In this document: piece after piece, positions 1 to 64,000 of the stretch
Position numbering within the stretch: the stretch's first letter is position 1
How the letters are laid out: each line of letters starts with the position of its first letter
Source of the DNA: Actinomycetes bacterium
GTDB lineage: Bacteria > Actinomycetota > Thermoleophilia > RBG-16-64-13
Direction of reading: 5' to 3'
Length of the DNA: 64,000 nt
Assembly: GCA_024637035.1 (NCBI GenBank)
Contig: JAGXFW010000025.1
Span: 11,626 to 75,625, forward strand
Translations under genes and position numbers: made by a program
The notes under the pieces: model-generated
What the model saw: only the letters and a program-made list of their open reading frames with translations
Database searches by the model: none
Told to the model about the DNA's origin: nothing

Positions 1-222
1 GCTCCCACCTATGACGGTGGCCCCGTCCTCCGAGCGCACACCCGCCAACTCCGGCACACGCGAGAGGCTCACCAAGGCAGCGGGCTGCTCGACCCGGTGC
101 TTCATGTTGACCAGGAGGTCGGTGCCGCCCGCCACCGGACGCGCGCCCGGCACCTCGGAGAGCATGGTCACCGCTTCGGCGAGCGAGCCGGGCTGGTAGT
201 ACTCGAACCTGGGTAGTCGCAT
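1..222 (-). CDS. Partial CDS, N-terminal part: FAD-binding subunit of a molybdopterin-dependent dehydrogenase (CoxM/XdhB-like)
   Basis: Reverse-strand translation from the ATG at 222 (GGAGG RBS 8 nt upstream) gives MRLPRFEYYQPGSLAEAVTMLSEVPGARPVAGGTDLLVNMKHRV..., matching the FAD-binding subunit of CO/xanthine dehydrogenase. It runs off the window edge and is not in the ORF track. Confidence 0.65.
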   Translation of the reverse strand, partial: MRLPRFEYYQPGSLAEAVTMLSEVPGARPVAGGTDLLVNMKHRVEQPAALVSLSRVPELAGVRSEDGATVIGGS

Positions 223-492
223 CTATCCGCCTCCTGTGCGGGCGTGCCGTTGGGGTGCGCCCGCGCGTGCAGGCGGTCGATCGTTGTCGGCGCATGAGTA
301 GGGTCAGCGGGGCCGAGTCCCACGCACCAATCACCCGGAGTCGTACTCCTGCGACTGGGAGTTCTGTAGAGCGCACCCGCGGCCTGCTGAGCGTACTCAC
401 CCAGTATATGGTGGTTGGTGGCAGCCAGTCAAGAAGAGCGTGTGCGTATGCCTCCGATAGCTCGGGAGGTCGCAGGTGCGTACCCGCGTGCC

Positions 493-1626
493 TCAGCCCA
501 GGTGAGCATCCACCGCCATCAATAGCGCGGCCGCGGCCCGATCGATGTCACCCGCCGTGGTCTGGATTCCGAGGGTGAGCCGAAGGGCACCCAGCGCCCG
601 CTCCGGCGAGAGTCCCATCGCCAGGAGCACGCCTGAGGGGCTGTCCTCGCCCTCGTGACACGCCGATCCGGTGGACGCTTCCACTTCGGCGCACGTGTCC
701 AGCACCTCCCGACCGAGCGCCCCAGGCACACTCACGTTCAACGTGTTCGGCAGCCTGTCGGTGAGGTGACCGTTCAGCTCGAGGCCGGGGATGCCCGCTA
801 CGAGTAGCTCGTGCAGTCGATCTCGCAGCGGCCGCACCTGTGTAGCAAACGTCGCCAGACCGCGCTCCAGCGCCAGGGCGCAGGCCTCACCCAACCCGGC
901 GATGTAGGCCACGTTCTCTGTGCCGGCGCGGCGGCCACCCTCGTGACCCGCGCCGTGGATCACCGGCTCGAGTGGCACACCAGCACGCACGAACAGGGCG
1001 CCCACGCCTTTCGGCGCCCCCATCTTGTGACCCGCCACCGTGAGCAGGTCGATGGCGTCGTCAAGCACGTGGATGGGCACCTTGCCGACGCTCTGAGCCG
1101 CGTCGATGTGGAAGAGCACGCCCCGCGCGTGGCAGAGGGCGGCGATCGGCACCACTGGGTTCATCACGCCGGTCTCGTTGTTGGAGTGCATGATCGACAC
1201 GAGCACGGTATCGCGTCGAAGCGCCCGGGCCACGTCCCCGGGACGCACGCGGCCGTCGCCGCCCACGGGCACCACGGTGAGCTCCCATCCTTCCCGCTCG
1301 AGAAAGCGGGCCGGAGCCGTCACTGCGGGGTGCTCCGTCGCAGAGATCACCAGGTGGCGGCCCTTGTCGCGGTGGGCGTAGGCGACTCCCTTGAGAGCCA
1401 GGTTGTTGCTCTCGGAGCCGCTGCCGGTGAAGACGATCTCGGTGGCGTCACAGCCCAGGAGCGCGGCCACCTGCCCTCGTGCCCGGGCCACCGCCGCGGC
1501 CGCTTCACGGCCCGCGGCGTGGTCACTCGAAGGGTTGCCGCCGGGACTGCGCAGGTACGCCTCGATGACCGTCGCCACCCGTGGATGCACTTGCGTGGTG
1601 GCGTTGTTGTCCAGATAGATGGGCAT
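493..1626 (-). CDS. iscS: Cysteine desulfurase (class V aminotransferase, IscS/NifS-like)
   Basis: 377-aa ORF starting MPIYLDNNATT, with a PLP-lysine context (AGHKMGAPKGVGAL) and the C-terminal SACHEGE catalytic Cys loop. Confidence 0.9.
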   Translation of the reverse strand: MPIYLDNNATTQVHPRVATVIEAYLRSPGGNPSSDHAAGREAAAAVARARGQVAALLGCDATEIVFTGSGSESNNLALKGVAYAHRDKGRHLVISATEHPAVTAPARFLEREGWELTVVPVGGDGRVRPGDVARALRRDTVLVSIMHSNNETGVMNPVVPIAALCHARGVLFHIDAAQSVGKVPIHVLDDAIDLLTVAGHKMGAPKGVGALFVRAGVPLEPVIHGAGHEGGRRAGTENVAYIAGLGEACALALERGLATFATQVRPLRDRLHELLVAGIPGLELNGHLTDRLPNTLNVSVPGALGREVLDTCAEVEASTGSACHEGEDSPSGVLLAMGLSPERALGALRLTLGIQTTAGDIDRAAAALLMAVDAHLG

Positions 1627-1842
1627 GGTCTCGCTCGACCCCCTCCGTTCCGACGATCCGGCGAACGTCCTTCACTTTCGGGCGACCCGCCACCTCTTGG
1701 CTTACATACCCGCCTACGAACTTCATGTATCCGAACGTTCAGTGCGGCGCACTCCGCTTCTCGCCACATGGCCAATGAAACGGCCGTCCGTCTCGGCGAA
1801 AGTGTCCGGTAGGCTACAACAGCGACCGTTCGGAGCTGCCAC

Positions 1843-3144
1843 GTGGATGCCATCGACAGCGGAGATACCGCCTTCATTCTCGTCTCGACCGCGCTGGTCA
1901 TGCTCATGACCCCGGGGCTTGCCCTCTTCTACGGGGGCATGGTGCGGAGCAAGAACGTCATGAGCGTCCTCATGCAGAGCTTCGTACTCATTGGTCTTGT
2001 GTCCATCGTGTGGGCCGTGATCGGCTATAGCCTAGCCTTCGGATCCGACCACGGGGGAGTGATCGGCTCACTGGAGTGGATAGGCTTGCGCGGTGTCGGA
2101 CAGGCGCCGAACGCCGACTACGCAGCCACCGTACCCCATCTGGCCTTCATGATGTTCCAGGGGATGTTCGCCGTGATCACTCCGGCGCTCATCACCGGGG
2201 CATTCGCCGAACGCATGAAGTTCTCGACGTTCCTCGTCTTCAGCCTACTGTGGACGGTGCTGGTCTACAGTCCGACAGCCCACTGGGTGTGGGGAGTGGG
2301 AGGATGGATCCGGGAACTCGGTGCTTTGGACTTCGCCGGCGGAACGGTGGTTCACGTCAGCTCGGCCGTAGCGGCCCTCGCTGCTGTGTTGGTCATCGGC
2401 CGGCGGCGTGGCCACGGGACGGTGGCCATGCATCCACACAACCTGCCCATGACCCTCATGGGCGCGGGCATCCTCTGGTTCGGTTGGTTCGGCTTCAACG
2501 CCGGCAGCGCCCTCTCCTCGGGAGGTCTCGCGACCCAAGCGTTCGTGACCACGCACCTCGCCGCCGCCGCCGCGGCTCTATCGTGGGCCGCCGCCGAGTG
2601 GGTGCATCGAGGCCAGCCGACCAGCCTCGGCGTGGCCTCCGGGTTGGTGGCGGGTCTCGTGGCCGTCACCCCAGCCGCAGGATTCGTGGGGCCGATGTCG
2701 GCCATCGTGATCGGACTTGTGGCGGGCAGCCTCTGCTACTTGGGCGTACTCGCGAAGTTGAAGCTGGGCTACGACGACAGCCTCGACGTCGTCGGCGTTC
2801 ACGGGGTGGGCGGCACGTTCGGTGCGATTGCAACCGGGCTCCTCGCGCAGGCGGCTGTCAACTCGGCGGGCGCGGACGGTGCTTTCTTCGGCAACCCAGG
2901 GCTGCTGGCCAAGCAGGCAGTGGCCGTGTTGGCGGTCATGGCCTGGTCATTCGGGATCACCTACGGCATCGTAAGCCTGCTCAAAGCGTTCATGGGCGCC
3001 CGCGTGGACGAAGAAGCCGAGATGCTGGGGCTCGACCTGAGTCAGCACAGCGAGGCAGCCTACGCATTCGGAGCGGATGGCGGTTGGCGTCTGCAGCCAG
3101 AGCAACTGGGCGGTCATCCCGAGGCGACTGGGCTCACGGGCTAG
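1843..3144 (+). CDS. amt: Ammonium transporter Amt
   Basis: 433-aa polytopic membrane protein with Amt signatures (DTAFILVSTALVMLMTPGLALFYGG, twin-His region). GTG start with GGAG upstream. Confidence 0.9.
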   Translation: MDAIDSGDTAFILVSTALVMLMTPGLALFYGGMVRSKNVMSVLMQSFVLIGLVSIVWAVIGYSLAFGSDHGGVIGSLEWIGLRGVGQAPNADYAATVPHLAFMMFQGMFAVITPALITGAFAERMKFSTFLVFSLLWTVLVYSPTAHWVWGVGGWIRELGALDFAGGTVVHVSSAVAALAAVLVIGRRRGHGTVAMHPHNLPMTLMGAGILWFGWFGFNAGSALSSGGLATQAFVTTHLAAAAAALSWAAAEWVHRGQPTSLGVASGLVAGLVAVTPAAGFVGPMSAIVIGLVAGSLCYLGVLAKLKLGYDDSLDVVGVHGVGGTFGAIATGLLAQAAVNSAGADGAFFGNPGLLAKQAVAVLAVMAWSFGITYGIVSLLKAFMGARVDEEAEMLGLDLSQHSEAAYAFGADGGWRLQPEQLGGHPEATGLTG

Positions 3145-3191
3145 GCCCCCGCGCGGCCGGACGCCCCCTGCTCGCGCCCCCTGCTCGCGCC

Positions 3192-6100
3192 CTACTTCTT
3201 CGCGAACTTGAACCCCGCGAACTGCCCCGAGAGCTTGTTCATGAACTCCGGGAGGTTGTCCCCCAGACCGGCCGCCTTGAGAGCAGCATCGCCGGCCTCC
3301 GGTTTCCACGCGCCCGAGGCGACCTTCTCGACGATATGCATGCCCTTCAGCATCTCGGGGGGCGTGGGCTTCATCTTGTAGTCCTGAGCCATGTAGCCTG
3401 TCTTCGTCTCGACGAAGGAATGCGTGGCTTTCTCTGCCTGCTTGTAGGCGTCCAGCGTATTGCCGTCATGATACGACTCGGCCACCTTGGTCTCGTAGGT
3501 CTTGCCCAGGCCGTCGGGGTCCCGAAGCGTCGACTTGCCCTGCTTGGTGAGCGACAGGTTGCTTGTGGTCTGGGTCCTTTCCAACTTCCCAGTCGCCGGG
3601 TTCTTGACCCACGCTTGGTCGGACATGTCCACGGAAGCTTCGGCGTGATAGCCATCGGTGGGGAGTTGCTGCCGCTGACGCGACCACTCCGCGGCCTTGG
3701 CCGGGTCCTTCGGACCGCCCGTGACCTCGGAGAAGATCTCCTGCGACTTCCCTGCCCACTTCTCCTTGGGGATCTCGATGAAGATGTCCTTGCCGGTCAC
3801 AGGGTCCTTCTTCACGATGCCGGCACGATAGTCGCGATCTGTGCCGTGCGCATCACCAAACGGTTCCACCTTCACCTTCTGACCCTTGGCCTCAGGCACG
3901 TTCTGCTCCACCCACTTCGCCAACTGCGCGTCGTGCTTGCCGTACACCTCCTGCCGCGCGTTGTCGTAGGCCTCCCACGCTTTGGGGTCGTTCTTCCGAA
4001 GTTCGCGCGCGCCGTCGGGGTCGCGCATGATCTTCTCCATGGTGGAGTGGTCTACCGTGGGCTTGCCGTCGGCCCCCTTCGTGACTTTGTCCTTCACGCC
4101 CTTCGCCATCTTCTGGGCCCGGGTGCCGGGATCGGGCGCGTCGAACTCGGGAGCGTGTGCCGCCGGCTTGTGCCGAACCGTCTGCTTCTTGGCGCCGGGG
4201 CCGGGATGCACGACGCTGCCCGGGGCCGGCGGTGGGCGAGGCGGCTTCTGGCCGGGCCTCACGACGCTGCCCGGAGCGGGGGGCTTCCGTCCTGGCTTGG
4301 GCGCCGTCGGGCGCTTGGGTGCCTCCACCTCGGGCGTCCCTTTCTTCGCCCCCGGGGTCGCCCCGGGGGTAGCGCCCGTCACCATGCGCAGGAAGCTGAT
4401 GATGGCTTGGTCACGCAGCATCTTGAGCGTGCGCTCCATGGCCCCGGTGATACTGTGCTCCGGGTCGAGAGCCCATTCCTTCGCGAACGTGTAGCCGATG
4501 AAGGCCAGCCACACCACGGCCTTGTTGCGCCCGGTGAGGTGGGCGATGAAGTCGGGGTCGGTCCACTGGCCCTCGACGACGTTCAAGCCCAGGACGATCT
4601 GCTGCTTCGCCCACCACGTGAGGTCGCGCCCGTCGACGTACGCCTCCATGGCCGAGACGAGGACGGGTTTCGCCATCCCCAGACCGATCGCGCCGAGGGA
4701 GCCGAGGATGGAACCGCTCGCCACCCCGAGAGCGATGTCGCCGCAGTAGGAGATCCAATCGAGCACCCCCTCCACCTGCTCGATGTACCAGGCGATCTCC
4801 TCCCAATCGGCAGCCTCTTGGCTGAAGGCGTTCTCCGAGATGTCCCAGACGCGCTTGCGCATCTCGTAGAGACCCTCGGCCCCCATGAGCGGGCCCCGCT
4901 CCACCACCAGGTCACGGAACTTCTGCTGGTGTTCGCGCGGGGCGAAGTCCTCGATGATCTTGAGACAGCGCTCGCGTTCCAGTTTCCATTCCGGGGAGAA
5001 GGGCGAGGTGTCGACGCCCAGCAGCTTCAGTGCCACGTCGGCGGAGAACTCCGGCTTGTCGAACCCAGGCACCGACGCGCGCAGGATCGCCGGCACGGGC
5101 TCCCCGGAGGTGGGGAGTTTCCGTGCCAGGACCGCCCTGAACGTCGCCGATGGGTTCTCAACACCGCGTCGTCCGGTGTGCTCGATCGTGAACTCGCGGA
5201 ACCCGAGCGCCGTGTGCCCCGGCGTCTTCTCAGGACCGCCCGGTCGCCACTCGACCGCGTCGGAGAGCTCCGGCTCCAGCCGGATCGTTCCGGACTCATC
5301 GCGCGCATAGACCCGCACGTCGATCTCGGTGGGTTCGCCCTCGCCCCGCGCCTCAAGGTGGAAGGTGCCGTCCGGGTGACGCCCCACCGGGTCCACGAAC
5401 AGGCCCTCACGGGTGACGCTCACCTTGAGATACCGCTCGAGACGGTCCCAGCCCTCGCCGTCCGCCGCAAGGACGAGGGTCGACACCTCTTCGGGACGAC
5501 CGATGTCGGGCAGGGCGACGGCGTCCTCGGTGAGGGTGACCACGGCCGTTGACGCCGTCTCCCGCTTGATCTCGACCCGGGCGACGGGCCGGTCGCCTTC
5601 CCGCCACTTCGACGTGAACGCCCACTCGAGGCCGCCGGGATTCTCGACCCACAGCACGGATTCAGCGATCTCTCGAGTGCCCACCGAGAACTCCACGGAG
5701 TCAGGCCGACAGTCGAGGACGGGCGGACGCTCCAAAGCCACCGTGACGCTCCCCTCGAGGATCTGCACGCCCAGCTGTGCGGTCGCGGCGACGCGAACGG
5801 ACTCCGGAGGGGTGACGGGATGGTCGGGATCGGGGGGTGACGCAGCGATGGGGATGGCCTTGCCGTCGGGCACGTCTACCTCTTCACCCACATCGAGCCA
5901 GTCGGCCGCCGACGGGCGGCCGAAGCGGATCGAACGCCGTGCCGTCTCGAGGTCGAAGGCGGGGTTGGCCTGCGCCGCCGGGCTGGGCTTCAGCACGGCC
6001 ACCACCCTCGCGACGTCGCGACCATTCGGCTTGAGCGACTTCCCGGGGGGCTCGAGGGTCACCTCGAGCGTGCTCTCCTGCTCGCCGGTGAGGGACACTT

Positions 6101-7217
6101 GAGCGGATGTCGCACCCTTGGAGGCCCGAGCCGCGACCCCGAGAGCGGCACCCGGCGCCACGTCCCCCGTCTGCCACACCGCGGCCTCCAGAGGCGACGG
6201 GCCGGAGGTCGGCGCCACCCCGACCCCCGGAGGCGGCCGCAGCGTCACGGTGGCGTCATCGGCTGGCTCCACTGCTCCCGAGGCGAGCACCTTCCACACG
6301 CGCGCCGAGAACCCGGCGGAGTACGCGGATGAGAGATCGAGATGTTCAGTGGAGAGTTCGAGCACATAGCCCACGTGCTCTTTGGGGTCGAGCTTCTTCT
6401 TCTTGCCGCGGCCGGAGGCTGCAGCACCGGCCACAGCAGCCGCCGCGGCCGCGACGGCGCCGGCTGCCGCGCCAGCGGTCTCCCAGGGGAGGCCACCCTC
6501 TGCGCTCTGGCTGCCACCACCAACCTGAGTCGAGCCGCCATCGGTCCACTCGATATCGAGGCCCTCGAATACCGTCTGATTCTCTGCCCACAGCGCATCG
6601 AGTTGATCGAAGTAGGCGGGTCGAACCATCACACCGCGTCCCACGAGAACTCCGACATCACCAAGTGGGATGTAGTAGGTGATCGATCGGCTCATCTCTA
6701 GAACCCCGGTGAAGGACTCACCCGTCGTCTCGACAGTCCCCTCGGTGAAGTATGCCGGCTTGCCGAACAACTCGATCGTGCCGTTGCGGTTGGCAACCGG
6801 TCGGTCGGAGTAGGTGGTGAAAGGCACGGAGGTGGCTTCTCCGCCTCCGAGAGGGTCCTGAATCGGGGTATTCGCAATGCGTTCCCAGTCGAACCCGTCA
6901 AGGAACACCTCGAGATCCTTGTACGGATCTCCCGGCACGATGGATACGAACACCGATGATCCGAAGGCCGGTAGGCCGTCCTCCGTACTCTCTTCGCGCT
7001 TGACCGATGTCAGGTAGTTCGGTTCTCCGTTGGGCGCGGCGTTCTCCTTGAACTGCCACGCTGCGGGCTGCACGTTGAACTTGACGGTGGCGACGGGCTC
7101 GGCGAGCGCGGGGGCGCTCCCGGCCAGCACCGCAAAGACGACGCTCCCGACGAGAAGACAGAGTCGGACGGTTCGCGACAGAGGAGTCACCGGTGTACGC
7201 CGCGCGCGAACGCTCAC
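3192..7217 (-). CDS. Large (about 1,342 aa) signal-peptide-bearing protein of unknown function, with beta-rich middle domains, a Pro-rich linker and a Lys-rich C-terminal domain
   Basis: The 1,609-aa track ORF is trimmed to a GTG at 7217 that overlaps the upstream gene's stop as GTGA. The trimmed start is followed by a Sec-type signal peptide (VRARRTPVTPLSRTVRLCLLVGSVVFAVLAGSAPALA|EP). No Walker A, HExxH or CxxC motifs were found. Confidence 0.6.
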   Translation of the reverse strand: MSVRARRTPVTPLSRTVRLCLLVGSVVFAVLAGSAPALAEPVATVKFNVQPAAWQFKENAAPNGEPNYLTSVKREESTEDGLPAFGSSVFVSIVPGDPYKDLEVFLDGFDWERIANTPIQDPLGGGEATSVPFTTYSDRPVANRNGTIELFGKPAYFTEGTVETTGESFTGVLEMSRSITYYIPLGDVGVLVGRGVMVRPAYFDQLDALWAENQTVFEGLDIEWTDGGSTQVGGGSQSAEGGLPWETAGAAAGAVAAAAAAVAGAAASGRGKKKKLDPKEHVGYVLELSTEHLDLSSAYSAGFSARVWKVLASGAVEPADDATVTLRPPPGVGVAPTSGPSPLEAAVWQTGDVAPGAALGVAARASKGATSAQVSLTGEQESTLEVTLEPPGKSLKPNGRDVARVVAVLKPSPAAQANPAFDLETARRSIRFGRPSAADWLDVGEEVDVPDGKAIPIAASPPDPDHPVTPPESVRVAATAQLGVQILEGSVTVALERPPVLDCRPDSVEFSVGTREIAESVLWVENPGGLEWAFTSKWREGDRPVARVEIKRETASTAVVTLTEDAVALPDIGRPEEVSTLVLAADGEGWDRLERYLKVSVTREGLFVDPVGRHPDGTFHLEARGEGEPTEIDVRVYARDESGTIRLEPELSDAVEWRPGGPEKTPGHTALGFREFTIEHTGRRGVENPSATFRAVLARKLPTSGEPVPAILRASVPGFDKPEFSADVALKLLGVDTSPFSPEWKLERERCLKIIEDFAPREHQQKFRDLVVERGPLMGAEGLYEMRKRVWDISENAFSQEAADWEEIAWYIEQVEGVLDWISYCGDIALGVASGSILGSLGAIGLGMAKPVLVSAMEAYVDGRDLTWWAKQQIVLGLNVVEGQWTDPDFIAHLTGRNKAVVWLAFIGYTFAKEWALDPEHSITGAMERTLKMLRDQAIISFLRMVTGATPGATPGAKKGTPEVEAPKRPTAPKPGRKPPAPGSVVRPGQKPPRPPPAPGSVVHPGPGAKKQTVRHKPAAHAPEFDAPDPGTRAQKMAKGVKDKVTKGADGKPTVDHSTMEKIMRDPDGARELRKNDPKAWEAYDNARQEVYGKHDAQLAKWVEQNVPEAKGQKVKVEPFGDAHGTDRDYRAGIVKKDPVTGKDIFIEIPKEKWAGKSQEIFSEVTGGPKDPAKAAEWSRQRQQLPTDGYHAEASVDMSDQAWVKNPATGKLERTQTTSNLSLTKQGKSTLRDPDGLGKTYETKVAESYHDGNTLDAYKQAEKATHSFVETKTGYMAQDYKMKPTPPEMLKGMHIVEKVASGAWKPEAGDAALKAAGLGDNLPEFMNKLSGQFAGFKFAKK

Positions 7218-8053
7218 TTCCGGAACCCCGCGATCGCCGTCGAGACAGCCAGCACCAGCCCGGAAGCCACGACCACCAGACTGGGGATCAGAGTCACCAG
7301 GCTGCCCGGGTCCGAACGGGCGCCGAAGGCAGCCACGCCCAGCGAGACGAGTTGCACCCCGCCCGTCACTATCGAAGCGATCCCGGTAAGAGCGCGCAAC
7401 CGGCCACCCCCCCGGCCTGCGACCATACCCAAGACCGAGGTCGCGGCCCCCGAAAGTACCCGCATCGCAAGCATGGGCACGTTGACTGCGCCTCCCGAGA
7501 GCAGGGCGATGAGCACATCCATCACCACCGTCACCGCAAGGCCGGCGGCCGGGCGGCGCAAGTTGGGCCGGGGAGCCATTGCCAACAACGACGGCGCGGC
7601 GGCACGGGCGAGCCCGGCGACGTCGGCGGTCTGTCCCCTCGAGATCGTCTGCCAGGGCAGCGTGAGCGCCAACCCTCCGAACGAGCCGACCGAACTCACG
7701 ATACCCGCTGCCGAGGCCGTCCCAGAGAGCACGGCCGTGACCCCCCCGGAGTGGGGCCGTGGGGGCGGAGGCGGGGTCGCGGTGGGCAGAGGCGCGGCTG
7801 TCTCGGGGGGGAGCGCGGGCGGCGAGCCCGCGGGCTCCGGTGTAGCGCCCGGCGAAGCCCCCACCGACGCGATCCGGGCACCGCAGGAGATGCAGAAGGC
7901 CTTCCCGGGCACCAGAGTCGAGCCGCACTCGGAACACGCAGCGGGCATCGGGGGCGACCCCGGTCGTCGGGCACCGCACGCCGTGCAGTACAGCACGCCG
8001 GGCGCCAGCTCGGCCCCACACGTGGTGCAGAAGGTCACCGAACGTGCGCTCAC
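7214..8053 (-). CDS. Double zinc-ribbon membrane protein
   Basis: Two CxxC...CxxC ribbons (CTTCG..CTACG; CSECG..CISCG), a Pro-rich linker, then 3-4 predicted TM helices. Its stop overlaps the downstream giant gene's start (GTGA). Confidence 0.6.
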   Translation of the reverse strand: MSARSVTFCTTCGAELAPGVLYCTACGARRPGSPPMPAACSECGSTLVPGKAFCISCGARIASVGASPGATPEPAGSPPALPPETAAPLPTATPPPPPRPHSGGVTAVLSGTASAAGIVSSVGSFGGLALTLPWQTISRGQTADVAGLARAAAPSLLAMAPRPNLRRPAAGLAVTVVMDVLIALLSGGAVNVPMLAMRVLSGAATSVLGMVAGRGGGRLRALTGIASIVTGGVQLVSLGVAAFGARSDPGSLVTLIPSLVVVASGLVLAVSTAIAGFRK

Positions 8054-8300
8054 GCGCCCGACTCGGTCATCGCGTCCCCATACGCTGCCGCTGTCGACCC
8101 GCCATCCCGCCTCCGGTATCTCGGAAGTGGTACGACAATACTACGGCCGGTCAGCGCGGCACAAGCAAGGCGGGCCGGCATGTGGGGTGCATCGGACTTG
8201 GATGCGCCGCGAGAGACGCACAGAACGGCCGGGGCCCGCTACCCGCGGACCCCGGCCCGTCCTCGATCTACCTGCCCGCGGTCTCTACCTTCTCACGGGT

Positions 8301-10343
8301 CTACATCCCCGTGAAGTCCGCCTTCTTCCCGCTCACGAAAGCGCCGATCCCCTCAACCGCGGCCTTGGTCTCGGCCACCTTGCCGAAGGCCTGGTAGCCG
8401 ATCTCAAGAGCGGCGGGCAGGTCGGGGGCGCCGAGGCCGTCCTTGATGGCCGCCACGATGATGTCGATCACCTCGCGGGAGAGCACCATGCCGTCGGCCG
8501 AGACCGCCTCACCGGCCACCAGGGCTTCGTCGGCCACCAAGCTGAGGTCGGCGGCGGGCAACGGCAGGGTACCGGCGAGGCTGCGGGCGCGCTCGGCCGC
8601 GAGCCGCACGAGCGCCTCGTAATCGGCCTCGACCGCGGACACCATGCCGAGTTCCAAGGCTAGGACAGCCGGGAGCCGGTCGGCGCGAGTGATCATGTCG
8701 GTGAAGATCTTGGCCGCGGCGGGCCACTTGCGGTAGGGCACCACCAGACCACCGATGCCGGGCAGGATTCCGAGCGTGACCTCGGGCATCTGGAAGTAGG
8801 CCTTCGGATGCGCCACGATGTCGTGGCAGCGGGTCGCCAGTTCCATGCCGCCGCCGAGCGCCAGACCGTTCACGGCCGCGACAACCGGCTTGGTCATGGT
8901 ATCGAGGTGTAGGAGGAGGCTCCCTGAGTCGCGTGAGTAGTCCACGGCCGCGGGTCCGTCGCCCAACATCTCGGTGAAGCGTCCGATCTCGGCCCCGGCG
9001 CAGAAGGCGCGGGTGCCGTAGCCTACGATGACGAAACCGGTCACCGAGTCATCAGCCTCGAAGGCGCGGAGTACCGCCAGGATCTCGTTGTTGACATCGT
9101 CGCTAAGCGCGTTCATCTGGGCTGGGCGGCGGATGGTGATCACCACCACGTCGTCCAGACGATCGACTAGTACGAAGCGGTTGAAGGCGGTGGCTGCCTC
9201 ATAATGGTCGAGCAGCTCAGGGCCGGGCAGCCCCGGGCGCTCCGCGGCCAGGCGCTCGAGCACCCGGGAGACTTCGCCCTGGCCGGCCTTCGCCATGAAG
9301 TCGAGCGGGCTCTCCTTGAAGCCGAGGGCCAAGAGGGAGCCCAGGTGCAGGTCCTCGGGCGCACCGATGCCACGGGCGACGATGTCCAGACACTGGCTGA
9401 ACAATATGCCGAGCAGGCGGTCCCGCACAGCTCCGCGGAGTTCGTCGGACACCTCGACAGGCGTGCCGGGCCTATTGACCTCCCAGCGGTCGACGCTGAG
9501 GAGGAGTTCGGTGGGCTTGTAGGCCGGACTCTCCACCATCTGCCGCGTGTTGCACTCGTAGCTGATGGGGTTGCCGTTGGCCATGTTCAACACGAAGAAC
9601 GGCCCGGCGTGCACGAACTCCTCGGCCACCGCGTCCACCTGCTTCGCGGTCACGTCGCCCCGCATCAGGAGGTTGGCGGCGTCGCAGGTCCAGTTGTCGA
9701 AGATACGGTCGAGCATGAAGGCGATGGCGTCGTCGGTGACCAACGGCACCTTGCCGGTGACGGCGAACATCCAGCGCAGATAGTCGACCACTTCACGGTC
9801 GCCACCCTCCCAGGTGATCACTTCGACGGCGGGGTTGCGCCAGGCAGGGGCGAAGAAGTGGGTGATGGCCGTGCGGCCCGGCAACTTCATCTCGTCGAAG
9901 AGCCAGGAGGCGGGGATGGAGCTCGTGTTCGAGCAGATGATGGCGTCAGACGCCACGCGCTCTTCCACCATCGCGAAGATCTTCTTCTTGAGCGGGATGC
10001 TCTCCGTCGCCGCCTCGATCACCAGATCGGCATCGGCCAAGGCGTCGTAGTCGCTGCTGGTCACGACGCCTTCAAGCACCTTGGCGGCCTTCTCCGCGTT
10101 CATCTTCCCGCGCTTGATGCCCTTGTCGATATAGCTCTGAAAGCGGGGTACGACACCGGCGAGGGCTTCCTCGCGGATGTCGATCAGGGTGAGCTTCAGG
10201 CCGGGCACAGCTGTCTTGAAATAGTAGCCGATGTCGGGTCCGATGGTGCCGGCCCCGATGATGGCCACGTGCTTGGGCAGATCGGTGCGCGGCGAACCGA
10301 GCAGTGGGTTGTGGAACCCCGGATACAGTACGTTTTGACTCAT
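8301..10343 (-). CDS. fadB: Bifunctional 3-hydroxyacyl-CoA dehydrogenase / enoyl-CoA hydratase, with dehydrogenase N-terminal and hydratase C-terminal
   Basis: N-terminal NAD-binding GxGxxG (VAIIGAGTIGPDIG, 3HCDH_N). C-terminal crotonase fold (VVITIRRPAQMNAL...FCAGAEI). Confidence 0.85.
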   Translation of the reverse strand: MSQNVLYPGFHNPLLGSPRTDLPKHVAIIGAGTIGPDIGYYFKTAVPGLKLTLIDIREEALAGVVPRFQSYIDKGIKRGKMNAEKAAKVLEGVVTSSDYDALADADLVIEAATESIPLKKKIFAMVEERVASDAIICSNTSSIPASWLFDEMKLPGRTAITHFFAPAWRNPAVEVITWEGGDREVVDYLRWMFAVTGKVPLVTDDAIAFMLDRIFDNWTCDAANLLMRGDVTAKQVDAVAEEFVHAGPFFVLNMANGNPISYECNTRQMVESPAYKPTELLLSVDRWEVNRPGTPVEVSDELRGAVRDRLLGILFSQCLDIVARGIGAPEDLHLGSLLALGFKESPLDFMAKAGQGEVSRVLERLAAERPGLPGPELLDHYEAATAFNRFVLVDRLDDVVVITIRRPAQMNALSDDVNNEILAVLRAFEADDSVTGFVIVGYGTRAFCAGAEIGRFTEMLGDGPAAVDYSRDSGSLLLHLDTMTKPVVAAVNGLALGGGMELATRCHDIVAHPKAYFQMPEVTLGILPGIGGLVVPYRKWPAAAKIFTDMITRADRLPAVLALELGMVSAVEADYEALVRLAAERARSLAGTLPLPAADLSLVADEALVAGEAVSADGMVLSREVIDIIVAAIKDGLGAPDLPAALEIGYQAFGKVAETKAAVEGIGAFVSGKKADFTGM

Positions 10344-10358
10344 CTTCAGCGCACTCCC

Positions 10359-11546
10359 CTATCCGACTTTGATGACGAGGGAGGCACCTGTGTCTCCGGC
10401 GGCGCACCCGGCGAACAGGCCGAGGCCACCGCCCAGGATCGCGAGCTCCTCGATCAGTTCGATGATGCAGCGTCCGGCGGTGGGGCCCTGCGGATGTCCG
10501 TAGACCAAGGGACTACCGTAGTTGTTGAAGCTCATCGGATCGAGGTCCATCTCCTTGGCCATGTACATGTCGTTGACCGCGAAGGGGTTATGCGTCTTGA
10601 TCGCCTTCATATCGCCGAGCGAGAGGCCGGCCTGCTCCAGCGCCATACGGGCCGCGGGCACCGGGGCCGCAGGCATGAAGTACTTCTTCGCCCTGGCATA
10701 TCCGAAGGAGAGCACCTGGACGCTGGGGCCGTCGCCGCCCATCTCGCGCGCCCGCTCCTGAGTGGTGACGATGATCGAGGAGTTCCCATCGGCCGGGTGC
10801 GTCTGCGAACCGTAGGTGAGCACGCCATCAGGCACGACGGGCCTCAGGCCGGCAAGGCCCTCGGCCGTGGTCGGGAAGATGCCCTCATCCGCATCGAGTG
10901 TGATGGTCTTCTTCCGGCTTACCTGGTACTCGACAGGGAACATGTAACGTTTCTGGAAGGCGCGATCGTCGGCCATGCCGTCCATGTACTGCTCGTAGCG
11001 ACGGAGGGCGACGGCGTCGCACTCCTCGCGGGTGATGCCGGCTTCCTTGGCCACTTCCTCCGCGGTGGCCACCATGGCCATGGGCGCCCAGGGGTGTCCC
11101 TCGAAGTTGTCCATGATCCAGTCTTCGACGTCCACCTGGCCACCGGGGCCGTTGGGGTTGGGCCACGTGCTGTGGGGGCCGTTGGACGTGCGGTCGACCA
11201 TCAGGTTGAACACCAGGCCCGCCGTGCCTACTTCAACCGCCATGGCGGCCTGATACACGCAGGTGGTGGAGGTACTGCACGCCTGGCTGATCCACACGCC
11301 GGGCACGTTCTCGGCACCCATGATCGTCGCGGCCAAGGGCCCGCCGAAGAAGACATGGGGTTGCGCCACCGAGCAGCCGAAGTTGACGTAGTCGATCGAG
11401 CCGGGATCCCAGCCCTTGCCGGCCAGCCACCGGGCCGCTGTTGCCCCACCGAGGGGCAGGGAGTGCACTGTCGAGAGACTCCCCTGCCAGCGGGCGAACG
11501 GAGTGCTGTAGTACCCACCGTACGGGATGAACGCCTTCGTGAACAT
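10359..11546 (-). CDS. fadA: Acetyl-CoA C-acyltransferase (thiolase)
   Basis: Thiolase motifs with active-site Cys regions. Start refined to MFTKAF (ATG at 11546) with a GGAAGGTGGAG RBS; the longer track ORF has an unlikely N-terminal extension. Confidence 0.88.
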   Translation of the reverse strand: MFTKAFIPYGGYYSTPFARWQGSLSTVHSLPLGGATAARWLAGKGWDPGSIDYVNFGCSVAQPHVFFGGPLAATIMGAENVPGVWISQACSTSTTCVYQAAMAVEVGTAGLVFNLMVDRTSNGPHSTWPNPNGPGGQVDVEDWIMDNFEGHPWAPMAMVATAEEVAKEAGITREECDAVALRRYEQYMDGMADDRAFQKRYMFPVEYQVSRKKTITLDADEGIFPTTAEGLAGLRPVVPDGVLTYGSQTHPADGNSSIIVTTQERAREMGGDGPSVQVLSFGYARAKKYFMPAAPVPAARMALEQAGLSLGDMKAIKTHNPFAVNDMYMAKEMDLDPMSFNNYGSPLVYGHPQGPTAGRCIIELIEELAILGGGLGLFAGCAAGDTGASLVIKVG

Positions 11547-11896
11547 GAACTCCACCTTCCTATGGGCGTGACTTCGATACTGGACCGTGTCGATTGACAG
11601 CGCGGTACATCGGGGCACGGACGACGGAGCATCGAGACGACTCTCGACGGTCCGCGGCGCCTCAGTGATTATCTGTGCTAACTGGCCGTCCAGTCAAGAG
11701 TGACGCGTCCGCGTCTGGTGGCGAGGTGGTGGTGAGTGCGGCTAGGCGCTAGGTTTGCTGCTTTGCTTCCCACTAATACCCTGGCTAGGTAGTTGCATTC
11801 CCTCGCTTTCGGGTATCATTGGATTGTCAGAAGACCATAAAGTCGGCTGGCCGTGTGGGTAAGCGGCACCGCCATCGAGGCGCTGAGGAGTCAGGG

Positions 11897-12607
11897 ATGG
11901 AGATCACACAAGAAACCAGCGTAGGCCAGATCGCAACCACGATCCCCGCCTCGATCGACGTGTTCGAGCGCTTCGGGGTCGATTTCTGTTGCGGGGGAGA
12001 CAAACCCCTCTCCGAGGCGTTGAGAGGAACCGGCGTCTCCGTGGGCGACCTGCTGGCCGAGATCGAAGCTGCGGTAGCGGCCCTCGCATCCGAGCAGCGC
12101 CTCCACGAAGACTGGTCGGAACGCGATCCCTCCGCGCTCGCCGACCACGTCGAGCGCGCGCACCACACGTATCTCCGGGAGAAGCTCCCGTTCGTGGGTG
12201 AGAAGATGGCCACGGTCCTCCGCGTGCATGGCGAATTGCACCCCGAACTCTTCGAACTCGGGCGCTTGCTGGAGCAACTTCGCAAGGAGATCGAGGCCCA
12301 CCTGGAAACCGAGGAGACCGTCGTGTTCCCCGCCCTGCGCGAGATCGTCGAATCCGGCGCCTCGGGCACGAAGGGCGCGGCACTCGAGGACTCCCTGCAG
12401 ATGCTGGAGACGGAGCACGATGAGGTCGGCCGCCTCCTGAAGGGCATGCGGGGCATCACATCGAACTACCACCCGCCGGCCGGGGCCTGCGCCACGTACT
12501 CGGTGCTCTTCCGAGAACTGCAGGCGCTTGAGGCCGACATCCATAGGCACGTGCATCTGGAGAACAACATCATGTTCGCCGCGGCCCGGAAGCTGATCCG
12601 GTCGTAG
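11897..12607 (+). CDS. ric: Iron-sulfur cluster repair di-iron protein (RIC/YtfE/ScdA family)
   Basis: ScdA_N motif (FGVDFCCGG) plus a hemerythrin-like His/Glu-rich C-terminal domain. Start refined to MEITQET (ATG at 11897, GGAG upstream). Confidence 0.8.
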   Translation: MEITQETSVGQIATTIPASIDVFERFGVDFCCGGDKPLSEALRGTGVSVGDLLAEIEAAVAALASEQRLHEDWSERDPSALADHVERAHHTYLREKLPFVGEKMATVLRVHGELHPELFELGRLLEQLRKEIEAHLETEETVVFPALREIVESGASGTKGAALEDSLQMLETEHDEVGRLLKGMRGITSNYHPPAGACATYSVLFRELQALEADIHRHVHLENNIMFAAARKLIRS

Positions 12608-12685
12608 GTCGCACCCTGGGGCGGCGCTCGGGTGAACCGAGGCGCCGCTGATTGCGCTCGCGGCGCCTCGGTGGCTGGACTTTAG

Positions 12686-13861
12686 CTAGATGTGCGGCAG
12701 TACTCCGTCCCAGGCGCACATGTAGATGTGCTTCATGTCTTCCAGGGTCGGCTGGCGCTTGTTGTCACCGGTGCACGCGTCTTCCAACGCGTTCTTGGCG
12801 ATCAGATCGACCGATGCCATGAACTCGTCTTCAGGGATACCGAGGTCCTTGATCCTGGTCGGCATCCCCAAGGCCCTAGCCAGATCGAAGATCTTGTCGA
12901 TCAATCCAGAGACCAACTGGTCCACGCTGACGCCCCGCACCCCAAGAGCAAGGGCCACGTCGGCGTAGCGCGAACTCGAAACCGCCGCGTTGTAGGCGAC
13001 GACGTATGGCATGAGCGCCGCGTTGGCTCTGCCATGCGGAACCCCCCACACAGACCCCAGTTGATGGGCAAGCGAATGGTTGATGCCGAGCCCACAGTTG
13101 TTGAACGACTGCCCGGCCACGGCTGCCGCGTAGTGCATCTTCTCCCTCGCGGTGGCGTCGCTGCCATGTTCCACAGCCCTGGGTAGCCACTCGAATGCCA
13201 GTTGAAGGGCTTTGATCGCCGGTCCGTCAGAGAAGTCGTTGGCCGCCGCAGCCGCGTAGGCCTCGAGAGCATGCACGATGACATCCATCCCGGTGTTGGC
13301 GGTCACGTCGGGGGGCACTGTCAAGCAGAGCTCCGGATCGACGATCGCCATGTCGGGCACGAGTTCGTAAGAGTCGATGGACTTCTTGACCGCCGGAGTC
13401 GCCTCCGTGTCGGTGATCACGGCGCCGATGCCCACTTCGGTGCCGGTTCCGCTCGTGGACGGGATCGCGATGAAACGCGCCTTCGCTCGAAGCGGCGGGA
13501 TGGAGAAGGGAACAGACGCCACTTCCCACGTCATGTCGGGCAGTTCGTAGAACACCCACATGGCCTTGCCGGCATCGATGGAAGACCCGCCGCCCAGGCC
13601 CACGACGAGATCGGGCTGGAATTCCCTCATCATCTCCACACCCCGACCGACGGTGATCCGCGACGGATCGGGCTCGGCCTCAGCGAACACCGCCACCTCG
13701 GTGCCGTTCGCCTCCAAGAAGCTCTTCACGCGATCTACCCAGCCGAGCTTCAGCATCACCGCGTCGCTCACTATCATGGCACGGGCCGCCGGAAGCTCCG
13801 TCACCCGGGAGATCGCTCCGGCCCCATAGAACACATTACGCGGTACCGTGAACTGCATCAT
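12686..13861 (-). CDS. Iron-containing alcohol dehydrogenase
   Basis: Fe-ADH family fold: GGGSSIDAGKA nucleotide loop and a conserved His cluster (HALEAY...HSLAHQLG). Confidence 0.85.
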   Translation of the reverse strand: MMQFTVPRNVFYGAGAISRVTELPAARAMIVSDAVMLKLGWVDRVKSFLEANGTEVAVFAEAEPDPSRITVGRGVEMMREFQPDLVVGLGGGSSIDAGKAMWVFYELPDMTWEVASVPFSIPPLRAKARFIAIPSTSGTGTEVGIGAVITDTEATPAVKKSIDSYELVPDMAIVDPELCLTVPPDVTANTGMDVIVHALEAYAAAAANDFSDGPAIKALQLAFEWLPRAVEHGSDATAREKMHYAAAVAGQSFNNCGLGINHSLAHQLGSVWGVPHGRANAALMPYVVAYNAAVSSSRYADVALALGVRGVSVDQLVSGLIDKIFDLARALGMPTRIKDLGIPEDEFMASVDLIAKNALEDACTGDNKRQPTLEDMKHIYMCAWDGVLPHI

Positions 13862-13883
13862 CTCCGAACTCCTCCTCTACCGG

Positions 13884-14591
13884 TCAGACTCCCAGGAACA
13901 CCTTCTGGATCTCACTGTCGGCTTCGAGTTCCTCAGCTAGGCCCGATTTCACGATGCGTCCTTCACGCATGAGGTAGACCCTGTGGGCTACCTCGAAACT
14001 CACCTTCACGTTCTGCTCGATAAGACAGACGGCTATGTCGCCGCGCTCCCCGATCTCCTTGAGAGCCTCGATCAGGTTCTTCCTGATGATAGGCGCCAAG
14101 CCTAGAGTCGGCTCGTCCAAGAAGAGCAGCTTCGGACTTGCCATCAAGGCTCTGCCGATGGCTACCATCTGTGCTTCTCCGCCACTCAACGTACCGGCTT
14201 GCTGGTTGACCCTGTCTCGTAGGACCGGGAAGAGATCGAACACCTGGTCGATCGAAACCGTTCCGTCCTTCGGCGCGTTGTACGCTCCAAGCAGCAGATT
14301 GTCCTTCACGCTCATGAAGTCGAAGAGGTACCGTCGCTCCGGGCACTGGACCAGCCCGGTCTGCACGAGCCGCCGGTTCGATAGGCCTCGGATGCTCTGC
14401 CCGGCGAACAGCACCTCGCCGGCCCACTCGACGAGACCGGTCACGGCATTCACAAAGGTGCTCTTACCGGCGCCGTTGGGCCCAACGATCGCTATGCACT
14501 TCTCGTCTTGGTCAATATGGAGGCTGATACCCTTGACCGCCTCGATATTGCCGTACTTCACCTGTAGATCCTGGACCTCGAATAGACGCAT
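13884..14591 (-). CDS. livF: Branched-chain amino acid ABC transporter ATP-binding protein LivF
   Basis: Walker A (GPNGAGKST), signature LSGGE and Walker B, with the LivF-type C-terminus. Confidence 0.9.
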   Translation of the reverse strand: MRLFEVQDLQVKYGNIEAVKGISLHIDQDEKCIAIVGPNGAGKSTFVNAVTGLVEWAGEVLFAGQSIRGLSNRRLVQTGLVQCPERRYLFDFMSVKDNLLLGAYNAPKDGTVSIDQVFDLFPVLRDRVNQQAGTLSGGEAQMVAIGRALMASPKLLFLDEPTLGLAPIIRKNLIEALKEIGERGDIAVCLIEQNVKVSFEVAHRVYLMREGRIVKSGLAEELEADSEIQKVFLGV

Positions 14592-14597
14592 ATCAGC

Positions 14598-15296
14598 TCA
14601 TCCCATGTACGCGTCAACGACATCTTGATTGCTGAACAGCTCTTCGAACGTGCCTTCCGCTATGACGACGCCGCGGTCGATCACCGTTGTGACGTGCGCG
14701 ACCCTCTCGACCAGAGCGAGGTTGTGATCGACGACCAGCACGGTCAGCTGCCTCTCTTCCGCGATCTTCCTAATGATCTCGATTACTTCCATTCCCTCTT
14801 CGAAAGACAGCCCGGCAAAGCACTCGTCGAGCATGATGAACGACGGCCTGGTAGAAAGGGCCTTGGCGATCTCAAGCTTCTTCGCGCCCAACGCCGAGAG
14901 GACATCGGGGTTCTCATCCATCTCCCCTTCCAAGCCGACGGTCTCAGCTATCAGCATCACGTCGGTGGCCGGAAAGCCGTTCACCATGATCCCGAGTTCG
15001 ATGTGCCTCCGGATGGAAAGCTCGGGCACGTACAGAGCGGTCTGATGCGTCGCGTTCAGACCCTTTCTGACTCTATCCCAGATATGCATGCGCGAGATAT
15101 CTTCGCCCCGGAACCAGATGCTGCCACTGTCCGGTCGGTGGACGCCCATGATGGTGGTGATCAACGTGGACTTGCCGGCGCCGTTGGGCCCGATCAGCCC
15201 ACGCACCTCGCCCTGCTCTATGTTCAGGGTGACGCCTCCGAGCGCTATCACGCCCGGAAACACCTTCCCGACATCCCTTACTTCCAGAACAGGCAT
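14598..15296 (-). CDS. livG: Branched-chain amino acid ABC transporter ATP-binding protein LivG
   Basis: Walker A (GPNGAGKSTL). Start refined to MPVLEV at 15296; the longer track ORF would overlap livM. Confidence 0.85.
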   Translation of the reverse strand: MPVLEVRDVGKVFPGVIALGGVTLNIEQGEVRGLIGPNGAGKSTLITTIMGVHRPDSGSIWFRGEDISRMHIWDRVRKGLNATHQTALYVPELSIRRHIELGIMVNGFPATDVMLIAETVGLEGEMDENPDVLSALGAKKLEIAKALSTRPSFIMLDECFAGLSFEEGMEVIEIIRKIAEERQLTVLVVDHNLALVERVAHVTTVIDRGVVIAEGTFEELFSNQDVVDAYMG

Positions 15297-15336
15297 TACC
15301 CAGCCTCTTTGATCGATGATGTGCTTCGCGAGACCT

Positions 15337-16281
15337 CTACTGAACCGACTTCCTTCCAGGCACCACGCGCCGTATGGCAACCTCTAGGATCGAGATGAGT
15401 CCCTTGGGCCACAGGAAGTAGATCGCGAATCCCAGGCCATAGATGATCAGGAACTCGATGTGCGAGCTGACTACCGGCTTGAGCAGGAAACCCGCAAACA
15501 CAACGAAGTAGGCTCCAACGATGGACCCGTAGAGGCTGAATCGGCCACCGATTATCGCGATGACCACGATTCGGATCATGAAGGCGAGCTCGAACGTGTT
15601 GGAGACGACAGCTGCTCCACTGTAGTGCACGTACAGCGCCCCGCCGGTGCTTGCCAGGAGACCGCTCAACAGGAGCAGGCGCCCCGTGTAGCGGTGCGGG
15701 TCTGCGCCGGCGGTCCTCACAATGTCCTGGCTTTCCCTCGCGAAATCGACGATCTTCCCGGAATTCGAACTCAGGAACCTCGAGTAGCCATATCCGAACA
15801 AACACAGAAGGGCCGCGATCCCGATCGCGAAGCCCAATGTGGAGAAGATGCCGTCAAGAGGCGAGAGGCCGAGATCGCCATTGGTGAGGGGCCGAGCGTA
15901 ACCGGATAGCACCAAGTTGGTGAGGGCTATGATCGACAAGAAGCTGACCATCTCGAAGCTCAACCCCGAGACGCGCTTGTGGATCGGGTTCAAGTAGAGC
16001 CAGCCCAAGAGCGTACCGACGATAGACCCGATCACTATGCTGACGGGCATCGGCCAATCCAGGTGGTAGTTGAGAATGGCGCTCGTGTAGCCGCCCATTC
16101 CGATGAAGATCACGTGCCCCAGGTTCAGATAGCCGCTGTAGCTGGTGAAGAAGCTCCAGCTCATGGCGAAGATCGCAAAGAAGGTGGCTGAGATCACGAA
16201 CGATATGTCTGCCCGGAACAAGACAGCCGCAAGGGTCAAAGCCACGAACGTCGCTGCCCATCTCACAGAGTCTCTCGACAC
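15337..16281 (-). CDS. livM: Branched-chain amino acid ABC transporter permease LivM
   Basis: 314-aa polytopic permease with the LivM-type hydrophobic profile, sitting in the livKHMGF order. Confidence 0.85.
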   Translation of the reverse strand: MSRDSVRWAATFVALTLAAVLFRADISFVISATFFAIFAMSWSFFTSYSGYLNLGHVIFIGMGGYTSAILNYHLDWPMPVSIVIGSIVGTLLGWLYLNPIHKRVSGLSFEMVSFLSIIALTNLVLSGYARPLTNGDLGLSPLDGIFSTLGFAIGIAALLCLFGYGYSRFLSSNSGKIVDFARESQDIVRTAGADPHRYTGRLLLLSGLLASTGGALYVHYSGAAVVSNTFELAFMIRIVVIAIIGGRFSLYGSIVGAYFVVFAGFLLKPVVSSHIEFLIIYGLGFAIYFLWPKGLISILEVAIRRVVPGRKSVQ

Positions 16282-16315
16282 TAGATCCAGTCCTCCTACT
16301 TCGCAGGCAAAGCCC

Positions 16316-17173
16316 CTAGCCTATCCGCTTGCCTGCGAGGCCCCTTGGTCGGAATATCAAGATCGCAATCGCCAAGCTCAAGATCACGAACGCTCGGATA
16401 CGCGGATCGATGAACGTGACCACCGCGACTTCGAGCCAGCCCACAAGCACCGTCGCGATCATGATGCCGTTGATGCTGCCCAATCCTCCTACCGTGGTGA
16501 TGGTGAACATGATCACCAAGGGGTAGGCCCACATATGCACGCTCACGCCCAGATAGCCGCCGTAGAAGTAGGCCCCTAGGGCAAGCAGTACGCCGCCGAC
16601 GCCGTACACGATCGCCTGGATCCTGACCACGTCCAGACCTATGACCTGGCTGCCCCGCACGCTCTGAGGTATTCCTATGACCGCTCTGCCGATGTTGGTG
16701 TTGTGAGAGATGTATCTCAATCCGAAGAGGGCGATCCAGCCAACGGCACCACCAAGAAGCAGCTGCTGTCTGATCTCCACATCGAAGATATTCACGTTAC
16801 CTGAGAGTAACGGAGCTATTTTGAACGTGTATCCGGATGAGAAGAACTTGGCCATCAGGCTCTCTACACCAAGAGCTAGAAGGATCGTAGCGAAGAAGAC
16901 ACGGTAGGGGTTGTCGCGCTGCGGACGGATGAATAGAAGATAGTGGGCGACGCACAAGAGACCCAGGCCCGGTGCGACAATCAGCATGGTCCCATTTCCA
17001 AGGTATGGGCTGAGCTCGACGATCATGAACGCTCCCACCATGAAATAGGCCGGAAGAGCAATGTCGAAGAATCCGCCTAACCCGCACACCAAAGAGAATC
17101 CAACCGTCATTATCCCGTAGAGAGAAGCGAATATCAGACCGTATATGATTACGTATACTACGTTCTCAAACAT
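16316..17173 (-). CDS. livH: Branched-chain amino acid ABC transporter permease LivH
   Basis: Polytopic permease. Start refined to MFENVVYV (17173). Confidence 0.85.
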   Translation of the reverse strand: MFENVVYVIIYGLIFASLYGIMTVGFSLVCGLGGFFDIALPAYFMVGAFMIVELSPYLGNGTMLIVAPGLGLLCVAHYLLFIRPQRDNPYRVFFATILLALGVESLMAKFFSSGYTFKIAPLLSGNVNIFDVEIRQQLLLGGAVGWIALFGLRYISHNTNIGRAVIGIPQSVRGSQVIGLDVVRIQAIVYGVGGVLLALGAYFYGGYLGVSVHMWAYPLVIMFTITTVGGLGSINGIMIATVLVGWLEVAVVTFIDPRIRAFVILSLAIAILIFRPRGLAGKRIG

Positions 17174-17351
17174 ACGAACGGTCTCCCGCCAAGCAAGAAG
17201 GGGAGGGTGTGCCTCGCGGCCGGAGAAAGGTGGCCCCACGCGTCGCGCGAACCACGTCCGCGGCCAGTGGAGGGGGCGCCCAGACGGAGCGCCCCCCCAA
17301 GAGGTCAGCCAACCGGAACATCAAATACGGGTTCGCGTGTCGTCAGCCAGC

Positions 17352-18827
17352 TTAGGCGTTCGGTGACTCTGGGAAGAACGGCGGGAGTTGATACTCGCCA
17401 CCGGCCAGAGCGGGTGGCCAGATCGTCACGAGACGGCCGTAGTCGTCAGGCGTGCCGGGAAGCACGAAGCTGTCCGCCGGAGCGATCTCTTTCGGCTGCC
17501 ATTGAGTCATCGGATTGAGCGTCGAACTCATCCAAAGCCCTTCCCCACGTGTGGGATCGGCCTTCGCCCGCTCGGCCTCGTCGATAGGCATGGCCCACGT
17601 GTGGGGCCAAATCCCCTCGCCCGGACCGTAGAATCCGCCGGCGACTGGGGCGTCTGGGTAGTAGGTCATCTCGAGTTCCTTTATGACCGCGTCAGTCTCG
17701 ATGGTGCCCGCCCGCTCCACAGCTTCCTGGTATGCCTTGATCCCACGCCACGTGCACTCGCCCAGCCACATGGGCGTCCTCGGGTCGTCGGAGTACGTTG
17801 TGAACCATTCGGTGAGGAAATCGCGCCACTCGGGGCTGTGCTTTTCGAGGCTTCCCCAAGTCGAGGTGGTAGCCATCGGGCCCCAGGCGCCGTTGCTTCT
17901 CTCCCAATACCCATAGTCGTTCAGGATGCCGTTGTGGCCGAACATGGCGATCGGCACCTTGGAGTCCCAGGCTTGGTTCGCCAACTTCTCCCCGAAGACC
18001 GAGATCATGGTCCAGATCATCTGCGCGCCGGCCTTCTCCGCATTTCTGAAATAGGGCGTCAGATCTTCGACATCCAGCGGCACTACGTCGATGCCTACGA
18101 TCTCGAAGCCCTTCTGTGGAGCCGAATCCTTGAAGTACTGTTCGATCCCTTCCGTCCACACCATGTCTTCTCTGATCATGTACGCCTTGTTCCAGCCGAA
18201 CTTCTCTTTCAGCATGATGGCCGGTTCCTCGACGCAGTAGTACAGACCGTCATCGATGGCGGTGAACATGAAGTAACCCTTGAACTTCTCGTAGTCATCC
18301 CGGACGTTGACCATGTGGCCTTGGGTGGACGCGAACATAGAGAGATACAACACGTCGGGATTCTGGCCGATCCTGCTGAGGAGTGCCGATTCGACGTTGT
18401 CGTCGGAACCGCTCAGGATGACGTGGACCCCCTCCTTGAGCAGCGTCTCGTAGGCGGTTATCGCCTGCGCGGTCTCCCAATGGTCGTCGATCGGGCCAAC
18501 GATCTCGATCTGCTTGCCGATGATCCCGCCGGCGGCATTGATCTTCTTGATCATCATCTCGGCCGGCCTCAGCACGTTCATGCCCGTGGGGTCTGCCATC
18601 GGGCCCATGATGCCGATCTTGATGACGTCGCCAGACGCGCCGGTGGTGCCGCTGGATCCTCCATCACCGCAACCAGCCAGGAGCCCGCCCACGCCGGTTC
18701 CAAGACCGATGGCGGCGCCAGCTACGCCCGCCGTCTTGAGGAACTGGCGGCGGCTCAGAGGCCTACCGCCGAGAAGTCGCTTGCTCAGATCAGAATCGAG
18801 GTCGGGTTTCTTCTCGCCGCTCCGCAT
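17352..18827 (-). CDS. livK: ABC transporter substrate-binding lipoprotein (LivK family, with a long C-terminal extension)
   Basis: Tat-like signal (SRRQFLKTAGVAGAAIG), lipobox (LAGCGDGG) and a periplasmic binding protein type I fold. Start refined to MRSGEKK with an AGGAGGG RBS. Confidence 0.8.
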   Translation of the reverse strand: MRSGEKKPDLDSDLSKRLLGGRPLSRRQFLKTAGVAGAAIGLGTGVGGLLAGCGDGGSSGTTGASGDVIKIGIMGPMADPTGMNVLRPAEMMIKKINAAGGIIGKQIEIVGPIDDHWETAQAITAYETLLKEGVHVILSGSDDNVESALLSRIGQNPDVLYLSMFASTQGHMVNVRDDYEKFKGYFMFTAIDDGLYYCVEEPAIMLKEKFGWNKAYMIREDMVWTEGIEQYFKDSAPQKGFEIVGIDVVPLDVEDLTPYFRNAEKAGAQMIWTMISVFGEKLANQAWDSKVPIAMFGHNGILNDYGYWERSNGAWGPMATTSTWGSLEKHSPEWRDFLTEWFTTYSDDPRTPMWLGECTWRGIKAYQEAVERAGTIETDAVIKELEMTYYPDAPVAGGFYGPGEGIWPHTWAMPIDEAERAKADPTRGEGLWMSSTLNPMTQWQPKEIAPADSFVLPGTPDDYGRLVTIWPPALAGGEYQLPPFFPESPNA

Positions 18828-18952
18828 CACTACCCTCCTGATTTCGGTGCCTCCGCATGGCGCACGGGGAGCCACAATCGTATCAACGGCTCGTATGGCC
18901 GGTCAACACGCCATCAGCCTCTCGCGGCCGCTGGCATCCGAAGCGGTGCCCC

Positions 18953-19690
18953 CTACTTCGCGCGCCCCAACAACCTCCGCCGAACCGCGGCTCCTTTTAG
19001 CCACTGGATGGCCTCGGTGGGGTTCAGCTCCTTCGGACAAGCTTCGACGCAGTTCGTTATGGTGTGACACCGGTACGAGCCGCGCTCGTTATCGAAGCGG
19101 GGCAAGCGTTCTTTGCGGGCCTCGTCGCGTGAATCCACCTCGAAGCGGTACGCCTTCAGTAGCGCTGCGGGGCCGAGGTAGTTGCCCTCACCCCACACCG
19201 AGGGACACGAGCTGTAGCAGCTGCCGCACAGGATGCAGTCAACGGGCATGTCGAGCTTCTTGCGGTCCTCCGGCGACTGGATGATCTCCTTCTCCGGCGG
19301 TGCGGAGTTCCTGATGATGTGCGGCATCACGGTCTCGTACTTGGCGAAGAAATCGGTCATGTCACACACCAGGTCTTTCACCACCGGCATGTGGGGCATC
19401 GGCTCCACCGTGATCGGCCCATCGTCCAAGTGGCGCACGTTGGTCTGGCAGGCGAGGCGATACGTGCCGTTGATGTACATGGCACACGACCCGCACACGG
19501 CCGCCCGGCAGCAGTAGCGGAACGAGAGAGAGCCGTCGAGGTTCTCCTGGATGTAGAAGAGGCCTTCGAGCACGGTGAGGCTCGACTCGTACGGCACGGT
19601 GAAGTCGTCGTACCGATCGTCGCCGGTGCCGTTCTGATCGTCGAGCTTCTCGGGATTGTGACGCTTGATGCGGAACGTGGCTTCGGGCAT
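18953..19690 (-). CDS. sdhB: Succinate dehydrogenase / fumarate reductase iron-sulfur subunit
   Basis: 2Fe-2S, 4Fe-4S and 3Fe-4S Cys clusters (CRAAVCGSC; CILCGSCYSSCP; CHTITNCVEACP). Confidence 0.9.
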   Translation of the reverse strand: MPEATFRIKRHNPEKLDDQNGTGDDRYDDFTVPYESSLTVLEGLFYIQENLDGSLSFRYCCRAAVCGSCAMYINGTYRLACQTNVRHLDDGPITVEPMPHMPVVKDLVCDMTDFFAKYETVMPHIIRNSAPPEKEIIQSPEDRKKLDMPVDCILCGSCYSSCPSVWGEGNYLGPAALLKAYRFEVDSRDEARKERLPRFDNERGSYRCHTITNCVEACPKELNPTEAIQWLKGAAVRRRLLGRAK

Positions 19691-21396
19691 CAGTACTTCC
19701 GCTCCTGTGGTTCGAACATCCCCAGGCCCACGGCCTTGGCTTCAAGGCGGGGGCCACCGTCGGTCTGGTAGAAGGCGAGCGTATGCTTGAGCCAATTCGC
19801 GTCATCACGATCCGGGAAGTCGGTGCGCGAGTGCGAGCCGCGTGACTCCGTGCGGGCGAGGGCCCCCGCGGCGATGCCGAGAGCCACATCCACCATGCCC
19901 TCGAGTTCGAAGGTGCGGATCATGTCCAGGTTGAACACGCCCCCCGCATGCCGCAGTTCCGCCTCCTTGACGCGCACCTTGAGATCCAGCATCTTGTCCA
20001 GCCCCGCCTGCATCACCGAGGCTTCGCGGAACACACCGAAGTGCTCCTTCATGGTCGAGGTCATGGCCGCACGGATGGCGTAGGGATCCTCGCCGCCCTC
20101 GCGGTTCGCGAGGTTCCGCACGCGATCGCGAACATCGGCCAGAGCCTCCTCACCCGCGGCGGCGCTCCCGCCGAGATCTTCGAGCCCATCGATGTACTGG
20201 GCCGCCGCCGCACCCGTCCGCCGCCCGAACACCACCGTCTCGAGCAGTGAGTTGCCGCCGAGCCGGTTCGCCCCGTGCACCGAGACACAGGCGCACTCCC
20301 CAGCCGCGTACAGGCCGGGCATAGAGGTCCGGCCGTCCATGTCGGTGTCGATACCACCCATGGAGTAGTGTTGGCTCGGAACGATCGGGATGGGCTCCTC
20401 GATCGGGTCGACGCCTTCGAAGTGAATGGCGAGGTCGCGGATGCCGGGCAGCTTCTCCAAGATCTTCGGGGCTCCAAGGTGACGCAGGTCGAGGTAGACG
20501 TAACCCTTCCCGTCGATACCGCGGCCCTCGTTGATCTCGGTCTGGATCGAGCGCGAGGTGATGTCGCGCGGTGCAAGCTCCATAGCCTTCGGCGCGTACT
20601 TCTGCATGAAACGCTCGCCGAGGCCGTTCAGCAGGTAGCCCCCCTCACCGCGGGCGCCCTCGCTCATGAGGATGTTCGTCGTGAGCAGGCCGGTGGGATG
20701 GAACTGCACGAACTCGAGGTCTTTGAGAGCGACTCCCGCGTGGTACGCCATCGCCATGCCGTACCCGGTGGAGATGATCGCATTGGTAGAGTTGCTGTAC
20801 ACCCGGCCCGCCCCGCCGGTGGCGATCACCACAGCTTCGGCCTGGAAGAGCTCGAACGTGCCTCCGACCATGTCGTAGGCGACGACCCCGCGACACACCC
20901 CCTCATCGACCACAAGGCGGGCGACGAACCACTCCACGTACATGGGCACACCGGCCTCGATGGCCTGCTCGACCATGGTGTGAAGCATGTAGTGCCCGGT
21001 CTTGTCGGCCCCGTAGCAGGTGCGTGGGTAGCCGGCGCCGCCGAAGGGGCGCTGGGCGATGCGGCCGTCATCGAAGCGGGAGAAGGGGCATCCGGCATGA
21101 TCAAGTTCGTAGATCACCGGGATCGCGTCCTTGGTCATCTGAGCGACGGCGTCCTGGTCGGCCAGATAGTCGGAACCCTTCACCGTGTCGAACGCGTGCT
21201 TCTCCCATGTGTCGTCGGCCGAATCCGGGTGATTGGCAAGCGCCGCGTTCACCCCACCTTGGGCCGCACCGGAGTGGCTCCGGCCCGGCCATACCTGCGA
21301 GACGATGGCCACATCGATGCCCTGCTTCTTGGCCTCGATCGCCGCGCGAAGGCCGGCAAGGCCCCCACCCACGATCACAAGCTCGTGATAGATCAT
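19690..21396 (-). CDS. sdhA: Succinate dehydrogenase flavoprotein subunit
   Basis: FAD-binding GxGxxG at the N-terminus (VIVGGGLAGLRAA), a covalent-FAD His region (RSHSGAAQGG) and a conserved C-terminal domain. Confidence 0.95.
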   Translation of the reverse strand: MIYHELVIVGGGLAGLRAAIEAKKQGIDVAIVSQVWPGRSHSGAAQGGVNAALANHPDSADDTWEKHAFDTVKGSDYLADQDAVAQMTKDAIPVIYELDHAGCPFSRFDDGRIAQRPFGGAGYPRTCYGADKTGHYMLHTMVEQAIEAGVPMYVEWFVARLVVDEGVCRGVVAYDMVGGTFELFQAEAVVIATGGAGRVYSNSTNAIISTGYGMAMAYHAGVALKDLEFVQFHPTGLLTTNILMSEGARGEGGYLLNGLGERFMQKYAPKAMELAPRDITSRSIQTEINEGRGIDGKGYVYLDLRHLGAPKILEKLPGIRDLAIHFEGVDPIEEPIPIVPSQHYSMGGIDTDMDGRTSMPGLYAAGECACVSVHGANRLGGNSLLETVVFGRRTGAAAAQYIDGLEDLGGSAAAGEEALADVRDRVRNLANREGGEDPYAIRAAMTSTMKEHFGVFREASVMQAGLDKMLDLKVRVKEAELRHAGGVFNLDMIRTFELEGMVDVALGIAAGALARTESRGSHSRTDFPDRDDANWLKHTLAFYQTDGGPRLEAKAVGLGMFEPQERKY

Positions 21397-21412
21397 CCGC
21401 TAGTCCCTTTCC

Positions 21413-21799
21413 CTATGCGGTCAGCCATGGCCACAGTGCCCACGCGCCGTAGCCGAAAGCGGCCACGCCGAAGACGAAGAGCCCCCAGCTGAGCATGGTC
21501 TTACTTCGTCCTGAGAAGCCGTAGTCGAGCAGCACCATCCGCAACCCGTTCAGGGCGTGGAAGATGCCCGCGCCGAGAAGGGCGAAGTCCACCACGACGA
21601 ACAACGGCATGGCCAGACGGCCGGCCACGTTGTCGTAGGAGAGTTCCCCCAGATTCAATACGTGGGTGGCTACGATGTGCACGGCGAGCCCCACGATGAG
21701 CACCACCGCCGTCAACCGCTGGAGGAGCCACAACCACATGCCTCCGGCGTTCTCTTCGATCACTCCCTGTCTCACCGATAGACTCCTGTCGGACGCCAT
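21413..21799 (-). CDS. sdhD: Succinate dehydrogenase membrane anchor subunit
   Basis: Small 3-TM protein between sdhC and sdhA. Start refined to MASDRS (21799). Confidence 0.7.
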   Translation of the reverse strand: MASDRSLSVRQGVIEENAGGMWLWLLQRLTAVVLIVGLAVHIVATHVLNLGELSYDNVAGRLAMPLFVVVDFALLGAGIFHALNGLRMVLLDYGFSGRSKTMLSWGLFVFGVAAFGYGAWALWPWLTA

Positions 21800-21800
21800 G

Positions 21801-22199
21801 TCACGCGCCGTGCGAGGCGATGAACGATAGCGAGATATAGGCGAACACGGCCATGACGACCACGGAGATCGCGATGACCGCCCAGAACAGCGTCTTCTGT
21901 TGCCGGATCGCAACGCCCAGGTCGAACAACAGTACTCGGATACCGTTCAAGGCGTGGTAGACGACCGCCGCCAAGAGGAACAGGTCGAGCACGATGAAGA
22001 GTGGGCTCTCCAGAGTCTCGAACATCGTGTTGAACCCCTCGGCGCCCGTGGCCGCGCCTCGGGAGATGACCCAGATGTGGGCGAACAGATAGAGAGCGAG
22101 GGCCACGCCGCTCACCCGATGGAACAGCCAGGCCCACATGCCCGCGCCCTTCCAGAGACCGGCCCCTACATTGGCCGTCTCCCGGTCCTTCTGGCTCAA
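21801..22199 (-). CDS. sdhC: Succinate dehydrogenase cytochrome b subunit
   Basis: 132-aa 3-TM protein with conserved His, at the first position of sdhCDAB. Confidence 0.75.
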   Translation of the reverse strand: MSQKDRETANVGAGLWKGAGMWAWLFHRVSGVALALYLFAHIWVISRGAATGAEGFNTMFETLESPLFIVLDLFLLAAVVYHALNGIRVLLFDLGVAIRQQKTLFWAVIAISVVVMAVFAYISLSFIASHGA

Positions 22200-22756
22200 G
22201 ACCCCACCTTCCTTTCGAACTGCATGCGCCCTTGCTCGTAAAGGTCGCCGCCGTGGATATCGTTCACCACGATCGCTGGGAACTCCACCACTTGCATCTC
22301 CCGGATGGCCTCGGGGCCTAGATCTTCATACGCGATCACCCGGGCCGCCTCGATACTCTGGGCGATGAGCGCGGCCGCACCACCCACCGCGGCCAGGTAC
22401 ACGGCCCGATTGCGCACGATGGCATCCTTGACGGCTTGGCTCCGGTACCCCTTACCTATCATCCCTTTGAGGCCCATGTCCAGCAAGACCGGCGTGTAGG
22501 CGTCCATGCGGCCCGACGTGGTGGGACCGGCCGAGCCGATGGGTCTGTCGGGTCGCGCGGGTGACGGGCCCACGTAGTAGATGATCTGTCCGGCCACATC
22601 TATCGGCAACGGCTCGCCCTTCTCGATGAGCTCCACCAGTCGCTTGTGAGCGGCGTCGCGCGCGGCGAGGATGGTGCCGGTGATGAGCACGCGGTCGCCC
22701 GCGCGCAGGTCGGAGATCACGTCATCGGTGAGAGGGGTCGCGACGGTCCTGTTCAT
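22196..22756 (-). CDS. fumB: Class I fumarate hydratase, beta (C-terminal) subunit
   Basis: FumA_C / tartrate dehydratase beta family. Start MNRTVATPL overlaps the alpha-subunit stop by 1 nt (TGATG). Confidence 0.85.
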   Translation of the reverse strand: MNRTVATPLTDDVISDLRAGDRVLITGTILAARDAAHKRLVELIEKGEPLPIDVAGQIIYYVGPSPARPDRPIGSAGPTTSGRMDAYTPVLLDMGLKGMIGKGYRSQAVKDAIVRNRAVYLAAVGGAAALIAQSIEAARVIAYEDLGPEAIREMQVVEFPAIVVNDIHGGDLYEQGRMQFERKVGS

Positions 22757-23601
22757 CAGATCACCACCTGCTTGTGTCGAGCCGAGTGACACTGGATGTT
22801 CACCGCCACCGGCAGCGACGCGATGTGCGCCGGAGCATCCTGCACGAACACGTCCATCACGGTGATGCGGCCGCCCAGCCCCTGCGGTCCGATGCCGAGG
22901 TCGTTGCAGCGCCGCTCGAGTTCGTCTTCGAGTTCGGCGAGGACCGGATCGGGGTTGCTCGAGCCCACCTCGCGCATGAGCGAGCGCTTGGCGAGCAACG
23001 CCGCACCTTCGAACGTACTGCCCACACCCACGCCCACCACCATGGGCGGGCAGGCATTGGGTCCGGCCTTGGCGACCGTATCGACCACGAAGTCAACCAC
23101 GCCGGGCCGCCCCTGCGAGGGCTTCAGCATCGAGAGGGCACTCATGTTCTCCGCACCGCCGCCCTTGGGAGCCAGCGTGATCTTCACCTGGTCGCCCGGC
23201 ACGATGCTGGTGTGCACCACGGCCGGGGTATTGTCGCCGGTGTTCTTCCGCTCGGTGAAAGGGGCAGTCACCGACGACTTGCGCAGGAAGCCGTCGCCGT
23301 AGCCTCGGCGCACCCCCTCGTCGATAGCGGACCCCAGGTCGCCGCCTGCGAAGTGCACGTCTTGCCCCACTTCGAGGAACACCACGGCCAGACCGGTGTC
23401 CTGGCACAGCGGCAGGTTCCCGCCTCGGGCGATGGTGGCGTTCTCGAGAAGTTGTCGGAACACGTCGCGCCCCGCCTCCGACTCCTCCTCGTCTACCGCC
23501 CGCTCGAAGAAGCCCACCACATCCTCACCGAGGTGGTAGCAGGCGTCGATCGCAAGCCGGGCGACGGCGTCACGGATCTCGGCGACATCTATCTCTCTCA
23601 C
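22756..23601 (-). CDS. fumA: Class I fumarate hydratase, alpha (N-terminal, Fe-S) subunit
   Basis: Fe-S hydro-lyase alpha family with conserved Cys (LPLCQDTG... NACPPM). Confidence 0.85.
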   Translation of the reverse strand: MREIDVAEIRDAVARLAIDACYHLGEDVVGFFERAVDEEESEAGRDVFRQLLENATIARGGNLPLCQDTGLAVVFLEVGQDVHFAGGDLGSAIDEGVRRGYGDGFLRKSSVTAPFTERKNTGDNTPAVVHTSIVPGDQVKITLAPKGGGAENMSALSMLKPSQGRPGVVDFVVDTVAKAGPNACPPMVVGVGVGSTFEGAALLAKRSLMREVGSSNPDPVLAELEDELERRCNDLGIGPQGLGGRITVMDVFVQDAPAHIASLPVAVNIQCHSARHKQVVI

Positions 23602-23628
23602 TTCGCCACTCCTTCCGCGGAGAGCACC

Positions 23629-24861
23629 CTACTCGGCACAGGACAGGTCGATCATCTGCTCGGTATGACGCCGCACCTCTTCTGGATCCTTGGGGTCGCG
23701 GGCCTTGCCGTCTTCGATGGCGGCGCGGGCGACGGCGGCGGCCACGGCCGGCGCCACGCGAAGGTCGAACGCCTCGGGGATCACATGGTCCGGCGAGAGG
23801 TCGTCGCCAACCAGGTCGGCGAGCGCGTGGGCGGCGGCGATCTTCATGTTCTCGGTGATGTGCGTAGCCCGAACGTCGAGAGCACCGCGGAAGATGCCGG
23901 GGAACCCGAGCACGTTGTTCACCTGGTTCGGGAAGTCGCTTCGCCCGGTACCGACGACGGCGGCGCCCGCTTCGCGCGCCAAGTGGGGCATGATCTCGGG
24001 GTCGGGGTTCGCCATGGCGAAGATGATCGCATCCTTCTCCATGGAGCGGATCATGTCTTGCGTCACGGCGTCCTTCACCGACACGCCGATGAAGCAGTTC
24101 GAGCCCTCCATGGCGTCGGCGAGAGACCCGCACCTGTTCTCTTTGTTGGTGCGCTCCAGCATCTCGCGCTTCACGGGGTTCAGGTCGTCGCGCTCGGAGC
24201 AGACGATGCCCTTGCTGTCGACGAGCATGATGTCGCGCACGCCGAGGTCGAGCATGAGCTTGGTGCATGCGATGCCGGCGGCGCCCGCGCCGTTCACCAC
24301 GACGTGAAGATCGCTCAGTTCTCGTCCGGTGATGCGGCAGGCGTTGATGATGCCCGAGAGGCAGACCACCGCGGTGCCGTGCTGATCGTCGTGGAAGATG
24401 GGGATGTCTGTGGTCTCCTTCAGACGCTTCTCGATCTCGAAGCAGCGCGGGGCCGAGATGTCCTCAAGGTTCACGCCGCCGAACGAAGGCACGAGCAACT
24501 GAACGGTGCGCACGATCTCATCCGGATCCTGGGTATCGAGGCAGATGGGGAACGCGTCCACTCCGGCGAAGGCCTTGAAGAGCACGGCTTTGCCCTCCAT
24601 GACCGGCAGCGCGGCCTTGGGGCCGATGTTGCCGAGACCCAGCACCGCCGAACCGTCGGACACCACGGCAACCATGTTCCAGCGCCGGGTATACACGTCG
24701 ACCAAGTCGGGGTTCTTGTGGATCTCGCGGCACGGCTCGGCGACCCCGGGCGTGTAGGCCATCGACAGATCGTGCTTGCAGCCCGTCTGCACCCGGCTTA
24801 TGACTTCGATCTTCCCACGCCATTGTGTGTGCAGCTGCAGGGCCTCTTCCTGGATGTTCAC
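23629..24861 (-). CDS. maeB: NAD(P)-dependent malic enzyme
   Basis: Malic enzyme N-terminal and NAD-binding domains (VNGAGAAGIA). Start refined to GTG VNIQEEAL at 24861 with an AAGGAGG RBS. Confidence 0.85.
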   Translation of the reverse strand: MNIQEEALQLHTQWRGKIEVISRVQTGCKHDLSMAYTPGVAEPCREIHKNPDLVDVYTRRWNMVAVVSDGSAVLGLGNIGPKAALPVMEGKAVLFKAFAGVDAFPICLDTQDPDEIVRTVQLLVPSFGGVNLEDISAPRCFEIEKRLKETTDIPIFHDDQHGTAVVCLSGIINACRITGRELSDLHVVVNGAGAAGIACTKLMLDLGVRDIMLVDSKGIVCSERDDLNPVKREMLERTNKENRCGSLADAMEGSNCFIGVSVKDAVTQDMIRSMEKDAIIFAMANPDPEIMPHLAREAGAAVVGTGRSDFPNQVNNVLGFPGIFRGALDVRATHITENMKIAAAHALADLVGDDLSPDHVIPEAFDLRVAPAVAAAVARAAIEDGKARDPKDPEEVRRHTEQMIDLSCAE

Positions 24862-25273
24862 TCCGAGCCTCCTTGCTCCGGTCGTGGGGCCCGCGGCCCC
24901 CGATCCGCGCCGGCCCCTGGAATGCAGAAGATCCAGCAACCGACGCCCGCGATCTAAACGATCTCCTTCAGCATCGACGCTGGATCACCAGAGCTCCCAC
25001 CGCACCGGATTCCCGGGAGATAGACTCACCGGACCGGCGACGGCCGCCGTAGCGACAGCTATGTTCACGCGCACTTGCGCCTTGTGTAGTTCTAGCACAA
25101 TCCCCCTCCGAGCGCCACCCGCCCCTCCCGCCTTCTGGTCGCCGTCCGCCTTCAGAAGCCCCCCCGGCGCTTGCGACCGCACTCACAGGCGAGTAGACTC
25201 CGCGTACCTCGGCGGCGATCCATGGGATCGCCGTGCGGGCGTGACCAGTCACGGATCGGGGAATCGGGGGAAC

Positions 25274-26257
25274 ATGCGCGTCCTATCGGGCATCCAGCCA
25301 TCTGGACGGCTGCACATAGGCAACTACTTCGGGGCCATCCGGCAGCATCTTCACCTGCAGGCCGAGAACGAGGCCTTCTACTTCATGGCCAGCTACCACG
25401 CGCTCACCACCGTGCAGGACCCGAACGAGCTGCGGGCGCTCACGTTGGGGGTGGCCATGGACTACCTGGCGCTCGGCCTCGACCCACACAGCACGGCGCT
25501 GTTCGCTCAGCAGGACGTCCCCGCCGTGACCGAACTCACCTGGATCCTCTCCTGCGTCACGCCTGTGGGACTTCTCGAGCGGGCGGTGAGCTACAAGGAC
25601 AAGGTTGCCCAAGGGCTCATGGCCAATCACGGCCTCTTCGCATACCCCGTGCTGCAGGCCGCCGACATCCTCATCTACCTCTCGAACCTCGTGCCGGTGG
25701 GGCAGGACCAGAAGCAACACATCGAGATCACGCGCGATATCGCCGCCAAGTTCAACGCTCAGTTCGGCGAGATCCTGGTGATACCCGAACCGTACATCCT
25801 TGAGGAGACCGCCGTTGTACCGGGCGTCGACGGCCGCAAGATGTCGAAGAGCTACGGCAACGAGATCGGCATGTTCGAGGAAGGGAAAGCCCTCAAGAAG
25901 AAGGTGATGAGCATCGTCACCGACTCAGCGGGCGTCGCGGACGCCAAAGACCCCTCCGAGTCGACGCCGTATCTGCTCCTCAGCCTCATGGCATCCCCGA
26001 ACGAGACCAGGGAGTGGGCCGAGCGCTATGAGAACGGTGGGATGGGCTACGGTGAGGTGAAGAAACGTTTGCTCGAACTCCTCGACGACACGTTCGGCCC
26101 CTACCGCGAGCGCCGGCGGGAACTCGAGGCCGATCCGGCCTACGTGGCCGACGTGCTCGAAGACGGAGGCCGTCGGGCCCGTCTCGTGGCCAACGGTGTG
26201 ATGGAACAGGTGCGGGAAGCCGTGGGCCTGCCCATCTCCTACAAGCCCCCGCGATAG
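25274..26257 (+). CDS. trpS: Tryptophan--tRNA ligase
   Basis: Class I aaRS HIGH-type motif (SGRLHIGNYFGA) and KMSKS. Start ATG at 25274. Confidence 0.9.
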   Translation: MRVLSGIQPSGRLHIGNYFGAIRQHLHLQAENEAFYFMASYHALTTVQDPNELRALTLGVAMDYLALGLDPHSTALFAQQDVPAVTELTWILSCVTPVGLLERAVSYKDKVAQGLMANHGLFAYPVLQAADILIYLSNLVPVGQDQKQHIEITRDIAAKFNAQFGEILVIPEPYILEETAVVPGVDGRKMSKSYGNEIGMFEEGKALKKKVMSIVTDSAGVADAKDPSESTPYLLLSLMASPNETREWAERYENGGMGYGEVKKRLLELLDDTFGPYRERRRELEADPAYVADVLEDGGRRARLVANGVMEQVREAVGLPISYKPPR

Positions 26258-26329
26258 ACGACCCGCGCCGATAGGCTCCGCAACCCCGGAGCCCCACGAC
26301 CGCCGAGTCGGCGATAGGAACGATGCAAC

Positions 26330-27007
26330 GTGACAACAGAAGCTGATAGCTTGGGGCGCGTCGAACTCTACGCCATGCGCCTGGAAGCGCTGCAGAGGCT
26401 GATCGCGGGCGTGGCCCACGAGATCAATAACCCACTCACCTCAGTGCAGGGCCTGGTGGCGCTCCTCGAGGGTGAGGTCGAAGACGAGCAGGCCCAACAG
26501 GACCTCAAGATCGTGGGCGGCGAGGTGCGTCGGGCGGTACAGATCATCAAGGGTCTGCGGGCATTCGCCGGTAGGATCGGCGAGGAGCCCCAACCGTGTT
26601 CCCTGGGTCACATCGTGAACGTGGTGACGGACGCTCGCGGCTACGAGACGCGCGCGAAGGGCATCGACCTCCTCGTGGCCTCCGCGCCCGATCTGCCCTT
26701 CGTCATGGCGGCGCCGCCCGACCTGCATCAGCTCGTGCTCATGCTCCTGCTCCGGGCGGAGGAATCTGCCGTGGGCATGATGCGCCTAGAGGGTTCCCCA
26801 CCTCAGGCCGTGAGCATCGCCGTGACCGTCGCCCCCCACGCGGTGCTCCTCACCGTGGATGACGGCGGGCCCCCTCCGGCGCCCGCCGCGGAGCACGTCT
26901 TGCGCGCATGCGCCCTCGCCGCCGCCGACCTCGGGGGGTCGCTCTCAGTGGAGGCGACGCCCGGGGGAGGCACCAGGGTCACGGTGACCCTTCCCGCGGG
27001 GCTCTGA
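26330..27007 (+). CDS. Cytoplasmic sensor histidine kinase (HisKA + HATPase only), orphan
   Basis: H-box (AHEINNPLT) and a degenerate ATPase domain. No sensor domain and no adjacent response regulator. Confidence 0.65.
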   Translation: MTTEADSLGRVELYAMRLEALQRLIAGVAHEINNPLTSVQGLVALLEGEVEDEQAQQDLKIVGGEVRRAVQIIKGLRAFAGRIGEEPQPCSLGHIVNVVTDARGYETRAKGIDLLVASAPDLPFVMAAPPDLHQLVLMLLLRAEESAVGMMRLEGSPPQAVSIAVTVAPHAVLLTVDDGGPPPAPAAEHVLRACALAAADLGGSLSVEATPGGGTRVTVTLPAGL

Positions 27008-27106
27008 CCCGCAGAACGAAGAACCGCCTCGCCTGCCGGGGGGAGCAGACGAGGCGGTATGGAGAGAGTGAGCGTTGGGACCGGCCCGGCCCCGAAACGT
27101 CGCAGA

Positions 27107-28474
27107 CTACCCGGTGACTCCTTCGTCGGTGATGGCGAGTGCCGCATCGAAGATCTCGTACGCCTCACGCATCTCCGCTTCCGTGATGCAGAGTGGCGGG
27201 TTGCTGAACAGGTTGTTCCAGTTCACGAAGACGAAGAGGCCGTTCTCCTTCAGGAAGGCTCCCAGCTTGGCCATCTCGGGGCTGCTGCCGTTGAAGGGGG
27301 CCATCGGTTCCTTCGTCTGGCGGTTCCGCACGAGCTCGATCACGCCGAACAGGCCGATCGAGCGCACGTCGCCCACCGACGGGTGCTTCGCCTTCAGGTC
27401 GGCCATCAGGTCGGCCATCACTGCGCCCATGCGGCGCGCGTTCCCCACCAGGTCGTCCTCGTGCATGACCTTGAGGTTGGCCACCGCGGCGGCCAGCGAC
27501 ATGGGGTGGGCGTTGTAGGTGAGCCCACCATAGAACTTGTGGTCGTTGAAGTACTCGCGCAGCTTGCCGTTGATGGCGACCGCGCCCAGGGGCATGTAGG
27601 CTGAGGTGAGCCCTTTCGCCATGGTGATGATGTCGGGCACGACGTCCCAGTGATCGACAGCGAACCACTCACCGCACCGGCCGAGGCCGGCCATGACTTC
27701 ATCGGCGACCAAGAGGATGCCGTACTTGTCACAGAGCGCGCGGAGGCCCTGCAGATAGCCGTCTGGCGGCACGATGATGCCGTTGGTGCCGGTGACCGGC
27801 TCGATGAAGACCGCGGCTATGGTCTCCGGGCCCTCGTACATCATGACTTCTTCGACCTGGTCGAGGCATTTCTGCGAGAAGACGTCATCGCTGTCGCCCT
27901 CGGTGTACAGCTGGCTGCGGTACTTGTAGGGATCGAAGACGCGGATAACGCCGGGCATGCCGGGCTCGTTCGGCCAGCGGCGCGGGTCGCCGGTGAGCGT
28001 CATGCTTCCGGCCGTGGCTCCGTGGTAGGAGCGGTAGCGCACCATGATCTTGTGACGGCCGGTGTAGGCACGCGCCATCTTGATGGCGTTCTCGTTGGCC
28101 TCGGAACCGCCAAGCGTGAAGAAGAACATGTCGAGGTCGCCGGGAGTGATCTCGGCCATCATGGGGCCGATCTCAGCGCGCACCCGCGTGGCCATTCCGG
28201 GGCCGGCATAGGCGAGTTCCTCGGCCTGAGCCTTGATGGCCTCGATCACCCGCTCGTCCCCGTGGCCGATGTTGACGCACATCAGCTGGGAGTTCATGTC
28301 GGTGTAGCGCTTCCCGTGTGCATCCCAGAAGTACACGCCCTTGGCGCGAGCCATCGGGATGGGATCGACCTGCGATTGCACCGACCAGGAGAAGAAGGTG
28401 TGCTTCTTCGTGAGGTCCACGATCTCCTGAGCCGACATCTGCGTGTCAGTTGCCATGCGCACCGCCTCCGTCAT
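27107..28474 (-). CDS. Class III (omega) aminotransferase, beta-alanine / aminoisobutyrate--pyruvate type
   Basis: Aminotransferase class III fold (YHGATAGSMTLTG, DEVMAGLGRCG, PLP-Lys in TMAKGL). Confidence 0.85.
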   Translation of the reverse strand: MTEAVRMATDTQMSAQEIVDLTKKHTFFSWSVQSQVDPIPMARAKGVYFWDAHGKRYTDMNSQLMCVNIGHGDERVIEAIKAQAEELAYAGPGMATRVRAEIGPMMAEITPGDLDMFFFTLGGSEANENAIKMARAYTGRHKIMVRYRSYHGATAGSMTLTGDPRRWPNEPGMPGVIRVFDPYKYRSQLYTEGDSDDVFSQKCLDQVEEVMMYEGPETIAAVFIEPVTGTNGIIVPPDGYLQGLRALCDKYGILLVADEVMAGLGRCGEWFAVDHWDVVPDIITMAKGLTSAYMPLGAVAINGKLREYFNDHKFYGGLTYNAHPMSLAAAVANLKVMHEDDLVGNARRMGAVMADLMADLKAKHPSVGDVRSIGLFGVIELVRNRQTKEPMAPFNGSSPEMAKLGAFLKENGLFVFVNWNNLFSNPPLCITEAEMREAYEIFDAALAITDEGVTG

Positions 28475-28531
28475 CCAGTGTGAACGTTCGACGGGCCGGC
28501 CTCTCGGCCGACCCGTCGAACGGCTTGGTTC

Positions 28532-30072
28532 TTAGCTCCAGGTACCCATGGTCTTCGGGTCCCAGATCCAACGATTCACCACGACCTTCTTGTCGGTGAA
28601 GAAATCGATCGCGTCGCGACCCATGCCGTGCAGGTCGCCGAAGAAGGAGTCCTTCCGACCGGCGAAGGGGAAATAGGCCATGGCCGCGGGCACACCGATG
28701 TTGATACCGATGTTGCCGGCGTTCGCCTCGTACTTGAACTTACGGGCGGTGAAGCCGTCCTGCGTGTAGATGGAGGCGGCGTTACCGAACGGGCTCTCAT
28801 CGATGATCTTGAGTGCGTCGTCGAGGGTTTCCACCTTCATGATGCAGGCCACCGGGCCGAAGATCTCTTCTTTGGCGATGGTCATATCCGGCGTCACGTT
28901 GTCGAAGATGGTGGGGCCGACGAAGTAGCCTTCCTCACACCCCGGGGTGATGACGTCGGGGTTCCTGCCGTCAACGAGAAGAGTGGCGCCTTCTTCGATG
29001 CCCGTCTCGATCAGGCCCAGGATGCGGGCCTTCGCGGAAGCGCTGATGACCGGACCCATGAACACACGCTCGTCGAGCCCGTAGCCCACGGTGACCTTCT
29101 CGGCAGCCTCTTTGAACGCGGCCGACGCCTGAGCGTGGACCTCGTCGCCAACACACACGAGCACGGAGCCGGCCAGGCAACGCTCTCCGGCACAACCGAA
29201 GAACGAGTTGATCCAGTTCTGCGAAGCCTTCTCCATCACGGCGTCGGGCATGACCACCAGGTGGTTCTTGGCTCCGGCCTGAGCTTGAACGCGCTTCTTG
29301 TGCTTGGCGCCCTCGTGGTAGACGTAGTGACCCACGCGGGTGGAGCCGACGAAGGAGATACCCTTGATCAGCGGATGATGGAGCAATGCGTCCACCACTT
29401 CCTTGTCGCCGTTCACCATGTTCATCACGCCCGCCGGAAGACCGACTTCCTCGATGAGTTCGAAAACGATCTTCTGACTGATCGGGTCCTGCTCCGACGG
29501 CTTCACGATGTAGGTGTTGCCGGCGGCTATGGCGTAGGGCCAGAACCAGAACGGCACCATCATCGGGAAGTTGAAGGGTGAGATGCAGGCGAAGACGCCC
29601 ATGGGCTGGCGGATCATCTCTTCATCGATGCCCGGAGCCGCGCCGTCTTCCAGGTTGTAGCCCATCATGAGCGACGGCATGCCCGAGGCGACCTCGAGGT
29701 GCTCGATGCCGCGCATCACGGAGCCGCGTGCTTCCTCCAGAGACTTGCCGTGCTCCTGAGTCACGATGCGCGCCAGGTCCTCGAAACGCTCTTCCATGAG
29801 GTGCTTCAGCTTGAAGAGGTACTGGATGCGTGTCTGGGGCGGGGTGCGGCGCCAATCCTGGAATGCTGCCTGAGCGGCCTGCGCAGCCCTGTCGACCTCG
29901 GCGGCGGTGGACATGGCCACCGTGCCGATCTCCTTGCCCGTGGCGGGGTTATCGATGGTGAGGATCCTGGTGCTCTCGGACTGGACGAAAGCCCCGTTGA
30001 TGAAGTTCGGGATGCTGCCGTAGTGAGCCTTGAACTCCGGGATCAAGACGACTGGTTCTGTCGTAGCCATGT
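28532..30072 (-). CDS. mmsA: Methylmalonate-semialdehyde dehydrogenase (CoA-acylating)
   Basis: ALDH superfamily with catalytic Cys (FGCAGERC) and Glu. Start refined to MATTEPVV (ATG at 30072, AGGAGG RBS). Confidence 0.9.
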
Positions 30073-30254
30073 ATCCGCCTCCTGGTGCGCTGAGCTTCTC
30101 GAGATTGTGCGATGATCGAGTCGGTCGGTCGTGTCCCCCCCGGTGCGGGCCACCGCCTCCTGGCTGCCCCGGTGCCCCCAGACTACCCGCTGTTTCCGAA
30201 CACGGTCCAGTGGTAGTATGCACACATGTCGCCACTTGTCACAGCGTCGTGCAC

Positions 30255-31907
30255 ATGAGTACAGCCCTCCTCACTGTCCGCGACCTGTTGGCGGAGCCCG
30301 ATTTCCGTCTCGAGGCGTGGGCGGGCTCAAGATCCTACGGCCGCGCCGTCGACGGCATACACCTCTCCGAGCTGGACGACCCCACTCCATGGATGGTGCC
30401 GGGCAGCATCCTTCTGACCACCGGGCTCAATATGGACAGCGACCCCGCCGCCGGCTTGAGGCTCGTGGAGACGTTGAGCGTGGCCGGCATGTCGGGTCTC
30501 GGTGTCGCGCTCGGACACTACCTCTCGGCACTCCCCCCTGAGATGGTGCAGCGGGCTGAGGAGATCGGCTTTCCACTCTTCACGCTTCCCATAGACGTGC
30601 CGTTCCGACGGGTCAGCGCCTTCGTCTACGACGCGCTCGCCTCGCGCGACACGTATCGTCTTCGTCGCAGCATGGCGGTGCAGAGTCACCTGCTCGAACT
30701 TCTGATCGAGGAGCGGGGAGTAGAAGAGCTCGTGCAGCAACTCGCCTACCTGTTGGAGACCACGGTGCTGCTCTACGACGGCCGTGGGTCCCTGCTCACC
30801 CTGGCTCGGGGCCAGGCGCGATTCTCCTCACGTGGGATGGCCTCGGTGTGGCAAGGCTACCTGGAACATCGGGGAAGGAGAGAGATCCTGCCCGCATTCC
30901 GGTCCTCGGGGTTCCGCGTGTCGTACCGAGAAGTAGCGCTCCATGGAGTCGTGGAGCGGGTCTTGCTGGCGGCGTATGTCAACCGCCCCATCCCCGAACT
31001 TGCGGAAACGACGCTGTCGTTCGCCCAGAAGCTCCTCACGCTCGACGTGCTGCGAAACCGCGACGTGGCCGAACTCCAACGACGCATGCGAACCGGGCTC
31101 ATGGACGACCTCGTATCTGGCATCGGCACCGAGACGGAGCTCTCGGCGCGGATGCGGCAGTACGATCTGGCGCCCGAGAGATCATGGAGGATCGCAGTGC
31201 TCGACGTGGACTCCTTCTCCGAGCGCTTCCCCGCGGAAGGACCCCACACACACCGCGAGACGCGCATGCAGGAGTTCAAGACCACGCTCCTCGAGGCGGT
31301 GGACTCCTTCCTCACAGGCCAGGGTTTGCCGTTCCTCACCATGCTCAAGAGCGACTCCGTGGTGTGCCTCGTGCAGTTCGCGGACACAAGCGTCGCCTCG
31401 GCGGAACGCACTCTGGTCTCGTTGCGAGAGGCGGTGGAGACGAAACTGGCTCCCATGACCCTGTCCGTGGGGGTGTCCGCCGCCGCGACCGGAGCGACCG
31501 GCGCCGCTGGCGCCTTCCGGCAGGCCCGCGAGGCTTTGAGCCTCACCAAGCCGGTGGAAGGGTTGCGCACCCGCTTCTTCGACCTGATCCATCCTCAGAG
31601 CCGGCTGCTGGACTCCCAGAGCGTAGAGGGCCTCACCGCCATCTACGCGGAGACGATAGGGCCCCTCGACGAACACGACCGCGAGCGCGGCGCTCAGCTC
31701 CTACGGACGCTGGAGGTATTCCTGGCCGAGGAACGCTCGCTCAACCGAACGGCCGAGACCCTGCACATGCACCGGAACACTCTCGCGAAACGCATGACCC
31801 GCATCGAGGAGATCCTCGGCCGGAGCCTGGCGGTCACCGACGACCTCGTGGCGATCGGCCTGGGCCTCCGAGCGCGGGATCTGTTGGCCGGAAGACGCCC
31901 GTCATGA
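30255..31907 (+). CDS. PucR-family transcriptional regulator
   Basis: PucR C-terminal HTH (LNRTAETLHMHRNTLAKRMTRIEEILG). Divergent from the mmsA/aminotransferase operon. Start refined to MSTALLTV (30255). Confidence 0.8.
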   Translation: MSTALLTVRDLLAEPDFRLEAWAGSRSYGRAVDGIHLSELDDPTPWMVPGSILLTTGLNMDSDPAAGLRLVETLSVAGMSGLGVALGHYLSALPPEMVQRAEEIGFPLFTLPIDVPFRRVSAFVYDALASRDTYRLRRSMAVQSHLLELLIEERGVEELVQQLAYLLETTVLLYDGRGSLLTLARGQARFSSRGMASVWQGYLEHRGRREILPAFRSSGFRVSYREVALHGVVERVLLAAYVNRPIPELAETTLSFAQKLLTLDVLRNRDVAELQRRMRTGLMDDLVSGIGTETELSARMRQYDLAPERSWRIAVLDVDSFSERFPAEGPHTHRETRMQEFKTTLLEAVDSFLTGQGLPFLTMLKSDSVVCLVQFADTSVASAERTLVSLREAVETKLAPMTLSVGVSAAATGATGAAGAFRQAREALSLTKPVEGLRTRFFDLIHPQSRLLDSQSVEGLTAIYAETIGPLDEHDRERGAQLLRTLEVFLAEERSLNRTAETLHMHRNTLAKRMTRIEEILGRSLAVTDDLVAIGLGLRARDLLAGRRPS

Positions 31908-31961
31908 CTGGCGGCGTGCCGCCGGTCCCCAAGTACACGTGACCAGAAGGCAGGTAGCGGC

Positions 31962-32669
31962 ATGACCGATTCACATGAGAAAGATCTCGCGGACGCTCCC
32001 GAGTCCGGCGCGGTGGGCATCGAAGGCTCGTACGGCGGCCAGGGTGACCCGCGCGACCCAGCTGCTCGCCCCGGCCTTGAGGGGGCGGTCAAGGAAGCCT
32101 TGCGGTGTCTCGCCGAGGTGCTCGAGATCAGACTCCTCAGCGACGAAGAACGGGCGAGTATCACCGGGCTCGAGACCGAAGCCGAGGTCAGCGGTGCGGC
32201 GGGAGGCATGTTCGAGTTCGTGAACCAAGGCATGCGCGAAGCGATGGCCTGCGAGTTGGCCTTCGCCGCCCTGACCGGCCCCATGCTCGAAGACCCTCCC
32301 GAGCCCTGGACCATCATGCTCGACGACGATGGCCAGGTGATCGGGGAGTGGTTGGCCGAGAGCCGGCGCGAAGAGGTCAAGGAGAGCGGACGAGCCATCT
32401 TCCTTTCGCCCGACTTCGTGCTCTACAAGGATCGCAAGCCGAAAGGCAAGGGGCGTTTCGTGATGCCCTTCATGTGCGTCCCGCTGCCGGGCCCCGACGA
32501 GCTGAGTACGTGCGGAATGGGAACACCTTCCGGCCTTGCCGACGAGTACATCCGCAGCCTGATGGGTAACCCGGGCAAGGAACTGGCAACCGTGGTGATC
32601 GGCATCAACACCGGCGCCACGGGCAGGACGTCATCGGAGACTTCAGAGGGAGGCACCAGCGATGAGTGA
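31962..32669 (+). CDS. Hypothetical acidic protein
   Basis: 235-aa ORF with no recognised motifs. Its 3' end overlaps the cupin start by 8 nt. Confidence 0.5.
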   Translation: MTDSHEKDLADAPESGAVGIEGSYGGQGDPRDPAARPGLEGAVKEALRCLAEVLEIRLLSDEERASITGLETEAEVSGAAGGMFEFVNQGMREAMACELAFAALTGPMLEDPPEPWTIMLDDDGQVIGEWLAESRREEVKESGRAIFLSPDFVLYKDRKPKGKGRFVMPFMCVPLPGPDELSTCGMGTPSGLADEYIRSLMGNPGKELATVVIGINTGATGRTSSETSEGGTSDE

Positions 32670-32994
32670 ACCGCGCACCACACCCTGGGTCGGCGACTTG
32701 GGGACCGTGGCTGAATACGCCACCGACGGCATCGTCAGCAAGACCTTGATCGACGAACCCCGCGTCAAGATCGTGTTGTTCGCCATGTCGGCAGGCCAGT
32801 CGCTTTCCGAGCACACCGCGAGCATGCCTGCATCCATCCACGTCTTGGAGGGCACGTGCTCGATCCTCCTGGGCGAAGACAGGCACGACGCGCCTCCCGG
32901 AACCTATGTGTTCATGCCGGCGAACCTCAACCACGCCGTCGACGCGGTCGAGGACTCTGTGTTCCTCTTGCACCTGCACCGCGGGGAGAACTGA
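32662..32994 (+). CDS. Cupin-domain protein
   Basis: 110 aa with a cupin_2-like two-His motif region (SLSEHTASMPASIHVLEG ... YVFMPANLNHAV). Confidence 0.6.
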   Translation: MSEPRTTPWVGDLGTVAEYATDGIVSKTLIDEPRVKIVLFAMSAGQSLSEHTASMPASIHVLEGTCSILLGEDRHDAPPGTYVFMPANLNHAVDAVEDSVFLLHLHRGEN

Positions 32995-33020
32995 ACCAGA
33001 CAGAACTGAGGATCGGATCA

Positions 33021-33040
33021 TATACCCCATAGGGTATAAT
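33021..33040 (+). promoter_or_regulatory. Inverted repeat TATACCCC-ATA-GGGTATA overlapping a consensus -10 TATAAT (candidate CsoR-type operator/promoter)
   Basis: The IR and the TATAAT were read directly from the sequence, 100 nt upstream of ATG 33140. The resemblance to GC-cored TAxxCCC...GGGxxTA operators of CsoR-family copper sensors is from memory. Confidence 0.35.
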
Positions 33041-33139
33041 CGGCGAGACGGTGATCGACCTCTCTGTCGACGCTGAGATACCGCCGCCCGGGTGCGCGAA
33101 CGCAGCCCACGTACGCGGCGACACCCGAGGAGGATCGAG

Positions 33140-33547
33140 ATGACGAGCAGCGAGCCCGGCGACAGCGCCGAGGCGAAAGCCAAAACCACCGAGAAGAAGA
33201 CCCCACGCACCACGGGTGTCGCCACCGCGACCGTCCGTGCCGAGATCGACGCGGGCATCTGTGGCTTCAACACGACGGTCCGTGCGGAAGCCGAATCCAT
33301 GCGCAAGGTGCGACTCGACATCGAGAGCGACTGCCCTCAGATCCGCAAGGCGGCCGAGCAGCTGCCCGAGATGGACATGCTCGAAGAGCTCAAAGCGGGA
33401 CTCGGTCATGGTCATGTGTATGGGGTTCTGTCCGGCTGCGTGCGGCACGTCACCTGCCCGGTCGGCTCGGGCATCCTGAAGGCAGCGGAGTCGGCGGCCG
33501 GCCTGGCCCTGCCGAAGGATGTCAGCATCAAGCTGACCAAGGAGTAA
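33140..33547 (+). CDS. Small Cys/His-containing hypothetical protein (candidate metal-binding)
   Basis: 135 aa; GAGGAGG RBS before ATG 33140; 4 Cys (GICGF, DCPQI, CVRHVTCP) and GHGH. No family recognised. Confidence 0.5.
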   Translation: MTSSEPGDSAEAKAKTTEKKTPRTTGVATATVRAEIDAGICGFNTTVRAEAESMRKVRLDIESDCPQIRKAAEQLPEMDMLEELKAGLGHGHVYGVLSGCVRHVTCPVGSGILKAAESAAGLALPKDVSIKLTKE

Positions 33548-33628
33548 CACCGGCACATCAGGGCGCCACTACGGCGCCCTGGGGCGATCGGCGCCCCACA
33601 CGCTGGGGGGCCGAGTCCACGCCCGAGG

Positions 33629-34264
33629 CTACTCCACCAGCACCAGCCCCGTCCAACGAACCGGCTCGTCCGAGGAGAGCTTGATGGGCAGGCCGGCGTT
33701 GGCGGCGGTTCTGAATACGTCGATACCCACCCCCTCCATCGAGGGGCGCGCCTCCAACGGCCGCCGGCAGGGGTCACCGCTCGCCAAGTCTACGCACTGG
33801 GGGCACAGGATGCAGATGCCCCCGGTGAACCCGGCGGCGTAGTAGTAGCCTGCCTTGAACGCCTCCGCCTCGAGTTTGGTCACCAGCTTGCCTAGGGCGC
33901 GGTTCTCTGCGCCGTGTAACTCCGCCTCCAACTCGACGACGCTCTTGCCGCCCATGCCCTCAGCATCCAGGTCGAGTGAATTGCGCGCCGACTCGACCTG
34001 CACGAGCAGCGCGACGGAATAGCGGTCGAGGGTGCGGCGGAACTCTTGCACCGACATGATGTTGGGAGGGCAGTGAAGGTAGTTGGCGTAGCCGGGGCAC
34101 ACCGGCACCGCACACTTGAGGCGCACGCGTTCGTCCACCACCACCTGTTCGGCCGGCAGAAGCGCCGCTCCGGTCGCCCCCAACTCCAGGGCCTTCTCCA
34201 CCAGGAACGTGAAGGCGGCCGGAGCCTCCCCGTGGAGCGTCAGAGCCTTCTTCCCACTCGCCAT
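33629..34264 (-). CDS. DUF2284-like predicted metal-binding protein
   Basis: CxxPxCxxYxxxxHCPP motif (CAVPVCPGYANYLHCPP) and a C-terminal CILCPQC. Start refined to MASGKKAL. Confidence 0.55.
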   Translation of the reverse strand: MASGKKALTLHGEAPAAFTFLVEKALELGATGAALLPAEQVVVDERVRLKCAVPVCPGYANYLHCPPNIMSVQEFRRTLDRYSVALLVQVESARNSLDLDAEGMGGKSVVELEAELHGAENRALGKLVTKLEAEAFKAGYYYAAGFTGGICILCPQCVDLASGDPCRRPLEARPSMEGVGIDVFRTAANAGLPIKLSSDEPVRWTGLVLVE

Positions 34265-34547
34265 CTGCATCCTCCGTGCCGGCCCCCCTCGATGGGCGAG
34301 GCCTCGCTGGGTGGGTAGGGGGGTCACTCGGCCCCCGCCCGAGACCGTCATCGTATCAGACGGAATGAGCCCGACAAGGCAGTACAGGGGGGGCCGGCCG
34401 CGGCGCGCCGATACCCCGCTGACGCCACCCCCCCGAGCGCTACGTGCAGACGACGTTCTGCGATAGGCTAGGATCGAAGTCCTTGACGGCACGACACCCG
34501 ACGCAGTGACTTCACACATGCTCCGCGACAGCTCAGGGGGTACGAGG

Positions 34548-35502
34548 ATGACACCAAAGGGCTACGCGCCCGCCGATTCATTCGAGTCACCGCGGTTCAG
34601 CGGTGTGCGCACCTTCATGCGCCTGCCTGCGGTGAGTGACTTCGAGGGGGTCGACGTGGCCTTCCTCGGCGCGCCGTTCGATACGGGGGCCTCGTTCAGA
34701 GTGGGGGCTCGCTTCGGGCCGGAAGCGGTGAGGAGCGCCTCTCACCTGTTGCGACCCTACAACGCGGGCGCGGGGGTGGACATCTTCCAACACGTATCGG
34801 CGGTGGACGCGGGAGACCTTTCGGTGGTGCCGGGGTTCATCGCCGATTCGTTCACCAGGATCGAAGCCGGCCTGCGGCCTGTGCACGAGGCTGGAGTCGT
34901 GCCGTTGGTGATCGGTGGAGACCATTCCATCGCCTTGCCCGAACTCCGGGCAGCGGCAGCGGTGCACGGCCCCGTGGCGCTCGTGCACTTCGATTCGCAC
35001 TCAGACACCTGGGACTCCTACTTCGGCCAACCCCTCAACCACGGCACGCCGGTTCCGGCGCGCCATCGAGGAGAGGCTCATCTCGCCATCGCGTAGCATC
35101 CAGTTGGGTATGCGCGGCCCCCTCTACGCGGCCTCCGACCTCGACGACGCCCGCGCACTCGGCCTAGACCTCCTCACCACGGACGACATCCGCCGGCTGG
35201 GTTTCGCCGAAGTCATCAAGCAGATCCATTGGCGGGTGGGGAAGGCCAAGGTGTTCGTGAGCTTCGACATAGACTTCCTCGACCCGGCCTTCGCCCCGGG
35301 TACAGGCACGCCCGAGGTGGGCGGCTTCACCACCTGGGAGGCTCAGCAGCTTCTGCGCGGCCTCGCAGGCATGGACGTCGTGGGGGCCGACATGGTCGAG
35401 GTGCTGCCCGCCCACGACCCGGCGGCCATCACCGCCTTCGCGGGAGCCGCCGTGCTCTTCGAACTGCTTACGCTCGTCGCCATCAGGAGACGTGATTCGT
35501 GA
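34548..35502 (+). pseudogene. Arginase/agmatinase-family ureohydrolase, frameshifted (or sequencing error) at about 35051
   Basis: Two track ORFs (34506-35096 and 34915-35502) together encode one ureohydrolase (GGDHSIALP; HFDSHSDTWD). The reading frame switches within HGTP|FRRAIEE, where an extra G sits in ccGgttccgg. Confidence 0.6.
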
Positions 35503-36167
35503 TCCAAGCGCAGCGGCCGCCCGCCTCTGACCCCATAGACCTCACCCAGCCGATGGGGTCGGGCATGCCGGCGTACCCTGCCGACCCACCGGTGGAGATC
35601 GTCGCGTACCGGAGCCACGATACAGACGGCTACGCCGCCACGCAGTTGCGGCTGGGTACCCACTCGGGCACACACGTCGACGCTCCCAGCCACTTCTTGG
35701 TCGACGGGGCCACCATCGACTCCTACCCGCCCGCCCGCTTCTTCGGCGCGGGAGTCGTGCTCGATCTGCGCGCGGGCCCCCGGGAACTCGACGAGGCCAC
35801 AATGCGCGCCGCCGCGACGGCAGCCGGCGGGCTGGAGACCGGTGACTTCGCGGTGCTGTGGACGGGCTGGGATACGCACTTCGGCGACGACTTCATGGTG
35901 GAGCACCCGTTCCTCACGCCGGACGCGGCTCAGGTACTGCTCGAGACTGGGGTGTCCCTCGTGGCCACGGACGCACTGAACGTGGACTCCTCAGAAGGCG
36001 GGGAGTTCCCCGTGCATCCCCTGCTTCTGGGAGCCGACGTACTGATCGTGGAGAACCTCCGCGGGCTGGCGGCCCTGGGCTCCGGGCGGGCCTTCTTCGC
36101 CTTCGTCCCACTGCGGCTGAAGGGGCTGGATGGCTCGCCCATCCGGGCCCTCAGCTGGAAGGTCTAG
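35499..36167 (+). CDS. Cyclase-family protein (kynurenine formamidase-like)
   Basis: Putative cyclase PF04199-like His motif (HSGTHVDAPSHF). GTG start overlaps the upstream stop as GTGA. Confidence 0.75.
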   Translation: MIQAQRPPASDPIDLTQPMGSGMPAYPADPPVEIVAYRSHDTDGYAATQLRLGTHSGTHVDAPSHFLVDGATIDSYPPARFFGAGVVLDLRAGPRELDEATMRAAATAAGGLETGDFAVLWTGWDTHFGDDFMVEHPFLTPDAAQVLLETGVSLVATDALNVDSSEGGEFPVHPLLLGADVLIVENLRGLAALGSGRAFFAFVPLRLKGLDGSPIRALSWKV

Positions 36168-36315
36168 GTCGGCGCCGGCTGACGCGGCCGCTTGGCGACC
36201 GCTGCACCGCGGCTGTGTCGGAACGCGCACCGGCCGGGGCGGAGCCCCGGCCGGGAGGTCAGGCGTCGTATCGAGCCCTCGTGCGGCTAGACCGCGGTCG
36301 CTGGGCCGTTCTCGT

Positions 36316-37731
36316 TCAGACGGTCGCCTCCTGTTCGCCGGGCGCTTCTTTCGCGAAGACCATCTGCCAGAAGGTCATCAGCAGGCCCACGATCAGCACG
36401 ACCCCGAACACCAGCACCACCTTGAACCAGAACTGCATGTTGGCCTGCGCCACCATGAAGCCCTGGCCGAGCACACGTTCCACGTACGTCTGGATGATGC
36501 CGGCCACCGCCATGGCGACTCCGAGACCGAGTACAGCCAGGCTCATGATCCAGAACCCGGATATGGCCGCGGTGGCATCCACCTTCCTGACTCCCCGCAA
36601 CTTCGGCATCGCGTACCAGAACATGGTGAAGTTCAGAAGCGCGTAGGCGCCGAAGAAGGCGAGGTGCCCGTGGCTGGCCGTCACCTGACTCCCGTGCGTG
36701 AAGTAGTTGATCTGGGGAAGGGTGTGCGCGAAGCCGAACACCCCGGCTCCGATCAAGTGACCCACGGCGGTGCCGACCGCGAAGGTCCACACCACCTTGT
36801 CCTTGATCACGACACCCTTCTGACGCTGCGTGCGGAAGGTGTCGATGACCATCGCGATGATGGGCAGCACCTCCATGGCGCTGAAGATCCCTCCGATCCA
36901 CAACCACGTGCTCGGGGCGCCGATCCAATAGTAGTGGTGACCGGTGCCCGCAAGACCGGTGAACAGGAAGAGTGCGGTCTCGATGTAGAGGTACTTCTCC
37001 ACCACCCTCCGGTCCACACCCGTGACCTTGATCAGCACGAAGGCCAAGATGGCGGCTGTCACGAGCTCCCATGCGCCTTCCACCCACAGGTGCACCACCC
37101 ACCACCAGTAGAACCAGTCGATGGTGAGGTTCCGATAGAAGGGCATGCCGAAGATGTACAGCAGCGCCAGGAAGACGAGACCTCCCAGGAGCATGCCGAG
37201 GATCGCGGTCTTCTTGCCCTTGATGACGGTCATTGCGACGTTGAACAGGAAGATGAGCGCCCCGATGACCACCACGAAGTCCAGCGGTGTGGGGATCTCG
37301 AGGATCGGTTTGCCCTGCGTCCATCCGAAGGCAAAGCCAACAAGAGCGATGACGCCTGTGGCCACGAAGGCCACCAGTTGGATGTACGCCAGTTTGACAC
37401 TATAGATCTCGCGTTCCGCTTCCTCAGGCACGAGGTAGTACGTGCCTCCCATGAATCCGAGGAGCATCCACAGGACGAGCAGGTTGGTATGCATGGCCCG
37501 CGTGAGGCCGAAGGGAAGCGCATCCACGATGTTCTGCGGGATTGTGAAAGCGTAGCTGATCCCCAGCCATAGACCCACGAGCAGTTGGAGCACGAAGAGA
37601 GCGAGGGCGATGACGAAGTACCAGTAGGCCACCCGCTGAGAAGCATAGGGAACGAGCACTTCTTCGCCGCCGGTCACCTTCTCCGGAGCGGCTTCAGTCA
37701 TCGTCGTCTGTAGAACGGCTGCTTCCGCCAT
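36316..37731 (-). CDS. norB: Nitric oxide reductase large subunit (cNOR-type NorB)
   Basis: 12-TM heme-copper oxidase fold carrying the cNOR signature HLWVEGAWE and the FeB His pair TGHHYYW. Confidence 0.85.
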   Translation of the reverse strand: MAEAAVLQTTMTEAAPEKVTGGEEVLVPYASQRVAYWYFVIALALFVLQLLVGLWLGISYAFTIPQNIVDALPFGLTRAMHTNLLVLWMLLGFMGGTYYLVPEEAEREIYSVKLAYIQLVAFVATGVIALVGFAFGWTQGKPILEIPTPLDFVVVIGALIFLFNVAMTVIKGKKTAILGMLLGGLVFLALLYIFGMPFYRNLTIDWFYWWWVVHLWVEGAWELVTAAILAFVLIKVTGVDRRVVEKYLYIETALFLFTGLAGTGHHYYWIGAPSTWLWIGGIFSAMEVLPIIAMVIDTFRTQRQKGVVIKDKVVWTFAVGTAVGHLIGAGVFGFAHTLPQINYFTHGSQVTASHGHLAFFGAYALLNFTMFWYAMPKLRGVRKVDATAAISGFWIMSLAVLGLGVAMAVAGIIQTYVERVLGQGFMVAQANMQFWFKVVLVFGVVLIVGLLMTFWQMVFAKEAPGEQEATV

Positions 37732-37745
37732 TGTTCGTCACCTCC

Positions 37746-38444
37746 TCACTGTTGTTTGGCGAGGAACTCGCCGATGGCTGAACGGTCGTCGTCGCTCACG
37801 GTGGTCTGCGGCGGCATCGTCGATTGCGGATCCACCGATGTCGGTTCGGCTATGTAAGCCGCGACGGTGGCCGCGTCGTACGTGGCGCCGATGGTGTCGA
37901 GGGCCGGGCCGATGCTACCGCCCGCCCCGCCGATGGAGTGACAGCCGATGCAGTTCTGCTGGAAGGCGGCCGCCCCCCGAGAGAGACCGGCGCCACCGGT
38001 AGCCCGGCGTTCTGCGGCCGACATCCGCTCCTCGGAGTCCTGCGGCGGCCAGTCATGGTTGTCGATCTTGGAGACCCACTCGAGGAATGCCGCTAGGTCG
38101 GTGGCCTCCTGCTCGGTCACGCCCAGGTTCGGCATCTTCCGGAAGGAGTCCTTGAAGACCACCTCCGGCTGCAGCACCACCTGCTTGATCCCTTCGGTGC
38201 CTATCCGCTTATGGACCTTGGTGACGTCCGGCGCGTAGTACACGCCGAATCCCAAGATCGTGTGGCATAGGTTGCAGTTCTTCTTCTCCCAGACGCGCTT
38301 TCCAGCGACCACCTGTTCGCTGAGTTTGTCCGCGTTGGTGAGAGCGTCCACCTGCCGATGGGTGTCCCACGTAAGGCCCAGGAAAATAGCGAGTGATGTG
38401 AGCGTGCCGGCCAGAAAGATGTAGAACGCTTTCTTGTTGACCAC
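37746..38444 (-). CDS. norC: Nitric oxide reductase cytochrome c subunit (NorC-like) with two CxxCH heme-binding motifs
   Basis: N-terminal TM anchor, CNLCH and a second CIGCH. Immediately upstream of norB. Confidence 0.75.
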   Translation of the reverse strand: MVNKKAFYIFLAGTLTSLAIFLGLTWDTHRQVDALTNADKLSEQVVAGKRVWEKKNCNLCHTILGFGVYYAPDVTKVHKRIGTEGIKQVVLQPEVVFKDSFRKMPNLGVTEQEATDLAAFLEWVSKIDNHDWPPQDSEERMSAAERRATGGAGLSRGAAAFQQNCIGCHSIGGAGGSIGPALDTIGATYDAATVAAYIAEPTSVDPQSTMPPQTTVSDDDRSAIGEFLAKQQ

Positions 38445-38645
38445 GTAGGGCGCCTCCTTTCTCTTTCAGGGCTTGTCATTCGTACGCCTGACCTCCTCTG
38501 ATTCCAACATGTTCGCAGGAAAAACTCAAGAGCTAGTCGCGCGGCGACATCGGACGGGCGTCATACGTCGCGCCGAGGAGGGACCCGGACGAGCCGCCGG
38601 AGTCGTGCAGGGCGCCAGGAGCACCGCGGGCGCCGCAGACGGCGC

Positions 38646-40325
38646 CTACTCGTTCGCGGGTTCGGCGGGCTCGGGCTCGGGCTCGGCCGCGTCGGCTGCG
38701 TCGTCATGTGAGAACCGGTCGCGCGCGGCGCTCCAACCGCCCTGGAACAGGTCGGCCACCCCGTGGGTGAAATCGCGGGCTTCCTCGAGCATCATCTCTT
38801 TCAGAGCAGAGGAGTAGGCTCCCACCGACCGGTAGCGCTCGTATCGCTGACGCAGCAGCTTCTTGAGCGGGATGTTGTCGACCTCGGAGACCTCGCGCAC
38901 CAGCGCGTCGCGCAGTTCGCGCGCGGCGGACTCCGGATCGGCGTGGGCTCCGCCCTCCGGCTCCGGGATCACGCCATCTACGATATGCAGCTTGATCAGG
39001 TCGGGCGGAGTGAGTTTGAGCTGGTCGGAGATGTCTTCCGCCCGGCTCGAGTCGCGGTAGAGGATCGCGGCCGCGCCTTCGGGCGCGATCACCGAGTAGA
39101 TGGTGTTCTCCTGCATGAGTACCCGGTCGCAGGCGCCAAGCGCCAGGGCCCCGCCCGAGCCGCCCTCACCCACGACCACCGCGACCGTAGGTGTGCGCAG
39201 GTCGCTCATCAGGCTAAGGCAGGTCGCCAGGCTCATGGCAATGCCCCGCTCCTCGGCCTCGAACGTGGGCATGGCGCCCGGGGTGTCGATAAGTGAGACC
39301 AAGGGCAGACGGAATTTCTCGGCCAGACGCATAGCCCGCTGGGCCTTGCGATAGCCCTCGGGAAGCATGCGCCCGCCCCTTCGGCGAGCGTCGCCGTGGC
39401 CTCGTTCCTGACCCATCACGACCACAGAGCGTCCGCCCAGCTTTGCGAACCCCATGACCAGGGCGGGGTCGTCGCCGAAGAGACGATCGCCGTGGAGTTC
39501 CACGAAATCGTCGAAGACGCGGCCGATGTAGTCGAGAGAGGTGGGGCGGTCGTCGCGGCGCGCTCTCTGCACCACGTCCCAGCTCCGGCCCTCGGGGAGC
39601 GCGACGGGCTGCTCCTTGCGCACCGTCTCCATCTGCTCGGGGCGGAACTCGTCGGCCAGACATGAGAGCAGAGCGGTGAGCACCGACTTCAGGCGGGCCG
39701 GTTCGACAACGGCGTCGATCATGCCGTGCTCGAGGAGGAACTCTGCGGTGTGGGAACCGGGGGGGAGCGGCTCGCCCATCGTCTGCTCCACCACCCGCGG
39801 GCCTGCGAATCCGATCAGAGCACCGGGCTCGGCCAAGATCACGTCGCCCAAGCAGGCGAAGCTGGCGTAGATGCCCCCGGTGGTCGGATTCGAGAGGATC
39901 GAGACGAAGGGCACCCCGCGCTCGCGGAGCCGGGTGGCCGCCGCGGCCGTCTTCGCCATCTGAAGGAGCGAGATCATGCCTTCCTGCATACGGGCGCCAC
40001 CCGAGGTGGCGACCGTCACGATAGGCGTGTCCTCACGGGTGGCCCGCTCGAAGGCGCGGGCGATCTTCTCGCCCACCACCGAGCCCATGGATCCACCCAT
40101 GAACTCGAAGTCGAGCACCGCCAGTATGGCCGGAAAGCCGCCTATGCGGCACTGTCCCGTCACCACGGCGTCGCGCAGCCCCGTCTTCTCGCGGGCGTTC
40201 TTCAGACGCTCGGGGTACGACTTGTCGTCGGCGAAATGAAGCGGGTCGGCGGCCGAGAAGTAGCGGTCGGTCTCCTTGAAGGAGCCGGCGTCGGCCAGGC
40301 GCTCGATGCGCTCCCTCGCCTTCAC
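38646..40325 (-). CDS. accDA: Acyl-CoA carboxylase carboxyltransferase, fused beta-alpha (AccD-AccA) subunits
   Basis: N-terminal half is AccD-like ([17 protein letters not shown] ... SGGARMQEG). C-terminal half is AccA-like ([17 protein letters not shown] ... [13 protein letters not shown]). There is no N-terminal Zn ribbon. Confidence 0.85.
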
Positions 40326-41197
40326 AGCTCCGCCACGACCGCCTGCACGAGCTCTGCCACCTGGGTGGGGTTCACTCCCACCCGTATGCCCACGGCTTCC
40401 AGAGCCTCCTTCTTGGCGCCCGCGGTGCCCGACGTGCCCGAGATGATCGCGCCGGCATGGCCCATCTGCTTGCCCGGGGGCGCCGTGAAGCCTGCGATGT
40501 AGGCCACCACCGGTTTCGTGACCTCACGAGTGATGAACTCCGCCGCCTGCTCCTCTTCGTTCCCGCCGATCTCGCCCACCATGGCGATCACCTTGGTCTC
40601 GGGGTCGGCTTGGAACCGGGCGAGGATATCGATGAAGCTCGAACCGACGATGGGATCGCCCCCGATGCCCACGGCGGTCGACTGACCGAGACCCTTCTGG
40701 GTCAGCTCGTTCGCGATCTGGTAGGTGAGTGTGCCGGAGCGACTGACCAGACCCACGTTGCCGGGCAGAAAAATCTGGGGCGGCATGATGCCCACGTTGG
40801 CCTTCCCGGGGGATATGACACCCGGGCAGTTCGGGCCGATCATGGCCACGCCCTTGGCCCGCAGGTAGTTGTACACCTTCAGCATCTCGTGGGCCGGGAT
40901 GCCCTCGGTGATGGTCACGATGAGGCGAACGCCGCTGTCGATGGCCTCATACATGGCATCGGCCGCGAACCGCGGCGGCACGAAGATCATGGAGACGTCG
41001 GCTCCCGTGGCGGCCACCGCATCGCTCACGGTGTCGAACACCGGGATACCCTCCACGTCCTGCCCGCCCTTACCGGGGGTGACCCCGGCCACCACCTGCG
41101 TGCCGTACGTGCGATTGCGGAGTGCGTGGAAGGAACCCTCACGCCCGGTGAGACCCTGCACGACGAGTTTCGTGCCCTTGTCGATGAGAATGGCCAT
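40322..41197 (-). CDS. sucD: Succinate--CoA ligase alpha subunit
   Basis: CoA-binding and phospho-His loop ([10 protein letters not shown]). Confidence 0.95.
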
Positions 41198-42348
41198 CAG
41201 CTCTCCCTCCCGGCGGCCAGCGCTACGGCCCTGTCGGCGGCGTCGAGCATGGTGGCCTCCACGTACAGGTTGGGCACATCGGCCTGGGCGAGTATCTCGC
41301 GCCCCTCGACATCATGGGTGCCGTCAAGCCGCACCACGATGGGCATCGTGATGCCCATCTGTGCCACCGCGGCGAGCACGCCGTTGGCCACCTCGTCACA
41401 CCGAGTGATGCCCCCGAAGATGTTGAAGAAGATAGCCTTGACCTCTGGGTCGGAGGTGATCACCTCCAGTGCGCTGACGATCTCCTCCGCCTTGGCACCG
41501 CCCCCCACATCCAAGAAGTTGGCGGGTGCGCCTCCAGCATCGGCCACCACGTCGAGGGTGCTCATGACCAGGCCGGCGCCGTTCCCGAGCACGCCTATGT
41601 CGCCGCCGAGTTTCACGTAGGTGACACCCCGCTCCAGAGCCATCTGTTCCTGAGGGTCCGCCGCCTGGACGTCGCGCATCGCCACCACCTCCGGATGGCG
41701 GTACAAGCTGTTGTTGTCCACCGAGAACTTCGAGTCGAGCGCCACGAGACGCCCGTCAGCGGTGAGGATGAGGGGGTTGACCTCCACCAGCGTGGCCTCG
41801 TAGCGCGTGAAGACGTCCCATAGCTTCGTGAAGACCTCGCTCATCGGTCGCACGAGTTCGGCCCCGAGCCCCGCGCCGAAGCACAGACGGCGGGAGATGT
41901 AGTCGCTCCACCCGGCCAGGGGATCCACCCATACACGGCTCAGCGCCTCGGGATGCTCGTGCGCGACCTGCTCGATGTCCATGCCGCCGATGCCCGAGAG
42001 CATGGCGAGCACCTTCTTCGCTCCCCTATCGAGTATCAGCGCCGCGTACATCTCGCGCGCGATGTCGGAGGCCTCCTCGACCAGCACGCGGTGCACGGTG
42101 TGTCCGTGGATGTCCATGCCGAGAATCGCCTCGGCTGCGGCGCGCGCTTCGGCGGGGCCGTCGGCCAACTTCACGCCGCCGGCCTTGCCGCGGCCCCCCA
42201 CCTGCACCTGCGCCTTCACCACGACCCGGCCGCCGATCTCAGCCGCGGCCGCCTCAGCTTCCTCCGGCGTCACCGCGACCATGCCGCGAGGCACAGGCAG
42301 ACCCACTGTGGCGAAGAGCTCCTTGCCTTGAAACTCGTACAGATCCAT
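41197..42348 (-). CDS. sucC: Succinate--CoA ligase beta subunit
   Basis: ATP-grasp N-terminus ([12 protein letters not shown]), conserved throughout. Confidence 0.95.
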
Positions 42349-42429
42349 CCAAAGACCCCCCGATATCGATGACCTCGTCCCCCGGAGGGTCGCCTGGTAG
42401 CCCCCCTCCGCCGCGTGAGGACGCGTCGG

Positions 42430-44049
42430 TCAGATGTGCACCGATCCGCCGCCCTTGAACTGCCCGAACTCTTGGCGAAGCACTCCCGCGATCTCTCCCA
42501 GAGTCGCGTAGGCGCGCAGCGCGTCCTTCATCGGATAGAGCAGGTTGTCCGACGACTTAGCCGCCTCACGCATGCGTTCGAGCGCCGCGTCCACTGCCGC
42601 CTGGTCGCGCTCCTCCCGCAGATCCGCCAAACGCCGCTCCTGCAACGCCTGCACAGATGGGTCGACTCGATGCAGCGCGATGCGCGGCTTCTCTCCCGAT
42701 GCGAACTTGTTCAAGCCCACGACGACGCGGTCGCCCCGTTCGATGGAACGCTGGTACTCGTACGCCGAATCCTCGATGGCGCGCTGCATGAAGCCCTGCT
42801 CGATCGCCTTCACGGCGCCGCCGAGCCGGTCGATCTCGTCCATGAGGTCCTGAGCTTTGGCCTGGAGGTCGTCGGTGAGGGTCTCCACCGCGAAGGATCC
42901 GGCCAGCGGGTCGGGGATGTCGGCCACCCCGGACTCGTACCCGATGATCTGCTGGGTGCGCAGGGCGATGGCCACGGAGTCATCGGAGGGCAGCGCGAGC
43001 GCCTCGTCGAAGGAGTTCGTGTGCAGAGACTGCGTGCCTCCGAGCACGGCCGCGAGCGCCTGGAGCGCTACGCGCACCACGTTGTTGTGCGGCTGCTGAG
43101 CGGTCAGAGTGCAACCCGCCGTCTGGGTGTGGAAGCGGAGCATCTGGCTCTTCGGATCGGTCGCGCCGAAACGATCGCGCATGATGTCCGCCCACATGCG
43201 CCGCGCCGCCCGATACTTGGCGACCTCTTCGAGCAGGTTGTTGTGCGCGTTGAAAAAGAATGAGAGCTGGCCCGCGAAAGTGTCCACCTGCAAGCCGGCA
43301 TCAACGGCCGCCTTGACGTAGGCGATGCCGTTGGCCAGCGTGAAGGCGAGTTCCTCCGCCGCCGACGAGCCCGCTTCCCTGATGTGATAGCCGGAGATGG
43401 AGATCGTGTTCCAGTTCGGCAGGTTCGCCTGACAATACGCGAAGATGTCGGTGATGATGCGCATGGAAGGGGCAGGCGGGAAGATGTACGTGCCGCGGGC
43501 GACGTACTCCTTGAGGATGTCGTTCTGGATCGTGCCCCGGAGCCCGCGAGTGTCCACGCCCTGCTTCTCGGCCACCAACTCGTACATGAGTAGCAGCACC
43601 GCAGCCGGCGAGTTGATGGTCATCGATGTCGACACCTTGTCGAGCGGGATGCCCTCGAAGAGCGCCTCCATGTCGCGGAGCGAGTCGATGGCCACCCCTA
43701 CCTTGCCCACCTCGCCCTCGGCCAAGGGGTGATCGGAGTCATACCCCATCTGGGTGGGCAGGTCGAAGGCCACCGAGAGCCCGGTCTGGCCGCGCTCCAG
43801 CAGGTAGTGATAGCGGCGGTTCGATTCCTCGGCCGACGCGAAGCCTGCATACTGGCGCATGGTCCAAAGGCGGCCCCGATACATCGAGGGATACACTCCG
43901 CGCGTGAAGGGGAACTCGCCGGCGGAGCCGAGATCCCCCTCCCAGTCCTTGTCGGCTACGTCGGCCCACGTGTACACGGGCCGGAGTTCGACTCCCGAAT
44001 CGGTGAAGCGGGCGCTGGGGCCACCCGAGGTCGACTTGTCCTCAGCCAT
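42430..44049 (-). CDS. mcmA: Methylmalonyl-CoA mutase, large catalytic subunit (N-terminal TIM-barrel only; no B12-binding domain)
   Basis: MCM substrate-binding barrel ([23 protein letters not shown]) ending near residue 540 without a Rossmann B12 domain. Start refined to MAEDKS (AAGGAG RBS). Confidence 0.88.
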
Positions 44050-44077
44050 GTCTACTCCTTCGCGAGACGGACGGGCC

Positions 44078-44479
44078 TCAGCCCCTCTGTACCAACTCCG
44101 ACAGCACACCGAACGTGCTCTTCGGGTGCAGGAAAGCGATGCGAGAACCGGCGAGCCCGATGCGTGGGGTCTCGTCCACCAGACGTACGCCCGAGGCCTT
44201 CAAGCGCGCCAGTTCGCCCTCGATGTCGTCCACGGCGTAGGCGATATGGTGCATCCCCGCACCCTTGTCGGCGAGAAAGCGTGCGATAGGGGAATCATCG
44301 CGGATCGGTCGCAGCAACTCTATCGTGGTCTGCCCGATCTCGAGGGCTACTGCTTCGACCCCTTGGTCTTCAAGGATCTCTCTGTGGTGCACGTGCAGAG
44401 CGAACCCATCCTGGTACAAGGCAAGGGCGGCGTCAAGGTCGGGGACGGCTATGCCGAGGTGATCGATCTTGGAGAACAT
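44078..44479 (-). CDS. mce: Methylmalonyl-CoA epimerase (VOC/glyoxalase family)
   Basis: [12 protein letters not shown]... [10 protein letters not shown], the typical epimerase pattern. Adjacent to the mutase. Confidence 0.85.
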
Positions 44480-44737
44480 GTGGAGAATCCCTCCTTGTCC
44501 GGCGAGGCGAGTGGACGGCACGTTCTTGGTATGTCATCTGACCCTCCGTGCTCCGCCCGGGGTAGGGACCGAGTCCGTAGCCCGGGGGGGGAGACCATGA
44601 TAGTCGCTTGGCCCACGGTGCGCCACTAGTGCGCCGCCCGGGTCCCGGCTAAGGGCGCGGCGGCGGAATGGGCGGCCGGCGCAGGCGGATCGGCGGCGCC
44701 CTGACTGGACGAGCGACGCGCGCCGCCCGGGCGAGTT

Positions 44738-44911
44738 CTACCCTGCGCCCTCGGCCACGAGGGCTCTCAACGCCTCGGTCAACTCGGCCGACCGCACGTA
44801 GCCCACCTCGGGAGCGCCGTCGGCTTCGCGGTGCTGGTACTTCACCCAGTCGGGCTCCAGGGTAGCCGCCACCTCCGAGAACAAGAACACGCGGCCGTCG
44901 GAGAGGGTCAC
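44738..44911 (-). CDS. Possible small protein (57 aa)
   Basis: Protein-like frame not in the ORF track (GTG start; VTLSDGRVFLFSEVAATLEPDWVKYQHREADGAPEVGYVRSAELTEALRALVAEGAG*). It lies downstream of three small membrane-protein genes on the same strand. Confidence 0.3.
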   Translation of the reverse strand: MTLSDGRVFLFSEVAATLEPDWVKYQHREADGAPEVGYVRSAELTEALRALVAEGAG

Positions 44912-44932
44912 CCGGACCCCCGGAGGAGTAGT

Positions 44933-45193
44933 TCATTCGAAGAGCAGATCGGGAGGCCACAGCGCGCGGGCCTCGGCCGTGGCCGAGAAGAACCGGGCCA
45001 CCGACTCACCGGCCGGCCCTGAGGGATCTACGTCCACCCACCCTTCTCGGGCCACCTGTAGCTGCGCGAGATCCTCGACGGCGATGTCCGGCCCTGGATC
45101 GTAGATGCGGTATGTCCAGTGCCCCACCGCTGCGCCGAGCACGAGCAGCACCACCACGAGCACCGCCCACCCGCGCCGACGGCGCTGCGTCAT
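44933..45193 (-). CDS. Small membrane-anchored hypothetical protein (86 aa)
   Basis: N-terminal RRRR followed by a TM helix (WAVLVVVLLVLGAAV). Confidence 0.5.
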   Translation of the reverse strand: MTQRRRRGWAVLVVVLLVLGAAVGHWTYRIYDPGPDIAVEDLAQLQVAREGWVDVDPSGPAGESVARFFSATAEARALWPPDLLFE

Positions 45194-45621
45194 CTGGCCT
45201 CTACCTCGGCGGCGAGGCCGGCCATCACCTGCGCAAGCGCCGGCGACTCCAAGGAGCCCAGGTAGCTGCCGTCGCCCTCTGAGATGCCCACGTGTCTGTC
45301 ATCCCCGAGGATGAGATGGAACTGCAGCCCATCGTCGCGGAACAGTACGAGCAGCAGCGCGCCCTCCCGGCGCTCTACGGGCACGTTCGACACGGGGGCC
45401 TGGTTCACGGAGGCGAGCACGTCATCGACGAACCCTCCATCACTACCCCGTTCGTGCACCTCGAACTCGCGGATGTTCGTTCCATAGGGGCCGTAGGCGT
45501 AGGAATCGATGCGCGACCCGTCGAGCAACGCGTCGGGTTGGGCGAAGTAGAAGAAGTAGGCGGCAAGACCAGCCACCAAAGCTGCCACGACGGCGAGCCG
45601 GAACGATCGCTCCGCGATCAC
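45190..45621 (-). CDS. Membrane-anchored hypothetical protein (143 aa)
   Basis: N-terminal TM (LAVVAALVAGLAAYFFYF). 4-nt overlap with neighbouring genes. Confidence 0.5.
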   Translation of the reverse strand: MIAERSFRLAVVAALVAGLAAYFFYFAQPDALLDGSRIDSYAYGPYGTNIREFEVHERGSDGGFVDDVLASVNQAPVSNVPVERREGALLLVLFRDDGLQFHLILGDDRHVGISEGDGSYLGSLESPALAQVMAGLAAEVEAR

Positions 45622-46307
45622 GGGGACCCGATCATCCCCTCCGGCAACCGAAGACCCTCGATGATCACCGTACCCCCACTCGGGGGCCGGAACGCCATCT
45701 TCGGCGTCAGGCCGGCCGGACCACGGAACGTGACGATGAAATCGAACGTAGCGCCTTTGAGAAGCGACCGAGGCCCGGGACCTGTGAGTGTAGGCTCGGC
45801 TTCGGCATACGCTCCCCCAACGTCGAGGGAGAAGTGGAGCGGGTCGATGCGAACGACGGCGTCACCGTCGTTCGAGGCACGACCGAACGCTTGGTAGTAC
45901 ACCTGTCCGGATGCCAGGCCCGGCGGTGGTGAGGTGTCGACCGGCCATCGAGGTCGGGTCGGCACCTCGGCGGGATAAAAGCTCGTGATCACGACGGCCA
46001 TTCCCGAGACGGTGAACGGCTCACCCACGCCCACACTCATCTCCACCGGAGTGCCTCCATCCGGGTTCGTGGTGCCACCCGATGCCGGTGTGCCACCGTC
46101 CGAGCAGGTGAGCTGCCGCACCCCGAAGGCGACCGCCAGCACCAGCACGACGACAGCCACGAGTCGCAACATACGCTTGTTCGGTCTCGCTCTGGTGATC
46201 CTTGCCATCAGGCGGCTCCAGGCGCCCGAGGGGCGCCGCTCTGGGAAACCCGGCCGGCCGGACGGTCGCGTGCGTGCACCCCGGGACGTCCGTGCCAAGG
46301 TCGTCAT
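45618..46307 (-). CDS. Membrane-anchored / lipoprotein-like hypothetical protein (DUF4352-like beta-sandwich)
   Basis: Signal anchor (MLRLVAVVVLVLAVAFG...TCSDGG). The true start is possibly the internal Met at about 46208. Confidence 0.5.
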   Translation of the reverse strand: MTTLARTSRGARTRPSGRPGFPERRPSGAWSRLMARITRARPNKRMLRLVAVVVLVLAVAFGVRQLTCSDGGTPASGGTTNPDGGTPVEMSVGVGEPFTVSGMAVVITSFYPAEVPTRPRWPVDTSPPPGLASGQVYYQAFGRASNDGDAVVRIDPLHFSLDVGGAYAEAEPTLTGPGPRSLLKGATFDFIVTFRGPAGLTPKMAFRPPSGGTVIIEGLRLPEGMIGSP

Positions 46308-46361
46308 GGTACCTTACGCCCGCCGTAATCGCCCACCGTCTGGGGGGACGGCATTGTCGAT

Positions 46362-47078
46362 CTACGCCTGGATCCCTCGCACCAGGAGCTCGGCCAGCGA
46401 ACGACCCATCGCGACCGGGTCCCCGTACCGTTCGCGCAGGCCGTGGCTCACGTGCACTCCGCGCGCCGCCGCCAGGAGCAACGGAGCGGTTGTGTCGGCA
46501 TCCACGTCGCGGAAGTCGCCCGCCGCCATGCCTTCCACCAAAACAGTTGCCAACTGCGCCACGAGCTCCTTCTCCACACCGTCGATGCGCTCTCTGATCT
46601 CGGCATCCACGAAGAGGGACGGGTCGCGCCGAGCCAGCGTGGATGTGCCCGCCTGCGTCGACAGACTTCCCACGTAGGCCACGAGTCCCGCGCTGAGTCG
46701 CCGCTGGAATCTCCCCTGGCCGCCTTCCGGGCCGACGACACGGCGGTCGTCGGGGCAGCCGGCGGGACGGTCGCCGCGACCCTCGTCATGCGCGTCCTCG
46801 TCGCCGCCGGCGAGCGCCTCGGAGACAGCTTCGGTGACGCACGAGCAGTGACGCTCCACCAAGGCCAGCAGGACGCCTCGCTTCGAGCCGTAGTGGTAGT
46901 ACAGGGCCGGGATCGACACACCCACACCCTCCGCGATCTCGCGCACCGAGGTGGCCGAGAACCCTTTGGCCGCGAACAGCGCATGCGCGACCACCAGGAT
47001 CCGCTCCCTCACGCTGTCGTCAGGAAGGCTGAGCGTGCCGACGTCGCCATTCGGAGTCGGCTTCACGCCCTGCTCCAT
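46362..47078 (-). CDS. TetR/AcrR-family transcriptional regulator
   Basis: N-terminal HTH (RERILVVAHALFAAKGFSATSVREIAEGVGVSIPALYYHYGSK). Divergent to an MFS pump. Confidence 0.85.
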   Translation of the reverse strand: MEQGVKPTPNGDVGTLSLPDDSVRERILVVAHALFAAKGFSATSVREIAEGVGVSIPALYYHYGSKRGVLLALVERHCSCVTEAVSEALAGGDEDAHDEGRGDRPAGCPDDRRVVGPEGGQGRFQRRLSAGLVAYVGSLSTQAGTSTLARRDPSLFVDAEIRERIDGVEKELVAQLATVLVEGMAAGDFRDVDADTTAPLLLAAARGVHVSHGLRERYGDPVAMGRSLAELLVRGIQA

Positions 47079-47132
47079 GCCACCTTGACTCTCTTCTCCA
47101 CGGTGTGGTTCAATGTGCCCCTTGTCGCTTGC

Positions 47133-47146
47133 TTAGCGAGCGCTAA
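47133..47146. promoter_or_regulatory. Inverted repeat TTAGCG-AG-CGCTAA in the divergent tetR/MFS intergenic region (candidate TetR operator)
   Basis: 6-2-6 palindrome centred between the divergent TetR regulator and MFS pump genes. Confidence 0.35.
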
Positions 47147-47193
47147 CTATAACACCCGCGCCCCGCGGAACAAGCGCGCAGGAAGGACCTGAG

Positions 47194-48876
47194 TTGGCCA
47201 ACCCCTCCCGAAGAAGATTGATAGCTGTCATGGTTGGCGTAGGCCTGGGTATGCTCCTCGCGGCCCTCGATCAGACCATCGTCTCGACCGCGATGCCCAA
47301 AGTCGTCGCCCACTTGGGCGGCTTCGAGCTCTACTCCTGGGTCTTCACCGCCTACATGCTCACCTCTACCGTCACCGTGCCCATCTACGGCAAGCTGTCC
47401 GACCTGTACGGGCGCAAGGTCTTCTTCATGTTCGGCATGGTGGTCTTCATGGTGGGTTCCGTGCTCAGCGGCGGCGCGGCCACCATGACGCAGCTCATCA
47501 TCTTCCGTGGGATACAGGGCATCGGCGCCGGTGCCCTGATGCCGGTGGCTCTCGCCGTGATCGGCGACCTCTTCCCGCCCGGGCAACGCGGCAAGGTGCA
47601 AGGACTCATGGGCACCGTCTTCGGGATATCGAGCGTGGTGGGGCCCACCCTCGGCGGCTACATCACCGACAACCTGAACTGGCGCTGGGTCTTCTACGTC
47701 AACATCCCCGTGGGGATAGCCGCGCTGGTCGTGGTGGCCTTCACTATGCCGCGCGGCAGCGCAGGCCGTCAGGGCCGTTCCATCGACTACCTCGGCGCGG
47801 CGGCCCTGGTGGCGTCCATGGTCCCGCTGCTGCTGGGTCTGTCTCAAGCCGGTGGGGACCATCCCTGGCTCTCGTCCTACATCCTCGGCCTGTTCGCCTT
47901 TTCCGCGGTCATGCTGGCGCTGTTCGTGCTCATCGAGTCACGGGTCGAAGAGCCGATCCTGCCTCTTGGCCTCTTCCGCAACAGGATCTTCAGCGTCTCG
48001 GTCGTCGCCGTGTTCTTCACGGCGGCCGGCATGTTCGGCACGATCATGTACATACCCCTGTTCGTGCAGGGGGTCATAGGGACCTCAGCCACGAGCTCAG
48101 GCTACATCCTCACCCCGATGATGATGTCGATGATCGGTTCGTCCATGATCGGCGGGCAGCTCATCAGCCGCTGGGGACGGTATCGGGTGATCGCCCTTGT
48201 CGGCCTGGGCATCATGGCCCTGGGCATGGGCCTCCTCGCGTCCATGGGCACGAGCACCACGGGCAGGACGGCCGTCTACTACATGGTGGTGACCGGTCTA
48301 GGCCTCGGAGTCACGATGCCCCTGTACGTGATCGCCGTTCAGAACGCGTTCGACCATTCCCGCATGGGAGTTGTCACCAGTGCGGTAGCCTTCTTTCGGA
48401 ACATCGGGGGGACGGTGGGCGTCGCGGTCATGGGCAGCCTGATGGCTTCGAGCTTCCAGAACCGCGTGGCAGATTCCATGCCTCAAGCCCTGAGCAACGC
48501 CCTATCGCCCGAAGCGCTCGCCACTGTCAGCAACCCCCAGGCCCTGCTGAACCCGGAGGCCCAGGCAGCCATCGCCGCCCAGTTCCCCGCCGGGCAAGAG
48601 GGCCTGTTCGCGCAGCTGCTCGACACCCTGCGCACGTCGCTGGCCGGATCGATCTCGTTGGTGTTCATGATCGGGGTGGGCGTCGTGGTGCTCGCGTGGC
48701 TGATCAACCTGTTCCTCGAAGAGATCCCGCTGCGGAAGACGCACGACTTCCCGGGTGCCGCCGAGGCCGGTCCGACTTCCCCCGACGACACCTCGCAGCG
48801 AGCAGCGCCGGTGGCTGGCGCGCTCGCGCCGCAGTCCCCCACGGCCCTCGAACCGGCGGATCAAGGGGCCGACTAG
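47194..48876 (+). CDS. MFS transporter, DHA2 (EmrB/QacA) 14-TMS drug:H+ antiporter family
   Basis: MFS motif A region (GKLSDLYGRKVFF) and 14 predicted TMS. Confidence 0.85.
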   Translation: MANPSRRRLIAVMVGVGLGMLLAALDQTIVSTAMPKVVAHLGGFELYSWVFTAYMLTSTVTVPIYGKLSDLYGRKVFFMFGMVVFMVGSVLSGGAATMTQLIIFRGIQGIGAGALMPVALAVIGDLFPPGQRGKVQGLMGTVFGISSVVGPTLGGYITDNLNWRWVFYVNIPVGIAALVVVAFTMPRGSAGRQGRSIDYLGAAALVASMVPLLLGLSQAGGDHPWLSSYILGLFAFSAVMLALFVLIESRVEEPILPLGLFRNRIFSVSVVAVFFTAAGMFGTIMYIPLFVQGVIGTSATSSGYILTPMMMSMIGSSMIGGQLISRWGRYRVIALVGLGIMALGMGLLASMGTSTTGRTAVYYMVVTGLGLGVTMPLYVIAVQNAFDHSRMGVVTSAVAFFRNIGGTVGVAVMGSLMASSFQNRVADSMPQALSNALSPEALATVSNPQALLNPEAQAAIAAQFPAGQEGLFAQLLDTLRTSLAGSISLVFMIGVGVVVLAWLINLFLEEIPLRKTHDFPGAAEAGPTSPDDTSQRAAPVAGALAPQSPTALEPADQGAD

Positions 48877-48996
48877 GGCGCCAACCCTCGGCGTCCAGCG
48901 CCCCTACGGGCGGCCGGTCAGCCCGAGCGCGGCGGCGTGCCGCCATCCTTCGTGGTGTGCCTCGAGGCTGGGACCGGGACCGGAGCCGCGCCCACG

Positions 48997-50064
48997 TCAG
49001 CGGTCGGGCGAGCCGAGTGCCTCCAGGTTCACCGGATGCGGCACCCTCGCTCCAGACAGGGCGGCGATCGCGTTCCGCGCGGCCAACTCGGCCATCCGCC
49101 CGCGAGCCGCGTGTGTCGCACTGCCGAGATGGGGGAGCAGCACCACGTTCTCGAGGCCCGCGAGGCCGGGGTGGACCGCGGGCTCATCCTCGTACACATC
49201 GAGGCCCGCGGCGCCCAAGGGACCGCCCCGAAGCGCCTCGACCAGCGCTTCTTCATGCACCACCGGACCACGTGCCGTGTTCACCAGCACGGCTCCCGGC
49301 CTGACCAAGGCCAGCTCTCGCGCCCCGAGCAGGTGATGAGTCCCCTCCGTGAGGGGCACATGCACGCTGATGATGTCGGCCTGGACCAGGAGACTGTCGA
49401 GATCGGAGCAGTAGCGCCACTCAGCCCCGGCCGGTGTTTCCGTCGCCTCGAGTGGACCGGAACGCCGCGTGTAGACCACCGGCATAGAGAAGCCCACAGC
49501 CCTACGCGCAACGGCACGCCCGATCTGGCCCATCCCAACGATGCCCAGCGTGGCGCCGGCCACATCGACGCCCAGCAACATGGTCGGCGCCCACCCGTGG
49601 AACGCGCCCGAACGCACCATGCGGTCGCCCTCCGGCACTCGGCGCGCGGCGGCAAGGATCAGAGCCCAGGCGAGGTCGGCCGTGGCTTCGGTCAAGACCC
49701 CCGGTGTGTTGGTCACCAGGACGCCGCGCGCCGTGGCCGCGGCGACGTCGATGTTGTCGTAGCCCACAGCGAAGTTGGACACGACCCGCAGTGAAGGTCC
49801 CGCCGCATCAAGGACGGCGTCGTCGATGCGCTCGCGCAGCGTGCAGAGCACCGCGGCCACTCCCCGCACCCCTTCCAGAAGTTCGACAGGGGTAAGATCG
49901 CGATCCTCCTCCCCGCCGCGCAGGGTGAGGCTGTCGCGGAGCAGGGTGGGCCCGGGCTCGGGGATCCGTCGCGTGAGGAACAGCAGCGGCTTCCCTCCGC
50001 TGGCCGTGGTCCTGTCGCGGCCGAGTGCTTCACCAGTGGCATCGTCGCCAACACCCATGCCCAC
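48997..50064 (-). CDS. D-isomer-specific 2-hydroxyacid dehydrogenase (glyoxylate/hydroxypyruvate reductase-like)
   Basis: NAD-binding GxGxxG (LGIVGMGQIGRAVA) and a catalytic His region (LLPHLGSAT). The exact start is uncertain. Confidence 0.8.
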   Translation of the reverse strand: MGMGVGDDATGEALGRDRTTASGGKPLLFLTRRIPEPGPTLLRDSLTLRGGEEDRDLTPVELLEGVRGVAAVLCTLRERIDDAVLDAAGPSLRVVSNFAVGYDNIDVAAATARGVLVTNTPGVLTEATADLAWALILAAARRVPEGDRMVRSGAFHGWAPTMLLGVDVAGATLGIVGMGQIGRAVARRAVGFSMPVVYTRRSGPLEATETPAGAEWRYCSDLDSLLVQADIISVHVPLTEGTHHLLGARELALVRPGAVLVNTARGPVVHEEALVEALRGGPLGAAGLDVYEDEPAVHPGLAGLENVVLLPHLGSATHAARGRMAELAARNAIAALSGARVPHPVNLEALGSPDR

Positions 50065-50297
50065 CTGCTCCTTCGATCGTCGGTGTCCGCGTCGCGGGCT
50101 TGGCGGCCGCCGAGCGGCCCATCACGTCGCCACGCGTGTCGCGGCGAACCGTCAGCCGCGCGCGGCCGGTAGCTCGAGTCTACGGAAAGTCTATCGCCTC
50201 GGCCCTGTCAGTCGAGACCGGCGCCACCTACAATGGCTATGGGGAATCGACCGAGGGGGGGAATGTCCTGAACGACGGTCCAGCCGCGGCACACCCG

Positions 50298-51578
50298 GTG
50301 CCTCGCACCGCCTGGTATCGCGACAGGCGGGTCTTGGCATGGGCCATGTTCGACTTCGCCAACACCCCCTACGTGGTGATCGTCGCTACCGTCGGCTTCT
50401 CCACATACTTCAAAGACGTCGTGGTGCACGGCGCCCGCTCGGGTGACTTCCTCTGGGGTCTGGCCGGATCTGCCTCCATGATCTTCGTGGCCCTCACCGC
50501 CCCGTACCTGGGTGCCTACGCCGACGCGGCCGCGGCCAAGCGCCGCCTCCTCTTCATCTACACGCTTGTGGTCGTGCTGGCGACGGCGCTCCTCGGCACG
50601 GTGAAGGAAGGCATGGTCGTCTGGGCCATGCTGCTGTATGTCTTGGCCAACATCGGGTTCCAGGGCGGGCAAGCCTTCTACAACGCCTTCCTCCCCGAGG
50701 TGGCCCGCGATGAAGACCTGGGGGCGGTCTCTGGACTCGGCTCCGCCGCCGGGTACGTGGGCGCCCTCCTCTCTCTCTTCGCGGCGCTGCCGTTCTTCTG
50801 GAACGGATTCGAGGAGACGAATCTCGGCAACGTGCGCGGTATGTTCGTGGCTGTCGCCGTGGTCTTCGCCGTGTTCAGCATCCCCACGTTCGTACTACTG
50901 CGTGACGCACCGCGTCCACGAACGGCACTCGCGAACTCGGGATTCGTGGCGAGTCTGCGCACCCTGAAGGAGGACCTCACCAATCTGCGCAAGAACCGGG
51001 CGCCCTTCCTCTTCCTGGTCTCCTATCTTCTCTACATGGACGCGATCACCACGATGACGGCCTTCGTGGGGATCTACGCCCGTCAGACTCTCGGACTCAG
51101 TCTCCCGCAGATATTCAGCCTGCTCATCATCTCCCAGATCACGGCGATCCCCGGCTCGGTGGTGCTGGGCCGGGTAGCCGATCGCTACGGTGCGAAACCC
51201 ACGATCACGTGGCTTCTCATGCTATGGATAGTCATGTTGATACTGGGCGTCGTCGCCACCGGCTACTCGATGCTCGTCTTCATGGTGCTCCTGGCAGGGG
51301 TGGCCACCGGTGGGCTCTTCTCGGTGAGCCGCAGCATGATGGCGCTTCTCTCGCCCAAAGACCGCGAAGGCGAGTTCTTCGGTTTCTACGCGGTGGCGGG
51401 GCGCATCTCGGCGATAATCGGGCCGGTGGTGTTCGGGGCGGTGTCGTCGATCTCGGGGAACCAGCGGCTGGCGCTGGGCTCGTTGCTCATCATCATGGTC
51501 GCCGGATTGCTCGTGCTGCGGCGAGTGCCTATGGATGCTGCGGCTGCGGACCGGGCCGCGAGCGGGACCGCGCCATGA
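50298..51578 (+). CDS. MFS transporter, UMF1/Atg22-like family
   Basis: WAMFDFANTPY motif and a 12-TMS profile. The start is uncertain; the GTG at 50298 was chosen. Confidence 0.7.
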   Translation: MPRTAWYRDRRVLAWAMFDFANTPYVVIVATVGFSTYFKDVVVHGARSGDFLWGLAGSASMIFVALTAPYLGAYADAAAAKRRLLFIYTLVVVLATALLGTVKEGMVVWAMLLYVLANIGFQGGQAFYNAFLPEVARDEDLGAVSGLGSAAGYVGALLSLFAALPFFWNGFEETNLGNVRGMFVAVAVVFAVFSIPTFVLLRDAPRPRTALANSGFVASLRTLKEDLTNLRKNRAPFLFLVSYLLYMDAITTMTAFVGIYARQTLGLSLPQIFSLLIISQITAIPGSVVLGRVADRYGAKPTITWLLMLWIVMLILGVVATGYSMLVFMVLLAGVATGGLFSVSRSMMALLSPKDREGEFFGFYAVAGRISAIIGPVVFGAVSSISGNQRLALGSLLIIMVAGLLVLRRVPMDAAAADRAASGTAP

Positions 51579-52555
51579 GCGACTTCGCCTCACAGCCGCC
51601 GCCCGAACCTCCCGCACCGCCCGATCCACCGCTGGCGCCGCCACCCGGCCGCGTGCGCGTAGGCACCTGCTCCTGGACGGACAAGACCATGCTCGCGTCC
51701 TGGTACCCGAAGGGCGTCACCTCGGCCGAAGAGCGCCTGCGCTACTACGCGGAACGCTTCGACACGGTAGAGGTGGACTCCAGCTACTACGGCCTGCCCT
51801 CCGAGCGCAACTCGGAGCTGTGGGCGGAGCGCACTCCGCCGGGCTTCACCTTCCACATCAAGGCCTTCGCCATGCTCACGCGGCACGCCGTGCGCCCGAA
51901 CCAACTGCCGGTGCCGCTCCGCTCCGCCTACGATCTCGAGGTGGACAAGTACGGCCGGGTGATCCACCCCCCCGATGAGTTGCGAGAGACGGTGTTCGAG
52001 TGGTTCTCGGCGGCGCTCACTCCGCTGCGCGAAGCGGGCAAGCTGGGCCTCATCCTGTTGCAGTTCCCGCCCTACTTCGTGGCCGACCTGCGTAACCGCG
52101 AGTACATCCTCCGGGCGGCCGAGTTGCTGGCGCCCGACCCCGTGGCCGTGGAGTTCCGCCACGCGAGCTGGGTGTCGAGCGACGAACTCCCCCGCACTCT
52201 CGCCCTCCTCGGCGACAACGACCTCGCCTACGTGTGCGTGGACGAACCCCGGCTCGACTCGCCCACCGTCCTACCGCCCCTCGCCGCAGTGACGGCGCCC
52301 GCCGCCTACGTGCGTTTCCATGGGAGGAACTCCGCAACCTGGAACGCCCGGGTGGAGACCGCGGCCGAGCGCTTCCGCTACCTGTACGCGGAGGATGAGT
52401 TGCGGGAGTGGGTGGAGCCCATCACGACGATGGCGAGCGAGGCCGACACCACCTACGTCATGTTCAACAACTGCTACAGCGACTACGCCCCCCGCAACGC
52501 CTCGCAGCTCTCCGGCCTTCTGAACCTGGGCCCGGCTACGCCCGGCGTAGAATGA
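51575..52555 (+). CDS. DUF72 (UPF0759) family protein
   Basis: Start ATG overlaps the upstream stop as ATGA. Conserved DUF72 segments (RVGTCSWTD... YYGLP... FHIKAF). Confidence 0.8.
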   Translation: MSDFASQPPPEPPAPPDPPLAPPPGRVRVGTCSWTDKTMLASWYPKGVTSAEERLRYYAERFDTVEVDSSYYGLPSERNSELWAERTPPGFTFHIKAFAMLTRHAVRPNQLPVPLRSAYDLEVDKYGRVIHPPDELRETVFEWFSAALTPLREAGKLGLILLQFPPYFVADLRNREYILRAAELLAPDPVAVEFRHASWVSSDELPRTLALLGDNDLAYVCVDEPRLDSPTVLPPLAAVTAPAAYVRFHGRNSATWNARVETAAERFRYLYAEDELREWVEPITTMASEADTTYVMFNNCYSDYAPRNASQLSGLLNLGPATPGVE

Positions 52556-52558
52556 GAC

Positions 52559-52587
52559 GGGGCCCCGGCCTGATCGGCCGGGGCCCC
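52559..52587. terminator. GC-rich hairpin between convergent genes (candidate bidirectional intrinsic terminator)
   Basis: Perfect 12-bp inverted repeat GGGGCCCCGGCC-tgatc-GGCCGGGGCCCC between the DUF72 stop (52555) and the trpB2 stop (52652). There is no U-tract. Confidence 0.45.
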
Positions 52588-52651
52588 GCATCGCACTTCA
52601 GGTCCACGAGCGGCGCCGCCCTGGCGGCGGCGACGGTCGCGTCTCTTCGAG

Positions 52652-54007
52652 CTATCCTACCTTCGGCAGGCGAGCCTGAGCTTCGAGCACCTTCTCTTCC
52701 GGATACGCGTAGTCCTGAAGGTTGCCCGAGAGGTAGTTGTCGTAGGCGGCCATATCGAAGTGGCCGTGACCGCTCAGGTTGAACAGGATGGTCTTGGCTT
52801 CGCCGGACTGCTTGCACTGCTCGGCGGCGTTGACCACACTGGCGAGAGCGTGCGAGCTCTCGGGGGCCGGGATGATGCCCTCGGTGCGAGCGAACTGCAC
52901 GGCGGCCTTGAAGCAGGCGTTCTGCGTGTAGGCCTCAGCTTCGATCAAGCCGAGATCGAGAGCATGGGACACCATCGGAGCCATACCGTGGTAGCGCAGG
53001 CCACCGGCGTGGATGCCGGCCGGCACGAAGTCGTGACCCAGAGTGTGCATCTTGAGCAGCGGCGTCAACATGCCGACGTCGCCGAAGTCGTAGGCGTAGA
53101 TGCCCTTGGTGAGGCTCGGACAGGCCGCGGGCTCGACCGCGATGATGCGGGTCTCTTTGCCCTCACGGATCTTCTTGCCGATGAACGGGAAGCTGATGCC
53201 GGCGAAGTTGGAGCCACCGCCCGCGCACCCGATGACGATGTCGGGGTATACGCCGGCGTCGGCACACTGCTCCATGGCTTCCTGACCTATGACGGTCTGG
53301 TGGTGCATCACGTGGTTGAGCACGCTACCAAGAGAGTAGTGGGTGTCGTCGTTCGTGGCGGCCACTTCGACGGCCTCGCTGATGGCCATACCGAGGGAGC
53401 CGGTGGAGTCGGGATCGTTGGCCAGGAAGGCGCGGCCGGCGTTGGTGGTGTCCGACGGGCTCGGGATCACTTCCGCGCCCCAGGTATGGATCATGCTGCG
53501 CCGGTACGGCTTCTGCTGGTAGGAGATCTTCACCATGTAGACCAAGAGCTCCATGCCGAACATCTGGCAGGCCATAGAGAGCGCGGAGCCCCACTGGCCG
53601 GCGCCGGTCTCGGTGGTCAGCTTGGTGATGCCTTCCTGCTTGTTGTAGTACGCCTGCGGCACCGAAGTATTGGGCTTGTGCGAACCGGCCGGGCTGACGC
53701 CTTCATACTTGAAGAAGATCTTCGCCGGGGTGTCGAGTGCCTTCTCCCAGTGGGGCGCCCGGTACAGCGGCGTGGGCCTCCACAGCTTGTAGATGTCCTG
53801 CACTTCTTCCGGGATCTCGATGTAGGGCTCCGGGGTCATCTCCTGCATGATCAACGCCATCGGGAAGAGAGGCGCTAGATCGTCAGGTCCAGCCGGCTGC
53901 AGCGTGCCTGGATGCAACGGCGGCGGCAATGGGGCCGGGAAATCCGAGTTCAGGTTGTACCAGGACGTCGGCATACGGTCTTCCGACAAGAAGTACTTCG
54001 TCGCCAT
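52652..54007 (-). CDS. trpB2: TrpB-like PLP-dependent enzyme (tryptophan synthase beta chain 2 family, TrpB2)
   Basis: PLP-Lys context (GSHKPNT) and a Gly-rich PLP phosphate loop ([11 protein letters not shown]). 451 aa, typical of TrpB2. Confidence 0.85.
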
Positions 54008-54097
54008 TATTCCCCCCTTGGAATAGATCGTGGCGCGGTAGGACTTTCAAACTAGACCACCGGACGGTGCACGTCAATACCGGACGTCCAGTCAGTA

Positions 54098-54112
54098 CTG
54101 TACGTCGTACAG
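54098..54112. promoter_or_regulatory. Perfect 15-bp palindrome CTGTACG-T-CGTACAG between trpB2 and the RHS gene
   Basis: Read directly from the sequence. It lies in the 450-bp divergent intergenic region, about 345 bp upstream of the RHS start. Confidence 0.3.
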
Positions 54113-54457
54113 CGGGGTAGATTGGCTTTTGCAGGCAAAATCCTTCACAAGCCGGGTTCGACGGTGCGCGAAATGACTCGTCGCGATGGGCTTATTGACC
54201 GCCGGGCCGGTATCTCGGGTGCGCCCGGGCGGGCGTGTGCTGGCGCGTCGTCGACCGGTCGCCCGAACGGTCCGTCCTTGAATGTCCGCGGAGGGTGCAG
54301 TCGGAGTTGACCCGAGACAAGGTTCTAGACACAGCGCCCGGCAGCCGTATACGATGCGCCTCAAAGCTGAAACTTGGCAAGCAGACCGAACAGTCAGCCA
54401 GCAGTTCGGTGCCTGAGCCGCAGGTTCCAGCCCACACGCAGACACCGGGAGGGGCAA

Positions 54458-57400
54458 TGAGGCAGAGGGGTCTCGGCAGGTGTGTCTCCGTCGCTGTGTT
54501 GCTCGTAGCGCTTGGCGCTCTTACCCTCTTCCTCGGTGGTCCAATGACACCGGCTCTGGGTGTGTCTCCATCCATTTCCACAGAGCCGGGCGTGGTACGC
54601 GAACTCGTTGAAAAGCGTACGGCCAACTCTCAGACCTTCCTGCTTTCCGACGGGCGGCTGCGCGCGGTCGTCAGCAGCGGCTTCGTCAACTACCGCGACG
54701 AGAGTGGCGCCTGGCGGCAGATAGACACACGTCTGGTGGCTGGCACGAGGTCCGGCGACTACGTATCCGCCGCGACCCCGATCGAGGTCACCGCAGCTTC
54801 AGACTCGCCGGCTCGTGTCTCTCTCGCCTATCAGGACTCCACCATCACCCTCGGTCCGAAGAACGCCCGTCCCGCACAGTTCAGCGTGCGGGATTCCGTT
54901 GCCACCTATCGCGGCATCGCGACGGACGCCGACCTCACCTACCAGGTCCTCGGCGACGGCGTGAAGGAGACCATCGTCCTGCGCTCTCCCAAGGCGGCGA
55001 ACACCTACACCTTCACCATCTCCCACCCGGGCCTGCTCCTGATGCAGGATGAGACGACCGGGCAGTGGGGGCTCCGCACCGCCATGGAGCACGACCCGCT
55101 CTTCGTCCTCGGTGGCTTGAACGTCGCCGACTCCTCAGTGAACGAAGCCGGCGATCCCGCCTACTCTGATGAGGCCGAGATGCGGGTGGAGCCGGGCACC
55201 GAGGAGAGCACCGTCACCTACACCGTCCCGCGCTCCTGGCTCGACGACAAGGAGCGCGTCTACCCGGTCCTCATCGACCCCACGGTCACCGCTGTCGCCT
55301 CCACGGGGGACACATTCGTATCGAGCGCCTCCCCCAACACCAACTACGGGTCCGATGACGACATGCACGTCGGGTATTACGACTCGACCACGGGTGACTG
55401 TCGTGGCCTCGTTCGGTTCGACCTCCCTGCCGACCTCCTCACCGGCGGCTACGTGCAGAGCGCCGATCTCTACCTGCGCCAGAACTGGCAGTCGGTGCTC
55501 GCCCCGAGCGTGGCCCGTGTGGGAGCCATCGACCGGGCCTGGAGCGAATCGAGCACCTACAACTCCCTCGGTGGCCACTACATCATCGAGGCCAAGGAGG
55601 TCGCCACCGTCGCGGCCCGGGCCCAGGACCTGCATTTCGACTTCACCCAGATGGTGCAACGGTGGGCCACCGGCAAGTACGTGAACCACGGGTTCGTGAT
55701 CTACCAGGAGTGGACCGAAGGGCAGACCTACTGGCGGAAGATCCTCAGCAAGGAGCACCCGACCTCGAGTTACAGACCCAAGCTCACCATCACCTACACC
55801 GCGCCACTCGACGTGACCGCTTCCCCGTTCAACGCGAAAGGAGACGGCACGACCGATGACACCGCGGCCATACAGGGCGCCATCAACGCCGCCGACCCGA
55901 ACGGCGGAGTCGTCTACTTTCCGAGCGGCACGTACAAGGTGGGCGGCTTGAACCTCGCCAAGAGCAACGTCGTACTCCGTGGTCTGGGCACCGCGAGCGT
56001 GCTCGTGCCCGCGTCCGCGGCGCAAGGTCATCTTATCCAGGTCGGTGGGGCGACCGCCGTCACGAACGTGCTCGTCGAGAACCTCAACCTGCGCCTCCCC
56101 CCGTCGGGCGGCGGGGTGAGTGTGGCGGGCGCGGGCGGAGGCAGCAACGTGCGCATCCGTAACAACACCTTCTCCGGAGGCAACGACTCGGCGACCACTC
56201 ACGCCCTTGGTGTGGCCGCGAACTTCACCTCAGTCGAGGTCACCGACAATGACTTGGCGCTGGTCACTTCGGTGCCGCTCGACATCGAAGGGGACTCCGG
56301 GTCTGAGCGCATCGTGGCCCGGAACACGATGCCAACCGCCCCCTACCAGGCCGACCTCATGTGGGGCATCGACCGCTACCAGACGGCCATCCGCCTCTCT
56401 CAAGCCGCCTTCCCCACCTGGGCAGAAGGAGTGGTGCTGGTCTCTGGTGAGAACTACCCAGACGCGCTCTCCGCAGGTCCCCTAGCAGCGGCCTACGACG
56501 GGCCCACCCTGCTCACGCAAGCGGCTTCACTCAATGTGGGCACCAAAGCGGAGTTGCAGCGCTTGAACCCAAGTCGGGTCTTCGTCGTCGGTCTCGGCAC
56601 CTCAATATCGGACGCGGTCACACACGCCCTGCCCTCAGCCCAGGTCACTCGGCTCGCGGGCCCCAGTCGGTACGACACAGCCGCCTTGGTGGCCGCAGAG
56701 GTCAAGACCAAGCGCTCCCTCGACGGCCTCAGCGTCACCAAGGTGGTCATCGTCCCCGGTGACGGCTACCCCGATGGACTCACCTCTGGACCCATGGCGG
56801 CCAAGAACGGCTGGCCCATCCTCCTCACCCCGAAAGCCGGGCCCATACCCGCGGCCACGCAGACCGCCTATCAGACTACCCTCGGCGTGAACCAGGCCGT
56901 CGTGGTGGGCGTGAACGCCGGCGTGGCTATCCCCGGCATCGAAAGTCACCGCATCAACGGTGCCGACGTCTTTGCGACCTCCAGTCTCGTGGCTCAGTAT
57001 GCCGTGCAGAACGGCTCCTCCTATGCCCACACCGCGCTTGCCACCGGCCTCAACTTCCCTGATGCTCTGGCCGCAGGCTCCTACCTCGGCGCCGACGGAG
57101 GCGTACTGCTCCTCACCAACGGGACCTCGATCGCTCCGGACTCGGTGGCGCTCCTCGAGGCGAACTACGCCGCCCTTGATACCCTCGACTACATCGCCCT
57201 CCCCTCGCTCTGGGAGGCCGATGAGAACTGCGGCGCTTGGCTGCCCGAGGCGCCGCAGCACACCTCGGTGGGCCTCGGTGCCTTCGCGCGACACGAAATG
57301 GGTGTCAGACTCGACCAAGGAACCCTGCAGGTGGCGGTCACTGACCTCGCCATCGACTCCTTCGGCCCCTCAGCCACGCTCACCCGGGTCTACTCCTCGT

Positions 57401-60400
57401 CGCGGACCTCGGAGCGGACGGCCGAGACCCTGGGCCTCCCGGGGTGGCGGTATACGTTCGAGCAGTCGCTCAGTTTCCCGAACGCCAACAGGATCGACTA
57501 CACCGATCCAACGGGCGACATCCACATTTTCGTGCGGAGCGGCCCCTCGACGGCCGATTGGTGGACACCGCCGGCGGGCTACGCCGCCAACCTCGGGAAA
57601 GACGGCAGCGCGTGGAAGCTGAAACTCCCCGGCGGGAACACCCTCGTCTTCGACTCCTCCGGCAGGTTGCTCTCCGAGGCCGACCCCAACGGCAACACCA
57701 CCACCTACAACTACACCGGGGGCGTTATCGACAGCATCAAGGCCGCGAACGCCCAGGTGATCGACGTGACCGTGAGCGCCGGCGCGTTGACCGGTGCTGT
57801 CTACACGACAGCCGACGGCGTGCGAGCAGTCGCATACGACAAGGCGGCGAAGACCGTGACCTACTTCCCAGGTGTCTCCGGCCTTGAGCACGTCGTGAAC
57901 TACACCTACTCGGGTGATCTACTCTCATCCATCAAGGCTCTCGACTACACTACGAGCAGCGATCCGGCGGCGGCGTTCACCTATTCGTCCGATCGCCTCA
58001 CCCAGTACAAGGCGCCCGACTACAACGCCACGACCAATACCGACGCCCGCACCGAGATCGCCTACGGCACGAAGACGGCCACACTCACCGCCTACGGGTT
58101 CGTGTATTCTGCCTCGGCCATCACCGGTGCCGCGAACACCCAGATCACCCAAACCTTCACCTGGAACGATTCCGGCACCATGGCCTCGAAGACGAATCCG
58201 AAGACGTCGTCCGAGACCACGACTGAGACCTGGTACTACCAATACGAGCCGAGGACCAACCTCCCGACTAAGGAGACCGACCCGCTCGGCAAGACCCGCA
58301 CCTGGACCTACAACCTGCGTGGGAACCAACTCACCGAGACCGACCAACTGAACCGGACCACCACCTACTCGTATCCTGACACCGACCCCGGCATCCCGCA
58401 CTACCTGCAGATCCGGGTAGCTGCGGACGGAGACGACGCACGCAAAGAGGGCCCGACTGTCTACGCGACCGGGTCCGCCTGGCAGGCCGTGGGGAAGGGC
58501 TCTTCGGTGCTCAGCGAAGGCTGGCGCTTCCGGAACGTGGACATCCCCAAAGGGGCCACGGTCCGCGACGCCCGGGTCCACCTCTACGCAGCGTACGACG
58601 CGAACGGCAATCCGGCTTCGGTGGTCTCGAAGATCGGTCTGGAGGCCGCGGACAACCCCGGGGCGTGGGCGCAGACGACGCACGAGCCCATCCTCAGCAA
58701 GCTGACCACCACCCAGGCGGCCTGGTCGGTAAGTGCCTGGAAGCAGGGGCAGTGGTACTCCTCACCCGATCTCTCCGCCTCGGTCACCGAGGTGATCGGG
58801 CGCACCGGCTGGGCGGCCGGGAACTCCATGGCCGTCATCTGGGCCGATAACGGGACCGCAAGCGGCAACTACCTGAAGTCGGGCGACTACTACGGCGGGA
58901 ACCCGGCGCTCTTCACCGTCTACTACACCGTCCCCTTCGACCCAAACCGCGACGAAGTGGGCGGGGTCACCGACCCCCTCGGGTCGAAGACTACGGTCAC
59001 CCGCGACAAGAACACCAACCCCACCGAGGTCACACGCACTCTGAACGCGACCCAGTCGGAGAGCACCAAGTACACCTACGAGGACGAAGCGGTCGGCTCC
59101 GCCACCTACAAGGGCGCTCTCACACTGGAGGAGAAGCTCATCAGCGGCACATGGGGCGGTGCCAACGCTGCCACTGCCACCGACTACGACACCGGCGGCT
59201 ACGCGACGAACGGACAACCGAACAAGGTGGTCCAGAAGACGGTGGCGCTGCAGGAAGGCCAGTCCTCTCCACCCGACCTCACCACCACCTACACCTTCGA
59301 CGACTTCGGCCAACTCGAGAAGGAGACGAACCCTGACGAGGTACTTGTGGCCGACAACACCTACGACAAAGCCGGTCGGCTGCTCATTTCGATCGGCCCC
59401 GCCTTCCCCTCCGGAGGGGGTCCTGCCACCCAGGTGAAGACCCACCACGTGTACAACGGCTGGGGGTTCGAGACCGAGACCTATCAGACTTCGACCGCCG
59501 ACCCCGGGGCCGCCAAGTACAACCGCTCGGTGGTCGCCTACGACCGTGCCGGTCGGGTCCTGACGGTCAAGGATCGCTTGAGTTCCACGACGTTGGTGCG
59601 TATACGCACCAACATCTACGACGGCCGAGGACTCCTCATCTCCACCGACGACACCACGGTCAGCGACCTTGACGCGCGCACCGCGTACGACGCCCGGGGC
59701 CAGGTGGTCGCGTCGTGGGCGGGCGGCGCCTGCACGGGAACCGACTATGAGATCGCCAAGGCCACCCGCTACCTCGATGGAACCACCCCCGCCTATGACG
59801 CTCTCGGTCGAGTGACAAAGAGCGCTCCCCCGGGCGACAACCCCACCACCTTCACCTACTACGACGACGGGCGCCTTCACACCAGGGTGCTGCCCGACGG
59901 CTCGCAGGAGACCTACACCTACGACGCCGGCGGCAACCTCACGCAGACCGTCTCCACCAAGGACGGCACGAGCTCGGCCACCTACGACCTCGGCGGGCGC
60001 CGCCTGACCCAGACGAGCGCCGCCGGCCTCACCACGAGCTTCGCCTACGATCTCCTCTCCCGGATCACGAGCGCCGGCGCGGGTCCGGCCGCCTCCACCT
60101 ACGCTTACAACACCCTCGGCTGGCAACTACGGGTGACCGACGCCGACGGCTTTGCGACGGTCCGCGTCTTCGACAAACTCGGACGCACGATCTCGGAGAC
60201 GACCGCCGATGAGACCACCACCTCGACCTACGACCCCGCCGGACACCTCACGAAGCAGGTGGATCATCAAGGCCGCTGGCGGGAGCTCTCCTATGACCTC
60301 ATGGGGCGGGTGACGCGGGATCTGCAAACCTTGTCTGGCACCCCACGGGTCTCGGTGAAGGACACCACCCTCACCTACGACTCGCTCGGGCGGGTGCTCA

Positions 60401-62394
60401 CCACCTCCGACGCCGTTCGCAATCTGGGGCACACCCTGACCTACCCGGAGAACACCCCCGCCCCCACCACCGACCAGGCCGTGGTGGGCACCACAGGCAC
60501 CGACGCCGTCCAGACCACCCTCACCGTGGCTGCTGACGGATACGAGACCAGCCGAGCGAGCGAAATCTACAGCAACCCCGCACTCCCCACCATCACCCGC
60601 ACGGTGGGCCCGCGCGACACCGCGCACCGTCCGACCCAAGTCACCACCCAGACCGGCGCCTCCACCTCCATCTCTGCCCAGTACTCCTACGACACCGCCG
60701 GACGCCTGAAGCGTCAATGGGGTCCCACGGGCGCCGCGGGCTCCGGCTACCTCGCAGGTGCCGCCACCACTGACGCCTATACCTACCACCCGACCACAGG
60801 CCTAAAGACCGGCGAGAACCTCCGCCTCCAGAGCGTAGGCACGGCCGGGGTCCTCACCGCCTCCTACACCTACACGACCGCCGGCCGCCTGGCGACCGCC
60901 ACCGTGAACGGCGTCTCCGACACCACCACCTTCGACCCAGCCGGGAACCTCACCAGCTTCACCGGCACCACCCTCACCTATCAAGAGAACCGCCTGGCCA
61001 CCACCGTCACCGGTGGCGCCACCACCTACTACACCTACGATGCCGGGAAGCGCTGGCGTCTCTCCCAAGGCACGACCACCAACACGAGCGACCCGAACCG
61101 CATCCGCTACACCTACACGGCCCAAGGGCGCTTGGCCACCTACCTGAACCCGAGTACCTCCGTCTCCGCCGCCTACACCTACGACCAAGAGGGCCAGCGC
61201 ACGCAGTCTGCGGTGACCATAGGTTCGCAGACCACCGCCACCGACTTCTCCTACCAGGGACTCCAGCTGCAGAGCCTGGGAGCCACACAAAGCGGCGGCA
61301 CCAACCCCACCTCCTGGAAGGTCACCTACCTCTACGACGAGCAGGGCCGCCCCTACGGCGGTGTCTACCGGAGCCCGAAGGAGAGCATCGCCCCTCTATA
61401 CTTCGGCATCCTGACGAGTGACCGAGGCGACATCGTCTCCCTCCTCGATGCAAACGGCACCCCCTTCGCCGCCTATCGCTACGACGCCTGGGGCAAGCCC
61501 ACCGGCACGGGGAACGTCGGGACCGGCGTGTGGAGCAAGTCCACGAGTCTCATCTCCGCCGGAGTCGCAAGCGCCATCGCGACCCGACAGATCCTCCGCT
61601 ACGCGGGCTACGCTTTCGACCAAGAGAGTTCCCTCTACTACCTCTCCTCCCGGAGCTACGACCCCGTCACCCGACAGTTCCTCTCCAAGGACCTCTCCCG
61701 CAACGACGGGGAAGAGAGTGCCTACCAGTACTGCGGAGGGAACCCGGTGGCGGGGGTGGATCCTACGGGGTATCGGATGGACGAGTTCGCAACGTCGCAG
61801 GAGCGGCAGGCGGCGGAGATCTCCCGGGGTAGGATCAAGAAGGCACAGAGGGCGTCGAAGGCACGGGTGCAGCGGCGGAGATTGGACGAGAAGGGCCCCA
61901 AGCTACCTACATCTGCTGGAAACCGATTGCGGGGCCTTGGAGTTGCGCTCGATTTATTCACGGGATACGGTTCGCGAGACCGTGTGTACAGCCCATCGTC
62001 CCCCGAGACCAATGAGATGCGACATGCCTGGGGCCGAGACATGCGCGATGCCTTCGCTAAGGAAGACTACCGGTCTACCAGGTGGAAGTCGGGTCATGTT
62101 ACGCCCTTAGTGATGCAGTTGGCCTCTGGTCCCGACATCTTCAACACCATGAGCCAGGCCGGCGGTGTCTCGGGTACTGTAGCGCCCTTACCGGATGGGA
62201 GGGCCAAGTTCGAAATCACAAACGAGGCCGGGAGGGAGTCGTTCTTCAATTTCATCAACCTACCGCTTGAGCTGTTGGTGCTCGGTTCAGCCAACAGCCC
62301 AGTCATCTCGAATGCTGACAAGGAAGAGGGTCCCTGGAGCACGATACGGCAGACCTTCTACTGGTATGAGTCCATGGAGGACCTTACAAGATGA
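54458..62394 (+). CDS. RHS/YD-repeat polymorphic toxin with cell-wall-anchoring N-terminal domains and a C-terminal toxin domain of unknown family
   Basis: Start refined to ATG 54458 (GGGAGGGG RBS), followed by a signal peptide (MRQRGLGRCVSVAVLLVALGALTLFLGGPMTPALG). N-terminal domains: a DNRLRE-like domain (DGRLRA ... NTNYGSDDDMHVGYY ... LVRFDL), a pectate-lyase-like beta-helix (GDGTTDDTAAIQGAINAA ... VYFPSGTY) and three CWB2 repeats (YQTAIRLSQAAF...; SRYDTAALVAAEV...). Repeat region: many YD repeats (YTYDAGGNLTQ etc.) and an RHS core ending at YDPVTRQFLSKDLSRNDGEESAYQYCGGNPVAGVDPTGY. The final tip is a roughly 200-aa unclassified domain. Confidence 0.9.
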
Positions 62395-62864
62395 CCAAGA
62401 GCAGTCGTCGTGTGCGGGGATGCGGAACGACTGCCATCGCGGTCGCGCTGGCCCTGATCGGGTTGACGGCAGCATTGATGTGGCCGTTCCCAGTCTCCGA
62501 CGGCCATCCCTCCGGCCTTGTCGGGACATGGAAAGGAGAGGGCGTGCCGTTTGAGATGAGATCTTCGAGTGAAGACAACGAATTTCAAGTGGTGCTCATT
62601 TTGGCTCCCGACGGGTCGAGCCACGAGGAAATCTGGCGGGCTGGTCGCTTGGAACGGACTCTCTCCGGGAGTTGGGTCGTCGAAGGTGGTCGTCTGCGGG
62701 TCACGTTCATCGACCCAACACTTGACGACGTGCAGATGGAGCCACCGGCTCGGATGTCGGTCCCCGTCTACTGGGGCCTCAGCCAAGGTACCTACATTGA
62801 TGGCGGTGGCCATGGGGATGCCGGCATCGCCTTGCACAAGACGTCCTCCGAGGTCTCCCGATGA
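62391..62864 (+). CDS. Putative cognate immunity protein (membrane-anchored, lipocalin-like)
   Basis: Start overlaps the toxin stop as ATGA. N-terminal signal anchor/TM (TAIAVALALIGLTAALMW) and GTWKGEG...RVTF. Confidence 0.55.
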   Translation: MTKSSRRVRGCGTTAIAVALALIGLTAALMWPFPVSDGHPSGLVGTWKGEGVPFEMRSSSEDNEFQVVLILAPDGSSHEEIWRAGRLERTLSGSWVVEGGRLRVTFIDPTLDDVQMEPPARMSVPVYWGLSQGTYIDGGGHGDAGIALHKTSSEVSR

Positions 62865-62994
62865 GTAGTCGAGTGGTGGGTAGCGGAGGAGGGAGCGGCC
62901 GCTGCCATCGCAGAGACGATCAAGCCTTTGGGGGCTGATATCGTTGTACGCCTACGAGGGCCTGGCGCAAGGCTCGCTGCGGACCCCGAACACT

Positions 62995-64000
62995 ATGGGT
63001 TTGAACACGCAAAGCGGCGGCACCAACCCCACCTCCTGGAAGATCACCTACCTCTACGACGAACAGGGCCGCCCCTACGGCGGCGTCTACCGGAGCCCGA
63101 CAGAGAGCACCACCCCCCTCTACTTCGGCATCCTGACCTCAGACCGAGGCGACATCGTCTCCCTCCTCGACGCCGCCGGCGCCCCCTTCGCCGCCTACCG
63201 CTACGACGCCTGGGGCAAGCCCACCGGCACGGGGAACGTGGGGACCGGCGTCTGGAGTAAGAGCACCGGCCTCATCAGCCTGCAGGTGGCCACCGACCTG
63301 GCCAAGCGCCAACCCCTGCGCTACGCTTCCTACTGCTACGACGCAGAGAGCTCCCTCTACTACCTCTCCTCCCGGAGCTACGACCCCACAACGAGGCAGT
63401 TCCTCTCCAAGGACCTCTCCCGCAACGACGGGGAGGAGAGTGCGTATCAGTACTGTGGGGGGAACCCGGTGGCAGGGGTGGATCCTACTGGGTATCGGAT
63501 GGACGAGTTCGCGACGTCGCAGGAGCGGCAGGCGGCGGAGATCTCCCGGGGTAGGATCAAGAAGGCGCAGAGGGCATCGAAGGCACGGGCCATGTACAGA
63601 CGACTGAACCCAGGGGAGTCTGCAGCCAAGGAGGGCACCGCGTTCTCAGCGTCCCTATCCGTGCCCGGAGGCATGCGCGGACTGCTGAACCGCTTGTCCT
63701 TCGACCCCACTCCTTATCGCTACAGGGATAAAGGGTCGAACGTAGGGGTTCCTGGTGTTCCTATCGGCGTGAGCAACGGCACGGCCGTCAACTACGGGCC
63801 CACCGGGAGGGCGGTCTCCTCTGTTCCCTACGACGGCATGTACTTGGGCGGCCTACCCGCCTACTACGATCAGACTGGCTACGGTAGTGTTGAGCCCAAC
63901 ACCCGGTATGTGCAGGGTGGTTTGGGGTTCATCGTAGGTGCCAACTTCAGTATGAACCTCTCACGGATCGGCGACGCCTACTCAGCTGCCTATGAGCCCG
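62995..64000 (+). CDS. Orphan RHS C-terminal cassette (RHS core fragment plus alternative toxin tip), partial, continues beyond the window
   Basis: A frame open from 62884 to the window end that is not in the ORF track. It encodes GTNPTSWKITYLYDEQGRPYGGVYRSP ... YYLSSRSYDPTTRQFLSKDL...GGNPVAGVDPTGYRMDEFATSQERQAAEISRGRIKKAQRASKAR, which is near-identical to residues about 2279-2470 of the upstream RHS, followed by a divergent C-terminus. The first in-frame ATG is at 62995. Confidence 0.7.
   Translation, partial: MGLNTQSGGTNPTSWKITYLYDEQGRPYGGVYRSPTESTTPLYFGILTSDRGDIVSLLDAAGAPFAAYRYDAWGKPTGTGNVGTGVWSKSTGLISLQVATDLAKRQPLRYASYCYDAESSLYYLSSRSYDPTTRQFLSKDLSRNDGEESAYQYCGGNPVAGVDPTGYRMDEFATSQERQAAEISRGRIKKAQRASKARAMYRRLNPGESAAKEGTAFSASLSVPGGMRGLLNRLSFDPTPYRYRDKGSNVGVPGVPIGVSNGTAVNYGPTGRAVSSVPYDGMYLGGLPAYYDQTGYGSVEPNTRYVQGGLGFIVGANFSMNLSRIGDAYSAAYEP

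Follow-up and report, generated by a model that had tools for sequence, protein, structure and literature searches.

Several described systems resemble parts of the locus analysed here. Nucleotidyltransferases of the KNTase/ANT(4') type and MNT-HEPN pairs combine a catalytic lobe of the Pol-beta fold with a HEPN-like helical lobe that binds the substrate. PknB-type Ser/Thr kinases with PASTA domains cross the membrane once and connect an extracellular domain to a large cytoplasmic part with an enzyme-like domain; in bitopic receptor enzymes it is the ectodomain that varies. Polymorphic toxins (Rhs, CDI, LXG) are very large multidomain proteins with an enzyme-like C-terminus and a small linked neighbour gene. 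Rods of consecutive Ig-like beta-sandwiches occur in invasin/intimin, cadherins and SbsC, and sortase or exosortase sorting signals share a three-part layout of motif, hydrophobic helix and basic tail.

The 64,000-nucleotide stretch of DNA analysed (the window) contains a gene pair recalling each of these. It encodes a zinc-ribbon membrane protein (the partner) and a very large protein (the giant) whose modules are, in order, a signal peptide, a hypervariable ectodomain (NTD), an LPWxT–TM–KKKK junction, four Ig-like domains, a helical domain (HEL), a Pro-rich tether and a C-terminal domain (CTD). The giant resembles the PknB type in its predicted single pass and in its variable ectodomain, but its order is reversed, with an N-terminal sensor behind a cleavable signal peptide and the catalytic-like domain at the far C-terminus. 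Moreover, Ig-like and helical domains totalling approximately 700 residues, together with the tether, separate its membrane segment from the CTD, it has none of the known output domains such as a kinase or cyclase, and the Zn-ribbon polytopic partner is obligate.

Gene boundaries and operon layout

The pair and the elements preceding it are as follows.

8101–8170, minus strand: conserved block resembling a promoter, ahead of the pair, with a -10-like TAGTAT at 8143–8138
8050–8070, minus strand: 6-codon upstream ORF (MTESGA, then stop), with GGGGA ahead of it; read from the sequence
7214–8053, minus strand: partner gene, 279 aa (translation, Pfam, alignment A5, partner HMM, GC3 0.83)
7214–7217, minus strand: GTGA overlap of partner stop and giant start, implying translational coupling; read from the sequence
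3192–7217, minus strand: giant gene, 1,341 aa plus stop (orthologues, dN/dS 0.22, GC3 0.835)

The first-pass annotation of this DNA had described a translationally coupled pair, and its junction holds: the partner TGA (7216–7214) shares bases with the giant GTG (7217–7215). The length given there for the giant, 1,342 aa, is corrected to 1,341 aa. Equivalent 1- or 4-nt overlaps were found in L001 (both copies) and L004. The TGA of the 6-codon ORF likewise overlaps the partner GTG start, forming a second GTGA junction, and the three reading frames of the operon are connected by these overlaps. The short ORF is kept as MTESGR in L006, the locus of the closest orthologue, and is absent from more distant loci. 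The promoter-like block is near-identical between the window and L006, though the rest of the intergenic region has diverged, and TACAAT or TACACT lies 30–45 nt ahead of the partner start in other loci. Because a simple sigma-70 scan found no promoter upstream of the pair, the block is identified by conservation only. The window neighbours of the pair are unrelated housekeeping genes, with Amt downstream on the opposite strand. The locus thus reads as a self-contained operon of promoter-like block, 6-codon leader ORF, Zn-ribbon membrane protein and giant.

High-GC DNA yields long spurious ORFs, and in the mechanical ORF list the giant frame stays open upstream to 8021 (1,609 aa, 268 further codons). 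Over 7218–8021, GC3 is 0.66 in the extended giant frame versus 0.83 in the partner frame; therefore, this extension is regarded as non-coding read-through, which is typical at the genome GC of 67%. The open frame and a frameshift in the L006 partner could be taken to indicate a pseudogene, a mis-assembled gene fusion or a chance ORF, and the annotation had itself allowed that the large ORF might be several genes or a pseudogene. However, this reading is effectively refuted already by full-length collinear orthologues of 1,261–1,374 aa on many independent contigs (ten in the first search plus eight genome loci, at 38–83% identity), by a dN/dS of 0.22 over 1,305 codons against L006, by GC3 in the genes' own frames and by confident structure predictions. 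The annotation had also suggested checking whether the pair is conserved across genomes; every one of the 11 distinct actinobacterial-type loci inspected has it, in many cases with the genes overlapping by 1 or 4 nt, and a partner HMM match adjoins the giant in L001 (twice), L004–L012 and L044. The two genes are genuine, evolve under purifying selection and are inherited together.

Modules and membrane topology

The partner comprises two Zn ribbons, a Pro-rich linker, an LPWQT motif, approximately four TM helices and a basic C-terminus (GFRK).

7970–8032, minus strand: Zn ribbon 1, CxxC...CxxC, partner residues 8–28 (Pfam Zn_Ribbon_1/DZR)
7871–7939, minus strand: Zn ribbon 2, partner residues 39–61 (Pfam; alignment A5)
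7217–7714, minus strand: membrane domain, partner residues 114–279 (alignment A5 and hydropathy)

The double zinc ribbon recognised at first pass was confirmed by Pfam: the partner N-terminus belongs to Zn_Ribbon_1 (PF13240; 45 bits over two stretches, cut-off 25) and DZR (PF12773; 31.6 bits, cut-off 27.3). In the family alignment of 11 partners (A5), ribbon 1 is confined to the window and L004, and ribbon 2, with invariant C40, C43, C54 and C57, occurs in 10 of the 11; ribbon 2 is missing from the L012 partner. The membrane domain carries LPWQT and the invariant residues P168, T175, D179, G187, R198, T205 and G217, and showed no detectable homology with the membrane parts of Zn-ribbon partners from other phyla (hhalign probability <2%). 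The L006 partner shows a frameshift. The proposal of a dedicated membrane partner stands, as this Zn-ribbon membrane protein is coupled to one intact giant gene.

The modules of the giant were delimited as follows.

7101–7217, minus strand: signal peptide, residues 1–39 (Arg-rich n-region, hydrophobic core, ALA–EP; hydropathy peak 2.13)
6498–7100, minus strand: hypervariable ectodomain (NTD), residues 40–240, about 200 aa (identity to L006; alignment A1)
6390–6497, minus strand: junction of GGLPWET, Ala-rich TM helix (248–268) and GRGKKKKL; stop-transfer, N-out/C-in
4995–6389, minus strand: four tandem Ig-like beta-sandwich domains, residues ~277–741 (AF2 model m4523198feca4)
4368–4994, minus strand: helical domain HEL, residues 742–950, containing the glycine-zipper hydrophobic helix 826–858
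4116–4367, minus strand: Pro-rich tether, residues 951–1034, with a repeated PAPGSVVxPG motif
3195–4115, minus strand: CTD, residues 1035–1341, 307 aa, Lys-rich, with N-terminal helices, a small beta-sheet and a helical bundle

Over its 1,341 aa, the giant matched no Pfam or NCBIfam family, and a PDB sequence profile search was empty; homology to a characterised adhesin or S-layer protein, which the annotation had envisaged as a possible explanation, was not recognisable in any of the three. The predicted signal peptide ends in ALA–EP after residue 39, in agreement with the AxA–EP site proposed earlier, and most relatives have an equivalent N-terminal hydrophobic segment. The NTD had no Pfam match, its columns are poorly conserved in alignment A1, and it is 23% identical to L006 versus 86%–91% for the Ig-like, helical and C-terminal domains; conservation extends over the whole of the giant beyond its second TM helix.

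The Ala-rich segment plus KKKK (residues 248–275) had been left as either a TM helix or a linker. P244 and W245 of the junction are invariant, and low-GC relatives have an obviously hydrophobic helix there with poly-K/R (up to 10 Lys/Arg) behind it. The mean flanking charge is -1.7 on the N side and +3.0 on the C side, with 37 of 42 sequences consistent. These features identify the segment as a true stop-transfer TM helix, retained in different phyla, and not a linker; most of the giant, Ig-like domains and CTD included, is accordingly predicted to lie in the cytoplasm and not at the surface. The LPWET–hydrophobic helix–GRGKKKK layout, conserved family-wide, resembles sortase and exosortase signals, but the motif is PWx[TV] and not LPXTG or PEP, lies internally (residues 243–276 of 1,341, with >1,000 residues after it) and has no linked sortase-like gene. 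An LPXTG sortase-anchored protein was rejected as a candidate, the motif being LPWET and internal instead of C-terminal.

The segments that had looked Ig-like at first pass were modelled by AlphaFold2 from the family alignment as four beta-sandwiches (residues ~281–736; pLDDT around 90); the AlphaFold2 models were built on shallow alignments (10–15 sequences) and have a pTM of ~0.5. Foldseek returned generic tandem Ig/cadherin/invasin/SbsC matches (E ~1e-13, TM ~0.2, ~10% identity), the best for this central region. Unlike those rods, with which the similarity is generic only, the giant lacks anchoring and adhesive tip domains, and its rod is predicted to be cytoplasmic. Tandem Ig-like rods in the bacterial cytoplasm are unusual. 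HEL is 91% identical to L006, with many invariant residues; it is predicted to be all-helical at low pLDDT (<50 over the hydrophobic part), and its glycine-zipper helix has borderline hydrophobicity and acidic flanks on both sides. The tether differs in length among relatives. The glycine-zipper segment (826–858), Pro-rich spacer (~951–1034) and Lys-rich C-terminal domain (1035–1341) of the first-pass annotation are all present.

Topology was inferred from the positive-inside rule and from Zn-ribbon/CTD fusions. In P0114, P0153 and P0157, one polypeptide combines an initial Zn ribbon and polytopic domain with a terminal CTD. P0114 additionally has Ig-like and helical domains, and counting its TM helices by hand (seven ahead of 'ADDGGW', and the short Ala-rich helix) gave the same orientation. 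The giant is thus probably a type I bitopic protein with the variable domain outside and the rest in the cytoplasm. The earlier suggestion of an accessory envelope or surface system survives in that the pair is membrane- or envelope-associated and patchily distributed, whereas most of the giant is predicted to be cytoplasmic and not on the surface. An adhesin or S-layer-like protein would have everything after the signal peptide outside, the Ala-rich/KKKK segment being a mere linker, the Ig-like rod and spacer holding the CTD off the wall, and the partner acting as an anchor or assembly factor. Such a role, which the signal peptide, the spacer, an Ig-like tandem resembling invasin, cadherin and SbsC rods and the existence of exported relatives would suit, is very unlikely given the conserved motif–TM–polybasic element with its unambiguous hydrophobic helix in low-GC relatives, and no SLH, LPXTG, Big, Cna, CARDB or other wall-anchoring or adhesin family was found in Pfam or NCBIfam. 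Furthermore, fusions to N-in Zn-ribbon polytopic domains put the Ig-like region inside, and a conserved distal CTD with a variable membrane-proximal NTD is the reverse of the adhesin pattern.

Other architectures differ in their export. In TPR-containing Verrucomicrobia-type proteins, the Ig3-4/HEL/CTD module follows an ordinary signal peptide, and the signal peptide is their only membrane helix; in a third architecture, the CTD directly follows the signal peptide. In both, the CTD must be extracytoplasmic. The glycine-zipper helix could also span the membrane in some members, placing the CTD outside.

The C-terminal domain

An exhaustive CTD profile search recovered 271 cluster representatives, including members named Bacteroidota and Verrucomicrobiota. 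The CTD of the window is 87% identical to that of L006 and Lys-rich, although the genome is 67% GC. In its AlphaFold2 model (pLDDT 86), the small beta-sheet carries T..DRDxR and E, the TDxxHxEAxxDxxDQ segment follows, and the subsequent helical bundle carries K1244, Q1260, K1263 and Y1275. The CTD had no sequence match in Pfam, NCBIfam, PADLOC or PDB and no significant match in a fold search. The first-pass reader saw no catalytic motif; no known one was found here either, but that statement is qualified by a set of acidic and basic residues invariant across the family. Approximately 20 polar residues are near-invariant among 148 sequences with a mean identity of ~27%, including DRDxR, E, TDxxHxEA and K/Q/K/Y. 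The (near-)invariant CTD positions are R37, T88, D93, R94, D95, R97, E114, W120, T153, D154, E159, D163, D166, Q167, D199, K210, Q226, K229 and Y241. This polar set looks like an active site, and the balance tips modestly towards the CTD being an enzyme.

A possible likeness to KNTase/ANT(4')-type enzymes and MNT-HEPN pairs lies in the order of a small putative alpha/beta lobe and, after it, a candidate four-helix bundle, in a DxD on a strand with a further carboxylate on the neighbouring strand and a Gly-containing loop before it (F-R-T-P-G-x6-10-D-R-D), in invariant Lys residues of the helical lobe, and in Foldseek matches to CutA, TUT1, TUT7 and the nucleotidyltransferase-like protein 3c18, all among weak, non-significant ones. 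The consensus F-R-T-P-G-x6-10-(N)T-D-R-D-[YF]-R, with W-x-E-V-P on the next strand, is compatible in outline with the Pol-beta pattern hG[GS]-x9-13-[DE]h[DE]h, although the Gly loop and the DxD strand lie close together and no helix separates them. In contrast to these enzymes, the CTD has no sequence or profile similarity to them, and a KNTase/MNT-like assignment by profile was rejected (hhalign against verified KNTase, probability 0.2%). It had no Pfam match to NTP_transf_2, HEPN or NTase_sub_bind, and neither 15 close nor 29 diverse CTDs matched any Pfam or NCBIfam family, even with E values as high as 10 admitted. The helical lobe lacks the HEPN Rx4-6H motif; it reads R1272-x-G-Y1275-x-x-Q1278 with no conserved His. 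Also unlike KNTase, the CTD terminates a 1,000-aa membrane-anchored protein and is exported in some relatives. A specifically nucleotidyltransferase-like CTD is doubtful.

Distribution and possible function

A Zn-ribbon protein lies within a few genes of the CTD in 39 of ~66 CTD loci. These partners belong to at least six unrelated families, most membrane-bound and two soluble, and the partner gene is upstream of the giant in the clade of the window and downstream in others. The association or fusion spans GC contents of 0.27–0.71, with named relatives in Actinomycetota, Bacteroidota and Verrucomicrobiota, and the distribution is patchy across phyla, with few members per lineage. Tandem giant paralogues occur in L001, L011 and L015; an NTD profile left the second copy unmatched in L001 and matched only the first copy in L011. 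Neighbours are housekeeping genes with lineage-level synteny and no defence island. Downstream of the giant, other loci have Nth, NifS or membrane proteins (one Zn-ribbon, one 5-TM family), and no immunity-like gene is kept there. An AsmA-like giant (weak Pfam match, E 0.02) precedes the pair in Verrucomicrobia-type loci, and a DUF4349 lipoprotein follows it in Bacteroidota-type loci. Plasmids, phages and viral contigs yielded no match, and PADLOC-DB 2.0 contained no family for giant or partner at E up to 1.

The first-pass annotation had raised a toxin-like effector, with the membrane partner as translocator or immunity protein. This fits a large multidomain protein whose glycine-zipper helical domain could insert like a translocation domain and whose enzyme-like C-terminus is tightly coupled to a small membrane protein. 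Nevertheless, the proposal is unsupported because the conserved CTD (87%) and hypervariable NTD (23%) are opposite to polymorphic toxins: the CTD is conserved across phyla and not polymorphic. The small gene precedes the giant, and its product is a membrane protein with Zn ribbons instead of a cognate immunity protein; partners also vary in position by clade and are not one homologous family. Rhs/YD, haemagglutinin, LXG and PT-domain signatures, known toxin families, nearby secretion-system genes and mobile-element associations were all absent, and the predicted topology keeps the CTD in the cytoplasm of the producer. A toxin role is accordingly highly improbable.

A conflict or defence system would use the hypervariable surface domain to sense contact with phages or competitors, or as a decoy for it; the cytoplasmic HEPN-like/nucleotidyltransferase-like CTD would then be the effector, in abortive infection or signalling, with the Zn-ribbon membrane proteins as co-effectors. 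The patchy distribution, variable ectodomain and tandem paralogues would accord with this, whereas the absence of PADLOC matches for both proteins, of plasmid and viral occurrences and of the Rx4-6H nuclease motif, together with the syntenic housekeeping neighbourhood, makes it decidedly unlikely. Somewhat less so, yet still unlikely, is membrane-surface maintenance or remodelling, in which Ig–HEL–CTD would attach peripherally to the cytoplasmic membrane, on its inner or its outer face, as an enzyme or scaffold acting on a lipid head group or other membrane-embedded substrate; the glycine-zipper helix would insert monotopically, the Lys-rich CTD would bind anionic lipids, and the Zn-ribbon polytopic proteins would be integral-membrane receptors. 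This is the sole reading that fits the predicted cytoplasmic and exported architectures alike, and the borderline HEL helix with acidic flanks, as expected of a buried or interfacial rather than TM helix, the Lys-rich CTD in a GC-rich genome and the nearby AsmA-like or DUF4349 genes agree with it. However, no lipid-binding or lipid-modifying family was detected anywhere, the AsmA match is weak, the hypervariable ectodomain and tandem paralogues are left unexplained, and the reading is inference throughout.

The best explanation overall, which we hold tentatively, is a bitopic sensor/effector complex of giant and partner with a metal-dependent transferase-like cytoplasmic head. After signal-peptide cleavage, the variable domain of ~200 aa would face outward and LPWxT–TM–KKKK would halt transfer, leaving ~1,050 residues in the cytoplasm as a four-Ig-like rod, HEL probably lying against the membrane via its glycine-zipper helix, the flexible tether and the CTD. 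The two proteins would form an inner-membrane complex, in which the polytopic partner, whose Zn ribbon(s) are likewise predicted to face the cytoplasm, associates with the TM/juxtamembrane region of the giant, the LPW[QE]T motif being common to both, and regulates or docks its cytoplasmic part. The ectodomain might bind an external ligand or surface, and the CTD might provide the output as a metal-dependent transferase-type enzyme, with metal bound by the acidic cluster D1127, D1129, E1148, D1188, E1193 and D1197 and phosphate by R1071, K1244 and K1263; its small alpha/beta lobe and HEPN-like bundle are most reminiscent of two-domain nucleotidyltransferases, e.g., kanamycin nucleotidyltransferase. 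The sensor/effector logic itself is possible but less secure than the topology: exported CTD variants sit badly with an NTP-using cytoplasmic enzyme or a universal logic of this kind, and the pair, among unrelated housekeeping genes, has no evident tie to a signalling pathway or target. Very probably, the module encoded here is a genuine and conserved membrane system from a new family, and the pair belongs to a widespread, previously undescribed bacterial superfamily.

A coupled gene pair in a housekeeping neighbourhood

The first-pass annotation described window positions 3192–8053 as a translationally coupled pair, a zinc-ribbon membrane protein (the partner) followed by a very large signal-peptide protein (the giant). 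This observation was correct, and the pair is real and conserved. The locus contains the following elements:

493–1626: NifS-like desulfurase gene, downstream of the pair
1843–3144, + strand (opposite to the pair): Amt ammonium transporter gene, between the giant and the desulfurase
7217–3192, − strand: giant, 1,341 aa, GTG start at 7217–7215
8053–7214, − strand: partner, 279 codons (ORF list and translation)
8050–8070, − strand: six-codon upstream ORF (MTESGA-stop), preceded by a GGGGA Shine-Dalgarno-like element
8101–8170, − strand: promoter-like block, conserved with about 8935–9000 of L006, the locus of the closest orthologue
upstream of the pair: FadB-like dehydrogenase/hydratase and thiolase genes

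The GTGA overlap was seen directly in the sequence, where the TGA of the partner (...CGG AAG TGA GCG...) overlaps the GTG of the giant, and the N-terminus read from this codon is MSVRARRTPVTPLSRTVRLCLLVGSVVFAVLAGSAPALA followed by EP. The giant is indeed a very long ORF, although one residue shorter than the 1,342 aa first reported. In the mechanical ORF list its frame stays open farther upstream, to 8021; however, GC3 in this extension is 0.66 (GC1 0.83), compared with 0.83 in the partner frame and 0.835 in the giant proper, and the original gene boundaries are therefore right. Between the giant and its L006 orthologue (uncultured actinobacterium MAG), dN/dS was 0.22 over 1,305 codons.

The TGA of the six-codon ORF overlaps the GTG of the partner, giving two successive GTGA couplings at the locus. 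This leader is kept in L006 as MTESGR-stop and is not found in more distant loci. The promoter-like block is nearly identical between the window and L006 in an otherwise diverged intergenic region (...GCTTGTGCC...CCGGCCGTAGTATTGTCG...ACTTCCGAGA.ACCGGAGGCG.GATGGCGGG), and TACAAT or TACACT occurs 30–45 nt 5′ of the partner start in other loci; a simple promoter scan found nothing. With this block, these hexamers and, in this lineage, the leader, the pair probably constitutes its own transcription unit, and coupling through two GTGA junctions would favour co-ordinated, co-localised synthesis.

The housekeeping neighbours and Amt noted at first reading were confirmed around the pair, in a window of 63%–72% GC. 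In L006 the desulfurase directly follows the giant, and Amt in the window thus seems to have come there by local insertion or rearrangement. Adjacency to Nth/MutY reflects lineage synteny only, being present in several actinobacterial loci and absent in other clades. No other members of the accessory families of the module are encoded elsewhere in the 64-kb window, and an Rfam scan of positions 1–64000 returned no family at the gathering score and no riboswitch clue.

Anatomy and topology of the giant

The layout of the giant, based on its hydropathy profile, an alignment of the family and two AlphaFold2 runs that used family alignments, is well supported and is as follows (residues; identity to L006):

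1–39: signal peptide
40–240: ectodomain (23%)
after the ectodomain: GGLPWET motif, Ala-rich helix 248–268 and GRGKKKK, forming the transmembrane (TM) junction (90%)
about 277–741: four Ig-like beta-sandwiches, pLDDT around 90 (Ig rod, 86%)
742–950: all-helical, highly conserved domain (HEL), low-confidence model (91%)
826–858: glycine-zipper helix within HEL
951–1034: Pro-rich tether with repeated PAPGSVVxPG
1035–1341: C-terminal domain (CTD), 307 aa, pLDDT 86 (87%)

The beta-rich segments initially described as Ig-like were thus modelled as such. Foldseek checks of individual segments gave generic Ig rods for the central region but no significant match for the CTD, whose AlphaFold2 model comprises N-terminal helices, a three-stranded sheet with a hairpin, and a C-terminal helical bundle. 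The CTD-coding part of the window (3501–4500) has a strong AT skew of −0.35 on the + strand because the CTD is unusually Lys-rich (AAG) in a 67% GC genome. Given 23% identity in the ectodomain versus 87% in the CTD, the variable end is the N-terminal surface domain rather than the C-terminus. The toxin-like effector proposed at first reading is poorly supported, as are the adhesin and artefact readings.

The Ala-rich segment with KKKK had been read as either a TM helix or a linker. In the giant itself the helix consists almost entirely of Ala and is of marginal hydrophobicity (KD 1.71), and the case for a TM helix comes from low-GC relatives and flanking charges. The equivalent segment in these relatives is plainly hydrophobic (e.g., TVIGLVGAGLVAAIIA and IIIGALGAGVVASIIAML), with a stretch of acidic residues and a (L/V/F/T)PWx(T/V) motif before it and up to ten Lys/Arg after it. 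Across 42 relatives, the mean net charge was −1.7 for the 15 residues preceding the helix and +3.0 on the following side, a pattern consistent in 37 of them. Together with the N-terminal signal peptide, these charges give moderate support to a type I bitopic protein with a predicted cytoplasmic location for the Ig rod, HEL and CTD. The hydrophobic helix of HEL, with mean KD values of 1.46 and 1.32, is a borderline case flanked by acidic residues on either side, and it therefore does not rescue a single topology. An LPW(Q/E)T motif beside a Gly/Ala-rich hydrophobic stretch is common to the partner (residues about 130–136) and the giant (243–247); polytopic fusion proteins carry ADDGGW(R/Q)EAGG at the equivalent junction.

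The CTD family and its zinc-ribbon partners

A word-index search of 5.8 billion protein clusters yielded 10 full-length relatives and five fragments, all from metagenomes or MAGs, the two organism-labelled ones being Coriobacteriia; a scan of GTDB species genomes found eight loci, all in MAGs. The word-index impression of a tiny family of 10–15 members was false and was corrected by an exhaustive CTD profile search, which retrieved 271 representatives at E up to 1e-3 (242 at 1e-10, 146 at 1e-30), corresponding to 271 or more clusters at the 50% identity level. The members that carry a name belong to Actinomycetota, Bacteroidota (Lutibacter, Aureispira) and Verrucomicrobiota (Akkermansiaceae). 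Searches of plasmids, phages and viral contigs gave no match. When our own domain HMMs were mapped onto the best 150 of the 271 representatives, four architectures were found among the matches listed, none with a Pfam annotation over the CTD:

(a) window type: signal peptide, about 200 aa, TM helix, Ig domains, HEL, CTD
(b) signal peptide, TPR repeats, long spacer, Ig3-4, HEL, CTD, with no further TM helix
(c) signal peptide, CTD directly, then helical and Ig-like repeats
(d) N-terminal polytopic domain of 6–8 TM helices, CTD at the end

Architecture (a) also occurs in NCBI-assigned Bacteroidota (Lutibacter sp. WP_456464046.1 in RefSeq and an Aureispira MAG), and (b) in L013, labelled Verrucomicrobia, and similar metagenome contigs. 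In (d), only some members have Ig and HEL between the polytopic domain and the CTD, and three (P0114, P0153 and P0157) start with a zinc ribbon. The source name of a low-GC JGI protein (P0056), ‘adenine-specific DNA glycosylase’, looks like a mis-annotation.

The partner matched Pfam Zn_Ribbon_1 (45 bits) and DZR (31.6 bits) and has approximately four TM helices in its C-terminal half by hydropathy, in agreement with the two ribbons and three to four helices first described. Using the window-type partner profile, a homologue was found beside the giant in every actinobacterial-type locus (both tandem copies of L001, L004 to L011, L012 and L044), confirming conservation of the pair. These proteins usually have one ribbon, with two in the window and L004 and none in L012; within the membrane part, conservation is seen at LPWQT, P168, T175, D179, G187, R198, T205 and G217. 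A protease or sortase-like processing role was dropped because the membrane part has no invariant Cys, His or Ser. At L006 (9074–9629), the locus of the closest relative (83% identity), the partner gene is split across two frames, with the zinc ribbons read in the extended frame of the giant and the TM part in another, the cause being either a frameshift introduced in assembly or decay of the partner.

Tandem modules, with partner and giant each present twice, were observed in L001 (6381–18683), L011 (9333–19141) and L015 (2–8755). The ectodomain of the second L001 copy did not match the profile built from window-type ectodomains, and only the first copy matched in L011; the conserved cytoplasmic parts were retained in both copies of each. 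Third genes also differ between the L001 copies: one copy has a gene for a Zn-ribbon/TM/ectodomain protein, the other a gene for a 5-TM protein. Hypervariability of the ectodomain, together with the tandem paralogues, suggests that the external ligands recognised are diverse.

Scanning metagenomes for the motif NTDRD[YF]RV added 60 loci. In low-GC loci (L014–L035, L039), whose giants resemble Bacteroidota-named proteins, a larger conserved operon consists of the giant, a Zn-ribbon protein with 3–4 TM helices and a second membrane protein (bearing a zinc ribbon in roughly half of these loci), often followed by a 2-TM protein with a C-terminal zinc ribbon and then a DUF4349 lipoprotein; upstream, the opposite strand often carries a small 2-TM gene. 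The Verrucomicrobia-type giant with signal peptide and TPR repeats has a 2-TM Zn-ribbon protein upstream, sometimes after an AsmA-like gene. This gene (about 1,430 aa, weak Pfam match) lies upstream of such giants in L046, L051 and L053, with the Zn-ribbon gene between the two in L051 and L053. Shorter CTD proteins are accompanied by soluble Zn-ribbon proteins. Overall, a Zn-ribbon protein was located within a few genes in 39 of approximately 66 CTD loci, many of the others being truncated at the CTD gene. The membrane parts of the partner families showed no homology to each other, the window-type domain giving hhalign probabilities below 2% when compared with the Zn-ribbon families from other phyla, and the conserved feature is therefore an architecture rather than one family. 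What persists is that a CTD protein is paired with a membrane protein carrying a zinc ribbon, and the architecture (d) fusions reinforce this link. This recurrence provides strong evidence of a functional and probably physical partnership.

Possible activity of the CTD and role of the module

Over 148 sequences (mean identity of a diverse subset about 27%), 85%–100% conservation was found at CTD positions R37, D62, T88, D93, R94, D95, R97, E114, W120, T153, D154, E159, A160, D163, D166, Q167, D199, K210, Q226, K229 and Y241 (add 1034 for protein numbering). The motif F-R-T-P-G-x6-10-T-D-R-D-[YF]-R spans a loop and the second strand, with W-x-E-V-P on the strand that follows. Six carboxylates with Arg, Lys, Gln and Tyr are as would be expected of a metal-dependent phospho- or nucleotidyl-transfer site, and an enzymatic CTD is the slightly favoured prediction. 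The motifs and the C-terminal bundle recall Pol-beta-type nucleotidyltransferases with a HEPN-like second lobe, although the HEPN Rx4-6H motif is absent. Foldseek gave nothing significant for the CTD (best E 0.33), with weak matches to CutA, TUT1, TUT7 and the nucleotidyltransferase-like 3c18. Its top match, CtaG, was rejected, as this is a papain-like ligase whereas the CTD has no conserved Cys. An hhalign comparison with a verified kanamycin nucleotidyltransferase sequence was negative, and we keep a nucleotidyltransferase-like CTD as an unlikely lead. Scans of both proteins, 15 close CTDs and 29 diverse CTDs against Pfam, NCBIfam and PADLOC returned nothing for the giant, and PDB sequence searches with whole-protein, close-CTD and diverse-CTD profiles gave chance matches only (E at least 0.086). 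The CTD fold is possibly new.

In the weakly supported mechanism that we propose, the giant would insert into the membrane in type I orientation, its hypervariable domain facing outward, and the partner, with its zinc ribbon(s) predicted to be cytoplasmic, would associate with it through the membrane or juxtamembrane region. The rod, HEL (probably lying on the membrane via its glycine-zipper helix) and the Pro-rich tether would position the CTD in the cytoplasm as the catalytic output. An NTP-dependent cytoplasmic enzyme is difficult to square with architectures (b) and (c), in which the same module is exported. A rival explanation, an activity directed at the membrane surface and able to work on either face, accommodates both the predicted cytoplasmic and the exported topologies; the Lys-rich CTD and the AsmA-like and DUF4349 neighbours are in line with it. 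A role in conflict or defence is also possible: the patchy distribution, variable sensor end and HEPN-like bundle would fit, but PADLOC was negative, mobile-element association is lacking and the surroundings are housekeeping genes. Returning to the surface-controlled enzyme, we only tentatively suggest a new catalytic fold for the CTD and, for the giant and Zn-ribbon module, a new class of transmembrane machine in several phyla. In such a machine, a surface domain would control a tethered cytoplasmic enzyme via the Ig rod and membrane-hugging HEL, the enzyme being periplasmic in exported variants, with obligatory Zn-ribbon co-subunits, for surface surveillance (phage or neighbour sensing) or envelope homeostasis.

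The giant, its CTD and their pairing are undescribed in Pfam, NCBIfam, PADLOC, the PDB and the searchable literature, where a search on the gene combination found no papers. The already known parts are the zinc ribbon and a generic Ig-like fold only, and we rated the locus as outside known kinds of system. The CTD family represents sizeable protein ‘dark matter’, with no Pfam, NCBIfam or PDB counterpart or significant structural neighbour, yet with invariant residues resembling an active site. Since one member has a RefSeq accession from Lutibacter, the question is accessible to experiment. The genomic link and occasional fusion give abundant but functionally opaque Zn-ribbon membrane proteins their first concrete partner. 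If the sensor/effector reading is true, the module would be a new means by which bacteria link a fast-evolving domain at the surface with an enzyme in the cytoplasm; if the membrane-surface reading is true, it would provide a new envelope-maintenance activity on both membrane faces.

Follow-up and report, generated by a model that had tools for sequence, protein, structure and literature searches.

A predicted wall-anchored WapA-class RHS toxin from an uncultured actinomycetote, with an unnamed toxin-tip family, a coupled candidate immunity gene and an orphan alternative cassette

The stretch of DNA considered here (the window, 64,000 nucleotides from an uncultured Actinomycetota bacterium) ends in a giant RHS gene and a second, incomplete RHS fragment, and raises a set of linked questions: by what route is such a protein delivered, how is its C-terminal toxin exchanged, and in which compartment of the target cell does that toxin act? 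The gene, an RHS polymorphic toxin of the WapA class (54457..62394, + strand), is an ATG-initiated ORF of 2,645 aa plus a stop codon, with the ribosome-binding site GGGAGGGG lying 4 nt 5' of the ATG at 54457; the initial annotation had its length right and its start, given as 54458, one nucleotide off. All features described below lie on the same + strand. The protein begins with a Sec-type signal peptide (about aa 1-36, MRQRGLGRCVSVAVLLVALGALTLFLGGPMTPALGV; 54457..54564), read by eye from a basic n-region (MRQRGLGR), a 20-aa hydrophobic core and a PALG c-region. This is followed by a DNRLRE domain (aa 285-446; 55309..55794; NCBIfam NF033679, E 2.1e-29), the start only of a pectate-lyase-like beta-helix (aa 458-522; 55828..56022; Pfam PF12708, E 6.1e-13), and three CWB2 cell-wall-binding repeats (aa 637-919; 56365..57213; Pfam PF04122, E 2.7e-37 over three matched stretches, with boundaries set from the sequence). 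The RHS/YD shell (57319..61773; Pfam and NCBIfam matches) comprises a DUF6531 plug (aa 955-1025; PF20148, E 1.7e-4), YD repeats (RHS_repeat, PF05593, E 7.6e-32 in five stretches; TIGR01643, E 2.7e-23 in eight) and an Rhs-associated core (Rhs_assc_core, aa 2371-2438; TIGR03696, E 2e-16) that terminates in PVAGVDPTGY. It is embellished by a non-YD insert of about 180 aa in the shell region (aa 1313-1492; 58393..58932), seen on inspection of the sequence and weakly matching DUF3344 (E 0.016). The core ends with ...GGNPVAGVDPTGY at aa 2427-2439, leaving 206 aa behind it. The ORF is not a chance one, since its CWB2, RHS_repeat, DNRLRE and Rhs_assc_core matches are of the strength just given, and its product falls in a cluster of at least 90% identity with MBU2604254.1, a 'cell wall-binding repeat-containing protein [Actinobacteria bacterium]'.

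As to delivery, Pfam and NCBIfam searches recovered no T6SS (PAAR, VgrG) or T7SS (LXG, WXG) targeting domain in the RHS protein. Among the ORFs tested in 41197-54007, the ten with a match encode metabolic, transport or regulatory proteins and two had no match; the neighbors 5' of the RHS gene include a PALP enzyme, a DUF72 protein, MFS transporters and a dehydrogenase, and none of those examined is a secretion-system, SecF-like or sortase gene. Judged from its sequence, the protein belongs to the Sec-exported, wall-associated WapA class, with both export and anchoring being predicted. A Tc toxin directed against eukaryotes or insects was ruled out: TcA/TcB genes are absent, and wall-binding repeats and a coupled immunity gene are present.

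The locus shares with WapA/WapI of Bacillus subtilis and WapA-CT of Streptococcus suis a Sec signal, wall-binding repeats, a YD/RHS shell, a PxxxxDPxG(L) boundary, and a variable C-terminal toxin with an immunity gene directly 3' of it and no T6SS/T7SS adaptor domain. The wall module of B. subtilis WapA is likewise CWB2. S. suis WapA combines a signal peptide, DNRLRE, LysM wall-binding repeats, Rhs and PreT-CT (PMC12704120); it thus resembles the window protein in carrying DNRLRE near the N-terminus (PMC12704120), whereas the wall module of the latter consists of the three CWB2 repeats and the pectate-lyase-like beta-helix. The window system further departs from the WapA systems in its host, an uncultured actinomycetote, in the 180-aa shell insert and the lack of an upstream SecF-like or sortase gene, in its tip, which belongs to an unnamed family rather than being a tRNase-type domain, and in an immunity protein that is membrane-anchored rather than cytoplasmic. 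With the T6SS Rhs effectors and their orphan rhs-CT/rhsI arrays (Enterobacteriaceae; Photorhabdus Rhs1, PMC8636562) it has in common the YD shell, a C-terminal aspartyl autocleavage motif, polymorphic tips, and promoterless orphans that keep the 3' end of the core for recombination. Unlike these, it has no PAAR, VgrG or Eag-chaperone context and its export signal is of the Sec type.

The cleavage region shows further differences. Autocleavage of published Rhs proteins occurs after the second of two DPLGL motifs spaced 17 aa apart (PMC8636562). In the window protein, unlike the T6SS Rhs effectors, the first of these aspartyl-protease motifs is degenerate (DLSRN, 18 residues before PVAGVDPTGY), and the second, DPTGY, retains its Asp (D2435) and ends in Y in place of the L of PxxxxDPxGL. 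The N-terminal autocleavage signature D-P-V-x-x-x-x-G-E is absent from the vicinity of the DUF6531 plug, where the equivalent stretch reads HEMGVRLDQGTL, and P[VI]xxxxG[EN] occurs nowhere in the protein. This signature is not universal in Rhs proteins. Immediately after the predicted autocleavage site lies a conserved basic linker of 31 aa (RMDEFATSQERQAAEISRGRIKKAQRASKAR; 61774..61866), a constant region that is identical in the orphan fragment and recurs in the related RHS sequences P0001 and P0002 and in the main RHS protein of the metagenomic locus L002. The sequence common to the main gene and the orphan runs 31 residues past DPTGY (RMDEF...ASKAR), and therefore the variable tip measures about 175 aa, not the roughly 200 aa first assigned to it; the existence of a variable domain after the core stands. 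The recombination junction accordingly lies 31 aa downstream of the cleavage motif, another departure from the T6SS Rhs effectors.

How tips might be exchanged across this junction is illustrated by the orphan, which had been described as a further RHS C-terminal fragment with a different tip that runs off the window. Its frame is indeed open, with 372 codons and no stop from 62884 to 63999. It begins with the 3' end of an RHS core (62947..63495; TIGR03696, E 3.6e-17) homologous to aa 2264-2439 of the main gene and likewise ending in DPTGY; over main-gene residues 2264-2477, the two are 83% identical in protein, and 87.6% in DNA over 587 nt. The linker copy (31 aa; 63496..63588) is 100% identical in amino acids with few synonymous DNA differences. 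Beyond it is an alternative, glycine-rich toxin tip (63589..64000), of which 137 aa are visible and which has no Pfam match. We found no promoter-like site upstream of the orphan and no start codon with a paired ribosome-binding site. Hence about 640 bp are common to the two genes, which then diverge abruptly and completely from 61867/63589. The orphan tip is distantly related to that of P0001 (31% identity over 126 aa, E 7e-6), the length of which suggests that about 40 aa of the orphan tip lie beyond the window, as would an immunity gene of its own. A scan of genome contigs returned no relative, and one of metagenome contigs with the orphan tip as query only a 2.2-kb contig (L003), matched at 76% identity over query residues 1-42, a stretch that takes in the linker; exact look-ups of the RHS protein and of P0001 gave no sequence past 64000 either.

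Direct support for the earlier suggestion of displaceable cassettes comes from L002, where a near-identical RHS gene in another metagenome bears, at the same junction, an Ntox24-like tip (E 5.4e-5) with Imm53 (E 8.9e-31), and behind this pair its own orphan, P0002, with the same linker. In all, the same core and linker occur with five different tips (window main, window orphan, P0001, P0002 and L002 main), and the downstream ORF changes with the tip, as with Imm53 after the Ntox24-like one.

The tip of the main gene (aa 2471-2645; 61867..62391), characterized by homolog searches and an AF2 model, represents an undescribed RHS-associated family. The 206 aa after the core matched nothing in Pfam or NCBIfam, even at E<=10 or E<=1, and the window tip matched no named polymorphic-toxin tip family (Pfam Ntox/Tox-*, NCBIfam) above threshold. 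The initial annotation had seen no recognizable toxin fold here and had proposed a check for a well-known toxin family; profile searches gave no such family, and no Pfam, NCBIfam or PDB entry was matched. A k-mer-seeded run with the 206-aa tip returned matches to the linker alone, and the family surfaced in an exhaustive phmmer search, which recovered 17 real distant homologs (best E 3e-16); a profile search yielded 67 clusters. In total, the family has about 80 metagenomic relatives, counted as sequence clusters, in several phyla, with hosts among Planctomycetota, Kiritimatiellae, Ignavibacteriaceae and Actinomycetota MAGs, and most members for which N-terminal sequence is present are preceded by RHS core ends. 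The sole profile matches in these relatives were a 23-aa CFSR hairpin and Cadherin_5 in three members (best E 0.0097); Pfam CFSR, hit in seven relatives, was rejected as a domain identity, as a 23-aa beta-hairpin alone was covered, and one candidate homolog, P0018, was dropped as a low-complexity false positive. Thus, the earlier characterization of the toxin domain as uncharacterised holds in that its family, by these searches, is rare and so far unnamed, but the tip is not unique.

The family signature consists of FLxDFLxGxG...RxY, QVGGF, NGDGTVTFTIxNxAG..SFFYH and GPMRTIxQTFxWTE, with R60, Q97, N119, S125, H129, Q162 and E168 as near-invariant polar residues. Two cysteines covary (among 58 members, 35 have both, three only one, seven only the other and 13 neither; Fisher p 8.5e-6), which suggests a disulfide in most members. 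The window tip has neither cysteine, and deviates at positions conserved in 54-56 of the 58 members (S54A, N108L, H129F, Y128N); together with its nearest homolog, P0003, it forms a subclade with a hydrophobic 15-aa insertion, INLPLELLVLGSANSPV. With these substitutions and no cysteines, its activity could be altered or lost. Carried further, these deviations might mean that the window copy has decayed or neofunctionalised with loss of toxicity, making the locus a relic. We regard this as quite improbable: the RHS ORF is intact, as is the coupled immunity gene; both are retained in a second sample with a divergence of 1 aa or 14% (P0101, P0090); and P0003 shows the same deviations alongside its own coupled immunity gene, which suggests a functional subclade.

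The AF2 model of the tip (pLDDT 80.6, pTM 0.75), the structure prediction that had been called for, is confident and depicts a compact, soluble alpha+beta domain (about aa 2485-2643) lacking long hydrophobic helices, with no significant fold match in the PDB. Relatives of colicin M recur among its structural matches, weakly and below significance. As a special case of action on the envelope, one could view the tip as a remote colicin-M-like enzyme that cuts the pyrophosphate link of lipid II or other undecaprenyl-linked precursors, with a TM-anchored immunity protein as in Cmi or TipC. The resemblance is to the catalytic domains of the family (ColM, PaeM, pectocins, syringacin M), and the window immunity protein has a single TM anchor like Cmi. 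However, neither the tip nor 18 members of its family match Pfam Colicin_M, the DxYDx5HR catalytic signature is missing from the tip, and the delivery scaffold is different, and we hold this relationship to be unlikely.

The compartment in which the toxin acts is best approached through its candidate cognate immunity gene (62391..62864; 157 aa), which, as first annotated, encodes a membrane-anchored protein and overlaps the RHS stop codon with its start (ATGA), an arrangement by which it is predicted to be translationally coupled to the RHS gene. A basic N-terminus and a single hydrophobic helix, read by eye as N-in/C-out, precede an all-beta domain predicted to lie outside the membrane as a lipocalin-like barrel, in a structure model of low confidence (pLDDT 53.7). 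Neither Pfam nor NCBIfam places the ORF in a named immunity family (Imm*, SUKH, etc.), and 18 relatives have no Pfam match at threshold; its only exact match is in one 1.2-kb Logan contig. Conservation beside homologous tips, by which the pairing was to be judged, is seen in L013, the locus of P0003: the next ORF there is TM-anchored, has the same ATGA overlap and shares '(V/A)DGHPxxLxGxW...VVLxLxxDGS' with the window protein (BLASTP E 2e-6). More broadly, nine of the homologous tips have downstream DNA that can be read, and in each case the next ORF is small and exported, as a membrane-anchored protein or a lipoprotein (L013, L004, L005, L006, L007/L008, L014 and L016, with a polytopic membrane ORF in L015 instead); those of L006 (LAGC) and L016 (LLGC) bear a lipobox. 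Beyond L013, homology to the window ORF is weak (profile comparison E 6e-4, hhalign probability 29%), and a reciprocal search from the immunity profile found lipoprotein-type relatives that also occur without an adjacent toxin gene (L010, L012). The RHS tip and the 157-aa ORF represent an uncharacterised putative toxin-immunity family within an ordinary kind of system.

Three observations point to the cell envelope, on the outer side of the cytoplasmic membrane, as the most likely site of action: the downstream partners are all membrane-anchored or lipoproteins, the immunity protein of the window is predicted as an N-in/C-out barrel, and most family members carry the covarying cysteine pair. 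The target would be peptidoglycan, a lipid-linked precursor of the wall, or the membrane itself. A precedent for countering a toxin of the inner wall zone with a TM-anchored immunity protein is TelC/TipC, the LXG lipid II phosphatase of Streptococcus intermedius and its TM-anchored partner (PMC6193138). The proposed logic, an inner-wall-zone toxin set against an N-terminal TM with an extracytoplasmic inhibitory domain, is the same, whereas we found no relation in sequence or fold. TelC is delivered as an LXG protein by a T7SS and the window toxin, as predicted, by RHS and Sec, and TipC is a crescent-shaped alpha/beta protein, unlike the predicted beta-barrel.

Two other placements of the toxin have to be weighed against the same evidence. 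It might act in the cytoplasm, for instance on nucleic acids or a cofactor, with the membrane ORF either not being the immunity gene or blocking import rather than activity. In B. subtilis, those WapA tips that have been characterised act as tRNases, as Koskiniemi et al. reportedly found in 2013; the basic linker could help entry, and the window tip has no cysteine pair. We nevertheless give this little likelihood, given that the adjacent ORF is exported or membrane-anchored in 9/9 readable loci with no cytoplasmic small ORF coupled to the tip, that the cysteines covary in the family as a whole, and that the tip shows neither a Pfam match nor a motif of nucleases, deaminases or ARTs. Alternatively, the tip could work without enzymatic activity or on the membrane, by forming pores or by depolarisation, with the downstream proteins shielding the membrane. 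The partners are all membrane-associated, the one in L015 is polytopic, the usual form of immunity protein against pore formers, and the insertion of the window/P0003 subclade is hydrophobic. However, the modeled domain is compact and soluble with no long hydrophobic helices, and its many near-invariant polar residues would suit an active site better than a pore. We deem a toxin of this type improbable.

Taken together, the locus probably encodes a Sec-exported, wall-anchored WapA-class RHS toxin along with its immunity gene, and keeps one or more spare cassettes that are silent; the tip is most likely envelope-acting. Based on published Rhs and WapA work, we envisage the following mechanism. 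Sec would export the RHS protein and the CWB2 repeats would hold it on the wall, with the YD shell enclosing the tip. The core's aspartyl protease would then cut after DPTGY, releasing linker and tip onto or into a neighboring cell. In the manner of TipC with TelC, the immunity protein would bind the tip on the outer surface of the membrane and block it there. Recombination over the common 640 bp would swap the expressed tip and immunity gene for the pair of the orphan. More tentatively, and with rather less than even likelihood, the approximately 150-aa tip could be a new enzymatic toxin fold on RHS proteins that destroys an extracytoplasmic envelope component (e.g., a lipid-linked precursor) in monoderms and diderms, and is neutralised by a membrane-anchored family of lipocalin-like barrels. 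If so, this would be a new toxin-immunity pair, possibly with a new envelope target.

How bacteria poison their neighbors by means of RHS, WapA and orphan-cassette loci is well understood, and the present locus is a real system of this very common, well-known kind; the system itself is not new. What it adds is the documentation of a WapA-type Sec/CWB2-dependent RHS toxin in uncultured Actinomycetota, a recombination junction clearly mapped 3' of a conserved post-cleavage linker, and a toxin domain family, not named before, whose roughly 80 sequence clusters come from several phyla and whose structure is predicted with confidence and has no significant PDB neighbor. The consistent pairing with exported, membrane-anchored partners leads to a concrete prediction, namely that the toxin works outside the cytoplasmic membrane. 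Repeatedly, toxins aimed at the envelope have led to steps of wall synthesis that drugs can hit, so biochemical work on this tip family would be reasonable.

The main gene of the locus is read on the forward strand from an ATG at 54457, one base ahead of the start given in the initial annotation (54458), to a stop at 62392-62394, and is preceded by GGGAGGGG. The Pfam and NCBIfam domains of its 2,645-aa product mark it as certainly a genuine gene: a DNRLRE domain (aa 285-446, E 2.1e-29); a pectate-lyase-like beta-helix of which the beginning is matched (aa 458-522, E 6.1e-13); three repeats of the wall-binding CWB2 type N-terminal to the YD shell (E 2.7e-37); DUF6531 (aa 955-1025); many RHS/YD repeats in the shell itself (E 7.6e-32 and 2.7e-23); and an Rhs-associated core (aa 2371-2438, E 2e-16). 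The N-terminus, MRQRGLGRCVSVAVLLVALGALTLFLGGPMTPALG, reads by inspection as a Sec-type signal peptide. With DNRLRE and the wall-binding repeats also placed ahead of the YD shell, it identifies the protein, as judged from its sequence, as one of WapA architecture, a type described for Gram-positive bacteria. The WapA of S. suis combines a Sec signal, DNRLRE, LysM repeats, two Rhs fragments and a PreT-CT toxin (PMC12704120); the Sec signal, DNRLRE and the presence of wall-binding repeats before the shell are common to it and the RHS protein of the window. At 90% identity or more, the window's protein clusters with MBU2604254.1, [quoted passage not shown]. We also observed that the shell region is broken by a segment of approximately 180 aa devoid of YD repeats (58393-58932, aa 1313-1492; IPHYLQIRVAADGDD...ALFTVYYTV), the sole match of which is a weak one to DUF3344 (E 0.016); it may divide the shell in two, as is reported for S. 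suis WapA (PMC12704120), or represent a surface-exposed binding module.

The local G+C content is 59-69%. Ten upstream ORFs were scanned (41197-54007): two lack any match, and the others matched a PLP-dependent enzyme, DUF72, two MFS transporters, a 2-hydroxyacid dehydrogenase, a TetR regulator, methylmalonyl-CoA mutase and succinyl-CoA ligase, with no T6SS, T7SS, sortase or SecDF-like gene adjoining the RHS gene among them. The 64-kb window as a whole (1-64000) is free of tRNA and tmRNA genes, and nothing in it reaches the gathering score of an Rfam family.

The core of the RHS protein ends in PVAGVDPTGY (aa 2430-2439), followed by 206 residues. In Rhs structures the tip is enclosed by the shell, and cleavage by an aspartyl protease located in the C-terminal plug takes place behind the second DPLGL motif of a pair 17 residues apart (PMC8636562); in the window the second motif is DPTGY, with a degenerate DLSRN 18 residues upstream of it. 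The N-terminal cleavage signature customary for Rhs proteins (D-PVxxxxGE) was not found by a motif scan of the RHS protein, the equivalent stretch of which (57250-57330, aa ~940-960) reads HEMGVRLDQGTL; hence, any N-terminal processing, if it occurs, must use a different site.

The position at which the variable tip begins is defined by the orphan, an RHS C-terminal fragment on the forward strand whose frame is open from 62884, 19 nt after the predicted immunity gene. Its frame runs without a stop for 372 codons to the end of the window, free up to that point of the interruptions that could have spoken against it, and carries an Rhs-associated core (E 3.6e-17); neither promoter-like nor terminator-like sites were found in the stretch that separates the orphan from the immunity gene. 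The orphan is 83% identical to residues 2264-2477 of the main gene product and 87.6% identical to the main gene over 587 nt of DNA; this rises to about 93% in the last 200 nt before the junction, where the differences are synonymous, and identity is then lost within a single codon at 61867/63589. Since identity continues up to that codon, the junction is not at DPTGY, from which a tip of about 200 aa had initially been counted, but 31 residues later, after RMDEFATSQERQAAEISRGRIKKAQRASKAR, leaving a tip of about 175 aa. The intervening basic linker, RMDEFATSQERQAA(E/D)ISRGRIKKAQRASKAR, occupies 61774-61866 in the main gene and 63496-63588 in the orphan, recurs in the homologous proteins P0001 and P0002 and, at approximately 9150-9240, in the main RHS gene of the metagenomic locus L002, and is thus kept before five different tips. 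It belongs to the constant region of the RHS proteins and not to the tip. In a 2.2-kb metagenome contig (L003, 837-962), only residues 1-42 of the orphan-tip query, linker included, were matched (76% identity). As it follows the predicted autocleavage site and is kept before different tips, the linker would remain on every released toxin; it may serve as a "pre-toxin" or delivery helper besides being a recombination target.

The 137 visible residues of the orphan tip are glycine-rich (e.g., GGLGFIVGANFS) and lack a Pfam match. They are distant kin of the P0001 tip (31% over 126 aa, E 7e-6), and from the length of P0001 some 40 further residues would lie past the window end. The displaceable toxin cassettes proposed in the initial annotation find their counterpart in L002 (7334-13681 of Ga0371479_10653358, JGI metagenome 3300033553): its RHS core is almost identical to that of the window, and at the same junction it carries a tip that resembles Ntox24 (E 5.4e-5, narrowly missing the Pfam cut-off), succeeded by Imm53 (E 8.9e-31), the orphan P0002 with the same linker and small two-TM ORFs. 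L002 provides direct comparative evidence, at the level of sequence, that tip and immunity gene are replaced together at this junction. Two paralogous two-TM ORFs of about 75 aa in L002 (10934-11161 and 12740-12976) each contain "LGPEW" and may provide the immunity to glycine-rich tips.

The expressed tip of the window (aa 2471-2645) was first described as uncharacterised, which stands: even permissive thresholds gave no match of the 206 C-terminal residues to Pfam or NCBIfam, and when 5.8 billion proteins were searched with them by k-mer seeding, matches to the linker alone were recovered. The tip is, however, not unique, as an exhaustive phmmer search of 1.84 billion cluster representatives returned 18 matches, 17 of them genuine (33-40% identity; best P0003, E 3e-16) and each located at the C-terminal end of its protein. 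Most come after an RHS core end (YDPxxGRF...NPxNxxDPxGL), and some are without it (e.g., P0003, P0005 and P0006). A profile built from these homologues gathered 67 clusters, all metagenomic and all devoid of a Pfam toxin domain, whose names, where given, read "hypothetical" or "RHS repeat-associated"; MAGs that carry the domain and are named belong to Kiritimatiellae, Pirellulaceae, Ignavibacteriaceae and Planctomycetota. The family is real, though rare. It is typified by the signature FLxDFLxGxGxxxRxY, ETxEMxxSPGAxxLR, QVGGF, NNGDGTVTFTIxNxAG, SFFYH and GPMRTIxQTFxWTE. Its profile has no significant sequence match in the PDB, and the sole Pfam signals among its members are a 23-aa hairpin to CFSR and Cadherin_5 in three of them (best E 0.0097). 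An AlphaFold2 model, for which 58 sequences were aligned, is confident (pLDDT 80.6, pTM 0.75) and predicts two long helices packed against a five-stranded antiparallel sheet. The window's tip departs from the family at near-invariant residues (S54 to A, N108 to L, H129 to F) and has a 15-aa hydrophobic insertion in common with P0003; the two make up a divergent subclade. Separately, Y1 transposase genes (IS200/REP-type, PF01797) adjoin a toxin or an immunity cassette of this family on three unrelated contigs (L004, 7418-8437; L005, 1204-2205; L012, 2398-3396), the L005 transposase ORF itself showing a faint RHS_repeat match.

The predicted immunity gene (62391-62864, forward strand, 157 aa) overlaps the RHS stop as ATGA, has a GGAGGA ribosome-binding site upstream and starts with a basic stretch and a single hydrophobic helix, in keeping with the membrane-anchored product first proposed. 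Its conservation beside homologous tips is likewise seen in locus L013, where an RHS core end nearly identical to that of the window is followed by P0003 and, with the same ATGA overlap, an ORF (MKPKYAIAIAGATVLVVVVIALITIMLVVRGGVADGHPKDLLGKWSS...VVLTLRADGSYE) that matches the window's at E 2e-6 up to the scaffold gap that breaks it; variants from other samples include P0101 (one substitution) and P0090 (86% identity). Small ORFs with an N-terminal TM helix or lipobox also follow the farther tips in loci L004 (GTGA overlap), L005, L006 (LAGC lipobox), L007/L008, L014 (after a complete 1,434-aa RHS protein of a Kiritimatiellae MAG) and L016, and share the pattern "hxG(T/V)(W/Y) ... hxLxxDG(T/S)F ... 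GxW". Homology between the window ORF and these is modestly supported (hhalign E 6e-4, probability 29%), and in no case does a Pfam match of theirs reach the threshold. In an uncultured Pirellulaceae MAG (L015), the homologous tip adjoins a polytopic 157-aa membrane protein (2425-2898) in place of a single-anchor protein with a predicted barrel; this would be another kind of immunity, unrelated to the first, against the same toxin family. We further found lipoprotein-type relatives (GCPxVDTKELNFTR...) with no toxin gene beside them (L010, 4001-4573; L012, 4001-4441), which may be orphan immunity genes or else members of a broader family with a wider role.

Three independent observations place the probable site of toxin action beyond the cytoplasmic membrane: each of the nine downstream partners is either exported or anchored in the membrane; positive charges precede the single helix of the window's predicted immunity protein, which implies an N-in, C-out orientation; and two cysteines of the tip family, in a "GC" column (tip residue 68) and in the C-terminal tail (residues 172-175), co-occur among the 58 aligned sequences (35 with both, 13 with neither, 10 with one; Fisher p 8.5e-6), as would be expected of a disulfide in an oxidising compartment. 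Both cysteines are missing from the window's tip and P0003. [quoted passage not shown] The conserved polar residues of the tip suggest an enzyme; invariant or nearly so in the family are Y41, R60, Q97, N119, S125, Q162 and E168, counted with RHS aa 2471 as tip residue 1. Possible targets are lipid-linked wall precursors, peptidoglycan and the membrane. In conclusion, barring the corrected start, tip length and uniqueness of the tip, the initial reading of RHS toxin, immunity gene and orphan is borne out: the locus is of the standard WapA/RHS polymorphic-toxin kind, and its toxin and immunity families, unnamed and uncharacterised, are predicted to act extracytoplasmically.

Follow-up and report, generated by a model that had tools for sequence, protein, structure and literature searches.

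Wall-associated Rhs toxins

Among Gram-positive bacteria, the counterpart of the T6SS and CDI toxins is the WapA-type RHS toxin. WapA proteins have Sec signals, are associated with the wall, and bring about contact-dependent inhibition (PMC4436062, PMC8321402). B. subtilis WapA is a large RHS protein (2334 aa) with a canonical signal peptide that is exported by Sec, anchored in the wall, and tipped with a C-terminal toxin that the product of the next gene neutralizes. These two papers report neither a DNRLRE nor a beta-helix module in it, and no literature statement was found that its wall-binding repeats are CWB2.

In S. suis WapA, an unknown N-domain, a DNRLRE domain, and LysM come before the Rhs part, and the protein reaches the wall fraction in a signal peptide-dependent manner (PMC12704120). 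WapA-CT1 mediates interbacterial competition. The protein is cut at the start of DUF6531, and the fragments can be enriched from the supernatant (PMC12704120). The motif concerned, x/P(V/I)xxxxG(E/N), marks N-terminal autocleavage in T6SS Rhs proteins as well as in S. suis WapA (PMC11461821; PMC12704120). How are WapA toxins held in the wall, how do they get to a target, and how do they cross cell walls? These questions are considered open (PMC8321402, PMC12704120).

Two further groups of proteins bear on the locus described here. The T6SS Rhs effectors (8h8a/8h8b, RhsA 7q97, Tre23 7pq5, Tse15, and Tse5) share with it the cage, the plug, and the DPxG core autocleavage site, as well as an encapsulated polymorphic toxin, an immunity gene (a candidate one here), and orphan cassettes. 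In diderms the T6SS delivers them via PAAR, VgrG, or clade domains, in place of which the present protein has a predicted signal peptide and a module for wall binding. The second group comprises C. difficile Cwp6, Cwp8, and SlpA and B. subtilis LytC (CwlB), in which three tandem CWB2 repeats of about 90 to 100 aa are joined to a variable functional domain (PMC5817068). CWB2 is already known from Actinobacteria (PMC5817068).

The gene and its domain architecture

The sequence analyzed (the window, 64,000 nt in all) carries on its plus strand an RHS open reading frame of 2645 aa, at 54457-62394, whose product has a mass of roughly 280 kDa. Its ATG lies at 54457 with GGAGGGG just 5', and its stop codon is at 62392-62394. 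The interval singled out in an earlier, sequence-only reading (54458-57300) covers aa 1-948 of this frame, the true start being one base earlier. A public protein (P0289, in NCBI and JGI, from a 78.6-kb contig) is identical over all 2645 aa, so the gene model is consistent with the public gene call. NCBI names a near-identical protein just "cell wall-binding repeat-containing protein." The GC fraction is 0.653 for the window and for the RHS gene alike; the 70% or so estimated earlier was too high, the computed figure being 65%.

Within the first 930 or so residues, a predicted signal peptide, an N-domain, a DNRLRE domain, a beta-helix, and three CWB2 repeats follow one another (Table 1). These are followed by DUF6531, the RHS cage, an Rhs core with DPTG at its end, and a C-terminal toxin without relatives. 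On the 3' side of the RHS gene lie a small gene for a candidate immunity protein, predicted to be membrane-anchored, and an orphan toxin cassette. The sequence-only reading had claimed the DNRLRE-like domain, the pectate-lyase-like beta-helix, and the three CWB2 repeats, and profile scans place all three above their cut-offs, so that the outcome named beforehand as refuting it, a lack of profile support for CWB2 and the beta-helix, did not arise. The DNRLRE match is full length and the CWB2 match falls in three stretches; the beta-helix profile recognizes the cap only, with the fold backed by AF2 and Foldseek. Pfam and NCBIfam profile scans gave no PAAR or VgrG match.

Table 1. Features of the RHS gene and its 3' neighbors (positions in the window)
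Feature	Position	Residues	Strand	Basis
Signal peptide, predicted, likely Sec-type	54457..54561	1-35	+	MRQRGLGR, hydrophobic core, and PALG/VS, from sequence
N-domain, all-beta, no named family	54562..55308	36-284	+	AF2 model, homologue conservation
DNRLRE domain, beta-sandwich resembling TGF-beta prodomain and CBM96	55309..55794	285-446	+	NF033679
Short right-handed beta-helix, pectate-lyase superfamily cap and about 6 rungs	55795..56352	447-632	+	PF12708, AF2, Foldseek
CWB2 repeat 1	56362..56661	636-735	+	Best PF04122 stretch (aa 636-721), self-alignment, Cwp6/Cwp8 matches
CWB2 repeat 2	56662..56964	736-836	+	PF04122, self-alignment; boundaries approximate
CWB2 repeat 3	56965..57231	837-925	+	PF04122, self-alignment; boundaries approximate
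DUF6531, N-terminal plug or lid of RHS cage	57319..57531	955-1025	+	PF20148, sub-threshold
RHS/YD-repeat shell	57532..61566	1026-2370	+	PF05593, TIGR01643, PDB Rhs cages
Insert of about 190 aa inside RHS shell, no named family	58369..58941	1305-1495	+	Family comparison
Rhs-associated core, ending NPVAGVDPTG	61567..61770	2371-2438	+	TIGR03696, NF041261
Pre-toxin linker, C-terminal toxin, and stop	61771..62394	2439-2477 (linker), 2478-2645 (toxin)	+	Position after core
Candidate immunity gene, 157 aa	62391..62864		+	Position; ATGA overlap with RHS stop codon
Orphan rhs-CT cassette	63006..63999, running off window end		+	Nucleotide identity to RHS 3' region

By domain comparison, the closest characterized analog is S. 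suis WapA-CT1 (PMC12704120), with CWB2 in place of LysM and a beta-helix added. Both have a Sec signal (a predicted one here), a region (called "NCWB" in S. suis) made of N-domain, DNRLRE, and wall-binding repeats, and then DUF6531, Rhs cage, core, pre-toxin linker, variable toxin, and downstream immunity gene, the last a candidate here. The layout of N-domain, DNRLRE, wall-binding repeats, and Rhs is thus not new, having already been described for S. suis WapA. The two nevertheless differ in several respects. The S. suis anchor is LysM, which is directed to peptidoglycan, while the CWB2 triplet is directed to wall polymer, and here a pectate-lyase-type beta-helix stands between DNRLRE and anchor. 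S. suis WapA has two Rhs domains, as opposed to one cage with an internal insert here. S. suis wapA is linked to SecF-like and SrtB genes; neither these nor other accessory genes of the S. suis type were seen in the window. Finally, S. suis belongs to the Bacillota and the present source to the Actinomycetota, and the present locus is known from sequence alone.

Relatives, host, and integrity of the N-terminus

How widespread is this architecture? Word-indexed homologue searches returned either P0001-P0003 only or only CWB2 wall proteins, missing P0001 and P0002. An exhaustive HMMER search corrected this apparent near-uniqueness: no fewer than 12 clusters, defined at 50% identity, have the full architecture, with 40-94% identity. 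The combination of beta-helix, CWB2, and RHS is, judging from these searches, rare and confined to a small family, but not unique. A sister group of about 50 clusters has the N-domain, DNRLRE, and RHS in common with it and differs in the middle module, which is unannotated and 180-750 aa long. These middle modules have no Pfam domains, save for weak CBM_56 and Ig matches in one, and no wall anchor can be named in them.

Could a multi-domain N-terminus of this kind be an artefact, from a chimeric assembly or an over-extended frame in which a wall protein and an RHS gene were run together? The source contig is metagenome-assembled, and a stop or frameshift interrupts the gene in two relatives, L001 and L002. 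Here, however, the frame is unbroken, with even GC and codon bias over all domains (GC3 0.84), and the orthologue lies in a syntenic context. JGI, ENA, and NCBI together supply at least 12 independent clusters with the same order, and among the contigs concerned are ones of 1.36 and 1.77 Mb. An assembly chimera was rejected on this last ground, since a domain order kept in so many clusters points to a selected fusion, and there is practically no chance that the N-terminus is artefactual.

As for the host, SucC shares 95% identity with an Actinomycetota MAG, 82% with Thermoleophilia MAGs, and about 60% with Gaiellales. By this marker the source is an uncultured Thermoleophilia-like member of the Actinomycetota. 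The placement agrees with one of the options raised beforehand, a deep-branching Actinobacteria-like organism, and with the monoderm envelope then proposed, which holds given a position in the Actinomycetota.

Signal peptide, N-domain, and DNRLRE

The predicted signal peptide, recognized by eye and hydropathy only, has a charged n-region and a Kyte-Doolittle peak of 2.6 (15-aa mean). In L001, the same leader is kept ahead of the orthologue, which is 67% identical. The N-domain that follows has no Pfam or NCBIfam match in profile scans. Its AF2 model is all-beta, at a pLDDT of about 60-88, and the domain is conserved in homologues P0152-P0276, P0003, and P0006 at 30-56% identity.

NF033679 matches the DNRLRE domain over profile positions 2-164 of 164, at 102.7 bits against a cut-off of 34 (E = 2e-29). 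Foldseek matched this part of the model, whose pLDDT is only 55-85, to pro-TGF-beta2 (8fxs, E = 1.3e-4), to pro-BMP9 (4ycg, TMt 0.48-0.51), and to a chondroitin-sulfate-binding CBM (8wab, TMt 0.48). PF24517 (CBM96) gave no match at E <= 0.1 for this RHS protein; it is matched by the distant relative P0006 at E = 9e-22, and PF00688 is matched by P0002 and P0003. On the model, the domain shares its beta-sandwich fold with the TGF-beta prodomain and CBM96, and carbohydrate binding is putative.

A short beta-helix: binding or cleavage?

PF12708 (Pect-lyase_RHGA_epim) recognizes the beta-helix at 49.5 bits against a cut-off of 27 in the whole-protein scan (E = 6e-13) and at 58.3 bits in a scan of the isolated domain (E = 1.3e-15); PF13229 (Beta_helix) is weak. 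The PF12708 match spans only profile positions 7-66 of 213, that is, the cap GDGTTDDT...VYFPSGTY. Sequence matches in the PDB are likewise to the cap only and comprise the pectin lyase 7chu, iota-carrageenase, and mannuronan C5-epimerases. Sequence therefore recognizes the N-terminal cap alone, and the remainder is backed by the AF2 model, which predicts short regular strands over aa 447-630 with block-mean pLDDT values mostly of 85-95. Proteins of the PF12708 group (GH55, rhamnogalacturonase A, AlgE epimerases, and phage tailspikes) have the cap motif GDGxTDDTxAIQxAI...VYFPxGTY and a right-handed helix in common with it. Compared with these, the helix here is about half the usual length, matches nothing past the cap, and has no conserved residues of the catalytic type.

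Does such a helix cut glycans? The sequence-only reading had offered both glycan binding and glycan cleavage. If the helix, with or without DNRLRE, were an active depolymerase (a lyase, hydrolase, or epimerase), it could act like a tailspike to clear a path for the RHS cage, its substrate being wall or capsule polysaccharide of the target or of the producer. The PF12708 score above threshold and the enzymes among the PDB sequence matches speak for this, as do Foldseek matches, at probability 1.0, to alginate epimerase/lyase 8ja4, RbmB lyase 9ozl/9ozd, 7b8b, 8ikx, polygalacturonases, and the Sf6 tailspike. A depolymerase would also bear on the open problem of how WapA passes through cell walls (PMC12704120, PMC8321402). 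Yet the Foldseek E values are weak, at only 1e-3 to 3e-2 with 14-20% identity, the profile match stops at the cap, and the helix has some 185 aa where enzyme chains have roughly 350-500 residues. Across 14 homologues, moreover, the GDG of the hallmark motif varies, and the residues of the helix that never change in this family alignment are confined to G, P, Y, A, and T, with none of D, E, K, R, or H among them. One Asp, in the GG(N/G/A)DS rung, is mostly conserved among the 14, which may leave some room for catalysis. An active depolymerase is therefore unlikely. The glycan-cleaving half of the earlier proposal finds no support, because no charged residue of the helix is invariant across the 14 members; a role in binding or as a spacer is more likely.

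The CWB2 triplet

With a score of 127.6 bits, PF04122 matches above its cut-off of 24.9 (E = 2.7e-37). In phmmer searches of the PDB, the region hits Cwp6 (5j72, E = 4.3e-25), Cwp8 (5j6q, 6e-15), and the SlpA HMW chains (1e-9). The three repeats are 32% identical to each other, with an invariant G..PD.L..G...LLT pattern. In the Cwp proteins and LytC, the cargo of the triplet is an enzyme or S-layer domain, as opposed to an RHS toxin cage here, where the triplet also sits mid-protein with domains on either side.

The nearest triplets, up to 51% identical, are found in metagenomic L,D-transpeptidases, CAP proteins, subtilases, and amidases. Only a few bear an organism name, and these come from Actinobacteria, Coriobacteriia, and Chloroflexi MAGs. 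As the proteins concerned are ordinary wall enzymes, the RHS protein uses a widespread wall anchor. A tblastn search of the window gave no second CWB2 gene.

The RHS cage and its putative cleavage sites

PF20148 (DUF6531) scores 22.3 bits, slightly under its cut-off of 24.1 (E = 1.7e-4), which the orthologues P0001 and P0002 do pass. The shell is matched by PF05593 in 7 stretches (E = 7.6e-32) and by TIGR01643 (YD_repeat). Among solved Rhs cages, the match to 8h8a/8h8b has E = 9e-33, and 8qja, 7q97, 7pq5, and Tse15 are matched as well. TIGR03696 recognizes the core at 60.2 bits (cut-off 32.5), and the C-terminal end of NF041261 also matches; DPTG occupies aa 2435-2438.

The insert in the shell occurs in P0151, P0153-155, P0157, P0158, P0160, P0161, and L002 but in none of the sister-group RHS proteins. 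It has no significant Pfam match (DUF3344, E = 0.027), and a PDB profile search was empty. The idea that it is a second DNRLRE-like domain was discarded, BLAST being not significant and hhalign giving a probability of 1.9%.

Might the cage leave the wall altogether? Holding by CWB2 would then be transient; once N-terminal autocleavage had occurred, the cage would diffuse off and work remotely in the manner of ABC/Tc-like toxins, possibly on non-bacterial targets. In Tc toxins and T6SS effectors, the RHS cage does work after release, and the S. suis fragments mentioned above can be recovered from the supernatant. Here, however, the cleavage site (E/PINLNTGN in S. suis) reads GVRLDQGT and is not conserved, WapA is wall-associated in both characterized species (PMC8321402, PMC12704120), and the immunity-like gene and orphan cassette are typical of interbacterial systems. 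We regard a released toxin as very improbable.

Toxin tip, candidate immunity gene, and orphan cassette

Beyond the core, relatives were found for the first 39 or so residues (the linker) only. The toxin tip has no homologues, with no Pfam match at E <= 1 and none in NCBIfam or the PDB. Its GC fraction is 0.569, versus 0.653 for the gene, and its AF2 single-sequence model, at a pLDDT of 39, is unusable. The overlapping 157-aa frame is a candidate immunity gene on its position only. Its product has an N-terminal transmembrane or signal segment, AIAVALALIGLTAALMWPF, with a Kyte-Doolittle peak of 2.55, and no Pfam match.

In the orphan cassette, the last YD repeats, the core, and the pre-toxin linker are duplicated, and the toxin tip attached to them is a different one. 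Nucleotides 63006-63589 are 87% identical to 61284-61867 over 585 nt. At the protein level the linker is 89.7% identical over 39 aa by tblastn, and the cassette translation departs after KAQRASKAR. The predicted hallmarks of a polymorphic toxin are thus present: a low-GC tip without homologues, an overlapping downstream frame, and an orphan cassette.

Proposed function

What might such a protein do? We think it likely that this is a polymorphic toxin of the WapA type, an RHS protein that is exported by Sec and bound non-covalently in the wall, and with which a monoderm Thermoleophilia-like actinobacterium would antagonize neighboring bacteria on contact. The "wall-anchored delivery platform" suggested at the outset fits the Sec-exported, wall-associated WapA toxins (PMC12704120, PMC4436062, PMC8321402). 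After Sec export, the CWB2 triplet would bind the secondary wall polymer of the producer and so fix the large protein in the wall; such polymer binding is proposed by analogy, because CWB2 binds PSII in C. difficile. The N-terminal beta-sandwich and beta-helix would be non-enzymatic glycan-binding or spacer elements. They may serve to recognize the target surface or, alternatively, to help transit or positioning in the producer's own wall, in parallel with the DNRLRE and LysM "NCWB" region of S. suis WapA. The RHS cage would enclose the toxin, and the aspartyl-protease core would free it.

Where would the toxin act? The B. subtilis WapA toxin is a tRNase with a cytoplasmic target, whereas the candidate immunity protein here is membrane-anchored. 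Because the body of this protein is predicted to be extracytoplasmic, a target of the toxin in the envelope (membrane or wall) is more probable than a cytoplasmic one.

A bolder version of the N-terminal function can be entertained. The N-domain, DNRLRE, and beta-helix, perhaps together with the insert, might form a tailspike-like head, receptor-binding or depolymerizing, on a wall-anchored RHS cage. Although we hold this to be distinctly unlikely, it would mean that a monoderm could recognize one particular neighbor's wall polysaccharide and break through it, and it would answer how Sec-exported WapA-type toxins of >250 kDa cross two Gram-positive walls.

Implications for the WapA family

Overall, the locus is a rare yet recognizable variant of WapA toxins and not a new kind of system. 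It shows the modular build of the N-terminal wall and surface region, in which a conserved N-domain and DNRLRE head is combined with swappable middle modules: LysM in S. suis, unannotated modules in the sister clusters, and a beta-helix with CWB2 here. An RHS toxin is thereby seen with the type of CWB2 anchor found in transpeptidases, amidases, and proteases from metagenomic actinobacterial and Chloroflexi MAGs. While it brings no new principle, the finding helps annotation and the choice of constructs for tests of wall anchoring and target recognition, and it extends the WapA-type system to uncultured, Thermoleophilia-like Actinomycetota.

Domain architecture of the RHS protein

The interval 54458-57300 comprises the initial 948 codons of a single long ORF that encodes a product of 2,645 aa. 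Its likely start codon is preceded, seven bases upstream, by GGAGGGG. The public collection already contains an identical protein that begins at the same codon (P0289; NCBI and JGI; 78.6-kb contig). Is the N terminus as composite as the sequence-only reading proposed? That reading had described a DNRLRE-like domain, a pectate-lyase-like beta-helix, and three CWB2 repeats, and profile searches confirm all three (Table). The CWB2 repeats match PF04122 in three stretches, scoring 127.6 bits where the gathering score is 24.9 (E=2.7e-37), and DNRLRE is covered by the entire 164-position profile (E=2e-29). The beta-helix matches PF12708 (Pect-lyase_RHGA_epim) at E=6e-13; a scan of this domain by itself gives 1.3e-15. 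The CWB2 region also resembles the solved proteins Cwp6 (5j72; E=4e-25) and Cwp8 (6e-15), as well as SlpA HMW chains, and its three repeats can be aligned to one another.

Features of the RHS protein and the surrounding DNA (window coordinates)
Feature	Residues (aa)	Window position	Basis or remarks
RHS ORF		open from 54235; ATG 54457; stop 62392-62394	likely start
Signal peptide	1-35		likely; charged n-region, hydrophobic core, PALG/VS; kept in L001 orthologue
N-domain, all-beta	36-284		no family match
DNRLRE	285-446		NF033679
Short beta-helix	447-632		PF12708
CWB2 x3	636-925		PF04122, solved CWB2 proteins, repeat self-alignment
DUF6531 plug	955-1025		slightly below threshold here; above it in orthologues
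RHS shell	1026-2370		PF05593 E=8e-32; solved Rhs cages E=9e-33
Insert within shell, ~190 aa	1305-1495	58369-58941	no family match
Rhs-associated core	2371-2438		profile match and sequence motif; DPTG at end
Pre-toxin linker	2439-2477		39 aa; also in orphan cassette
Toxin tip	2478-2645	61888-62391	no family, no homologue; GC 0.569
Candidate immunity ORF, 157 aa		62391-62864 (+)	ATGA overlap with RHS stop codon
Orphan rhs-CT cassette		63006-63999	ORF from 62944; runs past window edge
Copied stretch		63006-63589	copy of 61284-61867
Large ORF, 1,609 aa		3192-8021 (-)	GC3 0.81, coding-like

The insert within the RHS shell is 31 to 50% identical, with 21 invariant positions, across the CWB2-bearing subfamily, to which it is confined; it is missing from all of the roughly 50 clusters of the sister group. 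Searches of Pfam and the PDB gave no match for it, and it bears no detectable likeness to DNRLRE (hhalign 1.9%); one possibility is a binding domain displayed on the outside. The relative on contig L002 has an additional insert, a CBM-like one, later in its shell.

Relatives and distribution

How widespread is this arrangement? An exhaustive HMMER search with aa 36-1030 against 1.84 billion representatives, followed by local domain mapping, recovered the full order of N-domain, DNRLRE, beta-helix, CWB2 triplet, DUF6531, and RHS in at least 12 clusters at 50% identity (P0151, 94% identical; P0001; and P0152-P0161, 40 to 49%), besides several fragments. This shows that the fusion is genuine and conserved, and that it is lineage-restricted. 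Full-length members have 2,300 to 3,000 aa; the paralogues P0160 and P0161 share a genome and lie on a single 1.36-Mb contig, and P0151 (NCBI MBU2604254.1) is annotated solely as [quoted passage not shown] In P0158, P0160, and P0161, an additional segment of about 230 aa without Pfam annotation lies between the CWB2 region and DUF6531. Near-uniqueness of the fusion, as suggested by word-indexed searches that returned only P0001 (67% identical, on a syntenic contig), P0002, and P0003, proved in the exhaustive search to be an artifact of that tool. The word-indexed protein search scores just 8,000 candidates and missed all of P0152-P0161, and with the CWB2 triplet as the query it missed even P0001 and P0002, so that rarity claims resting on it alone would have been wrong.

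About 50 other clusters have the N-domain, DNRLRE, DUF6531, RHS, and core in common with the subject protein; their gap between DNRLRE and the cage holds a different module of 180 to 750 aa without Pfam annotation. Taken alone, the CWB2 triplet is closest (up to 51% identity) to triplets of small, metagenomic wall proteins, among them YkuD L,D-transpeptidases with PG_binding_1, CAP proteins, subtilases, and amidases. The few with an organism name come from Actinobacteria, Coriobacteriia, and Chloroflexi MAGs. The anchor is of the CWB2 type that these metagenomic lineages also use on ordinary wall enzymes. Three non-RHS wall proteins of 700 to 900 aa (P0219, P0238, and P0283) carry both a CWB2 triplet and a segment resembling the subject's beta-helix, so this pairing may be a cassette that recurs among wall proteins and was taken up by the RHS gene.

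On L001 (1-14155; JGI 3300015370), the orthologue's reading frame ends within the insert domain, 150 nt short of the contig end, and on L002 the RHS gene is split by a frameshift. Evidently, RHS genes are either difficult to assemble or often disrupted.

A probable structural or binding role for the beta-helix

The PF12708 match is limited to profile positions 7-66 of 213, the cap with GDGTTDDT...VYFPSGTY. An AF2 model of aa 36-640 (13-sequence alignment; mean pLDDT, 72) has block means mostly of 85 to 95 in the helix and of about 55 to 88 in the N-domain and DNRLRE. Foldseek searches of the PDB matched the DNRLRE part to pro-TGF-beta2, pro-BMP9, and the chondroitin-sulfate-binding CBM 8wab, in agreement with PF00688 and CBM96 matches in relatives. 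The helix matched the alginate epimerase/lyase 8ja4, the RbmB lyase, polygalacturonases, and the Sf6 tailspike. The E values are modest (1e-4 to 3e-2), in part because the query was a multi-domain model.

Could the helix then be a tailspike-like recognition or depolymerase head on an RHS toxin? If so, it would explain how such toxins pass across Gram-positive walls. Across 14 aligned family members, the only invariant helix positions are G, P, Y, A, and T, with no invariant Asp, Glu, Lys, Arg, or His; a single Asp in GG(N/G/A)DS is mostly conserved, and the hallmark GDG varies (GTN, GND, GHD, KTG, and others). Profile scans and PDB sequence searches gave this short helix (about 185 aa) no enzyme match outside the cap. 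The conservation analysis makes a tailspike-like head unlikely; together with the shortness of the helix and the cap-only match, it argues for a structural or binding role as more probable than a catalytic one.

Toxin tip, candidate immunity gene, and orphan cassette

The ORF overlapping the RHS stop codon carries a transmembrane- or signal-like segment at its N terminus and matched nothing in a family search. Solely from its position, its product is proposed as a candidate immunity protein, the body of which would lie outside the cytoplasm. Farther downstream, a 585-nt stretch repeats the last YD repeats, Rhs core, and pre-toxin linker of the RHS gene at 87% nucleotide identity and then diverges into a different tip; it is a classic orphan rhs-CT cassette. 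Two short proteins encoded elsewhere (P0149 and P0150) share this linker. The GC content of the immunity ORF (0.614) and orphan tip (0.611), like that of the toxin tip, is lower than that of the gene and window (0.653), which is consistent with horizontally exchanged toxin-immunity modules.

Source organism and gene neighborhood

The window's SucC is 95% identical to that of an Actinomycetota MAG (JAHJSA01), 82% identical to those of two Thermoleophilia MAGs, and about 60% identical to those of Gaiellales, Gaiella, and other Thermoleophilia. The contig thus belongs to an uncultured Thermoleophilia-like actinobacterium, one of three placements that had been guessed, and this fits a monoderm envelope; the GC content had been overestimated at about 70%. 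The genes flanking the RHS gene encode ordinary metabolism and transport, with 2-Hacid_dh, MFS/ATG22, DUF72, and PALP preceding both it and the 67%-identical orthologue on L001. Elsewhere in the window, the 1,609-aa ORF would encode a large, uncharacterized protein with no Pfam match at E<=0.01.

Relation to known systems and proposed mechanism

The founding member of the WapA type is Bacillus subtilis WapA, which has a signal peptide, RHS repeats, wall anchoring, a tRNase tip, and WapI immunity. The closest characterized system is Streptococcus suis WapA-CT1, whose “NCWB” part holds an unknown N-domain, DNRLRE, and LysM repeats ahead of DUF6531 and the Rhs region, and which is Sec dependent and located in the wall fraction (PMC12704120). 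The subject protein keeps this overall plan but has a CWB2 triplet in place of LysM, an added beta-helix, and an insert in the cage. Full-text literature searches found no paper linking CWB2 or a pectate-lyase helix with RHS.

How might such a protein work? Directly visible are the domain order, the taxonomy, and the hallmarks of a polymorphic toxin: a unique low-GC tip, an overlapping downstream ORF, and an orphan cassette. From established knowledge, the leader would direct Sec export. The CWB2 triplet would then hold the protein non-covalently in the producer's wall, as in the Cwp proteins of Clostridioides difficile, which bind PSII (PMC5817068). The RHS cage would encapsulate the toxin and the core aspartyl protease would free it, as in solved Rhs effectors and S. 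suis WapA (PMC12704120). We infer that the distal N-domain, DNRLRE, and helix may bind glycans or serve as spacers, either to recognize targets or to position the protein in the wall. Since the candidate immunity protein carries a membrane anchor, the toxin would probably act at the envelope. Release of the cage from its anchor is uncertain, since the N-terminal cleavage motif x/P(V/I)xxxxG(E/N) of T6SS Rhs proteins (PMC11461821) and S. suis WapA (PMC12704120) is here replaced by GVRLDQGT.

The earlier interpretation of a wall-anchored, possibly glycan-binding or glycan-cleaving delivery platform is thus supported in general; its glycan-cleaving option is disfavored by the helix conservation. 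The protein is already in public databases, where it is under-annotated, and the significance of the finding is modest. It is probably a variant of the WapA-type wall-associated RHS toxin, and it represents a small family in uncultured Actinomycetota.

Follow-up and report, generated by a model that had tools for sequence, protein, structure and literature searches.

Does the RHS core end that recurs downstream of a long rhs gene, with a different sequence after each copy, mark a junction at which toxin tips are exchanged? We addressed this question in a 64,000-nt stretch of DNA (the window), where the main rhs gene (54457-62394), a candidate immunity gene termed imm1 (62391-62864), a spacer (62865-63005), a second copy of the core end (63006-63590) and a second tip (63589-64000) follow one another on the forward strand. 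This is very probably an Rhs/WapA-type polymorphic-toxin locus, consisting of a full-length rhs gene, its cognate (candidate) immunity gene and a silent orphan cassette. The layout is the known "orphan cassette" arrangement that enables toxin change by recombination, and the finding is real but ordinary. A full-length rhs gene with a duplicated core end carrying an alternative tip represents both what tip exchange acts on and the trace that it leaves, and to that extent the original prediction of a toxin-tip swapping junction stands. The swap itself, which had been attributed to recombination between the repeats, does not, as repeats in the same orientation would instead remove tip 1 together with imm1, or act after a duplication.

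The main rhs gene encodes a predicted wall-anchored Rhs protein

The main rhs gene (54457-62394, forward strand) encodes 2,645 aa with Pfam and NCBIfam matches and starts at ATG 54457, with GGGAGGGG 5 nt upstream. By inspection the N-terminus is hydrophobic (MRQRGLGRCVSVAVLLVALGALTLFLGG) and was read as a Sec-type signal peptide. It is followed by a DNRLRE domain (55309-55794, E 2.1e-29), a pectate-lyase-like domain (55828-56022), three CWB2 wall-binding repeats (best at 56362-56619, E 2.7e-37), DUF6531 (57319-57531), YD/RHS repeats (PF05593, E 7.6e-32 over five stretches; TIGR01643, E 2.7e-23) and the RHS-associated core (61567-61770). The YD/RHS repeats, TIGR03696 core and variable tip are those of an Rhs/YD-repeat polymorphic toxin, and the signal peptide seen by inspection together with the wall-binding domains is the WapA-type combination; no PAAR or VgrG match was found in Pfam and NCBIfam searches of the gene. 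On this domain content the protein is predicted to be a Sec-exported, CWB2 wall-anchored Rhs of WapA type. An inverted repeat between 59762-59793 and 61749-61780 (81%) looked on inspection like a chance likeness among YD-repeat DNA. Scans of the window for Rfam families and tRNAs gave no matches.

The core end forms a mosaic direct repeat

The final part of the main gene's constant region (copy 1, 61284-61868) recurs at 63006-63590 (copy 2) as the core end of a 5'-truncated orphan rhs fragment. The two copies form one direct repeat of 585 bp at an offset of 1722 nt and, since this offset is divisible by 3, lie in the same frame. The length agrees with the roughly 580 bp proposed earlier, but the near-identity proposed with it does not hold: identity was 86.8% without gaps, or 511/586 columns when one compensated pair of 1-nt indels was allowed, and was patchy. 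Blocks of 30 nt were mostly 77-100% identical in 61300-61539 and 61630-61869 and 50-67% identical in the centre of about 90 bp (61540-61629). Perfectly matching stretches of at least 20 nt measured 33, 20, 29, 41, 36, 38, 23 and 53 nt, the longest lying at 61792-61844, and 175 of 194 residues were identical at the protein level. Self-comparison of the sequence, suggested earlier as a check for 61000-64000, recovered the repeat well clear of the chance level (across the whole window, the second-best ungapped match of 585 nt reached 38%), albeit at 87% identity.

Both copies matched TIGR03696 Rhs_assc_core (E 2e-16 for the main gene, 3.4e-17 for the orphan) and both encode the core end followed by the same post-core peptide, as the original prediction had it. 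Between the copies dS exceeded 1 in the centre and was about 0.25-0.31 on either side of it, and a dN/dS of about 0.2 indicates that both evolved as coding sequence. The 3' boundary at 61868/63590 is as sharp as claimed, with identity falling to about 17-37% beyond it, and the continuations read VQRRRLDEKG and AMYRRLNPGE exactly as reported. A faint xxxRRL[DN] likeness continues past this junction. In DNA the similarity also starts abruptly at the 5' boundary (61284/63006); a weak protein relic lies 5' of it (FSYQGLQLQSL versus YAYEGLAQGSL), which 20 of 500 shuffles equalled or bettered. The antisense ORFs over the repeat were set aside as its shadows, a by-product as already proposed, with 46 identical residues in common where 45 had been counted.

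The constant region continues past the core-end motif

The core-end motif PxxxxDPxG[L/Y], a predicted autoproteolysis site, is present as PVAGVDPTGY at 61744-61773 and 63466-63495, both copies carrying Y where PxxxxDPxG[L] has L. It is followed at 61774-61866 and 63496-63588 by a basic linker of 31 aa, RMDEFATSQERQAAEISRGRIKKAQRASKAR, which is identical in the two window copies (dN 0, dS 0.146) and has a core-like GC3 of 0.87. Among 121 related core ends, homology stops at the core-end motif in all lineages except that of the window, and the sequences after DPxG are unrelated. In the window's lineage the constant region extends 31-50 codons past the canonical cleavage motif, and hence the recombination zone would reach equally far. 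In this lineage six or more kinds of tip are fused to the linker, and the same tips are joined to it at differing points across genomes. This post-motif constant region of 31-50 codons, shared by at least six tips, is modestly new.

The core-like GC3 of the linker, its dN/dS (roughly 0.2-0.9, median about 0.3 in eight copies) and the varying positions at which the same tips are joined suggest a tentative reading, in our view an unlikely one, in which the 31-50-aa basic segment (RM[DE]EFATSQER...KAR..RR[LM]NPGE) is a functional, lineage-specific pre-toxin module kept on the released toxin. Regarding PT-TG pre-toxin segments, no Pfam family was found at E up to 10 for two linker-containing relatives (P0001 and P0002), and the window's linker plus tip 1 had no Pfam match at E up to 0.01. 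If the reading were true, the module may hold the tip inside the shell or aid target access, and the linker would also be a preferred crossover zone, giving at least six unrelated tips one N-terminal adaptor. One constant linker after the predicted cleavage site, fused to many tips, forms a natural series.

Two unrelated tips and a candidate immunity gene

After 61868/63590 the sequences of tip 1 and tip 2 are unrelated, and composition breaks at the junctions, GC3 being 0.85-0.89 in the body, repeats and linker (0.85 over the main reading frame) versus 0.69-0.72 in tip 1 (0.69), imm1 and tip 2 (0.72). Tip 1 (61867-62391, forward strand) comprises 175 aa with its stop codon at 62392-62394. It had no Pfam match, and an exhaustive phmmer search found 18 remote homologs, most of them preceded by RHS core-end motifs. 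An AF2 model reached pLDDT 79 and pTM 0.72 and had no significant fold match in the PDB. These results point to a rare putative toxin-domain family at the C-terminus of RHS-core proteins, one that has neither a Pfam model nor a solved structure. That tip 1 belongs to such a family is modestly new, and a rare domain outside Pfam with a confident predicted fold matching nothing solved is a testable object. Tip 2 (63589-64000, forward strand) is open at the window end with 137 aa visible, roughly 30-60 aa missing as judged against the 206-aa P0001, and likewise no Pfam match. As the window stops inside tip 2, an immunity gene of this tip, of the kind proposed earlier to hitch-hike in a swap, would lie outside it.

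The imm1 gene (62391-62864, forward strand) encodes 157 aa with an N-terminal membrane anchor or signal peptide and a beta-rich domain. Its start overlaps the rhs stop as ATGA, with GGAGG at 62376-62380 as its ribosome-binding site; imm1 is translationally coupled to rhs and is a candidate for the immunity role. The membrane anchor of this candidate hints at an envelope target. No Pfam or NCBIfam match was found for imm1, and the relatives recovered were an identical protein and one 86% variant, which adjoins a variant of tip 1 in a related strain assembled from another run (L084). The AF2 model was poor (pLDDT 44, unusable), with a helix at 13-28 and then strands.

Origin of the orphan cassette

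The orphan is a 5'-truncated fragment downstream of a full-length rhs gene in the same orientation, with a homologous core end (585 bp, 87%) and then a distinct C-terminus (CT), which is the make-up of an orphan rhs-CT. The spacer and 5' stub (62865-63005, forward strand) hold in-frame stops at 62866 and 62881 and a YD-repeat relic, YAYEGLAQGSL, at about 62947-62979; no DNA homology to the main gene was found upstream of 63006. Judging from the family, the YD shell would enclose the C-terminal piece and an aspartyl-protease core would cut after PVAGVDPTG(Y), releasing linker plus tip. The orphan would most likely derive from a cassette (core end, tip and immunity gene) of another rhs lineage that recombined into the gene end and, under the "C-terminal displacement" model taken from the family, pushed the older tip downstream. 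The two 87% direct repeats could still serve as a RecA substrate. A crossover between them would delete tip 1 and imm1 and fuse the body to tip 2; alternatively, a crossover after tandem duplication would let both versions coexist, as proposed for Salmonella.

Copy 2 might instead be a small toxin gene with expression of its own, initiated at ATG 62995 or at a GTG or TTG close by and acting in a toxin-antitoxin-like manner within the producer. No stop interrupts its reading frame between 62884 and the window end, ATG 62995 is in frame, ORFs of this sort are called by gene finders in relatives (P0001 and P0002), and Salmonella RHS elements including an orphan are reported to behave like type II toxin-antitoxin systems (PMC7043789). 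However, there is no ribosome-binding site (Shine-Dalgarno) before 62995, and no promoter-like or terminator-like site in 62865-63005, the promoter/terminator scan as a whole being at chance level. The fragment has no signal peptide or shell needed for export, and the L084 orphan is 5'-deleted, suggesting weak selection on the slot. We consider this explanation improbable.

Under another explanation, the gene end was recently duplicated in tandem in place and the tips then diverged, with no horizontally acquired cassette involved; this would account for copies that lie side by side in one orientation and frame with an identical linker peptide. It is nevertheless very improbable given the dS of 0.25-0.31 (above 1 in the centre), the unrelated tips with GC3 below that of the body, and the orphan's upstream stub that has no DNA likeness to the main gene. 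In addition, the orphan allele is closer in the centre than the main copy to two related contigs, L002 (30:2 informative sites) and L081 (28:5). Along the whole repeat, L002 was orphan-like at 14:6 and then 30:2 sites before becoming main-like (4:2), and L080a was orphan-like (13:7) and then main-like (23:10 and 10:4). The core-end alleles are thus mosaic and, with the variable joints, show past exchange in the lineage. Because identity is mosaic at 87% and because of the dS, copy 2 is best read as a diverged allele from another rhs lineage.

The Logan contig L001 (SRR13628065), an independent assembly, equals window positions 61815-63039 at 100% identity, running through tip 1, imm1 and the spacer into the first 34 nt of copy 2 and ending exactly where k=31 words lose uniqueness; the order tip 1, imm1, start of copy 2 is therefore reproduced in a second assembly. 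Exact look-up of imm1 returned solely a 1.2-kb Logan contig. That two coexisting strains with different tips were stitched serially through a common core end is highly improbable in the face of L001, of L084 with the same adjacency of imm1 and spacer, of a truncated YD relic typical of orphans and of the main-plus-orphan layout in about 27 related loci, although the sequence is probably from a metagenome-assembled genome (MAG), its relatives are all MAGs and the closest MAG contig, L002, is oddly inverted and itself possibly chimeric.

Comparison with known systems

A 2009 study by Jackson et al. reportedly treats E. coli Rhs elements and the C-terminal displacement model. The window shares with E. 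coli Rhs a conserved core rich in GC, tips that differ from it in composition and older, displaced tips that keep a core piece downstream, but belongs to another phylum, uses another predicted export route and has its core/tip boundary downstream of PxxxxDPxGL. A general cassette model has been described (PMC3482391). The closest parallel in layout is STM0291/STM0292 of Salmonella Typhimurium LT2, a full-length rhs gene, an immunity gene and a same-orientation 5'-truncated fragment with a different CT, joined by a main/orphan repeat of about 0.5 kb (522 bp, 95%; Koskiniemi et al. 2014, PMC3967940). There, the orphan toxin is switched on when the two repeats recombine, an event proposed to follow duplication so that immunity is retained (PMC3967940); for the window such an event is predicted. 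The window repeat differs in being 87% identical and mosaic and in continuing 94 nt past DPxG, and with 13% divergence and a longest exact run of 53 nt, homologous recombination should be considerably lower than in Salmonella. Salmonella Rhs is T6SS-associated and Gram-negative; the window Rhs is actinobacterial and, by prediction, Sec-exported and wall-anchored.

WapA orphans have been reported in Gram-positives, including Streptococcus suis WapA-CT1 with an orphan CT2 (PMC12704120). The window protein resembles WapA of B. subtilis and S. suis in its Sec signal, DNRLRE-containing wall-binding region, DUF6531, Rhs shell and RAC core, in a C-terminal piece (its release predicted here) that opens with a constant pre-toxin segment, and in the downstream immunity gene and truncated "Rhs orphans". 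It differs in wall binding, which is predicted to be through CWB2 repeats and a pectate-lyase-like domain rather than LysM, and in its post-cleavage segment, which is basic, 31-50 aa long and gave no match to the PT-TG model of Pfam. The genes neighbouring the main rhs gene encode PALP and DUF72, and none upstream of it is srtB or secF-like. CdiA-CT/CdiI orphans are similar as promoter-less toxin-immunity cassettes keeping a short constant stretch for recombination (Poole et al. 2011, PMC3150448); CdiA, unlike the window Rhs, is a two-partner-secretion filament with a VENN boundary and no Rhs shell.

Related loci and strains

Orphan arrays were common in MAGs of related Actinomycetota, Thermoleophilia and Coriobacteriia. 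Of the related loci, 27 held two to seven core-end matches each, some on megabase-size contigs, and main/orphan repeats there were about 100-1440 bp long and 82-100% identical, mostly ending at DPxG. A related locus, L080, mirrors the window, with a truncated Rhs followed by an Imm53 gene and by an orphan whose repeat (379 bp, 87%) terminates within the linker. Main-plus-orphan Rhs architecture has been studied best in enterobacteria, and the window locus carries it over to uncultured members of these groups, hosts whose Rhs is predicted to be exported by the Sec route and anchored by CWB2 repeats; the understanding of toxin-tip exchange is unchanged by it.

Searches for a recombinant (main body plus tip 2) or a tip 1-less variant of the strain in genome, metagenome and protein collections returned none. 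The genome-contig collection scanned does not contain the source genome and gave a best match of 94%, at a contig end; a metagenome scan with a degenerate linker pattern returned three contigs from one sample, none of them recombinant, and a scan of viral contigs for recombinants or other strains returned nothing. The comparison of strains, put forward earlier as a way to find alternative arrangements, thus bore out rearrangement but not a recombinant of the strain itself: L084 is 100% identical to the spacer over 62865-62971, is rearranged at 62971/62972 and carries a different, 5'-deleted tip in the orphan slot, and the joints vary among relatives. In a further related locus, L082, small membrane-protein ORFs were present 3' of the tips.

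The rhs locus contains a diverged direct repeat

The locus is a standard main-plus-orphan arrangement, with a repeat less identical than originally claimed. The original prediction correctly recognised an Rhs tip-exchange junction at a real repeat, which it described as a near-identical block of about 580 bp. A repeat search returned two neighbouring families of direct repeats (61284-61554, 90% identity, and 61564-61863, 87%), each with its partner copy 1722 nt further on. Local alignment merged both into a single 585-bp block, 61284-61868 (copy 1) against 63006-63590 (copy 2), with one compensated 1-nt indel pair. When scanned at fixed offset, identity was about 0.3 before the block, reached 0.97 within 61284-61300 and dropped past 61868 to 0.37 and then 0.17. 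The next-best 585-nt match within the whole window was only 38%, excluding a chance origin. However, "near-identical" overstated the similarity, as identity was 86.8% ungapped, or 511 of 586 columns in the gapped alignment. It fell to 50-67% in the stretch 61540-61635, and no exact run exceeded 53 nt (61792-61844). Further exact runs of at least 20 nt measured 33, 20, 29, 41, 36, 38 and 23 nt.

The encoded peptides agree at 175 of 194 residues, and codon differences comprised 36 synonymous and 19 non-synonymous changes. dN and dS between the copies were 0.05 and 0.25 in the 5' part (61285-61539), 0.42 and 1.09 in the central ~96 nt (61540-61635), 0.01 and 0.31 in the 3' part (61636-61866), and 0 and 0.15 in the linker (61774-61866), a basic segment that follows the core-end motif. 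On these values both copies evolved as coding sequence and are old, mosaic alleles, not the product of a fresh duplication. The peptides quoted in the prediction were correct, with both copies encoding PVAGVDPTGY and then RMDEFATSQERQAAEISRGRIKKAQRASKAR before continuing as VQRRRLDEKG or AMYRRLNPGE, and the residues shared by antisense ORFs (46 identical) were indeed a mere result of these ORFs overlapping the repeat.

The main rhs gene carries a rare tip and is followed by a candidate immunity gene

The main rhs gene (54457-62394, plus strand) encodes a 2,645 aa product from the ATG at 54457, with GGGAGGGG upstream and a signal-peptide-like N-terminus. Its domains are DNRLRE, pectate-lyase-like, three CWB2 wall-binding repeats, DUF6531, RHS/YD repeats and the TIGR03696 RHS-associated core; domain searches detected no PAAR or VgrG domain. 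The product is predicted to be a Sec-exported, wall-associated protein of the WapA type. Its parts are in the same order as in Streptococcus suis WapA, studied by experiment, which has a signal peptide, DNRLRE, wall binding, DUF6531-Rhs, RAC and "PreT-CT" (PMC12704120). The rest of the window (8301-44109) holds ordinary chromosomal metabolism genes (fused 3-hydroxyacyl-CoA dehydrogenase/enoyl-CoA hydratase, thiolase, succinate dehydrogenase/fumarate reductase flavoprotein, methylmalonyl-CoA mutase, succinyl-CoA ligase, carboxyltransferase and a class I tRNA synthetase), which places the rhs locus on the chromosome. Scans of the 64 kb found neither tRNA genes nor Rfam matches. A very long minus-strand ORF at 3192-8021 has a coding-like GC3 of 0.81 and no Pfam match at E 1e-5; an internal start that resembles a signal peptide (…RLCLLVGSVVFAVLAGSAPALA) points to a large protein that is secreted or membrane-bound.

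Tip 1, which ends the main gene, matched neither Pfam nor NCBIfam. When 1.84 billion representatives were searched exhaustively with phmmer, the result was 18 remote homologs (E 3e-16 to 6e-4), most of them placed after RHS core-end motifs and having in common the motifs FLxDFLxGxGxxxRxY, QVGGF, NNGDGTVTF and GPMRTIxQTFxWTE. An AlphaFold model built on the homolog alignment gave a confident alpha/beta fold (pLDDT 79, pTM 0.72) with no significant match in the PDB using Foldseek. This rare tip family, with neither Pfam model nor solved structure, is modestly new.

The imm1 ORF (62391-62864, 157 aa) starts at an ATG overlapping the rhs stop codon (62392-62394), with GGAGG ten nucleotides upstream. 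Its protein has a basic stretch, a hydrophobic helix and then a beta-rich domain (a low-confidence model, relied on for the helix only). No family match was found in Pfam or NCBIfam, and the only relatives were an identical protein and an 86% variant, which also directly follows a tip-1 variant. We read imm1 as the candidate immunity protein for tip 1, exposed on the outer side of the membrane; this hints that the target of the tip-1 toxin is the envelope.

The imm1 gene and copy 2 are separated by a spacer of 141 nt, in which the reading frame meets stops at 62866 and 62881. Copy 2 is in the same reading frame, matches TIGR03696 (E 3.4e-17) and continues into a different tip (tip 2, 63589-64000) running off the window end. 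There was no Shine-Dalgarno sequence ahead of the in-frame ATG at 62995, and the spacer contained nothing resembling a promoter or terminator. All that was detected before 63006 was a weak YD-repeat relic (YAYEGLAQGSL against FSYQGLQLQSL, p ~0.04 by shuffling); the full core of a relative has FAYEGL at the position of YAYEGL. Together these features identify copy 2 as a 5'-truncated orphan rhs fragment. Tip 2 had no Pfam match and was weakly related to P0001, a linker-carrying protein (43% identity, in an alignment that includes the shared linker).

The rhs body has a GC3 of 0.85, the repeat copies 0.86 and 0.89, and the linker 0.87. Values are lower in tip 1 (0.69), imm1 (0.70) and tip 2 (0.72), and the constant/variable boundary is therefore also a compositional boundary. 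Such a break is the classical mark of tips moving as cassettes.

Recombination between the copies would delete tip 1

Crossover between same-orientation repeats deletes the intervening DNA. The original prediction proposed that recombination across the repeat would swap the tip, but repeats in this orientation delete what separates them. A crossover here would join the rhs body to tip 2 with loss of tip 1 and imm1, and the resulting cell would no longer withstand tip 1 from its siblings. The main gene and orphan of Salmonella LT2 have 522 bp in common at 95% identity, compared to 585 bp at 87% in the window, and it was proposed that recombination after locus duplication keeps one intact copy and the immunity gene, making the change reversible (PMC3967940). 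The 13% divergence should make crossover rarer than in Salmonella, but it would still be feasible given eight exact runs of 20-53 nt. Toxin-immunity pairs have been described to move as cassettes and recombine onto a constant 5' body (Zhang et al. 2012, PMC3482391). The layout is best explained by the arrival of a cassette in the past, which pushed the tip then in place downstream. Neither the predicted main-by-orphan recombinant nor other direct evidence of current switching was found in the genome, metagenome and protein collections searched.

Past exchange was assessed with an allegiance test, in which sites differing between the window copies were scored by which copy each relative resembles. 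Three related loci, L002, L081 and L080a, were orphan-like in the 5' part (14:6, 16:3 and 13:7). In the centre L002 (30:2) and L081 (28:5) were orphan-like and L080a was main-like (23:10), and at 61626-61773 all three were main-like (4:2, 10:4 and 10:4). Homology to the window main gene persists upstream in all three and is lacking in the orphan. As allegiance switches while the upstream flanks match the main gene, core-end alleles have been shuffled among genes and cassettes.

L084, from a related strain in another sequencing run, carries tip-1 and imm1 variants ~90% identical to those of the window. Despite these ~90% flanks, the spacer was 100% identical over 107 nt (L084 1117-1223, window 62865-62971), and at 62971/62972 L084 switches abruptly into the middle of a P0001-like tip without a core end or linker. 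A deletion that extends to another orphan past the end of the window could have caused this break. The L084 arrangement shows that the content of the orphan slot varies from strain to strain and that orphans can decay.

In the closest relative, L002 (JAHJSA010000109.1, 454-7943), a minus-strand rhs body is 93.7% identical to window 54925-60916, and a core-end fragment (equivalent to window 60811-61707) is found on the plus strand, ahead of the start of the gene, with ~105 nt shared by the two pieces. Either a real inversion has split the gene, or the MAG contig is chimeric. Its last 31 nt are the first 31 nt of L061, another related contig.

Orphan arrays and a post-cleavage linker in relatives

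A scan of one genome per species, the source genome not among them, identified 78 related loci; the genomes that hold them are all MAGs, with the labels Actinomycetota, Thermoleophilia, Coriobacteriia or "Eubacteriales". Two to seven serial core-end matches were present in 27 of the 78 (five in L012, seven in L052), and orphan arrays appear to be the norm. Main/orphan repeats in these relatives were ~100-1440 bp at 82-100% identity, making the window repeat (585 bp, 87%) typical of the clade. The phylogenetic setting of the main-plus-orphan layout is modestly new.

Among 121 core ends compared, sequences were unrelated immediately past DPxG except in one small lineage with GY-RM[DE]EFATSQER... 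in common after the core. It comprises both window copies, L061 (the same sequence as L082), L080 (two copies), L081, L083, L084 and the proteins P0001 and P0002. Here the constant region reaches 31-50 codons beyond the cleavage motif, and at least six tips are attached to it; this downstream move of the constant/variable boundary, with a common post-cleavage linker, is also modestly new. Tip 1 joins after ...SKAR in the window and after ...RARTQYRRMNPGERGSAASKTASG in L084, and one other tip joins after linker residue 15 in L083 and ~residue 27 in L080. Linker dN/dS across copies was mostly ~0.2-0.5 (0.87 in one pair), looser than the core. The linker had no Pfam match, PT-TG included, and only two matches in a word-based search of 5.8 billion proteins.

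The related rhs of L080 (JGI 3300033553 contig) is 5'-truncated (780 aa). Upstream, at 900-6000, are IS (rve) transposase genes and defence-type DndB, GmrSD_N and a weak AbiTii match, and the first immunity gene after the L080 tip is Pfam Imm53. In L082 (~690-915) a small ORF for a two-/three-helix membrane protein (MAQEIAPLVVYECFIVLVIFLAVW...) comes after a tip that P0002 also has. The linker lineage includes several glycine-rich tips, a hint of toxins that act on membranes.
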